From assembly GCF_006345805.1 (NCBI RefSeq), contig NC_043020.1:14818001-14882000 (forward strand): a DNA stretch of 64,000 nt, in the 5' to 3' direction. Shown piece after piece: positions 1 through 64,000 of the stretch. Under the pieces are notes generated by a model. The model was not told where the DNA came from. It searched no databases and was given only the letters and a program-made list of their open reading frames with translations. The DNA is from Octopus sinensis (Eukaryota). Both the position numbers and the translations under genes were made by a program. How positions within the stretch are numbered: the stretch's first letter is position 1; each line of letters starts with the position of its first letter.

Positions 1-228
1 CAAGCAATGCTAGGGGGACAAACACAGACACACAAACATATACACACACATACATATATATATACGACAGGCTTTTTTCAGTTTCCGTCTACCAAATCCA
101 CTCACAAGGCTTTGGTCGGCCCGAGGCTATAGTAGAAGACACTTGCCCAAGGTGCCACGCAGTGGGACTGAACCCGGAACCATGTGGTTGGTAAGCAAGC
201 TACTTACCACACAGCCACTCCTGCGCCC
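1..228 (-). mobile_element. tRNA-derived SINE family A (CORE-like segment, internal TA/CA microsatellite), cut by window edge
   Basis: Head on minus strand GGCGCAGGAGTGGCTGTGTGG (A box)...GGTTCAGTCCC (B box), then GTGGCACCTTGGGCAAGTG. Confidence 0.85.
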
Positions 229-297
229 GTATCTTCATCATTTTATAAGGATCAGTGATTGAGAATTGGAAAAGACAAAAGATGCTGTTATACTTAC

Positions 298-386
298 TCT
301 GTAACACGAGGGTCAAGGTTACCAATCCATAGTCTGCACTGGTCGGCAGCATTAGGATCTTGAGGTGGTGCTGGGAGATAAGTTGG
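298..386 (-). CDS. RBM18: RNA-binding motif protein 18, coding exon 2 (PTYLPAPPQDPNAADQCRLWIGNLDPRVT+GA); gene continues beyond the left edge
   Basis: Minus strand reads TTGCAG|CCAACT...GTTACAGA|GTAAGT, 89 nt (29 codons + 2). RLWIGNLDPRVTE matches the RBM18 RRM start (human HRLWIGNLDPKITE). Not in the ORF track. Confidence 0.88.
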
Positions 387-537
387 CTGCAAGAGCAAAA
401 TATAAGATTACATAGTGTTCACAACTTGGTAGACAACATTTTAAAACTAAAATGTAGAAGAATAAGGATCTGCACTTGTGAACGAGGAAGTTATTGTCTT
501 TGATCCAAATCCGAATTAAACAAAATAACAATCACTT

Positions 538-940
538 TACTCTTTACTCTTTTACTTGTTTCAGTCATTTGACTGCGGCCATGCTGGAGCACCGCCTTTA
601 GTCGAGCAAATCGCCCCCGGGACTTATTCTTTTGTAAGCCCAGTACTTATTTTATCGGTCTCTTTTGCCGAACCGCTAAGTGACGGGGACGTAAACACAC
701 CAGCATCGGTCGTCAAGCAATGCTAGGGGGACAGACACACAAACACACACATGCATATACATATATACATATATACGACAGGCTTCTTTCAGTTTCTGTC
801 TACCAAATCCACTCACAAGGCATTGGTCGGCCTGGGGCTATAGCAGAAGACACTTGCCCAAGATGCCACGCAGTGGGACTGAACCCGGAACCATGTGGTT
901 GGTTAGCAAGCTACTTACCACACAGCCACTCATGCGCCTA
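538..940 (-). mobile_element. SINE family A, full length (~400 bp)
   Basis: Same head plus (GTAAAAGA)n-like tail. Further copies at about 11978-12392(+), 19895-20290(+), 31855-32195(+), 42393-42800(+), 45682-46040(+), 53030-53248(-). Confidence 0.88.
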
Positions 941-1309
941 GCTATGTTCCTTTACACAAACACAAAATTTTTCAGATATCTAGAGTCATTTTATGGTGAA
1001 CTTATTTACTTTGTGATGTTTAGGAAATGCTTATTTTTATGCCAGGAATGTAAATAAAATTTTAAATATTTATTTGTCAAAACCAGCCCATTTTATTTCC
1101 AAAATTATTATATATATTTTCATCATTTGTAAAGGAGTGGCAACATCTATTTCTGAAGACTGTTATGCATTTTCCTATTTTAGTTATGTTCTGAGTTTAA
1201 AGACTACTTTCATCTTTTCACCAGAATGGTTAAAATAATTATCAATCAAGTATCAGGAAAATTATATTAACTACACCCCTCTAACATCATTATTTGGGCC
1301 AGAATTTGA

Positions 1310-1870
1310 AACCATTAAGGTGTCGAACTTGGAGAATCGTTAGCCCGCCGGGCAGAATGCTTAGCGGCATTTCGTCCGTCTTCACGTTCCGAGTTCAAAT
1401 TCTGCTGAGGTCGACTATGCCTTTCACTCTTTTGGAGTCGATAAACTAAATACCTATTTCTTTATTACCCACAAGGAGCTAAACAAGGACAGACACAGGT
1501 ATTAAAGTCGATTACATCGACCCCAGTGCGTAACTGGTACTTAATTTATCGACCCCGAAAGGATGAAAAGCAAGAAGTTGATATAATCGACTTGCCCCCA
1601 TCCCGAAATTGCTAGCCTTGTGCCAAAACTTGAAACTATTATGACATTATTATTAATGGCTTAAATTTTGGGACACGTCTAGCAATTTAGGAGGGGGTAA
1701 ATCGATTACAACAACCCCCAATACTTGACTGGTACTATATCTTGTTGACTCCGAAAGGATGAGAGGCAAAATTGACCTCGGCGAGATTTGAACTCAGAAC
1801 GTAAAGAACCAAAAATGCTGCTAAATATTTGGTCCGGAGCTGATGATTCTGCCAGTTCATCGCCTTAATA
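1310..1870. mobile_element. SINE family B copies (head GGCGGCGAGCTGGCAGAA, body GAGTTCAAATTCCGCCGAGGTCGAC)
   Basis: A/B-box-like head; about 20 decayed copies in the window, e.g. 5590-5810, 10515-10720, 11295-11500, 12415-12620, 13790-13994, 20335-20505, 29805-30035, 35320-35850, 44480-45003, 61310-61570. Confidence 0.8.
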
Positions 1871-2413
1871 ACAACAACAACAATAATAATTAATAAAATA
1901 TGAGTCAGGACTTCAAGCATTAATTAATTAAAGCAGTGAGTAGAGAGTGATTTTTTTTTTAATTTAAAGTTTCTACCCCAGCAGCCTATTACTGGGATAA
2001 ACAGTTAATAGTAGTCATTATAATTCATTTAGCTTACGTCGACCAGAAACAATAATTCACACAGCTTGCTGTAGGATTTCAATTCGCAACCCTATTGTCT
2101 GAAAGATTGACACAAAGCTGTAAGTTGTTGAGAAATAGTAATGATTCAACACAAGTGTATTCTATTTTACTGACCCTGAGAAGGTGAAAGACAACGGAGG
2201 CCTTCGGGAAGATTTGAACTCAGACGAAAAGGTTCGAAATAAGATTAAACGAGCAATGTCTATTGTCTGTCTGCCAAACACCGCAAGGACAACACGAAAT
2301 TTTTTATCAGAAATCTCTTGGTCCTTCCTTTGAAATATTTTCAAATATCATTTCAAGTTCCTATAATATAAGAAAATGTGTAAAGAATGATATAATTAAG
2401 GAGATAAACTTAC

Positions 2414-2428
2414 CATGTCCGAAGTCAT
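2414..2428 (-). CDS. RBM18: RBM18 probable first coding exon (MTSDM)
   Basis: Minus strand ATGACTTCGGACATG|GTAAGT: an ATG followed by a consensus phase-0 donor, in frame with the phase-0 exon at 298-386, in unique CpG-containing sequence. Confidence 0.7.
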
Positions 2429-2900
2429 TTCACAACGAATTGTGAAGGGTTTACAAAAACATTTCTTAATTACAAACAAAAGCCTTTAAAAAAAGAACAA
2501 GGAGATCAAAATCAGTCGCAATTCTCTCTATTATGGCTTTTTTTAATGGCTTAGCTAAATATCTCATAAATATTTGTTTTAGTGATGGTAAAGCAGCTAA
2601 TATAAGGTTTAATTTTGTGGTTTATATTTAAATGAAGAGAAAAGTAAAAGAATTTAAAGAGAAAATATTTTAAAGTAGTCAAGTTGGCAACGTGTAAAGC
2701 TATCAACTATATTTAGTTTGGTATTTAGTAATTCATCTTTTTTGTTTGGATTAATATTAATAACAGCAATAAGAATAATTAGTTATTATAATTAGTTTTA
2801 TTTCTTTAAAACACTATTTGATTTATAAAGACTTATTTAACCTCCGATTCAATTCTACGCAGCGTCAGAGTGAATTACATGTAAATACAAAACTAGTGCT
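2429..2900. promoter_or_regulatory. Candidate bidirectional promoter / first-exon region shared by RBM18 and MRRF
   Basis: Non-repetitive interval just upstream of the RBM18 ATG. MRRF ATG is only 3 nt after an acceptor (7115), so an upstream 5'UTR exon is implied; candidate donor ACAT|GTAAAT at 2881. Inference. Confidence 0.45.
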
Positions 2901-3799
2901 AGCCAAACATTTAACATGTGCCCCTCGGTCAGTAATTTTGGTTTCTCTTGTCAAAGTTTTTAGCTTTTATTATGTAAAAACATTTGTTCTTACATTTCTT
3001 TAATTTGATAAACGTGACGAAACATAGTGGAATCAGAAACTTATTGCTTGAATATATGTCATATATATTATTAGAAATAATTTGCAAGTTTTGCCCTTGA
3101 CAGGTTTCTTGTTTCGCTTGTTTTGATAAGTTCTTTACTTGCAATAACTTCATTATCGCTTAGTCCTAAGTCAGATCTATAATCAAAGGCGTTTCAGCGG
3201 TGACCATCCCATCTTATTTTCATGCATAATGAATCATGAACTGTATTATCAAAATGTGTTTTTCTTGTTTTGAAGTGTAATTGTAGGAAAGTTTGTCTGC
3301 TAGGTCGAGCGACAACATTGCGGCTTCGTTTCCTCGTGGAATAAAATATTTATTTATATTCATTAAATATAAGTAATTGCTTCACCTTTGTAAACCAAGC
3401 TATCAATGAAGAGGTGATCCATTCTCAAAACCACCAAAAAAACAGAGAATTCAAATTATAAATACTGCGACCGGTGGATGAGGTTGTCTCACCGCAGGTC
3501 AGCTTCCAACCCAGTAGACTCATAATCAAAGACGTCTCGACCGTGACCATCCCATCTTTTTAATTACACAGTGTATATAGGACTGAATTGTCCAACGCGT
3601 TCTTCCTCTTTTATACAGCAGAGTGTAATTTGAAGGAAATTTGGCTGTTTTTTCTAGCAGCTCGAGTTACCACCTTGAGGCTATTTACTGTGTCCTTGAG
3701 TGGTAGAAACGTCCACCGGCGTCGATGCAATAATATTTTACAGTATTTGTCTTTCATTTCTCCATATTGCACCTTGATCGATGAGATTAAGAAGTACCT

Positions 3800-4400
3800 A
3801 ACTTGAACTGAGATATTTTTTGCCGTACATTCCCCCCAAACATCTATTGTCTTGCGCAAGAATGAAAAACCAAAACAAGCGAGCCCTAACTCGGGTTAAT
3901 ATCCCTTCAATTCTGGATCCCGTGGGATGGGAAGAGACCAGATAGTCTTGCCCTTTTTTTCCTGGGTAAGAGGTAGGTGCCTCATCTTGAACGTCATAGT
4001 CTATAACTTCCTTGCATCTTCCCACATTCTAGATACCTCAGTAAATGGGAAGGTCTCTGCTTCCCTAGCCGAACGGAACAAATTCCTTAAGTATCGAGAC
4101 TTGTCAGTGGACCATTTCTTTCAGTCAGTGGCGTTTGAGACGTTTGGAGGTCCTGGACCAGTAACAACGAAGTTCTTGTCGTTGGCGGCTCGCCTTACCG
4201 ATGAATCAGGTAGTGCCCGTGAAGGTGCTTGGCTGTTCCAACGCCTTAGCCTCGCCATCTCCAGTGGTAAAGCCGTGAGCGTGTTGGCTTGCTTCAGTTG
4301 GTTCTGTTGAACCTTGTAGTGTGTGACCAATTAAGGCACTTAGTGTTGAATTGATGTTTTTTTTCTTTCTTCACTCATGTTTGTGATTTCTTCAATGTTG
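3800..4400 (+). mobile_element. CRE-clade non-LTR retrotransposon 3' fragment (restriction-like endonuclease domain)
   Basis: Decayed HLLSC..., SWVRGRCLI, AERNKFLKYRDL, VAFETFGGPG, WLFQRLSLAISSGKAVSVL match the CRE RLE pattern (PW.RGRCL.WD...KY..L...AVET.G.WG...LFQRLS.AIQRGNA.SV). Confidence 0.8.
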
Positions 4401-4639
4401 TATTTGCATTTTAATGTTCTTTTTAATTTTTTAAAGAGAAATACTAAGTAAGGTTTTTTTATTTTAATATATAACATAAACATGTACATCTTTTAGAACA
4501 TTGTCATTTTATAAGATTTTGTTGGCTAATTTTTTAATTAACATAAACATTTATTTACAAGAAAGAAAATTACCAGAGAACTCTCATCTAATTCTTCCAA
4601 ATCTTTCTGTTAAAACTGTATTTAAACTATTTGTGAGGA

Positions 4640-5230
4640 ATTTTTTTTTTTTATCACAGCAACTGGTCGCACACCACAAGATTTAACAGAACCTACCAAA
4701 GCAAGCCAGAACGCTTGCAGCATTACTTTGGGCGATGGCAACACTAAGGTGTTGGGAAAACTAAACGTCCTCATGGGCACACCTAACACCTTGGTGAGGC
4801 GAGCTGCCAACGTTGACAAGAACTTCGCGGTATGTGGCCCAGTCCCTCCGAACATCTTAAACGTCACAGGTTGGATGAGATAGTTCACTGTCAGGTCCCA
4901 ATACTTCAAGGTTTTATAACATTCGGCTGCAGAAGCAGTGACCCTGCCATTAACTGCAGCGTCCAGGATGTGGGAGGGAACGAAGGAGTCGCAGACTGTG
5001 CGTTTTCAATGAGGCACCTACCTTTAACCCAGGGTTAGAGGGTAAGACTATCTGGTCTCACTCTGGATAACCTGATGGCTCCAGAACGGAAGGGATATTA
5101 ATCCAAGCCAGGCACCTGCTTAATGATTAGGTTTAGCTCTGTGTAATGAGCAAAGCGGCCAGCATTTAGGTGGCAGGACAGAGTATGAAGACCTGTGGGG
5201 TCGAAGGGCCTACCATAGCGGAATTTTGGT
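4640..5230 (-). mobile_element. Second CRE-clade RLE fragment, inverted relative to the first
   Basis: Homologous peptide (FGGTGPHTAKFLSTLAARLT), PWVKGRCLI-like segment, A-rich tail at about 4641-4652. Confidence 0.78.
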
Positions 5231-6184
5231 CTTAATGTGGTTTTGTATTATAAATGTATCATATAAATGTGTATTATATAGCTATATAATAAAATAAAAT
5301 AAACCCTAAAAAAATGAACATTATTACAATGATTTCTAACATAGGCACTGGATCACATTTTCAGAGGAAAAAAAATTGTTAATGTTTTTTTTTTTTATCT
5401 TGAGGAAGGGTCCATTTCTATGAAATCATTGTTGTTACTGTCTTGGTATGTTACAGTATAGTTCTGGTCATTTACAATACCAGTGGACACACTTGTGCAT
5501 TAAATACTTATGATTGAACAACAAAACAATCTGAAACTCAATAATTGTTTATCTTCACAACACTCATGACTTTTGCCAAACCTCTGAGATTTTGCTTTCA
5601 AATTTTGGAACAAGGTCGGTAATTTCAAGGGAAGGAACAAGTCAATTACATTGACCTAAGTACTTAACTGGTACTTATTTTATCGACTCTGAAAGGATGA
5701 AAGGCAAAGTCAACCCTGGTGGCATTTGAACACAGAATGTAAAGTCAGAAGAAATACCACTAAACATTTTTCCCGGCATGATAATGATTCCGTCAGCTCT
5801 CAACCTTGACATCACTGAATATTCTAAAGCATGTTGTTCAGTGCTCTGTCTATTCTGCTATCCACTGTTCTAACAAATAATTATTTCTAATGTAGACCAG
5901 CAGTTTTGAGGAGAGGGTTTTAATCAATACCATCCATCCCCAATACTTAACTGGTTCTTATTTTATCGACTCAGAGAGATGAAAGGATAAGTTGACCTTG
6001 GAAATATTTGACTCAAGAGCCAAACATTTTCCCCAATATGCTAATGATTCAGCCAATCCACCAGTTAACTACTCTTATTAATAATGGTTTCAAATTTTGG
6101 CACAAGGCCAACAATTGTGAGGTGGGTAGTTAGTGCCATCAACCCCAGTAATTGTCTGGTACTTTATTTTATTGACTACTACTA

Positions 6185-6470
6185 CTACGCAGTCGAGAGA
6201 TCGCGGGTTCGAATCTCAGACAGGGCGATGTGTGTGCTTAGCTCCATGCGGCTCTGGCAGAAGGTAATGGTGAACTTCTGCTGACTCTTTTGCCACAACT
6301 TTCTTTCACTCTTTCCTCCTGCATCTTGCAGCTCACCTGCAACGGACCAGCATCCTGTCTAAGTGGGGAACCTATACGCCAAGGAAACTGGGAAACCGGC
6401 CCTTATGAGCCAGGCATGGCTCGAGAAGGAACAAACAACTACTACTACTACTACTACTACTAATAATAAT
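6185..6470 (+). mobile_element. 5'-truncated tRNA-derived SINE with (CTA)n/(AAT)n tail
   Basis: B box GGTTCGAATCT, tail GAAGGAACAAACAAC followed by microsatellite. Confidence 0.6.
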
Positions 6471-6554
6471 AATAATAATCCTTTGAACTCAGAATGTAGC
6501 ATTTCTCTATCACTACCACAGCTGTTGCTACTACTACTATTACTACTATTAAAA

Positions 6555-6710
6555 CACCCTCCGGTCATGAATGTGGGTGGGAGCAAAGGAGTCGCAGACT
6601 GTGCATCCCAAATGAGGCACCTACCTCTAACCCACGGTCAGAGGGTAAGACCATCTGGTGTCACTTCTGGGTAACACTGATGGCTCCAGAACTGAGGAGA
6701 TATTAGTTCT
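6555..6710 (-). mobile_element. Third CRE-clade RLE fragment
   Basis: Minus strand encodes SVLEPS...(P)DGLTL.PWVRGRCLIWDA with frameshifts. Confidence 0.75.
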
Positions 6711-7118
6711 CCTCCAAGGCACAAGTCTGGGCAAGGTTGTTTATAGAAGACAAACAGTCACCCATGTATACCAGCCTCCCCTCTCCACACCACCAATGTT
6801 ATCCAAGGGAAAGGCAAAGGTCAAGCTGGGCACTGGTGACATTGCAACTCATTTCTAAAGCTGAGTGAACTTGAGCAATGTGAAAATAAAGTGTCTTGGT
6901 CAAGAATACAACACATGGACTGGTCTAGGAATCGAACTCACTACATCGTGATTGTGAGCCTGATGCTCTAATCTTGTAATTAACATACCAACATCTTGAT
7001 TACTGACCCAACTATAAACTTTCTCTCTTAAATAATGTAAGGGCCTCAGGAATAATAATATATTGCAGGTTTTAATCAACCAGTTTAAAAATTTCCTTTT
7101 TATACTATATTGCAGATT

Positions 7119-7359
7119 ATGAATACATGGAGGGTTTTATGGCGACTACAGACTGGTCTCTTTTCAAAGGTACAACCTGCTTTTATCCAGAAATTTCCTT
7201 CCACTTTGACATCATTCAATAACAGGAGACAGATGTTATGTATGTTATCCAAATGTCATGGAAATATTGATCCAAGATCCAGTGTCTCACTAACTGCATC
7301 ATACAACTGGTGTCATATCCGTGAATATGCCAAAGCTTCCAAATCTAAGAAGAAAACAA
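7119..7359 (+). CDS. MRRF: Mitochondrial ribosome recycling factor, coding exon 1 (targeting peptide, MNTWRVLWRLQ...IREYAKASKSKKKT)
   Basis: TTGCAG|ATT ATG at 7119; donor A|GTAAGT at 7360; basic presequence with almost no acidic residues; phase 1 fits the next exon. Confidence 0.85.
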
Positions 7360-9010
7360 GTAAGTGTTCAATTTATTTTCATTCTTCATTCGTTATTTAC
7401 TAGTTATAATTATTTGTCTGGGGTGGATCTCCAAATAAGCAAAACATTACTGCAGAAACCGGTTAGGACATTCTGTGAATGTTGTTCTTTGAATCAGTTA
7501 TTTAGAACTCTTGTTGAGTGTTCTTCCATGAATCAGGTAAATGATTATTGGATAGCTAGAAATGAGAGAATTCCATTTATGTTTGTTACTAAGGATGGTA
7601 CAGCCCCATCACTATTCAATGGTAATAGTACACCCTCATATTTATAAAATACAATTTACAAACTGGATGGTATTTCCCCCTCACTGTTCAATGGTGCACC
7701 CTCAGGTTTAGAAAATACAGCTTACACAAATCTTCCTATAATACAAATTAGTGCCCACCCAGAATATTCTGAAGTACCCTCAGGTAGGCACCTAAGTCTA
7801 GCAATGAGTCTGGTCGCATTAGCCAATGTAATTCTCTCTTTTCGTGATGATAAGGTGTAATTTGATTGCTATTTCTAGAAAATCTAGCATTCACCCAAAG
7901 AGGATGAAAAACAAAATTGAACTCACAATGTAAGGAATATTGGTTACAGGTGTTGGTACAGGGCCGGCAGTTTTGGGGAAAAGGGTAAGTTGATTACATC
8001 AACCCTAGTCTAGTACTCAACTAGTACTTATTTTATTGAGCCTGAAACAGTGGCGGCTCATGTATAAGAACTGCAGTACCCCCTATTTCCACTTGATATT
8101 ATTGATAACATTCAATATAATGAGTCCTTTTTTCTTTAAATCTTTCTTTATACTTGTGCATTATATAATGTTTAAGCTTAATGTCAGCAGCCATCCTCTA
8201 GTTTATGAAAAAAATCCTTGTATAGAACTGGGTACTTCACAGTTCCAGTGATGTGGTGTTTGGCTCACATGTCCAAGATAGGAAGCTTCACACTAGGAAG
8301 AGAGATCATTGCATGAATGACAGTGCCGGGTGAAAGATAGTGTTTCTTTTTGACTCTGCATGTGTTGTGCTTAAAAACATGTTTATATTCTTGAATGTGA
8401 TAAAGTATAGAATTAAATTATTATCCTGCTTCCAGCTTCAGTGTTGCTGCCAGGATTTGAAAAATAGGGCACATTTCTCCCCCCTTGTTTTGTGATTTAG
8501 TGAGGATTTTTGAAAAACAAGGGGGAATTCACAGTGATGTTCAGTGAACAAATTAAACACACTTCTCGACAGTGGCTAAAACATGAACCGATCAAGTTTA
8601 TGCATAAATTTTCGTTTTATATGTTTGTTTCTTTTTACACAATATTAAAACAACAGCTAAAAATTTTCTGAGGCAGCACCCCAACAAATTTTATCTACAA
8701 GTTGCCACTGTTCTGAAAGTCACCAAAGTCAACTTTGGTGATATTTAAACGCAGAATGTGAAGAGGGATAAAATGCTGCCCTGCATGCTAACAATTCTGC
8801 CAGCTTGCTGCCTTAACTAGAATAAATATTATAGAATATTTCCTCTGATGCTTTAATTTTTTAAGATTCCAGTAATTTGGTTTCCTTTCTCTTTATCAAC
8901 AATTCCTCAAATTTCATCAATAAAAGGTAAAACTAATAAACATTTGCAAATGACTTTTTGAAGACTGTTCCTTTTGGAAGGTTCTCAGAAATTCCTTTTT
9001 CTGCTAGCAG

Positions 9011-9148
9011 GTAAACCAAAAGTGTTTGTTAGTGATGACCAAATGGAGGAGGTAATAAATTTGACAGCTTTCAAATCCGAAATGTCTAGTGTGTTGGAAC
9101 AGCTTCAACTGGATTACTTAAATCAACTTTCTCTCAGAGTATCCACCC
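9011..9148 (+). CDS. MRRF: MRRF exon 2 (KPKVFVSDDQMEEVINLTAFKSEMSSVLEQLQLDYLNQLSLRVST); alternative start 9008
   Basis: Pyrimidine tract plus TAGCAG tandem acceptor; donor C|GTAAGT; RRF helix ending LSLR. Confidence 0.9.
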
Positions 9149-9969
9149 GTAAGTTGTCCTAATTTTCACTGTCATCATTATAATTATTATTATTATTCTC
9201 ATCAACATGAATTACTTTATCATTATTTTAATGTCTCCAAGTTCTTCATGCTGCTATAGACATGTCGTCTGTCTTCAGTGTCAGAGCCTTGAAATAAAAA
9301 TAATTCTCTCTCTTCTCATCTTATACCAATCACTTCCCTCTTCACACTCAGTATTTAATGATGAGATTTTCCAACATATTCACCAACTGCACACACTTCT
9401 ACTACTACTACTACCCCCAACACATGATATTATTGAATTTCTCTCTCTCTCCTTTCTCATTCTCTCTCTCTCGTTCTCTCACTCCCTATACCTCTATCAT
9501 CTCGCTAATTCTCCCTTTCTGATGTAGAGTTTTATCTTTTTTCCTCTTTCTATCTCTTCTCTTTTACTCATACACACTATTGCCTCCTTTCTTATTCTTC
9601 CTTCCATCCCATCCTCCTTTTATTTCACTGTCTGCTCTCCTGACTATGTCTCACCACTTATCTCTCTCTATTTCTCTCTTTCTTTCCCCACCTATCCATC
9701 TTTATAATGCACATCTCTTAATATACTTTCTTTCTCTCTCTTCCACCTCTCTCAGCACAGCCACTGCTTTCTCCTTCTACATTCATATATCAATACAAAA
9801 AAAGAGAAACCAGTTGCCAAATAAAGAGACACATGACATATTTTATATAGTAATATTTATGATATTACTCTATTGCATAAGTTTAATCTAACATATCTTT
9901 GTTATTTCTCATTTTATTACCTTAATTTCTGTGCAAAATCCTGATAACTCCACAATCCACTTATTTCAG

Positions 9970-10088
9970 GTGTTTTTGATACAATTACTGTGAAAATAGA
10001 AAATAAAGAGTTTCGTCTCAACCAAATTGCTCAAATTATCCAGAAGAATCCATCTTTGATAGTGATTAATTTAAGGGAGTCAACTCAG
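9970..10088 (+). CDS. MRRF: MRRF exon 3 (VFDTITVKIENKEFRLNQIAQIIQKNPSLIVINLRESTQ)
   Basis: TTTCAG|GT...CAG|GTTTGT, 119 nt, phases 1 to 0; RRF domain II motif (LNQIAQI). Confidence 0.92.
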
Positions 10089-10224
10089 GTTTGTCTACTG
10101 ATTATCTTCTTTATTATGCATATCTCATTACATTCTTTTCCATTTGATATTAATTAATTCTATTATATTTGATGGTATAAAAGACTCCCCAATATCAGCT
10201 GCACATATTAAAGAAGGTTTTTTG

Positions 10225-10356
10225 TACGAGGGGTGGAAAAAGTTTTGAGCCTTCAAGGCCTTTGATCCTTGAAGTCTTGTACCTTCATCAGAAGTCTTGT
10301 ACCATGTTTTATTATTATTTTTTTTTAGGCTCAAGACTTTTCATACACCCCTCGCT
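10225..10356. mobile_element. Mariner-type MITE (~130 bp)
   Basis: Inverted termini TACGAGGGGTGGAAAAAGTTTTGAGCCT / AGGCTCAAGACTTTTCATACACCCCTCG. Confidence 0.7.
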
Positions 10357-10784
10357 TAATATAGGCCAAACTGGGGCGATTTTTTGAGAAATTTTTGAAG
10401 AAAAAAGTGCATCTTATGTCATCAAACATGGGAATTATTTTCTCATTTACCGTGTATATCTTAATCATCGTTATATTACCTTAAACATTTCCATTCATTT
10501 AATATTGAATTCAAATTTTGGCACAAGACCAGCAATTTCAAGGGAGGGAATAAGTCGATTGCATTGACCCCTGTGTTCAATTTGTGCTTATTTTGTCAAC
10601 TCTGAAAGGATGAAAGGCAAAGTAGACCTTGGTGGAATTTGAACTCAGAAGGTAAAGTTGGATGAAATGCTGCTAAGCTGTTTGTCTGGTATGCTAACAA
10701 TTCTGTCAGTTTGCCACCTTATTATTTCATTTAATATTAATTTACTAATAAATCTCAGAGCGAGTTATAAACAGTAGCTGCAAC

Positions 10785-10971
10785 ACATCGTGACGTATAT
10801 TTGCCATTTAAATATGGCTAACCCATAAGGGTGGATGCTACTGTAGTTTGTAGCCCCAGGAGGACACCTCCTCCAGCTGGCTGAGGAGGTGTCCTCCTGG
10901 GGCTACAAACTACAGTAGCATCCACCCTTAGGGGTTAGCCATATTTAAATGGTAAATATACGTCATGATGT
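10785..10971. repeat. Foldback palindrome, 89-bp arms, 9-nt loop, 3 mismatches
   Basis: Arms 10785-10873 and 10883-10971 compared base by base. Confidence 0.93.
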
Positions 10972-11740
10972 ATTACTTTACTGATTTATATCAATTACTA
11001 ACATAGATACAAGAGTTTGAAATTTCAGGGAGTTTATTAAGATTGGTTCCAATTCTTGATTGTTACTTATTTTATTGACTCCAGAATAATCCTTTCTACT
11101 GTAGGCACAAGGCCTGAAATTTTCTAGGGGTAGGGCCTAGTTGATTACATCAGTTCCAGTATTCTCTACTGGTGCTTACTTTATTGACCCCCTTGGCAGA
11201 ATTTGAATTTGTAATGTGAAGATGGCTGAAATGTCATTAAACATTTTGTCCAATGTGCTGATGATTCTGCCAGCTTGCTACCTTTAATGGTTTCAAATTT
11301 TGGCACAAGGCCAGCAAGTTTTTAGGGTAGGGATCAAGTTGATTACATTAACCTCAGTACCTAACTGATACTTATTTCATCGATCCCCAAAGAGTGAAAG
11401 GCAAAGTCGGGCTAAGTAGAATTTGAACTTATAATGTAAAGACAGACACTAAGCATTTTGTTCAGTGTGGTAATGATTCTGCCGGCTCTCCACCTTACTG
11501 ACTTCAAAATAATGAGACATGAAATTAACATTGGTTAGGGAAAGAAGATCTGTAACTAAATCTTCAAAGTATTTTTGCCCATCACTCTACAATTTCTAAT
11601 ATTCAAATAGATAACATAGCTGGTAGCTGTGTGTTAAATGTATTTCAATGTTTGGCTGTAAGTTCAGATAACACTGGAGATTGCCTTTGTAGTTCTTTCT
11701 GTTGAAGTTAATAAAACAACGCCTGCTGGGTTCGGCTGCT

Positions 11741-11781
11741 CTGCATTGATAAGGGGCAAATACCCTGAAACTAGTCTGCAG
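11741..11781 (+). ncRNA. Degenerate minimal type I hammerhead ribozyme motif (Penelope/retrozyme type)
   Basis: CTGCA-TTGATAA-GGGG-CAAATA-CCCT-GAAAC-TA-GTC-TGCAG: stem I, core (consensus CTGATGA), stem II, GAAAC, palindromic ACTAGT, GTC cleavage triplet, stem I complement. Confidence 0.62.
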
Positions 11782-12703
11782 ATGCCTGACCAGCAAGGGG
11801 AAGCAGCTGACCTCCCCTGTTCGAAGGTTATAATGGACACAGGTTCGTGTGTCACATAGCTAGCTAGAGGCGATGGCCTCTTGGAGCTAATCAATGGCAG
11901 CATTTGTCCTATATTTCTGGACTACCATATTAGCTTGGCGATAACTATTAATAATAAAACACTATCTGAAATATATAGGCATAGGAGTGGCTGTGTGATA
12001 AGTAGCTTGCTTACGAACCACATGGTTTCGGGTTCAGTCCCACTGCGTGGCACCTTGGGTATGTGTCTTCTAATATAGCCTCGGGCTGACCAAAGCCTTG
12101 TAAGTGGATTTGGTAGACGGAAACTGAAAGAAGCCCGTCGTATATATGTATATATATACATATATGTATATGTATGTGCGTGTTTGCGTGTCTGTGTTTG
12201 TCCCCCCAACATCGCTTGACAACCAATGCTAGTGTGTTTACGTCCCCGTAACTTAGCAGTTCGGCAAAAAAGAGACTGATAAAATAAGTACTAGGCTTAC
12301 AAAGAATAAGTCCTGGGGTCGATTTGCTCGACTAAAGGTGGTGCTTCAGCATGGCCACAGTCACATGACTGAAACAAGTAAAAGAGTAAAAGTGTAAAAA
12401 GAGGTTTTAAATTTTGGCACAAGGCCACCAGTTTGGGGAGGGAGGCCAACTCAGTTAAATCAACTCCAGTGCTTAACTGGTACTTATTTTATCGGGCCCC
12501 AAAAGGATGAAAGGCAAAGTCAACTTCAGTGGAATTTGAACTCAGAATGTAGAGATTGACAAAATGCTGTTAAGCATCTTGCCCAGCATGCTAACAATTC
12601 TGCCAGCTTGCCACCTTAAATATCTGAAATTTATTGGGGATTGGGTCAGTTACCTGCAGAATTTGACAAATATTAAAATAACTGATTTATATTTTCTCTC
12701 CAG

Positions 12704-12795
12704 TATTTGCCAATAGTGAAGAATGCAATCATTAAATCAGGAGCTGCCATAAACCCTCAAGTGGATGGAACAACTATTTTTATTCCAATACCAAA
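12704..12795 (+). CDS. MRRF: MRRF exon 4 (YLPIVKNAIIKSGAAINPQVDGTTIFIPIP)
   Basis: CTCCAG|TAT...AA|GTAAGA, 92 nt; AIxxSG..NP..DG..I.IPIP RRF signature. Confidence 0.93.
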
Positions 12796-13389
12796 GTAAG
12801 AACTCTGTTGTAATCACTTAATGAAAATTCTTGTTGATGCTGACTCCAGCTCCCCACAACTCTATCATTTTAGGATCTAAAATTTATATTCAGCATCTTT
12901 TCGCCTCTTCTCAGCTTTGATCAAAACCTTTCTCATTATCATTTTAGTCTGTCTCTTCTGTGAATGTCTTCTATTAACTAACACAAGTGTCTTCATTCTG
13001 GCCTGTACATTGTCCTGCTTAATTACCCCGTTCATGTCAACATAGTCTTCTCTTCAGTGGATATTGGTCAAAATTTCTTAAGTTTAGTCACTGTTTAAAT
13101 CGAAACATTATTTTTCCTCCAAAATAAGTTTGTCTAATTTCAACTTTCGTTCTGAAAATTACATTTTCTTTGTTCTTTTGAAAGTGTTTAACATTAATAA
13201 TGATAAATAGTATGGTGAAAAATAGCTTTCATTTCATTCATGGACTACAGAGTTTATATGACTATGTATTTTACCAGACATGGAATTGTCAGCATCATCA
13301 TCATCATCGTTTTAATGTCCACTTTTTCATACTTGCATGGATTAGATGGATTTCATTGAGATTTTCAAACGGATTATGTAACCGAACAC

Positions 13390-13780
13390 TGTCAGCTGGA
13401 TATTGTCATATTGAATAAGAGAGACAAATACTGTCAGATCATTGATGTAGCCATACCAAATGACATGAATGTTGTGAGTAAAGAGGTTGAAAATATCACC
13501 AAGTACTCCGAACTGAAAATGGAAATGGCAAGACTGTATGAGATGTGGGAGGATAATGTAAAAGTGATACTAGTGGTGATCGGAGCATTGGGCTCAATTC
13601 CATTGAAACTTCAAGACTTCTTAAGTCAACTGGAAATCCCATGCAAGATTGATGTCTTGTAAAAAGCAGCTTTTTTGAGCACAGTGCACATCTTAAGGGA
13701 AGTATTATCTGCCTGAGGTCCTTGTTGTGACTTGACAGATGACTTAAGACTCCGGTGCATTTTTACCTACACTGTATTAC
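13390..13780 (+). mobile_element. R4/NeSL-like non-LTR retrotransposon 3' fragment (RLE domain)
   Basis: LDIVILNKRDKYCQIIDVAIPND...KEVENITKYSELK...VVIGALGSIP...L*KAAFLSTVHILREVL matches the PDIV..DVA.P..K..KY..L..GALG RLE pattern. Confidence 0.8.
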
Positions 13781-13994
13781 AATCCTTTCTATTATAGGCA
13801 CAAGGCCTGAAATTTGGGGGAAGGGGATAGTCGATTACATTGACCACAATACTCAACTGGTACTTAATTTATCGACCCCAAAAGGATGAAAAGCAAAGTC
13901 AACCTTGGTGGAATTTGAACTCAGAATGTAAGACAGACAAAATGCCATTAAGCATTTTGCCCAGCATGATTATGATTCTGCCCACTCACTGCCT

Positions 13995-14858
<864 letters not shown>

Positions 14859-14859
<1 letters not shown>

Positions 14860-15382
14860 GCCCTGATGCAGTACTAGGCAGTGGCTCTCGTGGTTTCTGA
14901 TCTTAACTGATTGGAAGTGTTATCATGTACATTGCTTTGTCTTGGTATAAAAGATGGGCTACAGCAAATATGCTGCTCAATACCACAGATTTGAGCATGT
15001 CCCTTAGTGGCTGACGATATGTGCATCTCTGATCACGAGCAGAAGTAGTGGGGGAGTATCATAGCCATGTGTTGAGAGGGATTCTTAGGGGTTTGAATAA
15101 TTCATTTCTGGAAACATGGGTGTTTTGTTCAACATCCTTAAACAACCCTTATTCAGGGACCTTTTGAGTGGGATGGGTTACTCAACCAAAAGAAAATTCT
15201 AACTGGGCCTCACCTGCAAGGTCATGTGCTGTTTATCTTGATATGAGATCACCATGTTGTGCACATATGGTTGTGATGCATGTGCCTGGTGTACCCTTAT
15301 CAGACGGGTAGTCATGATGGGTATATTGGGCTTCGTATTTTACCCCAGTGTCACTTTGATGGCATACACTGCTCTCTCACTC
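14859..15382. mobile_element. Unclassified ~520-bp interspersed element flanked by (AAT)n on both sides
   Basis: Sharp boundaries GCCCTGATGCAG...CTCTCTCACTC with AAT repeats at both ends; no ORF; class unknown. Confidence 0.55.
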
Positions 15383-15502
15383 AATAATAATAATTACACT
15401 GGCCGTTTAACAATTAGATTTATTGTATAGATAAGAGAGACAGCAATGAAGACTTAATAAAACTGTTTTGGAGGAAATTCTCCATATGTTAGATTTATAA
15501 TA

Positions 15503-16290
15503 TATTGGGTCATCCCATAAATAATGCAGTTTTTTTTTATACTTTTATTTTTCAAAATTAAGATGAACAAAGTTCTTTTTTAATCTAAAATATACTCTCC
15601 TTCATTTTCTACAATGCCTTTCCATCTATGTGGTAAACTTGCAAGGCCCGTCTTCCAAAATTCACATGTCCATGACGAAAAATACTCCTCCAGTACTGTT
15701 CTGACCTCGTCTACAGAATTCATATTTTTTCCATCCAAATGATTTTGAAGACTGCAGAATAAATGATAATCAGATGGAGCAATGTCCAGTGAATATAGTG
15801 GGTGGGGCATCGTTTCCCATTCAAACTGTGCCAGCCTTCAGAATGTCATCCTCGCTGTATGTGGCCAAGCATTATCTTGATGGAAGAACACCTTTCATCC
15901 TGAAATCAAAGATGGTCGTTTTCTTCTAGCACTGACTTGAATGACAGGTTGAATGGCCAAATCTAAGCTTCTCTGCTAGTTTCTCAACAGTTACGATGGG
16001 ATTTTGTTCCACCAGAGTTTGCAGAATGTCCTCGTTGAGCTCTACAAATCTTCCAGGACGAGGCTCATCTTCTAGGCTGTAGTTTCCAGCTCGGAATTTC
16101 TGGAACTACAGTTGACACAGGCTTGTGCTTATTGTCTGATCCCATATACTGCATTAACAATCCTCGCACTTTCTGTTGCATTGTTGCCTTTACTGAATTC
16201 ATAAAGCAAAATATGCTGAATATGCTCCTTTGTCACTTCCATTATAGCTTTGAAAAAATAACTGTTAAAATCGAACTGCACTTTTCAGGA
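15503..16290 (-). mobile_element. Mariner transposon remnant, internally deleted transposase pseudogene
   Basis: N-terminus MEVTKEHIQHILLYEF...SLEDEPRPGR (ATG 16242), then a jump to HQDNAWPH...HPLYSLDIAPSDYHLF...ENEGEYILD; TA + TTGGGTCATCCCATAAAT terminus at 15503; in-frame stops. Confidence 0.9.
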
Positions 16291-17337
16291 GGAGGAGGTA
16301 GTGATGGTGGTGGTGGTGGTGGTGTGGTGGCGGCGGTGGCGGCTGCTGCTGTTGTTGTTGTTTTGAAGGGTGTAGTGTCTATCTATTCTTTTTCTGCATA
16401 TTAACCCTGGTCAATTTCTAAAAGCCTTAGAATGCAATGTTTTTCCCTTCCAACCAAAAGTATTTTGTCATTTTTAAGTTTCTTTCTAGGATGTACTTCC
16501 ACATTTAAAACTTTTCCTCTAATTCTACTGATTTAATTATGAGAGTTAGGACATCAGAAGCAAGAGTTCCATTGGGTAGTTGGTGTTGAACTGGGGAACT
16601 ATAATAAACAGGAGAGGGCTGAGAAACTAGCCTTGATGGACGCCTAATTTCTTTACTGAACTTATTACTAACACTTACCTTATTAGCAGCATCTCTGTCC
16701 ATGTTTGCACTGCTCTCACAAATCATTCATCTATACCCAATTAATAGATTAGCAAGCATAGTATTTTGTCACAGGTCTTCTCTTGCTCAATGAATGTTAG
16801 CTATAATGGTTTGTTCTTTGTTGAGAACTTTTCCTGTAGCTGTTTCACTGAAAAGAAGACATCAGTCCTTTCCATTTCCTGACACAAACCCAAACTGCAC
16901 CCTGTTTGAGCTAATTCCCTTTCTGTCACTTTCACTTTCATAACATGGTCCACAAATTTGATGCCTTTGTAGTTGGTCTTTTCTTAATTATCTTCTTTGC
17001 TCTTGTAGCAGTAGACAGCGATATTGCCATGCTAGTCAGTGACGATAACACCTCTTTGTATGGCCTGCTTATAAATGAAAGTCCTATTTGTATATCCTAC
17101 ATCTGGATATTTTCAATGTCTATTTCTCTTGGGTCTACAGCTTACCTTGCCTCTATATCTTTAGTGACCCTTTTTGTTTAAAATCATTTCATTTCATTTG
17201 AGATTGTTGATGTACTTGAAAAATTATTTACAGCACACAATATTCTCAAATCCCTCTTATAATATGACATACTTATCCTTTTGCCTTTGTAGAAAACAAT
17301 TATGTAACTTAACCCTTTAAATTTCTGTTTTGTTTAG

Positions 17338-17497
17338 AGTCTCAAAAGAACATCGTGAAAAGCTCTGCAAATCTGCTAAGACATTTTGTGATAAAAGTAA
17401 GCAGAAACTGCGTGAAATTTGCAATAGATATACAAAGAAATTGAAAGCTAGCAAAGGCGCCTTCTCAGAAGATTTAATTATAAATATTCAAGAATCG
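17338..17497 (+). CDS. MRRF: MRRF exon 5 (VSKEHREKLCKSAKTFCDKSKQKLREICNRYTKKLKASKGAFSEDLIINIQES)
   Basis: GTTTAG|A...TCG|GTAAGT, 160 nt; EHRExL.K and SED motifs of RRF. Confidence 0.93.
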
Positions 17498-17507
17498 GTA
17501 AGTTTAA

Positions 17508-17729
17508 CCCTTTCGTTACTGTATTTATTTTGAGATGCTCTGTGTTTCTTTCAATTAATTTTAAATATAACAAAGAATTTAGTAAAATAACTTAGTTATC
17601 ATTAAGCTAGTGTTGGGAATATAAATTGTGACTAAGGTTTGTTGGAAGATTTTAATTCAAAACTTATGAAAACAAGATATTTGTACTACTGAGCCAGAGA
17701 TGGTTTCAGGTGGGTTGGTATCAAAATGG
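17508..17729. mobile_element. piggyBac-type MITE (~220 bp), TTAA flanks
   Basis: TTAA|CCCTTTCGTTAC...GTATCAAAATGG|TTAA. Confidence 0.85.
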
Positions 17730-17805
17730 TTAAGACAGGAAGAACTAGCAGTGGCCCAAGGTGTCTTTATACTTATGTATCATTCATTTTTTACATCTGT
17801 TTTAA

Positions 17806-18026
17806 CACTTTTGTTACCATATTTCTGTTGAGATACTCTGTGTTTCTTTCAATTAATTTTAAATATAACAAAGAATTTAGTAAAATAACTTAGTTATCAT
17901 TCAGCTAGTGTTAGGAATATAAATTGTGACTAAGGTTTGATTGAAGATTTTAATTCAAAACTTATGAAAACAAGACATTTGTACTCAGAGCCAGAGCCGG
18001 TTTCAGCTGGGTTGGTAACAAAAGGG
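17806..18026. mobile_element. Second copy of the same piggyBac-type MITE
   Basis: TTAA|CACTTTTGTTACC...GGTAACAAAAGGG|TTAA; body nearly identical to 17508-17729. Confidence 0.85.
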
Positions 18027-18064
18027 TTAAAAAGCTCTTGTTTGAAGAAATTGTCTTGAAGATT

Positions 18065-18290
18065 CAGAATTTGCCAGCCTCGTCTGGCACCTGTGCCGGT
18101 GGCACGTAAAAAGTACCCACTACACTCATGGAGTGGTTGGTGTTACGATGGGCATCCAGCCATAGAAACATTGCCAGATCAGACTGGGCCTGGTGCAGCC
18201 TTCTGGCTTCCCAGACCCCAGTTGAACCGTCCAACCCATGCCAGCATGGAAAGCGGATGCTAAACGATGATGATGATGATGATGATGTTG
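18065..18290 (+). mobile_element. SINE/LINE-tail family C ending in (GAT)n, with GGAAGGGCATCCAGC motif
   Basis: Shared 3' end; other copies at about 18985-19440(-), 37395-37615(+), 46055-46290(+), 50118-50330(-), 63045-63205(-). Confidence 0.75.
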
Positions 18291-18559
18291 TGTCTCCTCT
18301 CTCTGCCTTTTCTGCCACTACTACAATGGCCTCTACTCCTTGGAACTGGCTTGTCTTCTGCCTCCTTCACTTACTCTTGACTTAAACATCTCTCCTCTCA
18401 TCCAAACCCTAACCCTAACCTCACCAAGACCCAATCCTTTTTTGTCCCCCAGAGCACTGGTTGTCTGGAATTCCCTCCCTCCTTGTATCTTTCCTGCAAC
18501 AGTTTAAGTAAAACAATGGCATTAGTCATTGAGCTAAGAGGATTTATGAAGGTTATCTG

Positions 18560-18958
18560 TGCTGTCCCCTTTTTTACCAGACTAACAAACAATAACTTTG
18601 AGCACCTTTTCAAACTCCACCCGTCTAACACCCATGGACATATTTACAAAGTCAGAAAACAGCACAGCTCCCATGACTTTAGGAAACATTTTTTCATGCT
18701 GAGAATTGCTGAAGCATGGAACAAACTGCCGGCATCAGTTGTTAGTTGTTGGAGCACTGCATCCTTCAAAACTTCCATGCTTTCTGAGATTCGCCAACAC
18801 TACACCTGATTTTCTCCCCTCCATACACACGCAATCATGTATCTGACTCATACACTGTTCGCTTTCCAGACATTTGTACATTACTGCATATACTCTATAC
18901 ACACTTTCTGACAAGTTGTGGTGCACCTGAGCACTGTATACAATAATTTCATTATTAT
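18560..18958 (+). mobile_element. CR1-type LINE 3' end
   Basis: HLFKLHPSNTHGHIYKVRKQHSSHDFRKHFFMLRIAEAWNKLP, (ATT)n tail; same family at 20510-21000(-), 38762-39065(-), 41110-41440(+), 58253-58825(+). Confidence 0.88.
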
Positions 18959-19644
18959 CAAATAGAGGAAAAAAAGGTGGATTATCATCATCATCATCGT
19001 TTAGCGTCCGTTTTCCATGCTAGCATGGGTTGGACGGTTCTACTGGGGTCTGTGAAGCCAGAAGGCTTCATCAGGCCCAGTCAAATCTGGCAGTGTTTCT
19101 ACGGCTGGATGCCCTTCCTAATGCCAACCACTCCGTGAGTGTAGTGGGTGCTTTTTACGTGCCACCCACACAGGTGCCAGACAGAGCTGGCGAACGGCCA
19201 CGAATGGATGCTGCTTTTTATGTGCCACCGGCACGAGGGCCAGGCGAGGCTGACAACAGACACGAAACGGGGTGGTGCTGGCAACGGTCGCAAAACAGAA
19301 GGATCTCTTACATGCCACCGGCACTGGTAACACATCTGCAATTTCCATTGATCGATTTCGATTCTGATCCTCACTTGCCTCAACAGGTCTTCACAAGTAG
19401 AGTTTTGTGTCCCAAGAAGGGAAGGTATCTTCATAAAAAAGTGTCTGTATATGGTTAGAGATAACAGCAACCAGGCAGTGTATGAGACACTCAGTGTTAA
19501 CAAAACTGTAGTGGGAGACAGAGACCTGTAACACTTGATGTGATAAAGTGGTTGATTTTCATATCATTTTCAGTAAATCACTGCTGTTGTATTTTGTTGT
19601 TACTATGGTTACAATGTTTACTAATGGTATTCTATTTTATGCAG

Positions 19645-19731
19645 TTGATACATCAGATGCAAGGGAAGATGACAGAAGCCGAGGAGATGATGGCACGGAA
19701 ACAAAAAGATTTGTTAGGAGACCAGAAATAA
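19645..19731 (+). CDS. MRRF: MRRF last coding exon (LIHQMQGKMTEAEEMMARKQKDLLGDQK*)
   Basis: ATGCAG|TTG...TAA; RRF C-terminus KxKxLL. Summed CDS is 837 nt (840 with the alternative acceptor) with no stop. Confidence 0.9.
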   Translation: MIHQMQGKMTEAEEMMARKQKDLLGDQK

Positions 19732-19832
19732 TTAATTAAAAAAGAAAAAAAGTAAGAAAGAAATCTTGTGTTTTAGTCCTTTCTCTTGTATAATTTTTTT
19801 ATATTTGTATGAGTTCTTGAAGACAAAAGGAA

Positions 19833-19838
19833 AATAAA
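19833..19838 (+). terminator. Candidate MRRF polyadenylation signal AATAAA
   Basis: First AATAAA about 100 nt after the stop codon; common hexamer in AT-rich DNA. Confidence 0.4.
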
Positions 19839-21402
19839 GATTCAATGCATGCCAACATGATGGCTTGTAGTTAGAAAATCTTTAATGTGTTTGTGTGAAT
19901 TGTACATATGGTAAGAAGCTTGCTTCCCAATCACGTTGTACCAGGTTCACTCCCACTGCATAGCACCTTGGGCAAGTGTCTTCTACTATAGCCTTGGGCT
20001 GTCCAAAGACTTGTGAGTAGATTTGGTAGACAGAAACTGGAAGAAGCCTGTCATATATATATGTGTGTGTGTCTTTGTGTCTGTGTTTGTCCCCCCCCCA
20101 TCACTGCTTGACAGCCAGTGTTGGTGTGTTTATGTAGCCATAACTTAGCAGTTCACCAAAAGAGATTGATAGAATAAGTACTCAGGTTAAGAAATAAGTC
20201 CTGGGATTCGTTTGATGACTGAAACCTTTCAAGGCAGTGCTCCAGCATGGCTGCAGTCAAATTACTGAAACAACTAAAATGATAAAAGAATATAGGGTAT
20301 ATATTTATATATACACCCACCACAAATATTGGCTTCAAATTTTGGCACAAGGCCAGAAATTTCAGGGGAAGGCGTAAGTCAATCACATCAACCCCAGAGC
20401 TGAATTGGTATTTATTTTATTGACTCTGAAAGGATGAAAGGCAAAGTTTACCTTGGCAGAATTTGAACTCAGAATGTAAAGGTGAATGAAATGCTGCTAA
20501 GCATTTTATAATAATAATAATGAAATTATTGTATACAGTGCTCAGGTGCACCACAACTTGTCAGAAAGTGCGTATAGAGTATATGCAGTAATGTACAAAT
20601 GTCTGGAAAGTGAACGGTGTATGAGTCAGATACATGCTTGCGTGTGTATGGAGGGGAGAAAATCAGGTGTAGTGTTGGGGAATCTCAGGAAGCATTGAAG
20701 TTTTGAAGGATGCAGTGCTCTAACCACTGATGCCGGTATTTTGTTCCATGCTTCAGCAACTCTTGGTGTGAAAAAAATGTTTCTGAAAATCATGGGAACT
20801 GTGCTGTTTTCTAACTTTGTAAACATGTCCACGGGTGTTAGACAGGTGGAGTTGGAAAAGGTGCTTGGATTTATTGTTAGTAAGATGGTTAATAATTTTA
20901 TGGGTATCTGCCAAGTCAGCTGCCAGATGTCGGAGTTTCAATGTATCCATGCCCAGGGAAGTAAGGCATTCAGAATATGGCAAATGCCCGTTTTTTTTTG
21001 TTTTTTTTTTGGCATGTCAGCAATTCTGCCAGCTCACTGCCTTACTCTTCATAAATATTAATGTTCAATGGATATTTATCTTGTTTAGAATTTTGTTATC
21101 TTAGGCATTCAGCTGTAGGTGATTGTTTAGAAGAAGAAATGTGTCATAACTTTCCTAAAAATCAGAGAGGGAGAAATGAGGTGTTGAAGAGGCAAAAAAG
21201 CTGTGGGAAGAGAACAGTGCAAAAAAGAAGTAGTGGGGAGTGGTGGGAACAGTAAGAGAAAGAAAGGGTGGATAGAGAAATGAAAGGGAGAATATATATT
21301 GGGTGGCAATAAAGGTTATGTAGGGGGTGGGGTAGAATGTGTTGGTTGGTAGTACAGCAGGACAAACCATGCTGGCATGGAAAGTGAACATCTAATAATA
21401 AT

Positions 21403-23328
21403 CATCATCATCATCATCATCATCATTTAACGTCCGCTTTCCATGCTAGCATGGGTTGGACGGTTCAACTGGGGTCTGGGGAGCCCGAAAGCTGCACCAG
21501 TCCAGTCAGATCTGGCAGTGTTTCTACAGCTGGATGCCCTTCCTAACGCCAACCACTCCGAGAGTGTAGTGGGTGATTTTATGTGCCACCGACACAGGTG
21601 CCAGACGAGGCTGGCAAACGGCCACGCTCGGATGGTGTTTTTTATGTGCCACCGACACAGGTGCCAGACGAGGCTGGCAGACGGCCACGCTCGGATGGTG
21701 TTTTTATGTGCCACTGACACAGGTGCCAGATGAGGCTGGCAAACGGCCACGATCGGATGGTGCTTGTTACGTGCCCACAGCACGGAGGCCAGTCGATGCG
21801 GTACTGGCTACGGCCACGTTCGGATGGTTTTATTGTGTGTCACGTGCCACCGGCACTGGTACCACAAAGATACAAATTCCATTGATGTTCATCTATTTTG
21901 ATTTGTTTTGATTTGATTTTATTTGATTTTCACTTGCCTCAACAGGTCTTCACAAGTGTCACAAGAAGGAAGGTATGCACAGGTGGACTGACTACGTCCC
22001 AGGTAGGGGCCATGGGTTATGGCCTGACTAGTCTTGCCGGGTCTTCGGATGGTGTTTTTATGTGCCACCGACACAGGTGCTAGATGAGGCTGGCGAACGG
22101 CCACGATCGGATGGTGTTTGTCATGTGCCCACCGCACTGACTACAGCACTGATGGATTTCTTGTGTGCCACAGGCACTGGTACCACAAGATACAAATTCC
22201 ATTGATGTTCATCTATTTTGTCTATTTTGATTTGATTTGATTTGATTTGATTTTCACTTGCCTCACCGGTCTTCACAAGTGTCACAAGAAGGAAGGTATG
22301 CACAGGTGGACTGACTAGTCTTGCCGGGTCTTCGGAAGGTGTTTTTATGTGCCACCGACACAGGTGCCAGATGAGGCTGGCGAACGGCCATGATCGGATG
22401 GTGTTTGTTACGTGCCCACAGCACGGAGGCCGGTCGATGCGGAACTGGCTACGGCCACGTTCGGATGGTTCTCATGTGTGCCACTGGCACTGGTACCACA
22501 AAGTGTGTGCCACCGGCACTGGTACCACAAAGATACAGATTCCATTGATGTTCATCTATTTTGATTTGTTTTGATTTTGATTTTGATTTTCACTTGCCTC
22601 AACAGGTCTTCACAAGTGTCACAAGAAGGAAGGTATGCACAGGTGGACTGACTACATCCCAGGTAGGGGCCATGGGTTATGGCCTGACTAGTCTTGCCGG
22701 GTCTTCGGATGGTGTTTTTATGTGCCACCGACACAGGTGCTAGATGAGGCTGGCGAACGGCCACGATCGGATGGTGTTTGTCATGTGCCCACAGCACGGA
22801 GGCAGTCGATGCGGTACTGGCTACGGCCACTTTCGGATGGTTTTCTCTTGTGTGCCACCGGCACTGGTACCACAAAGATACAAATTCCATTGATGTTCAT
22901 CTATTTTGATTTGTTTTGATTTTGATTTTGATTTTGATTTTCACTTGCCTCAACAGGCCTTCACAAGTATCACAAGGAGGAAGGTATGCACAGGTGGACT
23001 GACTACGTCCCAGGTAGGGGCCATGGTTTATGGCCTGACTAGTCTTGCCGGGTCTTCGGATGGTGTTTTTATGTGCCACCGACACAGGTGCTAGATGAGG
23101 CTGGCGAACGGCCACGACCGGATGGTGTTTGTTATGTGCCCACAGCACGATGGCCAGTGATGCGGTACTGACTACGGCCACGTTCGGATGGATTCTTGTG
23201 TGCCACCGGCACTGGTACCACAAGCAGTACTGACTACGGCCACGTTCGGATGGATTCTTGTGTGCCACCGGCACTGGTACCACAAAGATACAAATTCCAT
23301 TGATGTTCATCTATTTTGATTTGTTTTG
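21403..23328 (-). repeat. Higher-order tandem array (4 units of 320-410 bp with internal ~63-bp subunits and (GATTT)n) attached to a family C tail
   Basis: Marker GATACA(A/G)ATTCC at 21869, 22189, 22532, 22877, 23287. Confidence 0.9.
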
Positions 23329-24518
23329 ATGATAATTCTCCTGCAGTTGATTTAGTTGGAAGATTGAATCCGTGGTACCATTACTAAGCTTGTAACCAAA
23401 CTGCATCTCATCTAGGTTGACTATTTTGCATCAATTGTGCTATGGCACTGTCTGTGACCTTCACAACCTACATTAACAATTCATAGAAGAGGAAAATATT
23501 TTGTTCCCTTCAAAATGTTTAACAACAGCAGATAAAAATGACTAAGTAAAGTAAATTGGCTTTAAATGGGTCTAGAACCAAACAGTAGTCTTAGTTTTAG
23601 ATTTTATTTTTCCACTTGTTACTATTGACCAAACAACAAACACCAAATATCAGAAATATAACAATTTAATTTTCAAAGAAAAATAATTACACAACAAAAT
23701 ATTTATAAATCTAATTATATTTAATTATAGTATCTTTGATATTTTCCTTCAAATATCAGTCACAGGGATGTCTGTATAGTTGAGAAGTTCACTTCTCAAC
23801 CACATGATTCCAAGTTCAATCCCACTCTGTAGCACCTTGGATCTTCTACTATAATCTTGGGCTAACCAGTGCCTTGTGAGAGAATTTGGTGGAGAGAAAC
23901 TGTATGAAGCTTGTCGTGTGTGTGTGTGTGAATGTTTACAGTTTGTGCTTTGCATGAAAAATCACTGAGCTACAAAAAGATAATGTTTGTTGTCATTACC
24001 TGTCAACAGATTGTCTACTTGCTCAGTGCTTTCAAAGATGAGTGGAGTATAACAGTTCCTTCCTTAACCAACAGGTAAGGCTTCGCAAGAGGAAAAATAT
24101 TCAACTGTAAAACAATTCTTCAGCAGAATGTATCATCTAACCTCAGTTAGTATGGCAAAATAGAAATCAAACAATTAATTGACGAGTTTGTTTTGGAAAT
24201 CACATTTTATGATTAATGAAATTCTAAACAGAGGATAAACAATCAACAAATGATACAGAGATTAATTTTAATTAATCCTTGTACAGCGTTTTAAGTTCGT
24301 CTGTTTTACTATAGTGACAAAGATTCAAGACTATGTCAGTATGGCAATAATGTTAGATTCCTTTCTTATAAAAATTAAATTTAAAGATTATTGTCAAGTT
24401 CTTACACATCTCAGCTTCTACAAATCACCATTTGTTTTATAAAATTATATGATTTCATAAGTTACACATAATATTTAACTGAATGATGTAGTAATTTAAA
24501 CTTTTACATCATAATGAA

Positions 24519-24524
24519 TTTATT
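24519..24524 (-). terminator. Candidate PHYHD1 polyadenylation signal AATAAA
   Basis: TTTATT on plus, about 96 nt past the stop codon. Confidence 0.35.
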
Positions 24525-24619
24525 TAATTTTAATGAGTTTAGATTCTTTAAAATAAAACTATATAGTGTACTACTATTTCTTACAAAAATGTAATTTTTT
24601 CAAGAATAATTTTTTTCAA

Positions 24620-24680
24620 TTAAGGACTGGTATCTTGTCTGTAGAGATGTTCAAAGGAATAGTCAGCAGTTGGCTGTAAC
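24620..24680 (-). CDS. PHYHD1: PHYHD1 last coding exon ((W)LQPTADYSFEHLYRQDTSP*)
   Basis: ATACAG|G TTA CAG CCA...TAA; completes the NWLQP motif of PHYHD1. Confidence 0.92.
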
Positions 24681-24982
24681 CTGTATAAACAGAAAGAATT
24701 TAAGAAATAGTTTTAGCCAGCTGAGAAGATTTGAGTTAGAATACTGAAAAAATCAACATAAGTACCAGATATATCTGATTATTATTGGGTGAAAGTTTCA
24801 GAACTGTAGTAAAATAGGAAATTAGAGTTTCCCGTTTACTTAAGTATGTTGTTGTTTAGCCTGGTCATCATTCATACAGCAGAGCTATGATTAACAGCGT
24901 TCATTCTTTCTTAACCCTCCCTGACCAGAGCCCTTGTATCTAACTTTACTTTCCACCTGGGCTCATGAGCAAAAAATAAATA

Positions 24983-25385
24983 GGCGTAGGAGTGGCTGTG
25001 TGGTAAGTAGCTTGTTTACGAACCACATAGTTCCAGGTTCAGTCCCACTGCATGGCACCTTGGGCAAGTGTCTTCTACTATAGCCTCGGGTCAACCAAAG
25101 CTTTGTGAGTGGATTTGGTAGACAGAAACTGAAAGAAGCCCGCCGTATATATGTATATATATATGTGTGTGTGTGTGTATGTTTGTCTCCCCCCCCCCTC
25201 CCAACATCGCTTAACAACTGATGCTGGTGTGTTTACGTCACCGTAACTTAGCGGTTTGGCAAAAGCGATCGATAGAATAAGTACTAGGCTCACAAAGAAT
25301 AAGTCCTGGGGTCGATTTACTCGACTAAAGGCGGTGCTCCAGCATGCCCACAGTCAAATGACTGAAACAAGTAAAATAGTAAATA
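24983..25385 (+). mobile_element. SINE family A
   Basis: A/B-box head, microsatellite middle, GTAAAA tail. Confidence 0.88.
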
Positions 25386-27384
25386 GTAGTAGTATAGCTG
25401 CATATACGGCTCAAGAGTAATGATTGCAGGCCAAGTAATGGACAGAACTGGCTGCACCTTCTTTTTCTATGTGTGTTGTTCAAGACCACTTTACCAGGAA
25501 TCCAGCAGATATGACATTTAACCTTTTCTCACTGTAGTAGGAATATGGCATGACAGGGTTAAAGTCAATAGTGTGTGATTTAAGAGATATTTAGTTGCTA
25601 TTTGTTGCAGGTTAAGTAACTATGGAGCGGTTCCCTTGTTGGCTCAGTTATTTAGCAATATATGTATTTTAGAATTATTTTACTTGAACAATCAAAACTG
25701 AATCACATAATTTGTTGAATGAGAGTTTAGTTCCACTGTTGGTGACATTGCAAATCTACCCAGAACACTCTGTGAAGTGGTCAATGAATAAAGCAAGACA
25801 TGGCATCAAGAGGACCCTTTAGGCTTGGTTAAATCACTAGTGCTAGGTACCATGAAAAAAATGTACCCAATACATTCTGTAAAGTAGTTGGTGTTAGGAA
25901 GGGCATCCAGCCATAGAACCACACCCTGAAAATGAAAGTGCCAATTTGAACCATGGTAACCAGTTCGTCCTATACCTGTATGGTATGGGTTGGATGTTTA
26001 GAATAGTTTAACTCTTTGTAGTGTATAATGCCGCTCTACAGTGGTGTTCATTCCTCCTCAATAGTGAAATATAGCAACATTCTGCAGTTGAGTTTATCTC
26101 CTCTCTGTTTGCTCAATCAGGTCTAAGTTTCCTTCTTGAGTCATACTGACTCATAAGGGCCAGTTTTCTGGTTTCCATGGCGTATATATTCCCTACTTGG
26201 ATGGGATGCCGATCCATCATAGGATTACTTATTTTTGCCAGCTGAGTGGACAGGAGCAACGTGAAATGAAGTCTTTTGTTCAAGAACACAATGCATCGCC
26301 TAATCCAGGAATCGAAACCACAATCTTATTATGACGAGTCCAACACCCTAACCACTAAGCCATGCACCTCCACTCAATCAAGTCTGACCTGAGGTGAAAT
26401 AACATCTTACTAAAGGATCTGTATGAATGCAAAAAATCTTAGTTGGTAACTGTAGTTGCGTTGCAGTATTTGACCAATTTAAACACTGCACCACAACATA
26501 AACAAGTGCTATGATGGAGTAGAGCTTAACTCTGCATATAATAAAAGTACCTTACAAGGTACTTTTGCATCACAAAAGGAAGCTCAGCATTCAGGTGGCT
26601 TATGTTTCTATAACCAAAGCCAGAAACTGTATAATATAATGTTTCAAAATATATTGAAAAATTTTTTAAACTTAACACAAGATTCCTTCAGTGTATTGAT
26701 CTTTTCTTTTAAGTTACACAATCAATAGCAATTGTATTTCCAGTCATAGTTGTGGCCAGTGCTGGTGACACGTGAAAGGAACCTGTGCTGGTAACTCATA
26801 AAAGGCACCTGTGCTGGTGACTCATAAAAGGCACCTGTGCTGGTGACATGTAAAAGGCACCTAGTACACTCAGTCGAGTGGTTGATGTTAGGAAGGGCAT
26901 CCAGCTGTAGAAACTAAGCCCAAACAAACAAATGGAGCCTGGTACAGCTACTCCAGCTTACCATCTTCAGTCAAACTGTCTAACCCATGCCAGCATGGAA
27001 AATAGACGTTGATGATGATGATGATGATGATGAAGCCTAATAATACACTCTGGTCACACACTTATTGTTTATTTAGGGTTAACCAATGGACTTCTCAAAC
27101 TGAAAGTTGAAAAGATCAACAGTTTTAAACCTTTCATCAATGCTCAACTTGATCTGTCATGATAACATTTAAACACTGCACCACAACATAAACAAGTGCT
27201 ATGACAGAGGAGAGCTCAACTCTGTATATAATAAAAGTACCTTACAAGATTGAGCCAGAACCCTTCCAGGTCTCTAGAAACAGCAAACCTAGAATCCATT
27301 CTAGTCGTGTGTGGTACCTCTTTGGGTTAACGGACATTAATCTTTATTCTTCAATTAACCTCCATTAGCAGCATACTCTCCAGA

Positions 27385-28430
27385 TCTATGAACATTGATG
27401 ACAAAGTCAAAATATGCATCACAAAGGGAAGCTCACCATTCAGGTGGCTACATGAATCAGTATGTGAGAGGAGAGGCATTAAGCTGGCCACCAAGTTGAA
27501 GGTGTACCAAGCAGTTGTACTACCTACACTACTGATTACCTATGAGACTGGAATGGTTTATGAATCCCACACCAAACAGCTAAACCTATTTCTTTACTAC
27601 CCACAAGGGGCTAAACACAGAGAATACAAACAAGGACAGACAAACGGATTAAGTCGATTATATCGACCCCAGTGTGTAACTGGTACTTTATTTTTCGACC
27701 CTGAAAGGATGAAAGGCAAAGTCGACCTCGGCGGAATTTGAACTCAGAACGTAGCGGCAGACGAAATACCTATTTCTTTATTACCCACAAGGGGCTAAAC
27801 ATAGAGGGGACAAACAAGGACAGACATAGGTATTAAGTCGATTACATCGACCCCAGTGCGTAACTGGTACTTAATTTATTGACCCTGAAAGGATGAAAGG
27901 CAAAGTCGACCTCGGCGGAATTTGAACTCACAACGTAACAGCAGATGAAATACCGCAAAGCATTTCACCTGGCGTGCTAACGCTTCTGCCAGCTCGCTGC
28001 CATATGAACTGCCTGAGAAATCTGTTGAAAATCACCTGGCAGGACAACATCCCAGACACGAAGATCCTCTTTTGAGCTGATCTGCCAAGCATGTACACAC
28101 TACTAAGGTGAGTGCAAGTTAAATAGGCAGGTCACCTTTGTTCGAATGCCTGACACACGACTACCCAAAAGACTGTTTTACAGTGAGCAGGCATAGCTGC
28201 ACCAACAAAGGTGTCACCTCCTACAAACAAAACCAGATCGCAGGAGCACAAGGAAAACGTGAGCTGTGCAAGTTCAGGACCAACTCCTTGCCTTCATTCC
28301 CAGTGGGCCACCAGTGCCCAACTTGCAGCCAAACCTGATGAGCACACATCAGCCACAGCCAGACTCACCATGACCCATCTTCTCCCCATATGATGTCCTG
28401 GGTCATCGACAACAATGCACAAACCATAAT
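27385..28430 (+). mobile_element. RTE-type LINE fragment interrupted by a SINE family B dimer (~27586-28003, minus strand)
   Basis: GIKLATKLKVYQAVVLPTLL before, and CLRNLLKITWQDNIPD...RMPDTRLPKRLFY after the SINE pair. Confidence 0.8.
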
Positions 28431-28454
28431 TAAAATCAGTCAAGAATAATAAAC

Positions 28455-28626
28455 AGGCGCAGGAGTGGCTGTGTGGTAAGTAGCTTGCTAACCAACTACA
28501 TGGTTCCGGGTTCAGTCCCACTGCGCGGCATCTTGGGCAAGTGTCTTCTGCTATAGCCCCGGGCCGACCAATGCCTTGTGAGTGGATTTGGTAGACGGAA
28601 ACTGAAAGAAGTCTGTCGTATATATG

Positions 28627-28659
<33 letters not shown>

Positions 28660-28866
28660 TTGTGTGTCTGTGTTTGTCCCCCTAGCATTGCTTGACAGCC
28701 GATGCTGGTGTGTTTACGTCCCTGTCACTTAGCGGTTCGGCAAAAGAGACCGATAGAATAAGTACTGGGCTTACAAAGAATAAGTCCCGGGGTCAATTTG
28801 CTCGACTAAAGGCGGTGCTCCAGCATGGCCACAGTCAAATGACTGAAACAAGTAAAAAGAGTAAAA
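28455..28866 (+). mobile_element. SINE family A, young-looking, ending ~20 bp from a PHYHD1 donor
   Basis: Near identical to copies at 538-940 and 32300-32708. Confidence 0.9.
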
Positions 28867-28885
28867 AAGGGTAATTTATACAAAC

Positions 28886-29012
28886 CAGTTTTTGGAGCAG
28901 TATTCACTTTTGCCTTTGTCGTACATGTGGAATGTGTAAGCATGCCTAGATTCTGAAGAGACATTCTTCTCACTTCTGTGAACAACCAGTCCATGTATAA
29001 GAACAAGTGAAC
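28886..29012 (-). CDS. PHYHD1: PHYHD1 exon (GSLVLIHGLVVHRSEKNVSSESRHAYTFHMYDKGKSEYCSKNW)
   Basis: TTCCAG|GT...TG|GTTTGT, 127 nt; carries the distal Fe-binding His (VVHRS) and the 2-oxoglutarate-binding Arg (SRHAY). Confidence 0.95.
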
Positions 29013-30182
29013 CTGGAATAAATCAGGAAATAAAGAAATCCACTTTAGAGTTTGTAGTTATTGCATGTGATATGTAATATAACAAGTAAAATATTGGTTG
29101 CCAATGACAGTCAAATTAAGATCTCAATACAGTGAGGTAAAAAAATCCAATTAATTAATAATAATTATTTAGTGATGGGAAGCAAAATGAGTTCCAAGTA
29201 TAATATAAATTTGAATCTGATTTTGGCAAGTAAGGGAGACAACTCTGAACATATTTCAGCCTTAGTAGACCTCATCAAGAAAGAATAGACTTCTATATAT
29301 TAGTCAGATTAATGCAAGGACAATCACTACACGAACAGCAGTCTGTGTGGATGTGTGTGACTTGTTGCGAAGTAAGTCAATTCTGTAACACCTCAGCTGC
29401 TGGCTACTACATAGAACTATTTTTTCTAATAATTTCCCTTTCAGATACATTAAAAAATTATAGAGAACAAAATATTTTAACAACTAGAAACAAGTTATTT
29501 AATAATAATCCTTTCTTCAATAGGAACAAGGCCTGAAATTTTCTGAGATGGAGGCTTCTCAATTTCATTGTCCCCAATGCTCAACTAGTACTGTTTATAT
29601 TGACTATGAAAGGATGAAAAGTTAAGTCTACTACAGCAGAATTTGAAATCAGAACATAAAGCCAAAAGAGATGTTGTGAAGCATTTCGTCCAGCATGCTA
29701 ACGATTCTGCTAGCTCACTGCCTTACTACAAATTATGGTAATGAGCTTATTGTATTCAGTGCTCAAGTGTGTTACAACAGGTCAACTTTGACTGAGCAGA
29801 ACTTATTTCTTTATTGCCCACAAGGGGCTAAACATAGAGGGGACAAACAAGGACAAACAAACGGATTAAGTTGATTACATCGACCTCAGTACATAATTGG
29901 TACTTAATTTATCGACCCCAAAAGGATGAAAGACAAAGTCGACCTCGGCGGAATTTGAACTCAGAACGTAACAGCAGACGAAATACGGCTACGCATTTCA
30001 CCTGGTGCGCTAACGTTTCTGCCAGCTCGCCACCTTTGACTGAGCAGAACTGTGACTGAAAACACTCCAGCCTTAAGCTAACATCTAATGCAGATATCTA
30101 GGACTTCATTATCTAATGTGTCTTGCTACCTAATATTTTTTTACGCTGCTTTTGCAGATTCCCATACCTCTCTGTTACCATT

Positions 30183-30880
30183 CAGTTCCATTATGAATTA
30201 GAATTGGGACCTTGATTCATAGTGAATCTTTCACTAGCTAATTGCACAACCATGGACGCCACCCCTATCGATGTGTTGCAGTTACTCTCTTGATAGAGCT
30301 TGCTGATCCTGACTATTGATGTTGTAGGATTCCTCTGCTCAGCATCAATGTAAGAACCACTGTTGGCGCAGTTGGGATCTTCTGCTAACTCTTCACAATC
30401 TACCATGCTGCAGGCCCATGACTTTGCCCTATCCTTAGCAGGGTGGCTGAATGGGTGGCGGCGAGCTGGCAGAACCATTAGTACGCCGGGCAAAATGCTC
30501 AGCAGTATTTTGTCTGTCGCTACGTTCTGAGTTCAAATTCCACTGAGGTTGACTTTGCCTTTCATCCTTTCGGGGTCGATTAAATAAGAACCAGTTACGC
30601 ACTGGGGTCGATATAATCGACTGTCTGTCGCTACGTTCTGAGTTCAAATTCCGCCGAGGTTGACTTTGCCTTTCATCCTTTCGGGGTCGATTAAATAAGT
30701 ACCAGTTACGCACTGGGGTCGATATAATCGACTGAATCCGTTTGTCTGTTCTTGTTTGTCCCTTCTGTGTTTAGCCCTTTATGGGTAGTAAAGAAATAGG
30801 TATGCCTTGCCAAAGGGCAACCTGTAACTATACAGGTTCACTCCATGAGGTATTTTCAAAATATCCGCATACACGTACCT
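30183..30880 (-). mobile_element. Unclassified interspersed repeat split by a SINE B insertion (~30456-30800); second copy at ~40725-41040(+)
   Basis: Shared blocks CTGCAGCATGGTRGATTGTGAAGAG, TTCTTACATTGAWGCTGAGCAGAGG, CCCTTTGGCAAGGCATA. Confidence 0.65.
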
Positions 30881-31076
30881 AAGCTAATAAGGTGTTATTC
30901 TAGAGCAATTTTGGTTGCTATTCTAGCCATTTAAGTGACTGAATAGAAATGTTATTTCACAGAAAAGTAATTAGTTTAATTACATCTATTCATTCTAATT
31001 AAGTTGTTCATGTTCTTGAAAAAAACGAGAGTTACTTTATACTTTATCTTGTCTTCAGTTCTAAATCTGAGTTATG

Positions 31077-31400
31077 TGAAGGCATATGGCTTAGTGGTTA
31101 AGGTATTTGACTCATGATCGCTAGATGGTGAGTTCGATTCTTGTCAGCAAATTGTGCCTTTGAGTAAGACGCTTTATTTCATGTTGTTCCAGTCCACTCA
31201 GCTGGCAAAAATGAGTAGAACCAGTATTTCAAAGGGCCAGCCTTGTCACATTCGGTGTCGCACTGAATCTCCCTGAGAACTACATTAAGGGTATGTGTGT
31301 CTCTGGAATGCTCAGCCACTTACATATTAATTTCATAAGCAGGCTGTTCTATTGATCAGATCAACTGGAACCCTTGTCATCGTAATTAAGGGAGTGCTAG
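31077..31400 (+). mobile_element. tRNA-derived SINE family D
   Basis: TGGCTTAGTGG A box, GAGTTCGATTC B box; related copies at 6710-6970(-), 26090-26375(-), 41700-41975(-), 45027-45415(+), 49810-50050(-), 51165-51405(-). Confidence 0.75.
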
Positions 31401-31544
31401 TTTTATTTTATTTCATTTTATTTATTTATTTAAAAAAATATTTTTATAAATCTGAGTTGTGATGTGAAAAATGTAAAAAATGAAAACTTTATTATAGTGG
31501 TTGTCTTTGAATTAAAGAAAGCAGACAAAATATATCAGAATAAC

Positions 31545-31664
31545 CTTTTTCTACTTCAATATCTTTGAAATCTTTGTCTTCATAAGTGGGGGGAGTTCCA
31601 ACCATGATAGTTCCATGTTCAGTGTCAGGGTTCAGCACCATCCTTTGGTCATTGTGAAGGCCAC
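31545..31664 (-). CDS. PHYHD1: PHYHD1 exon (SGLHNDQRMVLNPDTEHGTIMVGTPPTYEDKDFKDIEVEKG)
   Basis: AATTAG|GT...G|GTTATT, 120 nt, phases 1/1 match both neighbours. Confidence 0.88.
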
Positions 31665-31805
31665 CTAATTGAAGACAGATTATAAAGAGAAAACAGGTTT
31701 CTGGTTGAACTTTTACAGATGAAATTTCACATAGAATAACTTGTCAATTTGGGGTTAAGTTGATTTGGAATTTCTTTTTGTGCAACGAAAATTACATACA
31801 AACAG

Positions 31806-31844
<39 letters not shown>

Positions 31845-32299
31845 TACATTGATAGGCACAGGTGTGGCTGTGTGGGAAGAAGCTTGCTTCCCAATTACAT
31901 GATTTTGGGTTCAGTCCCACTATGTGACACCTTGGGCAGGTGTTTTCTACAATAGCTTCAGGCCAGCCAAAGCCTTGTGAGTGGATTTGGTAGACAGAAA
32001 CTGAAAGAAGCCCATCATGTGTGTGTGTGTGTGTTTGTCTTCCACCATCACTTGACAACTGGTGATGGTGTGCTTTAGTTCCCATAACTTAGCAGTTCAG
32101 CAAAAAGAGACCAATAGAATAAGTACCAAACATAAGCTAAAAATAAGAACGGGGATCAATTCGTCTGATTAAAACTTCTTCAAGTCAGTGCTCCAGCATG
32201 GCCACTGTAAGAGGTCTTGCCTACTTGTTAATGTGATGAAACTTTATTATGAGAGACTTAGAGAGGCAGAAAAAGGGGAGCTACTAAAAGTTAGTAAAA

Positions 32300-32708
32300 C
32301 AGACGCAGGAGTGGCTGTGTGGTAAGTAGCTTGCTAACCAACCACATGGTTCCGGGTTCAGTCCCACTGCGTGGCATCTTGGGCAAGTGTCTTCTGCTAT
32401 AGCCCCGGGCCGACCAATGCCTTGTGAGTGGATTTGGTAGACGGAAACTGAAAGAAGCCTGTCGTATATATATATATATAAGTGTGTGTGAATATGTTTG
32501 TGTGTCTGTGTTTGTTCCCCTAGCATTGCTTGACAACCGATGCTGGTGTGTTTACGTCCCCGTCACTTAGCGGTTCGGCAAAAGAGACCGATAGAATAAG
32601 TACTGGGCTTACAAAGAATAAGTCCCGGGGTCGATTTGCTTGACTAAAGGCGGTGCTCCAGCATGGCCGCAGTCAAATGACTGAAACAAGCAAGTAAAGA
32701 GTAAAGAG
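32300..32708 (+). mobile_element. SINE family A
   Basis: Full-length, CpG-retaining copy. Confidence 0.9.
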
Positions 32709-32922
32709 ACACAGAAATAATGAACAAGACAGAGATACAGTGAAAGAGATTGAAGGACAGAAATAGTGAAAGAAAAACGATAAGGAATGAAAAATCTAGA
32801 ATTTATTTATTTAGTTTTGTAAGACAATTCTATTCAGATTAATTACATTGAAATTTTCATTAATTTCCTCATCTATTTTTTAATCTTTCCTCTCTTTTAA
32901 AAAAAGTCTCCTCTCAATAATT

Positions 32923-33320
32923 TGTAACAGGATCTGTATCAATTCACTGAAAGGGTGTCGATCCGATCCAGTCACATACAATTTAGTAAGACATAACAGA
33001 CGAAGTCAGGTTATAGGTGAAAGACAGCAGTTCGTTTATTAATTGCGATGGCGTACGTGTATCTGATGGGAGAACGACAGCCTCTGATGTACAGCTTCTT
33101 CTTGTTCGTTTGTTGAAGTGGTTCGATGTCGTTCGCGGCTAAGTCGGTGAGGTTATCAGAGTCCACAAAATGCACGTCTGTTCGCGCTGGCCGTCTGCCC
33201 AGAGAGAATGATTTGAGTTTAGCGGGCCTAAGGGATCGTTTCCCGCATATGCGCATGGGGAAGACTTCCGGTGGCCACCCGGAAGTAGTCCCATTCTGCG
33301 CATGCGCGCTGAACCCTACA
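32923..33320 (-). mobile_element. Probable solo LTR (398 bp, TGT...ACA), CpG-rich
   Basis: Minus strand TGTAGGG...GTTACA; GC/CpG-rich 5' third, AATAAA at 33040-33035; no TSD found. Confidence 0.65.
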
Positions 33321-33803
33321 CAGTAGCATCACTTCAAATTTCTACAAATTTTCTACATTTTCTGTTCCATATTAGCTTGAGTTGGGTTGGATTATAATCC
33401 AACTCCAAATTATAATTATAATTAAAATTTTCATAGAGCAGGGAGATGTGTTTACTAAGCAGACTACACAGTAACTCATTTATGTGTAATGCTAAGATCA
33501 TGCAATCATTTTGATGATATGCAAACGTGGCAGATATTGATGAACAAGACAAGCTTCATGCAAGGTGAAGTCAATAAAAGTGTTCCTTATTAATTTATGG
33601 CCTTGTACTGAAGAAATAAATAAAACATGACATACTAATACTCTAAAATATTCAGTAAAACAACTAATAACGTCTCATAATCTGTGGTTTGTTAGAGACT
33701 TCATGGATTTGTGAATTTGGAGCAAAGCTAACTGAAAGGAGTTCCTTCCCCTTGAAAATATTTGAACTCATCATTGAAAGCTAATTTAATATGGATGAAT
33801 TAA

Positions 33804-34868
33804 CCCTTTCATTACTATATTTCTGACCAAAATATACCCCTTATGTGTTTCAATTAATTTCTAATGTAATCATAAATTTAGTCTGGTTTCATTAAACAAC
33901 TATAACTTTTTTATTTATTAATATATTAACGTGAATTTTGGAAGATAATTTAATGAAATGTTCTCAACCAATTCTATACTATAATTTTTGTCACAAAGTG
34001 ACTCTAATTGCAGGTAGATACAGGTAAATTCAACAAAATATAAAATTATTAAAATTTTGTTCAAACATCGCTATAGAAAATGGGTTATTAGCTAATATTC
34101 AATTGGGTATACAACAAAATTTTACGATAGAATTTGTTATTCTGGGTAACTTTCTGAACCCATAATAATATTTATGGCAAAATAGTCTTAATTTCATTTA
34201 AGGTTATGGGAAACCACTTTCTTTCATTTTGTTTACATTTAGAGTAACGGTTCGTTTCCACCGTAATGATTTCAAATAGGCTCATTCGAAAAAGTAAAAA
34301 GAAATAGTCTAAGGCTTTACTCTCTTGGGAAAGTCTGTGGCTTGGTCCAGTTTCTTCAGAAAAATCACCGAAAGAAACAGTTTTTCAATTTTCACTCCAT
34401 TCAGGTGTCAATTCATTTTCTTTATCGCTGTTGGAGCTCTCGGATTCACTGTTTTCACTTTCGGAAAATGAAACATCAGATTCATTATCAAATACCACAT
34501 GCTTTTTTTTTTCAGTCATAGAGTTAGATTTATGAAGGTCTTCAGTAGAAAATCCTTCGAATTCTGACTCGCTGCTTGATATAATGAAATTCGTATCCAT
34601 TTTTTGTCAGAAATACAAATTTTGAAAACACAATAGGAACAAATTTCGGAAAAAAATCTCTCAAAATTCACGGAATTAAAATTACACTTCGATTTTTGTA
34701 CAAAACTGTAGTTGAACTCTTTATGAAGTATAATACGTGTTTTCACGAATGTACTAAAGAGATTTGCTTTGATATTCTCATTTAAATATGAATAAGTAAA
34801 TTCGGGCAGTTTTGGGCGGCTTGGTCACATTAACCAAAATTTTTTCGGGCGGTTTGGTAACGAAAGGG
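33804..34868 (-). mobile_element. Non-autonomous piggyBac deletion derivative with a transposase N-terminal remnant
   Basis: TTAA flanks; TIR CCCTTTCRTTACY; peptide MDTNFIISSSESEFEGFS...EWSEN*...EETGPS...ALDYFFLLF...LFEIITVETNRY...WFPITLNEIK, frameshift, AINIIMG (PGBD4-like). Confidence 0.9.
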
Positions 34869-36019
34869 TTAAATAACGTCCTTGTCCCTAGCATTGCTGA
34901 CAACAGTGAATTGTATCGCAACATCACACTTAATCACAACAAAATAAAGAAGGGACAGCAAGAATTAAACATCTTGCCTCTAAGCATATATTTTACCTTT
35001 ATACAGTTGAGGCCATGAGCAACTGAAGCTAATGTGGTGGCTTTTCTATAACATAAACAAAATGTCGGGCAGTCACTACTTCTACCTTTGAAGGCTTCCG
35101 CTGGACAGGTCACCAATTCTTCATGAAGTTAACTCCAGTTGTTGCTGGTATTGATTTTCAGCTAAGTGGTTTGGAACAATGTTAAATGAAGTACCTTAGC
35201 TCAAAACGCAAAGCACAGTCATACCTAGGAATCAAATGCCTGACCTTACAACTAGGCCATGTGCTCTCATTAAATTAGTTTTGCTTTCAGCTCATTTAAT
35301 CTGGCAGGTTAGTGATTCAGAAGGTGGCGAGCTGGCAGAATCGTTAGTACGCCGGGCGAAATGCTTACCGGTATTTCATCTGCCGTTACGTTCTGAGTTC
35401 AAATTCCGCCAAGGTCGACTTTGCCTTTCATCCTTTCGGGGTCGATATATAAAGTACCAGTTACGCACTGGGGTCGATATAATCGACTTAATCCATTTGT
35501 CTGTCCTTGTTTGTCCCCTCTGTGTTTAGCCCCTTGTGGGTAGTAAAGAAATAGGTTAGTGATTCAGTAATGTATAAGGCATCTTCAATAAGAAAACTCA
35601 CTAACCTAACCATGACATGTTATACAAGTTAAACATTGGTTTCAAATTTTGGCACAAGGCCAGGCAGATGACAGAGGGGGTAAGTCAATTACATCAACCC
35701 CAGTGTTCAATTGGTACTTATTTTATTAACCCTGAGAGGATGAAAAGCAAAATCAATCTTGGTGGAATTTGAACTCAGAATGTGATGATAGAAGAAATGC
35801 CACTATGCATTTTGCCCGGCATGCTAACAATTCTGCCAGCTTGTTGCCTTATATAAGCTAAATATTGACCAGTATGTGTAAGTTAGAGATTAACCAAGTT
35901 ATGCTTTCAGATAAACATAGTAACTAAAGTGTAGTATACACACTATCCACTAATGAAAATCTACTAATTAAGATATACCATGATAACTGCATGTTAATAT
36001 GTGCTAGATAAGCTAACCT

Positions 36020-36246
36020 TTAACCCTTTAGTGTTCAGATTATTCTATCAAACATAATGCTTATTGATTCCCATTGATTTGAATTAATAATGCATTATCT
36101 CATATCTTCAAGATCTTGATGGTGTAATTACTTAATGTAGAATAACATTGTAGGGTAAGTGTGAGAGCCTGGATCTGGTCAGTTTGAACATAAAACAGAT
36201 TAACTATTTCGGCCGGATATGGCCGGTTTAAATACTAAAGGGTTAA
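36020..36246. mobile_element. piggyBac-type MITE, second family (TTAACCCTTTAG...CTAAAGGGTTAA)
   Basis: Copies also at about 51880-52106 and 52197-52424. Confidence 0.85.
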
Positions 36247-36779
36247 CATAATAATTGTTTCAAATATATGTACACTTTGTAAAAATGTTTGGTGTCATGA
36301 AGGGCATCCAGCTGTAGAAACCATGCCAAAACAGACAAATGGAGCCTGATCAGTTCACCAGCTGGCCAACTCCTGTGAAACCGTTTAACCTATGCCAGTA
36401 TGGAGAATAGACGTTAAATAATGGTGATGATGATGATAAAGATGATAGACTGATACTTTATTTTATTGGTCCAGGAGAGATGAAAGGCAAAGTTGGGCTT
36501 GATGGGATTTGAATTCAGAACATAATGAACCACAACGAATAACACAAGGCACTTTCTCTGGCACTTTGTTTGACATTTTAATAATTCTGCTAATTCACCA
36601 TTTTAAACTCTGACTTAAATATTGAGTAATATATCTATTATACATTTCCTTATTAATAAACTCTAACAAATCTGATACTAATTGCTTGTAAGTTTTAAAA
36701 CTTTAAAGAAATATGTTTCATTCAACACACGAACAAAGGATAAAAAGATTTTAATGAAAATATATTTTAAGATATTTAC

Positions 36780-36905
36780 TTTTATGTGATCCAGGTATGT
36801 ATGCCAAACATCCATTTTCCCGAGTGGCATTTTGTAAAGGAAACCAGAAACCTAAAAGACTCATTGGTTCTGTATACAGGTATGTGCTGTCTTGATGTGC
36901 ATTCA
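36780..36905 (-). CDS. PHYHD1: PHYHD1 exon ([42 protein letters not shown])
   Basis: TTGTAG|TG...A|GTAAAT, 126 nt; HQD iron-binding motif and ENGCL..IPGSH PhyH signature. Confidence 0.96.
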
Positions 36906-37830
36906 CTACAAGTAAAATTGAAAGCATTGAATTCTCATTTTGTTCTGTCTTAAAAAAAATGTTTTGAGAAAGAAAGAAATCACCAAAAGTTTTAAAATTA
37001 AGTGAAAACTTTCAATAAGAAAACTTTTCTTTCCTTCGGCTTTTGTTGTCATTTGCTCATTGAGGTAGTCTGCAAAGGGGTTCATAGATGCTCTCCTTTT
37101 GCTCAAATGCTCAAAGTCCTGGCTGTGGTCATACACTGAGATTAATGTTACTGTCAAGGTGTCAATAGCTAACCTAAGCTTGATTATCTTACCCCTCACT
37201 CTGGCTACTTCAATTACTTTATCCATCTTATAGTTAATAGTACACCTACTGTACCCACTCCATTGCTGTTATACAACCTTGTACTATTGTTCCTTGCCTG
37301 TAAAGGTTTTTGCTGAGGACCTCTTCCATCTTACACAACAAACATCAACCCACCTCTACAATATCTATCTCTATCTGTTCTACCTTTTATTATGTTAACG
37401 TTTGCCAGCCTCGTCTTCCACCTGTGCCGGTGGCACATAAAAAGCACCCACTACACTCATGGAGTGGTTGGTGTTAGGAAGGGCATCCAGCCGTAGAAAC
37501 ATTGCCAGATCAGACTGGGCCTGGTGCAGCCTTCTGGCTTCCCAGACTCCAGTTGAACCGTCCAGCCCATGCCAGCATGGAAAGCGGACACTTAATAATG
37601 ATGATGATGATGATAGTGGCAGTTCTAAAGCTTTTGCCCTGTGAAGGAGATGGAAATATCCTGTGACTATTTCAAGTAACATATCTAAAAATGAAAAACA
37701 AAAGTCACTGTAGATAATTATTCAGGGACACTATTTTCATGTGAAGTTACTGTTGACATTTAATGACATGAAAAGATAACATTAGCTGAATAATTAATGT
37801 AATTTTAATCAATTAAAATATATAACTTAC

Positions 37831-37852
37831 CAGCATCACCAAAATGAGGTTG
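37831..37852 (-). CDS. PHYHD1: PHYHD1 22-nt microexon (QPHFGDA+G)
   Basis: TTTCAG|CAACCTCATTTTGGTGATGCTG|GTAAGT; supplies the conserved QPxFG and the needed phase 0 to 1 change. Confidence 0.9.
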
Positions 37853-37927
37853 CTGAAATATAACATCATAAAAACGAATTACTGACAAATTTGAAATAAA
37901 GGTTGTATTTATCATATTTATTTAATG

Positions 37928-38216
37928 ACTAGCAGTATCGCCCAGCATTGCTCGGGTTTGTAAAGGAAATAACTATATAAGCATTTTAGAGAGTTACTTC
38001 CCTTATATAAACCGAGCAAAAAATGCATTAAAATAACGGAAAAATTATGGTAATTTTTTTTTTAGATCGTAGATTCATCGTAGACGCGTGCTAATACCCA
38101 GAAGGGTTCGATATGAATCACGACTATAAGATACTAGCTTTTGGTTAAACTGCACCGCAAAATGTGGGAGTAGTTGGGAATCAAAATCGGAGGAGACAGA
38201 CTCTCACACAACTTCA

Positions 38217-38225
<9 letters not shown>
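37928..38225 (+). mobile_element. Helitron/Helentron-like non-autonomous element
   Basis: 5' ACTAGC...CCCAGCATTGCTCGGG subterminal hairpin, 3' GACAGAC...AACTTCAGTTTTATATA into (TA)n; longer copy at 57050-57521(-). Confidence 0.65.
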
Positions 38226-38255
<30 letters not shown>

Positions 38256-39629
38256 ACATTTCACATCAGTGACACGTTATCTCTAGTCTTTCTTTTCTGC
38301 TCACAAATGGCTGATCTTGTGCTACCTCAGGTATTCCTCTTCTCTCCTCACCCATATTTCTGGACCCCATCCCATGCCTCCCACACTAACCACTTTTTCC
38401 TGTATCTCCTCCTTAGAAGATCAGTTTTCTGAAATCCCTTCCTTATACATGCTTTATTTTTTTTTGTTTCCCTGCAGCTTTCAACCACAGGAACTTCACC
38501 AAAGGCGTTGCAAAAAAAAAAAAAGAAAAAAAAAACAGACAATGGACACAACCCATCCTTCTTCCAGATTAAACTACTACAAAAAAAAAAGAAGAAGCAA
38601 TTATCAGTTCATTTCCATAAATAAATTAATTATATCTAATGAGTGTTTTGAGAAAGGGGAGATGAGGTTCTAGTGAGCAGAATTATCTTACTTGTATTGC
38701 TGGCCCTTTTAGGAAAAAAAACCCTGATTCTTAGAACGCAACCCAGCCTCTCCTCAAGTTTTATAATAATAATAATGATGAAATTATTGTATACAGTGCT
38801 CAGGTGCACCACAACTTGTCAAAAGTGCGTATAAAGCACATGCAGTAATGTACAAATGTCTGGAAAGCGAACAATGTATGAGTCAGATACATGCTTGTGT
38901 GTGTATGGAGGGGAGGAAATCAGGTGTAGTGAATCTCAGGAAGCATGGAAGTTTTGAAGGATGTAGTGCTCCGACAACTAACAACTGATGCCGGCAGTTT
39001 GTTCCATGCTTCAGTAACTCTTAGCGTGAAAAAATGTTTCTGAAAGACGTGGGAGCTGTGCTGTTTTTATTTTATAGACACACACATTCATTTGGGAGAA
39101 TGTTTAATGTTTTGAAAGGTACAGTCTCTGAAAACATGCTGGCATTCTAAAAGCAAGGTAAAATCTGCTCTGGCAAACATAATCCTGGATGGAAGATGAA
39201 GCTCAGAGAGAGCCTGCAGAATAGTGAAATGTAACTACAACAGCAAAAGCGGCAGCAGAGCTGAAACCATCACCTTACTAACTCTGTATCAACCAGAACC
39301 ATTCATTGTGAGTTCCATAAAGCTGGATACCATAAAAAGGCTGCAACTGCTAAACCTCTCCTGTCTTCCATCAACATTGATAAATAGACAGAAATGGTGT
39401 CTAGAATATCAGAAATGGTCAATGGAATCATGTCATCTTTTCTGATGATTGACAATTCATCCCTTTTCCTCTGCTCTGGGGTGAATTTGTCTGCTTAGGA
39501 AATCAGATAGGCTACACATTTTAAATTACTTAGATACAGATATATGGAAAAATTAAAAAAAAAGATAAAAAGCAATAACAGTGCAATATCATGAAATACA
39601 AGGCATACATAATGCATATGAACACATAT

Positions 39630-40035
39630 ATAAACTAGAACAGTTTTGAATTTGTCATACTTTAATAAGAAGAAGAGCCCTCAGAGAGCGCAAACCTCTG
39701 CCAAGGCAACACCAACGTCCTCTCAAAGATTAGCCAGAAATGATTTTTTAAATGAGAATATCTTAAATAAACTCGACTGCTCTCACAAGCGAAAATACTA
39801 AAAATGAATCTGACTGCTCTCAAAAATTAAGTGAAAAAACCCAGTAAAATAATCCAGTATCCTAGTCTGGTACCAGACCGATCCCAAAATCTAATCAGTT
39901 TGTGCCAGTCATGAGGCCAAACATCCCTGAAAGTTTCATCTGAATCCATCCAGCATTCCTTGAGATATCTTGTCCATGGACAAACAAACATGACTGTAAA
40001 CAATACCTCCATCTTTGCTAAGGTGGAGATAAAAA
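39630..40035 (+). mobile_element. Helentron/HINE-like element
   Basis: 5' AACCTCTGCCAAGG and 3' hairpin CTCCATCTTTGCTAAGGTGGAG; internal AAATCTAATCAGTT...GTTTCATC..AATCCATCC block typical of such elements. Confidence 0.55.
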
Positions 40036-40169
40036 TAGTTAAATAAGATGGCATTTCCATTATTTTGTCCAAACCCTGTGTGTGTATGCTTGTGCGTATA
40101 CACACATACACATATCATATCTATATAGGGAGAGAAAGACAGACAGAAAGAGAGAGAGAGATTGTTTAC

Positions 40170-40232
40170 CTTAAAGATGTACATGCTTTGAGCAATAACT
40201 GGGTCTTTGTATTTGAGTGATTGAGCAATGTC
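40170..40232 (-). CDS. PHYHD1: PHYHD1 exon (DIAQSLKYKDPVIAQSMYIFK)
   Basis: TTACAG|GAC...AAG|GTAAAC, 63 nt; QSMYIFK signature. Confidence 0.95.
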
Positions 40233-40381
40233 CTGTAAGAAAATGAAACAAAATTGATCTAAAATTACAAGAAAGTAAATTGATTTCTTTATGCATGTAA
40301 AAGTGAATGTCATTAACTGCACATACAAACAGAAATTCTTTGGTGTTCAAGCTTTTTATTAAAACTTCTGTAATTTAAGTG

Positions 40382-40645
40382 AACAATTGCAGCGTGGAAG
40401 GTGTTTGTAAGCCATTTAAGAAACACACAAAAGCCGTTCGATTCACTTCAACATTTAAGTTTAATTTGTCAAAATATTTTCGTCGCTTTAAAACCGCGAC
40501 CTGTTCACTGACAAAAATCCGTGCTGCATCTGATTTTAAAGCAAGGAAAATATTTTGACAAATTAAACTTAAATGTTGAAGTGAATCGAACGGCTTTTGT
40601 GTGTTTCTTAAATGGCTTACAAACACCTTCCACACTGCAATTGTT
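40382..40645. repeat. Foldback element with 100-bp arms (1 mismatch)
   Basis: Arms 40382-40481 and 40546-40645; the ORF track shows the same peptide on both strands. Confidence 0.93.
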
Positions 40646-41496
40646 TTCGTTTCAGCACACGATCTCAGATCAAATCACCTGCTATGCAAGTACATCTCCG
40701 AAATTTAAGTGAAGTGATATGGATATGGGTATGTGGGCATTTGAAAATATCCCACAAAGTGAAGACTGGACCCTAAATAGTTATGGGCTACCCTTTGGCA
40801 AGGCATAGCAGCCATTCAGCCACCCTGCTAGGGATATTGTGAAGTCAAGGGACTGCAGCATGGTGGATTGTGAAGAGGAAGCAGAAGAGCTCAACTGAGC
40901 CAATATTGCTTCTTACATTGAAGCTGAGCAGAGGGATCCTAGATCACGTCAGGATTACCAAGAGGGTAACTGCAATGAATCCATAAGGGAAGGGTTGTGT
41001 AACCAGCTAATGAAAGATTCAAAAGCACAATAAATGACATTGAATTCTGTGATGAATTTAATGTACAGTTAGGTGTCCATTAGAACTGTGTCTTGTCAGC
41101 TTCTTTCTATTTATCTTGACAACCGTGGACATATTTACAAAGTCAGAAAACAGCACAGCTCCCATGACTTTAGGAAACATATTTTCATGCTGAGAGTTGC
41201 TGAAGCATGGAACAAACTGCCGGCATCAGTTGTTAGTTGTTGGAGCACTGCATCCTTCAAAACTTCCATGCTTCCTGAGATTTACCAACACTGCACCTGG
41301 TTTACTCCCCTCCATACACACACAAGCATGTATCTGACTCATACATTGTTTGCTTTCCAGACATTTGTACATTATTGCATATACTCTGACAAGTTGTGGT
41401 GCACCTGAGCACTGTATACAATAATTTCATTATTATTATTTTAACAGGAACATTTAAAACTGGACTTATCCCCTTGACATAGCACAGTTAACTTAC

Positions 41497-41552
41497 CTGA
41501 ATCTTCTTACTGAAGGTGACTTTCTCAAAAGCAGGATTGAGCAGGTGTAAAG
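41497..41552 (-). CDS. PHYHD1: PHYHD1 exon (ALHLLNPAFEKVTFSKKIQ)
   Basis: TTGTAG|CT...CAG|GTAAGT, 56 nt. Confidence 0.92.
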
Positions 41553-43304
41553 CTACAAAATAAGGTGAGACAAAGTAACACAATGAAAATAACAACCAAA
41601 ATTAGTTACATGAATTCAAGAATAAGAATATATATATGTAAATATACATTTGCGTGCACATATACCTTTGCTGATATGAAAAGGAAAGACTCCCTTTGGT
41701 CATGAGGCAAAAGTCTGGGCAAGGTTGTTTATAGAAGATCAGCAGTCGCCCATGCATACCAGCCTCCCCTCTCTGATGTAATCCAAGGGAAAGGCAAAGG
41801 CTGATACAGCTTAGCAGCAGTGATGTTGCAACTTATTTCTACAGCTGAGTGAACTGGAGTAGTATGAAATAAAGTGTCTTGCTCAAGAACACAACAGACA
41901 GCTGGTCCAGGAATTGAACTCACTACCTCATGATTGTCAGCCTGACACCCTAACCACTGAGCCATATGCCTTCATTAAGATGAAGACATATGCATATACA
42001 ACGATATGAAGGCATGTGCATATACACATATACATGTGCGTACATGTACAGATATACATACATGTCTGTGTGAGTGTGAGTCTGTGTGTGTATATGTGTG
42101 GTTAAGGTGAAGCAATTTCTGTTTGAAAGCAGGGTGAAGAGCTGTTACAGTTGCAATTGGTAGGGTTAAGTGCATGTGCAGTTGCATATATACATATGTT
42201 TATAGATGTAGATGGCCCCTTTTAGAGACATATAAGGATGTTCTAGTATCTAATTTATAACGAAAGAAAAACCTATACCAGTCAAACCCCTTAAAAAAGA
42301 AAATCATTTTAAAATCTCTGAAAAGAAAACTCCAACATTAATTTTGATTTCCCTCTGACTGACACTGTCACAAATCAAACTGGTATTTTCTATGGAGTGG
42401 CTGTGTGGTAAGTAGCTTGTTTGCCAACCACATGGTTCCGGGTTCAGTCCCACTGGGTGGCACCTTGAGCAAGTGTCTTCTACTATAGCCTCAGGCTAAC
42501 CAAAGCCTTGTGAGTGGATTTGATAGACGGAAACCGAAAGAAGCCCGTCATATATATGTATATATATATGTATGTGTATGTGTGTGTGTTTGTGTGTCTG
42601 TGTTTGTCCCCCGAGCATTGCTTGACAACCGATGCTGGTGTGTTTATGTCCCCGTCACTTAGCAGTTCGGCAAAAAGAGACTGATAGAATAAGTACTGGG
42701 CTTAAAAAAGAATAAGTCCCGGGGTCGAGTTGCTCGATTAAAGGCGGTGCTCCAGCATGGCCGCAGTCAAATGACTGAAACAAGTAAAAGAGTAAAAGAG
42801 TATTCGTGTATGAACACTAAACAGCAATCACTAACCTATAACAAAGACTGTTCCCTAATGCTATTTTCAGACAGAGTTTATCTAAAACTATATCATCCAA
42901 TGCAAGGTAGTGGATTAGCAGTCATCAGGCAAATGGATATTTTGTGCTCTGAGTTCAAACCCTGCCATGGTCAACTGTGCCTTTAATTTTTTTCAGGGTC
43001 TATAAAAAAAGTAACAATGCAGGGGATGGATTGGCAGAATTGCACAGTGAGGGTCAGGTGAGATGTCAAGAAGCATCTGTGTTTGCTTTGTGTGTTCAGG
43101 TAGTAATGGCTATAATGACACTGGTGCCAAACTGGGTTGACCCAGGTTGACAGCTTTTCACCTGGATAAACATTGGTGGCATGCAAAGGGAAGACTTGTA
43201 TGTATGGGCAAATGCTAGTCTTCCTTAGAGAATCTTGCTTAAGCTTGCACATACCTGTGTGATTTTGTGGTCAACACTGACTAACAGAGGCCTGATATCA
43301 TCCA

Positions 43305-43925
43305 ATGCCTTGTCTTCAGCCTCGCCTGGCCTTCGTGCTGGTGGCACGTAAAAAGCACCATCCGATCGTGGCCGTTTTCCAGCCTCATCTGGCACCTGTG
43401 CTGGTGGCACGTAAAAAGCACCATCTGATCGTGGCTGTTTGCCAGCCTCATCTGGCACCTGTGCCGGTGGCAAGTAAAAAGCACCATCCGATCGTGGCCG
43501 TTTGCCAGCCTCGTCTGGCACCCGTGCCGGTGGCAAGTAAAAAGCACCATCTGATCGTGGCCGTTTGCCAGCCTCATCTGGCACCCGTGCCGGTGGCAAG
43601 TAAAAAGCACCATCCGATCATGGCCATTTGCCAGCCTCATCTGGCACCTGTGCCGGTGGCAAGTAAAAAGCACCATCCGATCGTGGCCGTTTTCCAGCCT
43701 CATCTGGCACCTGTGTCGGTGGCAAGTAAAAAGCACCATCCGATCATGGCCGTTTGCCAGCCTCATCTGGCACCCGTGCTGGTGGCACGTAAAAAGCACC
43801 ATCCGATCGTGGCTGTTTGCCAGCCTCATCTGGCACCTGTGCTGGTGGCACGTAAAAAGCACCATCCGATCGTGGCTGTTTGCCAGCCTCGTCTGGCACC
43901 TGTGCCGGTGGCACGTAAAAAGCAC
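43305..43925 (+). repeat. 63-bp tandem array (~10 units) inside a family C element (43290-44075)
   Basis: Line-to-line shift of 3 nt on 60-nt lines; translates as a 21-aa periodic peptide. Confidence 0.95.
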
Positions 43926-45450
43926 CCACTACACACATGGAGTGGTTGGCGTTAGGAAGGGCATCCAGCCGTAGAAACATTGCCAGATCTGACTGGGCTT
44001 GGTGCAGCCTTCTGGCTTCCCAGACCCCAGTTGAACCGTCCAACCCATGCTAGCATGGAAAGCGGATGTTAAACAAATGTGTAATTTGAGGAAGATTTGG
44101 TTACTATTTCTAGGAGATTGAGCTACTAGAGAGATTCTGGTTAATTGGCTTCTCTTCAACAGTTGCCTGGTCAACTAAAGAAGGCCATTCAGCAGTAAAA
44201 GTATTTATACCATAGAGAAATAATCTCCAAAAACTGCTGATATCTTTCTGGTATATTGGCTCAAGGGATAAAAATAAAAATCTAAAAGACAAAAATAGGG
44301 CTCCATTTTTATAATAATGAGGGAGAGGAGGGAAGAGAAAGAGAGGGGGGAAGAGAGTGAAAGATTGAGAGGAGAAAGGGAAAAAGAGAAAAACAGAAGA
44401 GGGAGATAGTGACAGAAAGAAAAAAGAGAAAGAGACAGTGCATGTGTGTGTGTATGTTAGACTTAAGGTTAATTTACTCATCTAATTTGGTTTCAAATTT
44501 TGGCACAAGGCCAGCAATTTTGGGGGAGGAGAAAAGTCAATTTCTTCAGCCTCAGTGTTCAACTGGTAAGTCAACCTCAGTGGAATATTTACTTATCTAA
44601 TATTCTTTTCTACTCTAGGCACAAGGCTCGAAATTTTGGGGGAGGGGCCAGTCGATTAGATCGACACCAGTATGCAACTGGTACTTAATTTATCGACCCC
44701 AGAAGGATGAAAGGCAAAAATCGACCTCGGCGGAATTTGAACTCAGAACATAAAGACAGACGAAATACCTATTTCTTTATTACCCACAAGGGGCTAAACA
44801 CAGAGGGGACAAATAAGGACAGACATAGGTATTAAGTCAATTACATCGACCCCAGTGCGTAACTGGTACTTAATTTATCGACCCCAAAAGGATGAAAGGC
44901 AAAGTCGACCTCGGCGGAATTTGAACTCAGAACATAAAGACAGACGAAATACCAGTAAACATTTCGCCCAGCGTGCTAACATTTCTGCTAGCTCACTGCC
45001 TTTTAACATATCTAATATTGACCAGAGTCGAGGCGCATTGGCCCAGTGGTTAGGGCAGCGGACTCGCGGTCATAGGATTGCGGTTTCGATTCCCAGACCG
45101 GGCATTGTGAGTGTTTATTGAGCGAAAACACCTAAAAGCTCCACGTGGCTCCGGCAGGGGATGGTGGTGATCCCTGCTGTACTCTTTCACCACAACTTTC
45201 TCTCACTCTTACTTCCTGTTTCTGTTGTACCTGTATTTCAAGGGGCCAGCCTTGTCACTCTCTGTGTCACGCTGAATATCCCCGAGAACTACGTTAAGGG
45301 TGCACGTGTCTGTGGAGTGCTCAGCCACTTACACGTTAATTTCACGAGCAGGCTGTTCCGTTGATTCGGATCAACCGGAACCCTCATCGTCATAACCGAC
45401 GGAGTGCTTCCATCCATTGACCAGAATATTTATAAGGAATAGTCACTTAC

Positions 45451-45498
45451 CATGACCTATTTTATTGACTGACAATCGAGGAATTGCTTTTAATTTTC
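45451..45498 (-). CDS. PHYHD1: PHYHD1 exon (GKLKAIPRLSVNKIGH)
   Basis: TTTCAG|GA...G|GTAAGT, 48 nt; NKIGH(ALH) motif. Confidence 0.92.
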
Positions 45499-46860
45499 CT
45501 GAAACAAAAAAACAGAAGTTTGATAAAACGTTAATATTTTGGTAAATATTTTTCATAAGTCTCAATCCAGTCCAAATAAAAACATTTAAAAAATTTTATT
45601 TCATTACTTACATGTAAATTGTATACCTAGCATTTCATATAAATACATTCCTTACACCTGTTATCATTTGTCTCTTTCTACAGGTGTAGGAGTGGCTGTG
45701 TGGTAAGTAGCTTGCCTACCAACTACATAACCCTTGGTTCAGTCCCACTGCATGGCACCTTTGCCAAGTGTTTTCTACTATAGCCACAGGCCGACCAAAG
45801 ACTTGTGTGTGGATTTGGTAGAGAAAAACTGAAAGAAGCCTGTCATATGTGTGTGTGTGTGTGTCCCCAATATCGCATGACAACCGATGCTGGTGTATTT
45901 ACGTCCCCATAACTTAGCAGTTCAGCAAAAGGGACCAATAGAATAAGTACTAGGCTTACAAAGAATAAGTCCTGGGGTTGATTTGTTCGACCAAAGATGG
46001 TGCTCCAGCATGGCTGCAGTCAAATGACAAACAAATAAAAGAATATATATATATATCCGATCGTGGCCATTTGCCAGCCTCGTCTGGCACCTGTGCCAGT
46101 GGCACGTAAAAAGCACCCACAACACTCATGGAGTGGTTGGCGTTAGGAAGGGCATCCAGCCATAGAAACATTGCCAGATCAGACTGGGCCTGGTGCAGCC
46201 TTCTGGCTTCCCAGACCCCGGTCGAACCGTCCAACCCATGCTAGCATGGAAAGCGGACGCTAAACGATGATGATGATAATGATGATATATACATACATAT
46301 ATATAAGCATAAGCATGGTTGTGTGGTCAAGAAGTTTGTTTCCCAACCGCATTGCTTCAGGTTCAGTCCCACTGTATGACACCTTGAACAAGTATCTTCT
46401 ACTATAGCCTACCATTTGGTAGATAGTAAGTGAAAAAAGTCTGTTATGTGTATGTACATATGTGTGTGTGTGTGTTTGTGCCTCCTTGTCTTGACCTCGT
46501 ACAACACTTGTAAACGAGGCTCACTGCCACACAAGTGAGGTGGTTTGTTTCTAGTTTTCTGTGAAAACATATCTGGCTAGAGGGAAATGTTACCTTGCTT
46601 GGAAACAGGGAAGAGTTAGTGACAAGAAGGGTGTCTAGTCACAGAGACTCTGCTTCAATAAATAATGTCTTATTTATGCAGGTATGGAAAAGTGAACATT
46701 GAAACAATGATGATGATGATGATGGTTTGACAGAAGCCAGCAAGACCAGGAGGCACAAGAGGTTCCAAAGTCTGTTTTGACATGTTTTCTACTGCTGAAT
46801 GCCCTTCCCGATGCCAACCATTTTGCAGAATGTACTAGGTGCTTTTTATGTGGTACCATG

Positions 46861-46895
<35 letters not shown>

Positions 46896-47447
46896 AGGTC
46901 ATCTCAGATTCTATAAGTCAGAAAAAAACTTGTACTTGTATATTTATCAAGAGAGTGGATATATTAATCAGAGTGTAAACTGGTTATTAAACCAGTTTAC
47001 ACCAGATGTTAGATAATAGTTACGTAATACCTCATGCTTGCTTGAGCAAGCAGATAAGGGAAAAATATAGCTACTATTCTCCATTATTGAGGTGAAAATC
47101 TGTGCTGTAATCTAACATCCAGTTTAATACCCCATGAGAAAGCAAATGGTAAGATCAGCTGTAATAGACATATAATACTAAACACTTTGAATAATATATA
47201 TGTAATTAAATAATATCAGATGCCATTGAATATTAACTGGATATATTTCAAATGTCTGAGATGGATCATCTCTCTTGTGATCAGACACTTTTTCAACTGA
47301 ACACATTACAGCTGTAAGGCATTATAACTGAAGATATCACATTTTGTGATGTTACAACAAAAATCATCACATTTGATAACATTTGTTCATTCCACAGCAT
47401 CTGGTGACATGATATTGTAAGAGAAGACATCTGGTGATGTTATAGAT

Positions 47448-48163
47448 CAGGAGTTCCCAACCATTTTTTTATCTTTGGACCCCTTTGATTACTATTTTAT
47501 TCTGATGGACCCCCATAGCCATTTGATGTCTAAAAATTAGCTTCTCGCTTTTTTCTCTTTTTACTTGTTTCAGTCATTTTGATTGCAGCCATGCTGGAGC
47601 ACCGCCTTTAATCGAGCAACTCAACCCCGGGACTTATTCTTTGTAAGCCCAGTACTTATTCTATCGGTCTCTTTTGCCGAACCGCTAAGTGATGGGGACG
47701 TAAACACACCAGCATCGGTTGTCAAGCAATGCTAGAGGGACAAACACAGACACACAAACATACACGCACATACATATATATACATATATACGACGGGCTT
47801 CTTTCAGTTTCCGTCTACCAAATCCACTCACAAGGCTTTGGTCGGCCCGAGGCTATAGTAAAAGACACTAAGCAAGCTACTTATAGAAACTTTATAGAAA
47901 CTTCTTTATAGAAGCTTTATAGAAACTTCTTTCAAAATTCCCTATTTTGTTTTTCACACATCAACTTGTATAGATTGAACTATGTAAAATGTTAGTGAAA
48001 GAAACCTAATTGTTTCTTGCAATACATACCAATCCATAGATCTAAAGAAAAATTTTTCAGGGGCTCTTAAAATTGGATCCCTAATTTACTAATCTGTTAC
48101 ATGGACTCCCCAAAATTTCATTTGGACCCTCAGGGCCATATGGAACCCAGTTGAGAACCACTG
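47448..48163. mobile_element. hAT (Charlie-like) MITE with a nested, 5'-truncated SINE A (~47550-47870, minus strand)
   Basis: TIRs CAGGAGTTCCCAAC / GTTGAGAACCACTG; 8-bp TSD TTATAGAT / TTATAGAA. Confidence 0.82.
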
Positions 48164-48365
48164 TTATAGAATGAAAACATAGTAATAGAAAACATCAAAT
48201 TTGGTAAAATATAACAAGACATAATCTCTAATGATGTTATGAATATAAGACATTATAACAGAAGACAGGAGACCTGGTAAGGTTACACAATAAAACAAAA
48301 AAACATCCCATCTGGTGATGTTACAAATAAATAGATTTAAACCTTTGACACTTAATTTTACATAC

Positions 48366-48444
48366 CATCATCTTTTAATCCTCCTTTTTCATAGAAGAAA
48401 CGAATCTTGTCACCACTTGTTAAAAAGTAATCATCAGTTCGCTT
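48366..48444 (-). CDS. PHYHD1: PHYHD1 exon (KRTDDYFLTSGDKIRFFYEKGGLKDD)
   Basis: TCACAG|AAG...G|GTATGT, 79 nt; DYFLxSGDKIRFF signature. Confidence 0.95.
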
Positions 48445-48769
48445 CTGTGAAATAAAATTTTAATTATTCGCAATAATCTAATTTATTCAAATTATTTATT
48501 ATTTTTCAGCATTTGTACAAAATTCAAAAAGAATTTATTTGCAAAAAAAATTTTTCAATTTTTCTCCTCTTCTTCCATCACTCCCACCACCATTGCCACA
48601 TCTGCCGCCACCGCCACCACCACCACCACCACCACGTATCTTTTGCTAATGTATACTAATAAGTAAACCAAAACAAGAAAACTGTGCTTGTCACATGAAG
48701 TCCCTTGTAATATTTGTTCTCCAGTGAGTTACAAATACTTCCTTGTCACTCTTGCCATCAAAAATACAC

Positions 48770-49631
48770 TAGGAGTGGCTGTGTGGTAAGTAGCTTGTTT
48801 ACCAACCACATGGTTCCGGGTTCAGTCCCACTGCGTGGCATCTTGGGCAAGTGTCTTCTACTATAGCCTCGGGCTGACCAAAGCCTTGTGAGTGGATTTG
48901 GTAGACGGAAACTGAAAGAAGCCCATCGTATATATGTATATATTTATATATATGCGTGTGTGTGTTTGTGTGTCTGTTTGTCCCCCCTAGCATTGCTTGA
49001 CAACCGATGCTGGTGTGTTTATGTCCCCATTACTTAGCGGTTCGGCAAAAGAGACCAATAGAATAAGTACTGGGCTTACAAAAGAATAAGTCCCGGGGTC
49101 GAGTTGCTCGATTAAAGGCGGTGCTCCAGCATGGCCGCAGTCAAATGACTGAAACAACTGAAAGAGTAAAGAGTAAAAGAGTAAGAATCAGTAATTGGAA
49201 TGTTTGAAACTGGTAACCAAGGTAACCAACTTTGTAATCCAGATGGTCCGAGGACTGCATCATGATCCAGTATCTGCTTTGGTATGGCTTCAATAGCTGG
49301 GTTGGCATCAGGAAGGGCATTCAGCAATAGAAACTATGCCAAGGCAGATACTGGAGCATGTTGCAGTCCTTGGACTCATCAGGTCCTATCAGACTGTTCA
49401 GCCCATTGCAACATGGCACTACGTCAGTTATGATGACGAGGATTCTAGTGGGTCTGATCAACAGAACAGACTGCTTGAGAAATTAATGTGCAAGTGGCTG
49501 AGCACTCCACAGATACTCTCTACTCTTCTTACTCTTTTACCGAACCACTAAGTTATGGGGACGTAAGCACACCAGCATCGGTTGTCAAGTGATGTTGGTG
49601 GGGACAAACACAGACACACAAACACACATAT

Positions 49632-49668
<37 letters not shown>

Positions 49669-49828
49669 AATATATACGACGGGCTTCTTTCAGTTTCCGT
49701 CGACCAAATCCACTCACAAGGCTTTGGTCAGCCCGAGGCTATAGCAGAAGACACTTGCCCAAGGTGCCACGCAGTGGGACCATGTGGTTCGTAAGCAAGC
49801 TACTTACCACACAGCCACTCCTACGCCT
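48770..49828. mobile_element. Inverted pair of SINE A copies (48770-49185 +, 49520-49828 -)
   Basis: Same family in opposite orientations, ~335 bp apart. Confidence 0.85.
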
Positions 49829-50719
49829 TACATATACCCTTAACATTGTTTTTCGTGAAATTCACCGTAACACAGAATGTGAGAGGGCTGGCTCTTTGAA
49901 ATACAGGTCTTTCTCATTTTTGCCAGCTAAGTGGACTGGAGCAACATGAAATAAAGTGTCTTGCTCAAGGACACAACATGTTGCCGGAAATTGAACTCAC
50001 AACCTTACAATTATAAGCTGAATACCCTAACCACTAAGCCATGCGTTTTCACTACCAACACAGAACATAGATGTTAAAAGATGACGATGAGGATGTGCTA
50101 TTGCTTAGAAATTGTGATCATCATCATCATCATCATCATCATTTAGCGTCCGCTTTCCATGCTAGCATGGGTTGGATGGTCCAACTGGGGTCTGGGAAGC
50201 AAGAAGGCTGCACCAGGCCCAGTCTGATGGTGCTTTTTACGTGCCACCAGCACAGATGCCCGTCGGGGCGGCGCTGGCAACGGCCACGTTCAGATGGTTC
50301 GCTTACGTGCCACCGGCACTGGATACAAAGTTAAATCAACAAGCAATGTCCAAGAGAAGGATGGAACGATCAAGGCTGGACCACCTTTCATCTTAGGTCT
50401 GCGAGAACAAAGCTGACTTAGGGTTGAACAACAACAACTAGATGGACTAGTTCAGTTAGAATCTTCAAGGAACAGTGTATGGTACCAGTGTGATGGATTC
50501 CGTCCCATCCAGTGTTCAGGTAGCTGACTGACACTGTGATAGCCTCACACACTGCAACTTTATTTCATACAAACATGTAAAAAAGTAAAGACTCTCTTTA
50601 GTCATGAATGATCGTAGGATAGCCCCTAGAAAATTACCCACTGATGTACAAATCCAGGCAAAGTTGTTTATGGAAGACCAACAGTTTATGGAAGACCAAC
50701 AGTTTATGGAAGACCAGCA

Positions 50720-50890
50720 GGTGCAGGAGTGGCTGTGTGGTACGTAGCTTGTTTACTAATCACATGGTTCTGGGTTCAGTCCCACTGCGTGGCACCTTGG
50801 GCGAGTGTCTTCTACTATAGCCTCGGGCCGACCAAAGCCTTGTGAGTGGATTTGGTAGACAGAGGCTGAAAGAAGCCCATCATATATATG

Positions 50891-50950
<60 letters not shown>

Positions 50951-51646
50951 TGTGTGTGTGTTTGTCCCCCTAGCATTGCTTGACAACCGATGCTGGTGTG
51001 TTTATGTCCCCGTTACTTAACAGTTCGGCAAAAGAGACCGATAGAATAAGTACTGGGCTTACAAAAGAATAAGTCCCGGGGTCGAGTTGCTCGATTAAAG
51101 GCAGTGCTCCAGCATGGCCGCAGTCAAATGACTGAAGCAAGTAAAAGAGTAAAAGAGTAAGAGAGTCACCCATGCATACCAGCCTCCCTTCTCCATCCCA
51201 CCAATGTTATCCAAGGGAAAGGGAAAGGCCGATACAGCTTGGCAGTAGTGACATTGCAACACATTTCTACAACTGAGTGAACTGGAGGAACGTGAAATAA
51301 AGTGTCTCGCTCAAGAACACAACACACAGGCTGGTCCAGGAATTGAACTCACTATCTCATGATTGTGAGCCCAATGCTCTAACCATTGAGCCATGCACCT
51401 TCACTAACATGTAAAAACATGTAAATAAATGTTAAAAATGACATCCACAAAGACAAATTACTCTTTTTTTTTTTTACCTTTTTACTTGTTTCAGTCATTT
51501 GACTGTGGCCATGCTGGAGCACCACCTTTAGTCGAGCAAATCGACCCCGGGACTTATTCTTTGTAAGCCCAGTACTTATTCTATCGGTCTCTTTTGCCGA
51601 ACCGCTAAGTGACGGGGACGTAAACACAGACACACAAACATACACG

Positions 51647-51708
<62 letters not shown>

Positions 51709-51873
51709 TATGACGGGCTTCTTTCAGTTTCCGTCTACCAAATCCACTCACAAGGCATTGGTCGGCCCGGGGCTATAGCAGAAGACACTTGCCCAAGATG
51801 CCACGCAGTGGGATTGAACCTGGACCATGTGGTTGGTAAGCAAGCTACTTACCACACAGCCACTTCTGCGCCT
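50720..51873. mobile_element. Inverted pair of SINE A copies (50720-51165 +, 51478-51873 -)
   Basis: Both full length, tail-to-tail, ~310 bp apart. Confidence 0.87.
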
Positions 51874-52482
51874 GTGGCTTAACCCTTTAGCATTCAGATT
51901 TTTGTGTCAAATGTAATGCTTCTTTATTCACACTGATTTGAATTAATCATGCATTATCTTGTAGCTTTGAGATTTTGATGATGTGATTGTTTATTTTTAG
52001 AATGACATTGTAGGGTAGGTGTAACAAGTCAGATCTGGCCAGTTTTAAGATAAAACATGTAGATTATTATGGCCAGATATGCTTGGCTTAAATGCTAAAG
52101 GGTTGAATCACTTTTACATGCTGCATGGTATATTTGGCTGAGATAGAAATTGTTGATTCAGTCGTCAATAGTAAAAGGGCAGAAGGAGGTTATTTTTAAC
52201 CCTTTAGCATTCGGATTTCTATGCCAAATGCAATGCTTATTTATTCACACTGATTTGAATTAGTCAAGCATTACCTTGTAGCTTTGAGATTTCAATGACA
52301 TAATTGTTTATTTCAAGGATAATATTGCAAAGGAAGTGTAAGAGGCTGGATCTGGCCAGTTTGAAGATAAAACAGGTAGATTATTTTGGTTGGAAATGGC
52401 TTGTATAAATGCAAAAAGGGTTAAATTGGATGAAATCTCTGTTAAAACAAACAAACAAACAAAGACTAAAATGAAAACATAC

Positions 52483-52617
52483 TTTATCAGTATCAAAGAC
52501 AGAGACATGCTTAGAGTCGTCAATTTTGTCTAAAATCTTGGAACACTCATCTCGTAATTCCTCAATTGTAGCTGCAGACAGAAAGTCTGGAATGACCAAA
52601 ACTCCTTCATCATTAAA
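52483..52617 (-). CDS. PHYHD1: PHYHD1 most 5' confidently placed coding exon (FNDEGVLVIPDFLSAATIEELRDECSKILDKIDDSKHVSVFDTDK)
   Basis: TTTCAG|TTT...AAA|GTATGT, 135 nt; F..DG.LV..DFLS PhyH N-terminal motif. Ten exons total 837 nt in frame to the stop; the Met lies further upstream and was not found. Confidence 0.93.
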
Positions 52618-54177
52618 CTGAAATGAAATTATGAAAATTAGAAATACTACAGTAAAGGCATTCTAAAATTCATATTTTAACAATTATAAAAGAATTATAT
52701 TTTCCAAAATTGGAAATGTTTACTTCAAATCTTAAATCGTAATATGCACAAATTAATCAGAGCAGATGGATTTACCTGAAGATCAGCTAAAAAATTATGA
52801 AAAAATATTTTTTATATTTAGCGGCAGTAACTTATAAGTTCCTCTGTACCAGCTTGATAAGATTAATACGGAATTTATTGAGATCATTCAACTGATTGGT
52901 AAAGATTCAACCCCCATCCACTAAATTCATCATCATTTTCCATCCATTTTTCATGCTGGCATGGGTTGGATGGCTTGACAGAAACTGGAAAGGCTGGGAG
53001 CTGTATGCGAGATAAGCCCAAAAACCGAGGTCAGTGATGTTGGGGGGGACAAACACAGACACACAAACACACATATATACATATATACGATGGGCTTCTT
53101 TCAGTTTCTGTCTACCAAATCCACTCAAGGCTTTGGTCAGCCCGAGGCTATAGCAGAAGACACTTGCCCAAGGTGCCACACAGTGGGACTGAACCCGGAA
53201 CCATGTGGTTCGTAAGCAAGCTACTTACCACACAGCCACTCCTATGCCTTACATATACCCTTAACATAGATTTTAGTGAAATCTCACAGAATGTGAGAGG
53301 GCTGGCTCTTTGAAATACAGGTATTTCTCATTTTTGTCAGCTAAGCAGACTGGAGCAACATGAAATGTTGGTTTGTGGGGTCCATAAACCCGCCCCACTC
53401 CATTTGTTTAAAAAATGTCCATTGTGTTGTTTATTCATTCGTTTTATATAAAATCATGTTAAATTTTTATCGACCCCAAATTGCGCTTTATATGTAAAAT
53501 CATTCGTGATTGTATCGTCCATTCTATGTATGTCCTTATGGATAATAAAAAAATCAAGGTTCCATAGTCTGTTTTCGCTTGGTTTCTACAGCTGGATGCC
53601 TTACCTAACATCAACCACTTTATAGAGTGGACTGGGTACTTTTTAGGTGGCACCATCACCGTGCTTGTGTGGGCAGGGCTGAGTTCCACCTCCATTCTCT
53701 CTGCCCCGTCAAGCATTTCTCTCACATCTCATTCCTTCTCTATTCATAGCATTATTTGGCTACCATAAACACCTGAAAGCAGAAGAAGTACATACTTCAT
53801 CTCCTCCCTCTGGTTACCTTCCTCTTCCTCACCCCAGAACCACCTCCATGTATCATTATCATCCCTGTGCCCACTGTTTCCACCAATCATCTCCTTCATA
53901 CACCTCCAGTCACCACTCTCTCTCCCCACTAAGATATACTCCATTCCATTGCTTTCTTTCCACTCTGCTATACTCCATCCTTAACATCTCTCTCATCTGC
54001 TATCACTCCTTTTGCCCTCACATACCTATCATAACCCCCACCCCTGTGCCACTCCCATTTCTTTCACCATCACTTACTACAGTCATCTCTATCCCATCTC
54101 GAACCATCTCCCTTCACATTCTTATGAAACTTCCCCCTCTATTCCCTTGCCCACTCATCCAAACCAATCTTCTATAT

Positions 54178-54520
54178 AATAATATAATAATGAAATTATT
54201 GTATACAGTGCTCAGGTGCTTTCAGAATATGGCAAATGCCTGATGGAGGGTATTCTTTTGGTTGCACGTCACTGAACGGCTTCCAGACGATTGATATCAT
54301 GGGCAAGATAAGGGTTCCAGACTGGTGATGCAAATTCCAGGTGAGGTCTTACCATAGCTATATAAAGCCGCAGATAGATAGCCGGAGAGCGGCTCACAAA
54401 GGACTTGGTGAGTGATGCCAAGACACCCTCAGCCTTCTTGGCAATTTTAGCGATGTGTTTTGTCCAACGCAGGTATCACTCCACCTATATTCACCCCTCA
54501 CTGTGCCTTGAGGGTAAGTC
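54178..54520 (-). mobile_element. CR1 LINE fragment with internal deletion
   Basis: LRWTKHIAKIAKKAEGVL...MVRPHLEFASPVWNPYL...RHLPYSE joined directly to the terminal GCACCTGAGCACTGTATACAAT tail. Confidence 0.85.
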
Positions 54521-55997
54521 CTGACACATATCCACTACCATCTCTCTCCCTCTCAATTTTTCTCTCTAAGCTTCTCTTTCCTTTCACAGTGGACTATTTT
54601 TGTATCTCTTCTAATGTAAGACTCCCATTTTTATCCCTCTATTATTCTTTTTAACCTCTCATCAACTAGCACAAAGCCACTTCCTTCAGTATTTCACCCC
54701 GCTTCCAATCGAGGGGTCATTCTCTTGCAAATTATTTGGTGATCTAGCCTGTGCTGGAGCCATACGAAAAGCATCTACTACATTGTGTATAGTAGTTGGT
54801 GCTAGGATAGGCATCCAGTTGTAAAAACCATGCCAAAGTAGACAATTGAGCTTGGCACATCCCTTTGAATTACCAGCTGTTGCCAAACCATCCAACCCAT
54901 GCCAGCATGGAAAACAGATATTAAATGTATATCAGACATTAAAATCTCTATCTAAATAGCACCCAACTCATCCTTCTAATAGATTTAGTTCTCCACAAAA
55001 TCATTCCATCTTTAATCTCCTTTCTGTCAACACCTCAAATGTAAAATTCTTCCCTGAAGACAAAGGCTGGTATTTTCCGATGATGGAACCAATTTACAAT
55101 CATTATTTTGGACCACCAAGCCCCCAGAAACAGCTGTTGAACTCGTAAAACTCTTATTCATCCCCTTTAATTCCTGATATCATTTGTATTCTGTATAAGC
55201 TGGACCTTTTTATATGTAAACTTATGTACATTTTTCTATTAAATGTATTTAATATGTTTTGTATATTGATTTGCCTATCTCTACATGGTGACTGCCCCGT
55301 CATTATCAAGTATGGCCATTGCACGAAGCTTAACCACTCAATGTTGTTATCATGCAATGCCTGTGCAAGACGATTTTTTTTAAAGTGAGGAAAGGCCGTG
55401 CATTGAGTCAATCCCACTCACTAAGCAACAGCAGCCATAATCCGAAAAGAAGAACAAGTCAACATCATCGGTAACCACTGAGCCGGAGCTTTTATGTCGA
55501 AGTTATCCCAGTTACCTGAGTTGCTTTCTCTTAGAAGGATGCCCTAACAAAGGCAAGGAGTCCTTCACTCCCAATGGTTTAACCGCGCGATCAGGTATTC
55601 AGTCCGATTATTTCTATGTCCCCGCACATTATCTCTACATACATACACACACACTTTGGGTAGAGGTTGTGTTAACCTCATGAAAGGATGGTTTCATCCA
55701 AGGAAATACTGGTTCAAAACCTAGTATTTTGGTGGAATTAATTTTCTTAAAATAATAGGTATATATATATATATATATATATAATAGTTATCGCCATACT
55801 AATATGGCATTCTTATAAAAATAAGAATAAAGCTGTCCGCTTATTAGCTCCATGAGGCCATCGCCTTAAGTTAGCTATTTGATACACAAACTGTATCCAT
55901 ATAACCTTCGAATGCAGCGTAGCCAGACCAGTAGGTGTCGCTTCTGACAATCTCTTTTAGAGAGACTTAGTAATTTTAATATTTCTATTATATATAT

Positions 55998-56040
<43 letters not shown>

Positions 56041-56043
<3 letters not shown>

Positions 56044-56630
56044 TAGTTAGTTAGTTAGTTAATTTGACTCAAAAGCAAATAGCAAGGCCATGTAGGGGGA
56101 CATGGAGTTAAGTACAGGGTGGTGTTCATGTAAAGAGTTCAGGCCACTTGAGGTCAAGGGAGGTTTGAACAAAGCGGTCGTCGGCATCTTCACCATCTCA
56201 TCTGGCAGCTTGTTCCACGGATCCGCAACCCGGACGGAGAAAGCTCCTCTCCTTCGATTGAGATGAAATCGTTGCAGGTAGAGTTTTTCGGAATGACCCC
56301 GCAGCCGACGCTCTGGAGCAGGAGTGAAGAACAGCTCTTTTGAGAGGTTACACTTTCCGCTTATGATGTTGTGGGTGAGAATGAGATCACCACGCGGCGG
56401 CGTTTTTCTAGAGAATAAAGGTCGAGTGTCCTCAGCCTTTCTTCATAGGACAAATTTTTGAGACCATGAACCATGCGGGTAGCCAGCTTCTGGACTCTTT
56501 CAAGATGCTGTATGTCTTTGAGGAGATAAGGAGAAGAGGCTTGAATCCCGTACTCCAATATGGGTTTCACCAGCGTGACATAGAGTGGTAGGAATATGGC
56601 TGCTGTGAGCATTCCGAATGACCGTCAAAT
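56041..56630 (-). mobile_element. CR1-type LINE 3' end (second family) with (CTAA)n tail
   Basis: LVKPILEYGIQASSPYLLKDIQHLERVQKLATRMVHGLKNLSYEERLRTLDLYSLEKRRR. Confidence 0.9.
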
Positions 56631-56679
56631 CAAGAACATATATAAAAACATATACTTTATGTTCGTATAAAAGGAGAAA

Positions 56680-57005
56680 AAGAAAATTGAGATTGGGCAG
56701 CTAATAACTCTTTATTATTAACAGGAAATTAATCATCATTTTTTACAGCTGTTTCAAATAATACCCAGTAAATATTAAGTAAAAATTAAATCTAAAGATC
56801 ATTCAGTCAGCTATAATGAACCCATAAACACATATAAATCATCCAAGGGTATATTCTTTTCCCTCTGAAGATATTATGCTCAGGTCATATAAATTTAATA
56901 CTTACTTAATATTTACTGAGTATTAATTGAAACAGCTGTAAGGGATGATGATTTAATTTGCTGTTAATGATAAACAATTAATTAACTTCTTAATCTCCAT
57001 TTTCT
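56680..57005. mobile_element. AT-rich MITE with long imperfect TIRs; partial copy at ~59020-59250
   Basis: TTACAGCTGTTTCAAATAATACCCAGTAAATATTAAGT versus ACTTAATATTTACTGAGTATTAATTGAAACAGCTGTAA. Confidence 0.65.
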
Positions 57006-57049
57006 TTTTCTTCTCTTATATGTATGTATGTATACATACTTATATCTCT

Positions 57050-57521
57050 ATATATAAAACTGTAGTTGTGTGAGTGTCTGTCCCCTTCGATTTAGATTCC
57101 TAACTACTCCCACATTTTGCGGTGCAGTTTAACCAAATTCGGGTATCTTATAGTCGTGATTCATATCGAGCCCGTCTGGGTATTAGCGCGCGTCTACGAT
57201 GAGTCTACGATTTTAAAAATAATTTAACATCATTTTTTATTCCATTTTAATGCATAATTTTTCGTGTGTCGATGGCGGCGGAGTTGGCGTCCACGCTCAC
57301 ACCTGCACCTGTGGGGAAGGGAGTGTAAGGAAATCAACGTCGTAAAGCGTTGTCAAGGAGACCAGCATTCTTTTAGAACAACGACTTCATGGCTTGAAGA
57401 CACCAAAACAGAAATGGCTAAGAAAGCCTGAATTGGCATCTATAAGGGAAGTAACTCTCTAAAAATGCTTATATAGTTATTTCCCTTACAAACCCGAGCA
57501 ACGCCGGGCAATACTGCTAGT
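57050..57521 (-). mobile_element. Helitron/Helentron-like element, long form
   Basis: Same termini as 37928-38225 plus about 170-190 bp of extra internal sequence. Confidence 0.65.
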
Positions 57522-57525
57522 ATAT

Positions 57526-57579
<54 letters not shown>

Positions 57580-58252
57580 CATATATATATTATACATACA
57601 CAAATATATTATACATACACACACATATATATATATATATATATATTACACACACAGAGCACTGAAAACAAGTTGACCTAGATCAAAATAAAAATAAATA
57701 AACGGAATAAGCGATAGAAGGAGAGAAAAATGGATTGTGTATTATTTCATGAATTTTGCATTTTAGAAAATAATAGTTTCTAAGTTGAATAATAGGGAAA
57801 ATTTGCGTATATTTTTATGATGGTCAACAGAAGGTGAATTTGGGATCAGAACAGTGACATCCATATGCTTGAATAAGTGAAAATATAAATACAAACAAAT
57901 GAACATATACATACACAGACATGTGTTTACACATCATCATCATCATACACACACACACACACACACATGTACATATATACTGTATAAGAATCCATAAGTC
58001 AGAAAAAACATGCACTTGTATATTTGTCAATAGAGCAGGTATATTAATCTAAGTATACAGTATTTAATATTATATATTACCTAACACTCGTCGAACCTCT
58101 AGTTTGAAACTGACTGGTAAGATCAGCTGTAATGGATATATAACACTGTACACTTCAATTAACACCCCCCACACACACATATACACAGACATACATATAT
58201 ATACACAGACATACATATATATACACATACATACATACACATACACACATAC

Positions 58253-58825
58253 ATATATTCTGAATGCCTTACTTCCCTGGGCATGGATACTTTGAAACTC
58301 CATCTGGCAGCTGACTTGACAGATATGCATAAATTATTAACCATCTTACAAACAATAACTCTGGGCACCTTTTCAAACTCCACCTGTCTAACACCCGTGG
58401 ACATGTTTACAAAGTCAGAAAACAGCACAGCTCCCATTTGCCATATTCTGAACGCCTTACTTCCCTGGGCATGGACACATTGAAACTCCCATGTCTGGCA
58501 GCTGACTTGGCAGACACCCATAAAATTATTAACCATCTTACAAACAATAACTCTGAGCACCTTTTCAAACTCCACCTGTCTAACACCCGTGGACATGTTT
58601 ACAAAGTCAGAAAACAGCACAGCTCCCATGACTTTCGGAAACATTTTTTCACGCTGAGAGTTGCTGAAGCATGGAACAAACTGCCGGCATCAAGCATGTA
58701 TCTGACTCATACACCGTTCACTTTCCAGACATTTGTACATTACTGCATATGCTTTATACGCACTTTTGACAAGTTGTGGTGCACCTGAGCACTGTATACA
58801 ATAATTTCATTATCATTATTATTAT
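58253..58825 (+). mobile_element. CR1 LINE 3' end with a duplicated 5' segment (~180 bp)
   Basis: CATATTCTGAAYGCCTTACTTCCCTGGGCATGGA occurs at about 58253 and again at 58442. Confidence 0.85.
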
Positions 58826-59396
58826 ATATATGCATGCCCACAAACATATATATAATTAGAGGATAAGTTAATTTTGTGAAGGGATGGTTGCATCCAAGGA
58901 AATACTGGTTCAATAACTAGTATTTTGGGGGAATGAAATTCCCTTAAAACAATATGTATATATTAAGCATATAGTTTATATCCATTTAAAAGAAGAAAAG
59001 AAAATAGAGAAAAGGAAAATGGAGATAAGTCTGCTGAAATGAATTGATAGGTTCACATATAACATCCAAAGATACATCTTTTTTCTTTTTTTTTTCTCTG
59101 ATGAAATTATACTCATGTCACATAAATGTAAATTTAATGTACAAATTTGTAATTAAATTATTGAGTATTAATTGAAATGGCTGTAAGAAGCAATGATGAC
59201 CAATTTGTTAACAATAAACAATTATTAACTTCTTTATCTCCATTTTCTTTTCTTCTTTTAAACACACACACACATATATAATGGCGCGAAATTGTAAGGA
59301 TCTTTAGGACATTGACCGATGAGGAATTATCTACAAATTTTCTGTTATAGTTTTGTAAAATTTTCCCTTTGTTGTGTTTTTATTAAATTTTTGAAG

Positions 59397-59424
<28 letters not shown>

Positions 59425-59428
<4 letters not shown>

Positions 59429-59945
59429 TATATATATATATATATATCATCATCGTTTAACGTCCGTTTTCCGTGCTAGCACGGGTTGGACGGTTTGACT
59501 GGGGTCCGGGAAGCCAGGGGCTGCACCAGGCTCCAATCTGATCTGGCAGTGTTTCTACAGCTGGATGCCCTTCCTAACGCCAACCACTCCGCGAGTGTAG
59601 TGGGTGCTTTTTACGTGCCAGGGGAGTCTGGCACGATCGGTTGGTGCTTTTAACGTGCCACCGGCACACATATATATATATATATATCAGTATATATATA
59701 TATATATATCATCATCGTTTAACGTCCGTTTTCCGTGCTAGCACGGGTTGGACGGTTTGACTGGGGTCCGGGAAGCCAGGGGCTGCACCAGGCTCCAATC
59801 TGATCTGGCAGTGTTTCTACAGCTGGATGCCCTTCCTAACGCCAACCACTCCGCGAGTGTAGTGGGTGCTTTTTACGTGCCAGGGGAGTCTGGCACGATC
59901 GGTTGGTGCTTTTAACGTGCCACCGGCACACATATATATATATAT
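59425..59945. repeat. Exact 262-bp tandem duplication (family C fragment plus (TA)n)
   Basis: Offsets 59448 to 59710 and 59426 to 59688; no differences seen in the non-microsatellite part. Confidence 0.92.
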
Positions 59946-60016
59946 ATTGGTAAAAACGGTAAGATAGCAAAAGAAAGAAAGAGACCTCAATATTATGTAA
60001 ATAGAGGAAATTTATC

Positions 60017-60098
60017 TATAAAATAATATGTTACAATTATTCAATAGTCAAGATAAAACTCAGAGTTTTATCTTGACTATTGAATAATTGTAACATAT

Positions 60099-60107
<9 letters not shown>
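60017..60107. repeat. Perfect AT-rich palindrome, 45-bp arms, 1-nt spacer
   Basis: TATAAAATAATATG...AAAACTC-A-GAGTTTT...ATTATTTTATA. Confidence 0.95.
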
Positions 60108-60130
<23 letters not shown>

Positions 60131-62599
60131 CTTTCCTGAGCGCCTATTAATAATAATACTGTAATTGTTCCACGTGTTGTTGTTTTTTCTGTTTTCCCGT
60201 TTGGATTAAAATTATATATATATATATATATACATACATACACACACATTTACACACACAGAGGTACATATACATGTATACATGCATATATGTACCCACA
60301 TATACACAGTTTCAACCTCCCCCACCCCTCTGTTTCTTATATTTCTAATGGAATATACTCTGTTTGTTTTCAAAACCAATATTTTACTTAAAGAAGTCGT
60401 CATATCTAAGATAATGTTCATACCAAATAAAAAGTATGATAGGATGATAAACTCCCTCCCATAAAACAAAAAAACATTCGTTTATGAATTTTTAAGAGAT
60501 CGATTGTCACAGGCCATAACGTTTCTGAATGGGGAGGCGTGAAATTTTATTGTCTATGGGTTTGCTACAAGAGAAACTGCTAAATTTCTAAACAGGTTTT
60601 AATTTATCCTTCTTTAGTTTTTATAAAATTGATTTTTAAGATGAAAAATAAAATGATTTCGTTTCATCCCGTATGTTGTAAAAAGAACTGATATACTTTA
60701 ATTCCATTACATCGCCACAGAATTCTAAATATATATAAAGGAAAAAATCACGTTAATTTTTAATTTTATTATAAATTTTTTTTTTTAAATAACCATGTCT
60801 TGAGAAAATTCTTACAGCTTCAATGTATAAAATTTCATTATAAACATGAAAGCAACTGAAAAATGTACAAAAAAAAATCCAAAAGAAAGATTTAGGACAG
60901 TTTTTAAATTAAAAGTTTTGAGAAATAACTGAAGGTATATATTTGATACGATTAAGTAAATAGAATACTGATAGCCAAATGATGATTTCAGAAATTAATT
61001 TCAAGTAAAGGTAAAAAAGGCCACATATTTTAGTTAATGTCTGGAGAACAGAATGAATAACACAAAGAGGGATGGATTGAATACTGTTGAATTCTTTTCT
61101 AATACACCGTAGGAAAGAATATTATTAGTGTTACAATATTATCATTTCTCTTTATAAGTTAACAAAACTAAAAACTAAATTGAAGGATCCAAGGAATCTG
61201 CATGGAATCAGTGGCGGTAATTTGGAGGGAAAATTACATGTAACCCCCACGCCCCAACACATTATTGATATCATGTTGTTTACTTAAAGATGGTGTAATA
61301 TTTGTTACTGTTGTGGGGTTAAATTAATCGACTAGTCCCCTCCCCACGAATTTCAGGCCTTGTGCCTGGCAGAAATATTAGCACACTGGGCAAAATGCTT
61401 AGTAGTATTTTCGTTTGTCTTTACATTCTGAGTTCAAATTCTGCCAAGGTCGACTCTGCCTTTCATCCTTTCAGGGCCGATAAATTAAATACCAGTTGCG
61501 TACAGGGGTTGATCTAATTGACTGGCCCCCTCCCCAAAAATTTTCAGGTCTTGTGCCTAAGTAGAAAAGAATATTTGTTACTGTTGTAGTTTTTTTTTTG
61601 TTTTTTTTGTTTTTGCTCATAATTTGCCTTCTAAGAGCTAAATTAAATTCAATTAAATACCTTTTTAATTTGATCAGCATTCATGATGTGTTTATTACTG
61701 TTTCAGCACCAAAAATAACTGGAAAAACCTGCATGGAAGAAATTATTTTAAAGGTGACCTAAATGATGATAACTTATCACATTACAGGTTATCAAAGTTC
61801 AAATGAATAACAAGGGGTTGAAAAAACAAAGCAAAATCTACCCAGAAGTAATTCAACAATGAGGCCAAGAGTGTCTTATATCTGATTGATATATAAACAG
61901 TGAATTGTTCTGGCTCTCTGCATTATAAGTTCAAACCCCATCCAGGTCAACTTTGCTTTACATCATTTTCTTCATCATTTCATTTACTGTCTGTTTTCCA
62001 TGCTCATATGGGACAGTTTGATAGGAGTTGGCAAGGCCAGGGGCCACACCATAATCTGCTTGGCACTGTTTCTATAGCTGGATGCCCTTCCTAATGCCAA
62101 CCACTTTAAAGAGTTGATAAATAATTCTGCCAATTCAGTGTGATGGAATGAAAGAATTATTTGAACATAAGACAAAATGCCTTGTAGTGGCAGTTCTGGT
62201 CTTTTTGTGTTCTGTGCTTGAATTTTATGTCAGGATTCAAATTGTGCTTAGAACCATGTCATCACCTATTTTCACCATGGGAGAAGGTGTCATGATAGAC
62301 AACGACAGACTGTGGCACCGGTATCTGTCTGCAAGTGCTATGGATACAGGGGCTATGAAGATGAAGCACTGTGAAAATTGAACTTGTGTACTCTTTTCTT
62401 CTCACTAATTAAACTTACTGGGGAAGGTCTCAAGATTTCATAAAACCCAAAAATATCCCCAACAACAACAACTACAAAATACCTTGTATTTAAGTTCTGA
62501 GTTAAAATTCAGTGGATTTTGACTTTGAAGGCGGATGTGATCCTTCTGTCCTCTTCTCAGTCTCTTTGTACAAAGCCCAATCTTTCTATCTCTATTTTA

Positions 62600-62990
62600 G
62601 CATATATGTCCACCATCAACTGTTTGGTTACTGAATTGAAGAAAGCAAGTCTGGCATTTTACCGGCCTCTCCTCTTCTGAGGATTGAATAGTGGAGCTGG
62701 CAAATTACTGCTCCAGCAGTTGCAATTCTAGCACCCATTTCAGCTTCCTGCTGCCAATCACTCATGAATATGGCTCTGAGATACTTGAACTTCTCCACTT
62801 GCCTCAGTGATGTTCCACTAACATGCAAAGTGCACTGAGTTTCTTCAGAAGACCAATGTATCAGTCTTTGGAACATTGATTCTTATCCCTGCCTTGCAGC
62901 ACTTGGCAGTGAGTCCATTCAGTGCTTGCTGGAATGTCATCTGCAAATATCAGCTAACCCATCCTACACCCCCTGATAGTGATACCACTT
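62600..62990 (-). mobile_element. RTE-type LINE reverse transcriptase fragment
   Basis: LRQVEKFKYL.AIF...EMGARIATAGAV, the post-YADD RT region. Confidence 0.75.
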
Positions 62991-63204
62991 CCATAACAGC
63001 CGCACATGTCAATCCAGTTCTTAAAAATTAATGACACTACATACATCATCATCATCATCATCATCGTTTAACGTCTGTTTTCCATGCTCACATGGCTTGG
63101 ACGATTTGACTGAGGACTGGCAAACCAGATGGCTGCACCAGGCTCCAATCTGATTTGGCATAGTTTCTACAGCAGGATGCCCTTCCTAACACCAACCACT
63201 TTTC

Positions 63205-63728
63205 TAACTAGAAAGGGTATGGCCTGGTCAGCCTGTAATGATATGCATAAGATCTGGTCATCAAATCTAAGTAGAGACTTCAAACTTGAAATCTTCAAAG
63301 CCACAGTCAAACCAATTCTACTATATGGCTCAGAAACCTGGACGTTATCAAAGAAGCTTGAGAGGCGGTTGGATGGAACCTACACTTGCCTCCTTATGAG
63401 AGCTCAAAATCTCTCGTGGAAGCGCCATCCAACCAAAATGCAAATATATGGGAAACTACCACCTGTGTCATCTCTTGTGAAAGGTAGGAGAGTCCAGTTT
63501 GCTGGACATTGTTGTAGAGCTGAAAAAGAGGTAATTTTTACTCTTCTCCTCTGGAAGCCATCTACTTGCAATACCAGAGGGCGCACACTCTCCTACCCTG
63601 ATGTAATCTCCAGGAATACAGGCATCCAGCAACAGGACCTCCATAATGCCATGATGGACCATGAAGTCTGGCGTAGCATGGTAAATTCCATTGTCTCAAC
63701 CACGGTCGAACAATGATGATGATGATGA
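63205..63728 (+). mobile_element. RTE/RTEX-type LINE 3' end with (TGA)n tail, inserted in a family C element
   Basis: FKATVKPILLYGSETWTL...RRVQFAGHC...VWRSMVNSIVSTTVEQ*; open to its natural stop. Confidence 0.88.
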
Positions 63729-64000
63729 GTGGGTGCTTTTACGTGCCACCGGCACGAGGGCCAGTCAGGTGGTACTGGCAATGGCCACACTCAAATAGTG
63801 TTTTTTTACGTGCCACCTGCACAGGAACCAGTCCAGCAGCACTGGCAATGATTTATGGTGATAGCCAGTTGAGCATCTGTGGACATCAGTTTGTGGTTGG
63901 CTGTGCTAGACTAAAGAAGTTTAATTTTTACACCTAAAAGACATTTTTTAAACCAATGAACCCCTTTGATTCCTATTTTGCTCAGTTGGACTCTCATAAC

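What the first reader, a model, noticed from the sequence alone, without database searches (positions are those of the whole stretch)
298..7359. RBM18 and MRRF are head-to-head here, as in human
Seen: two minus-strand exons missed by the ORF track splice in frame to MTSDM-PTYLPAPPQDPNAADQCRLWIGNLDPRVTE, and MRRF starts on the plus strand 4.7 kb away. Known: human RBM18 and MRRF are divergently transcribed neighbours at 9q33.2. Inference: the pair predates the protostome-deuterostome split and survived the heavy coleoid genome rearrangement, suggesting a constrained shared promoter linking an RRM protein to mitochondrial translation.
Basis: partly seen in the sequence, partly recalled or inferred. 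Interest (0 to 1): 0.72.

Follow-up and report, generated by a model that had tools for sequence, protein, structure and literature searches.

The report
Octopus RBM18–MRRF divergent gene pair
In this octopus sequence the genes RBM18 and MRRF sit head-to-head with start codons only about 490 bases apart, an arrangement also seen in humans, amphioxus, a scallop, a ribbon worm and a millipede, so it is a real but ordinary example of an anciently conserved divergent gene pair.

Summary
Minus-strand exons 2428-2414 and 386-298 splice in frame to the first 35 residues of annotated octopus RBM18 (100% identity). The plus-strand exon ending at 7359 belongs to MRRF. All seven MRRF coding exons lie in the window and reproduce Octopus sinensis isoform X3 exactly.

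One correction. The ATG at 7119, 4.7 kb away, starts only isoform X5. Isoform X3, O. bimaculoides X2 and an Argonauta model start at a 12-nt mini-exon (2916-2927), 487 bp from the RBM18 ATG. The 4.7 kb is mostly MRRF intron 1, partly repeats.

In an RBM18-anchored survey, MRRF is head-to-head in O. bimaculoides, Argonauta, Pecten, Lineus, a millipede, amphioxus and hippopotamus. It was not found within 10 kb in a sea urchin, a crinoid, an acorn worm and two annelids. A bilaterian origin with several later losses fits best.

Published tables already list the human pair as divergently paired, and as a potential bidirectional promoter in 8 vertebrates. Squid retain about 275 ancient microsyntenic blocks, so survival in coleoids is not unusual.

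A shared bidirectional promoter is plausible. Nothing supports a functional link between RBM18 and mitochondrial translation. Interest is low.

The parts
2414..2428 (-). RBM18 coding exon 1 (MTSDM). It is followed by the donor GTAAGT at 2413.
   Evidence: Identical to the N-terminus of annotated RBM18 (P0001, P0149). The same 5-codon exon plus donor is present in Argonauta.
387..2413 (-). RBM18 intron 1 (2,027 bp, phase 0), containing SINE-like repeats.
   Evidence: Canonical GT...AG boundaries. A repeated SINE-like sequence occurs at ~600-960 and again at 1-240.
298..386 (-). RBM18 coding exon 2 (PTYLPAPPQDPNAADQCRLWIGNLDPRVT + GA of a Glu codon). It carries the RNP2 part of the RRM, and the donor follows 298.
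   Evidence: tblastn 100% over 30 aa, E = 2e-16. The motif RLWIGNLD.R.TE is conserved, most of its positions invariant, in 11 RBM18 orthologues from 7 phyla. The intron position is conserved from scallop to mammal.
2429..2915 (.). Interval of 487 bp between the RBM18 ATG and the MRRF isoform-X3 ATG. This is the candidate bidirectional promoter plus both 5' leaders. It is AT-rich (26% GC) and has no CpG island.
   Evidence: It is unique sequence with no repeat copies elsewhere in the window. Identity to O. bimaculoides is 94.7%, against 89-93% in the flanking introns, but the difference is not significant (p = 0.24).
2457..2471 (-). Block AATTAAGAAATGTTT, conserved between Octopus and Argonauta ~30 nt upstream of the RBM18 ATG. 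It contains the start of a 3-codon upstream ORF (MFL-stop, 2462-2451).
   Evidence: The peptide is the same in Argonauta from different codons (ATGTTTCTATGA). Only two lineages were compared, so its significance is unproven.
2916..2927 (+). MRRF coding mini-exon 1 (MCPS) of isoform X3, with donor GTCAGT.
   Evidence: O. bimaculoides isoform X2 (P0141) starts the same way. An equivalent ATGTGC... 12-nt exon plus GT donor is present in Argonauta. Argonauta has no ATG at the exon-2 position that octopus isoform X5 uses.
2928..7115 (+). MRRF intron 1 (4.2 kb). It carries repeats between 3890 and 6971 and two annotated alternative 5' coding exons: 4201-4209 (isoform X4, MNQ) and 4773-4829 (isoform X2, MGTPNTLVRRAANVDKNFA).
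7116..7359 (+). MRRF coding exon 2. It encodes a presequence-like N-terminal region.
   Evidence: The first 60 residues have 8 K+R and 1 D+E.
9008..9148 (+). MRRF coding exon 3, with a tandem acceptor at 9008/9011.
9970..10088 (+). MRRF coding exon 4.
   Evidence: The Pfam RRF match covers residues 127-280 of the protein, i.e. from the end of exon 3 through exon 7.
12704..12795 (+). MRRF coding exon 5.
17338..17497 (+). MRRF coding exon 6.
19645..19731 (+). MRRF coding exon 7, including the stop codon.
24617..52677 (-). PHYHD1 orthologue, convergent with MRRF (approximate extent taken from exon hits). It forms part of the same conserved neighbourhood.
   Evidence: tblastx to the PhyH genes next to MRRF in Argonauta, amphioxus and millipede. 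The joined exon peptides give Pfam PhyH 1.3e-30 and human PHYHD1 (2opw) 1.7e-53.

Best explanation
The window is Octopus sinensis DNA carrying the 5' end of RBM18 (minus strand) and the whole of MRRF (plus strand), transcribed divergently from a short interval. The two start codons are 487 bp apart. This is an inherited bilaterian gene pair of the bidirectional-promoter type.

The likely mechanism is that the two core promoters lie back-to-back or overlap, as in human. A rearrangement breakpoint between them would then cut at least one broadly needed gene from its promoter. The target for such a break is also tiny. The adjacency therefore persists over hundreds of millions of years, although it can be lost and has been lost in some lineages.

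Shown here: gene identities, exon structures, orientation, start-codon spacing and the phylogenetic distribution. Inferred: the transcription start sites, promoter sharing, and selection as the cause of retention.
For: - Gene identities and exact models.
- Start codons are 487 bp apart in the window and in O. bimaculoides, and 551 bp apart in Argonauta.
- MRRF lies head-to-head next to RBM18, with these distances between coding starts: 209 bp in Lineus, 798 bp in amphioxus, 1,495 bp in Pecten, 1,613 bp in a millipede and 7,683 bp in hippopotamus. The orientation was checked by tblastn.
- Human transcription starts overlap, at -237 or -183 bp (PMC12672016 and PMC3815023 supplements).
- The pair is listed as a potential bidirectional promoter in 8 vertebrates (PMC2871058 Table S5).
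- General rule: conserved ancestral pairs are enriched for 5'-5' orientation and short spacers (PMC3514665).
- The chance that two given genes are adjacent in a genome of about 20,000 genes is about 1e-4 (my estimate). Repeated head-to-head adjacency in five phyla is therefore inheritance, not coincidence.
Against: - No transcript, CAGE or chromatin data were available, so the transcription start sites and promoter sharing are not shown.
- No transcription-factor motif from a panel of 17 is shared across phyla in the spacers.
- The octopus spacer is not significantly better conserved than the neighbouring introns between two Octopus species (p = 0.24).
- The pair was not found within 10 kb in Lytechinus, Antedon, Glandiceps and Paralvinella. 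In Lamellibrachia another gene faces RBM18. Separation is therefore tolerated.
- MRRF has several annotated alternative 5' exons, so some transcripts may start elsewhere.
Confidence: 0.7

Rival explanations
1. The adjacency is retained passively. It is ancestral but kept without selection for co-regulation, simply because a spacer of a few hundred bases is a very small target for breakpoints. The two promoters work independently.
For: - The pair has been lost in several lineages without loss of either gene.
- No sequence motif is shared across phyla.
- The octopus spacer shows no significant excess conservation.
Against: - The head-to-head orientation is retained in every positive lineage, across five phyla.
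- Conserved ancestral pairs as a class are enriched in 5'-5' orientation and in co-expression (PMC3514665), which argues for regulatory constraint in general.
Confidence: 0.22
2. The linkage exists because RBM18 acts in, or is co-regulated with, mitochondrial translation, so the shared promoter couples the two functions.
For: - Only the adjacency itself and its age.
- Some conserved divergent pairs are functionally related, for example HSPD1-HSPE1 (PMC3514665).
Against: - The octopus RBM18 N-terminus is acidic and proline-rich (5 D+E against 2 K+R in 35 residues) and is unlike a mitochondrial presequence. MRRF has a presequence-like N-terminus.
- Only 58 papers mention RBM18. None of the 15 top-ranked has it in the title, and none describes a mitochondrial role.
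- In annelids and ambulacrarians the genes are apart, and in Lamellibrachia RBM18 is paired with an unrelated gene.
Confidence: 0.06
3. The apparent pair is an artefact. Either the short peptide belongs to a different RRM protein, or the arrangement is an annotation or assembly error.
For: Only 35 residues of RBM18 lie in the window, and they found no match among solved structures.
Against: - The peptide is identical to the N-terminus of full-length annotated RBM18 in three Octopus species. The relatives of that protein are all named RBM18, across seven phyla.
- The intron position is conserved.
- The same arrangement appears in independent assemblies of O. bimaculoides and Argonauta.
Confidence: 0.02

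Closest known systems
Human RBM18-MRRF divergently paired genes at 9q33.2
   Same: The two orthologous genes are the same and the head-to-head orientation is the same, with a very short spacer. In human the transcription starts overlap by 183-237 bp (PMC3815023 and PMC12672016 supplements). In octopus the start codons are 487 bp apart.
   Different: The octopus spacer is AT-rich (26% GC) with no CpG island. Octopus MRRF has a 12-nt first coding exon followed by a 4.2-kb intron that is partly repeats and holds alternative 5' exons. In octopus, PHYHD1 lies directly next to MRRF. From memory, human PHYHD1 is several megabases away on 9q34.
Conserved ancestral microsyntenic pairs and conserved bidirectional promoters (Irimia et al. 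2012, PMC3514665; Davila Lopez et al. 2010, PMC2871058), for example HSPD1-HSPE1
   Same: It is a non-paralogous gene pair in 5'-5' orientation with a short spacer, kept across distant animal phyla.
   Different: HSPD1 and HSPE1 are functionally coupled and have an experimentally shown shared promoter. For RBM18-MRRF neither has been shown. The 2010 table records the pair only in vertebrates. I could not check whether it is in the 2012 list, because that supplement is not held.
Metazoan microsyntenic blocks retained in coleoid cephalopods (Schmidbaur et al. 2022, PMC9023564)
   Same: It is an ancient linkage that survived the coleoid genome reorganisation. With PHYHD1 it forms a block of at least 3 genes, shared with amphioxus.
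   Different: The gene names were not found in that paper's held supplements, so membership in its 275 blocks is unverified.

Membership tests
RBM18 orthologue group | Best relatives are RBM18 proteins rather than another RRM family. | tested here: met
   The 35-aa peptide is identical to the N-terminus of octopus RBM18. That protein's hits, down to 1e-30, carry the RBM18 name across 7 phyla wherever a source gives a functional name.
RBM18 orthologue group | A single N-terminal RRM with the RLWIGNLD.R.TE (RNP2) signature. | tested here: met
   The signature is encoded at window 298-386. Most of its positions are invariant in the 11-sequence alignment. Pfam RRM_1 scores 1e-13 on the full-length orthologue. 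The rest of the domain lies off the window.
RBM18 orthologue group | Conserved intron immediately after ...TE. | tested here: met
   The exon ends at the same residue in Octopus, Argonauta, Pecten, Branchiostoma and hippopotamus.
Mitochondrial ribosome recycling factor (MRRF; Pfam RRF PF01765) | A full-length RRF domain. | tested here: met
   Pfam RRF 5.1e-31, covering profile positions 10-164 of 164.
Mitochondrial ribosome recycling factor (MRRF; Pfam RRF PF01765) | Closer to mitochondrial than to bacterial or chloroplast RRF. | tested here: met
   Human mitochondrial RRF chains score 8e-34 to 7e-31. Bacterial and chloroplast RRFs score 7e-13 or weaker.
Mitochondrial ribosome recycling factor (MRRF; Pfam RRF PF01765) | An N-terminal mitochondrial targeting presequence and import into mitochondria. 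| tested here: inconclusive
   The N-terminal 60 residues are basic and nearly free of acidic residues (8 K+R, 1 D+E), which is consistent. No targeting predictor or experiment was available.
Divergently paired genes / bidirectional promoter | Head-to-head orientation on opposite strands. | tested here: met
   RBM18 is on the minus strand from 2428 downward. MRRF is on the plus strand from 2916 upward.
Divergently paired genes / bidirectional promoter | Transcription start sites less than 1 kb apart. | tested here: inconclusive
   The start codons are 487 bp apart for isoform X3, which implies starts less than 487 bp apart or overlapping if these are the first exons. No transcript-end data were available, and other isoforms use other 5' exons.
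Divergently paired genes / bidirectional promoter | A shared regulatory element and co-expression. | not testable with these tools
   No RNA-seq, CAGE or reporter data were available. The motif scan across phyla was negative.
Conserved ancestral microsyntenic pair (sense of Irimia et al. 2012) | Adjacency of non-paralogous orthologues in several distant metazoan lineages, including both protostomes and deuterostomes. | tested here: met
   Present in Mollusca (4 species), Nemertea, Arthropoda, Cephalochordata and Vertebrata. Not found in 5 other species.
Conserved ancestral microsyntenic pair (sense of Irimia et al. 2012) | Presence outside Bilateria (cnidarians, sponges, placozoans). | not tested

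The most novel reading that the evidence does not exclude
PHYHD1, MRRF and RBM18, with a PSMB7-like gene next to RBM18 in octopods, may form one ancestral bilaterian block. On this reading the core MRRF-RBM18 promoter has stayed bidirectional for more than 550 million years, even in an AT-rich genome without CpG islands. Its repeated break-up in annelids and ambulacrarians would then mark lineages in which RBM18 acquired a new promoter partner. That would give a natural experiment on how a bidirectional promoter is split.
Probability: 0.3. Interest if true: 0.35.

Novelty: new member of a known kind. Interest (0 to 1): 0.2.

Why it matters
The result adds one well-documented case to the several hundred known ancient head-to-head gene pairs. 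It extends a pair already tabulated for vertebrates to molluscs, a nemertean, a millipede and amphioxus. It also corrects the local picture: the two genes are 0.5 kb apart, not 4.7 kb. The pair could serve as a small, tractable example for studying bidirectional promoters in genomes without CpG islands, and for studying how such pairs break in annelids and ambulacrarians. It does not open a new question. It gives no evidence about RBM18 function, which remains essentially unknown.

Tried and rejected
1. Solved-structure search with the 35-aa peptide found no hit. The peptide is too short and RBM18 has no matching entry.
2. I scanned the spacers of eight species for 17 promoter motifs (NRF1, YY1, ETS/GABP, CRE, Sp1, CCAAT, DRE, ZNF143 and others). 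Nothing was shared across phyla.
3. I tested for extra conservation of the 487-bp spacer between O. sinensis and O. bimaculoides. Mismatches were 4.7% against 6.3% in the flanking introns, p = 0.24, not significant.
4. I tried to reach cnidarian, sponge or placozoan RBM18 with a profile of 11 diverse orthologues. The 120 listed hits were all bilaterian, so the pre-bilaterian question stays open.
5. A low-stringency tblastn for an unannotated MRRF in the loci that showed no annotated MRRF (Lytechinus, Glandiceps, Paralvinella, Antedon; Lamellibrachia was fetched in parallel and not included) found nothing. A move beyond 10 kb cannot be excluded.
6. The supplement of Irimia et al. 2012 and the Albertin et al. 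2015 octopus genome paper are not held. The supplements of Schmidbaur et al. 2022 do not name these genes.
7. I rejected the idea that the 4.7-kb interval is intergenic promoter DNA. It is MRRF intron 1, with repeats and alternative 5' exons.


Full report
**What is in the sequence.** On the minus strand, ATGACTTCGGACATG (2428-2414) is followed by a GTAAGT donor. A polypyrimidine tract and CAG acceptor precede position 386. The exon 386-298 ends at ACAGA|GTAAGT.

I padded this peptide to the length of a full protein and searched it against 5.8 billion proteins. It found two proteins, both named 'probable RNA-binding protein 18'. The Octopus bimaculoides protein was 100% identical (E = 1.4e-16) and the Argonauta hians protein 91% identical. 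The O. sinensis/O. vulgaris RBM18 (P0149) has the same first 35 residues.

The full-length octopus protein has one Pfam RRM_1 domain. Wherever a source gives its relatives a functional name, that name is RBM18, in molluscs, nemerteans, annelids, chelicerates, a millipede, echinoderms, hemichordates, amphioxus and vertebrates. The segment encoded in the window contains the family's RLWIGNLD.R.TE signature, most positions of which are invariant. The intron that follows it sits at the same residue in Argonauta, scallop, amphioxus and a mammal. The remaining RBM18 exons lie beyond the left edge of the window.

**MRRF.** A search of the exon-2 peptide against 1.84 billion representative proteins returned one strong hit, P0121 (100% identity, E = 2e-48). 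This is XP_029650656.1, 'ribosome-recycling factor, mitochondrial isoform X3 [Octopus sinensis]'. Seven plus-strand exons with canonical GT-AG borders reproduce it exactly: 2916-2927, 7116-7359, 9008-9148, 9970-10088, 12704-12795, 17338-17497 and 19645-19731. The window is therefore O. sinensis DNA. It is about 92% identical to the O. bimaculoides locus. P0121 matches Pfam RRF at 5e-31, and its best solved relative is human mitochondrial RRF at 8e-34.

**Correction to the '4.7 kb'.** It is the start of annotated isoform X5 (P0142). Isoform X3 starts at a 12-nt mini-exon, ATGTGCCCCTCG|GTCAGT, at 2916-2927. That is only 487 bp from the RBM18 ATG.

- O. bimaculoides isoform X2 begins the same way (MCPS).
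- The independently annotated Argonauta gene begins with the equivalent ATGTGCGCTTGG|GT exon, 551 bp from its RBM18 ATG.
- Argonauta has Leu (TTG) where octopus exon 2 has its Met. This favours the mini-exon ATG as the conserved octopod start.

The 4.2 kb between the mini-exon and exon 2 is therefore MRRF intron 1. All repeat copies found in 2400-7120 lie between 3890 and 6971, which amounts to 40% of that stretch. Two further annotated 5' coding exons, at 4201-4209 and 4773-4829, sit in this repeat-bearing part of the intron. All four O. sinensis isoforms are reproduced exactly from the window.

**The spacer.** The 487-bp interval (2429-2915) is unique sequence, 26% GC, with no CpG island. 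It is 94.7% identical between O. sinensis and O. bimaculoides, against 89-93% for the flanking introns, but the difference is not significant (p = 0.24). Against Argonauta, only short blocks are conserved. The clearest are the MRRF start exon and a 15-nt block, AATTAAGAAATGTTT, about 30 nt upstream of the RBM18 ATG. That block begins a three-codon upstream reading frame encoding MFL-stop in both genera. A panel of 17 promoter motifs showed nothing shared among the spacers of eight species.

**Distribution of the pair.** I anchored on annotated RBM18 genes and read 10 kb on each side. An RRF-domain gene lies head-to-head with RBM18 in seven species. Distances are between coding starts, and orientation was confirmed by tblastn.

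| Species | Distance between coding starts |
|---|---|
| O. bimaculoides | 487 bp |
| Argonauta hians | 551 bp |
| Pecten maximus | 1,495 bp |
| Lineus longissimus | 209 bp |
| Chamberlinius hualienensis (millipede) | 1,613 bp |
| Branchiostoma belcheri | 798 bp |
| Hippopotamus | 7,683 bp (inflated if the 5' exons are non-coding as in human, which was not checked here) |

No MRRF was annotated within 10 kb in Lytechinus pictus, Antedon mediterranea, Glandiceps talaboti or Paralvinella palmiformis, and tblastn found none there. In Lamellibrachia satsuma a different gene (EURL-like) faces RBM18 at 400 bp.

Presence in three protostome phyla and in chordates, always in the same orientation, makes a bilaterian origin the parsimonious reading. 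Absence in both annelids and all three ambulacrarians shows the linkage can be broken. Non-bilaterians could not be examined.

**What was already known.**
- Supplements of two human divergent-gene-pair studies list RBM18-MRRF at 9q33.2 with overlapping transcription starts, at -183 and -237 bp (PMC3815023 and PMC12672016).
- Davila Lopez et al. 2010 list the pair among potential bidirectional promoters conserved in eight vertebrates (PMC2871058 Table S5).
- Irimia et al. 2012 established that conserved ancestral pairs across metazoans are enriched for 5'-5' orientation, short spacers and co-expression (PMC3514665). Their list is not held here.
- Schmidbaur et al. 2022 found 275 ancient microsyntenic blocks retained in the squid Euprymna, similar to the 216 in a scallop (PMC9023564). 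Surviving the coleoid reorganisation is therefore common.
- RBM18 itself is almost unstudied. It is mentioned in 58 papers, and none of the 15 top-ranked has it in the title.

**Interpretation.** The best-supported reading is an inherited divergent pair with back-to-back or overlapping promoters. Its short spacer makes separation rare, but not impossible.

The passive version, in which the tiny target size alone explains retention, cannot be excluded with these data.

The RBM18 N-terminus is acidic and unlike a presequence, whereas the MRRF N-terminus is presequence-like. The genes are also separated in several phyla.

**Verdict.** The evolutionary inference is supported in outline. The functional inference is unsupported. 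The case is an ordinary new member of a well-known class.

Noticed in passing
window ~24617-52677, minus strand: A PHYHD1 orthologue (Pfam PhyH 1.3e-30; human PHYHD1 structure 2opw 1.7e-53) lies tail-to-tail with MRRF. The same PhyH / MRRF / RBM18 order is present in Argonauta (L002) and amphioxus (L004). A PhyH gene is also within 6 kb of RBM18 in the millipede (L008). This looks like a three-gene ancient block.
   Followed up: partly
L001 21282-27873 and L002 20074-26611 (off the left edge of the window): A proteasome beta-subunit gene with the Pr_beta_C domain (PSMB7-like) follows RBM18 in O. bimaculoides and Argonauta. From memory, human PSMB7 is also on 9q33, which hints at wider conserved linkage.
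   Followed up: no
window 4201-4209 and 4773-4829, plus strand: These are annotated alternative first coding exons of MRRF (isoforms X4 and X2). They lie in the repeat-bearing part of intron 1. The second sits in an ORF whose peptide resembles an inverted copy at 4622-4909, which suggests exonised transposon sequence.
   Followed up: partly
window 9008/9011, plus strand: A tandem CTAG|CAG| acceptor at MRRF exon 3 produces two annotated protein variants (…KKKTTGKPKV versus …KKKTSKPKV). Both forms are annotated in O. sinensis, and the shorter form in O. bimaculoides.
   Followed up: yes
window 2451-2471, minus strand: A 15-nt block, AATTAAGAAATGTTT, is conserved between Octopus and Argonauta just upstream of the RBM18 start codon. 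It contains a three-codon upstream ORF that encodes MFL-stop in both genera, using different codons.
   Followed up: partly
window 1-240 and ~600-960, minus-strand reading: Two copies of an octopus SINE-like repeat (…GGCGCAGGAGTGGCTGTGTGGTAAGTAGCTTGCT…) followed by TG/TA-rich microsatellite-like sequence. One lies inside RBM18 intron 1 and one in intron 2.
   Followed up: no
L012 1-9601: In the tubeworm Lamellibrachia satsuma, RBM18 is head-to-head at 400 bp with a 704-aa EURL-like gene instead of MRRF. The promoter partner appears to have been exchanged.
   Followed up: no
L003 19036-19707; protein P0151: An HSP20 gene is nested in an RBM18 intron in Pecten maximus. A Pinctada gene model (P0151) fuses RRM and HSP20 domains and is probably an annotation merge of the same nesting.
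   Followed up: no
window 63129-63716, plus strand: A 195-aa ORF resembles the C-terminal part of a retrotransposon reverse transcriptase. This is an impression from the sequence and was not searched.
   Followed up: no
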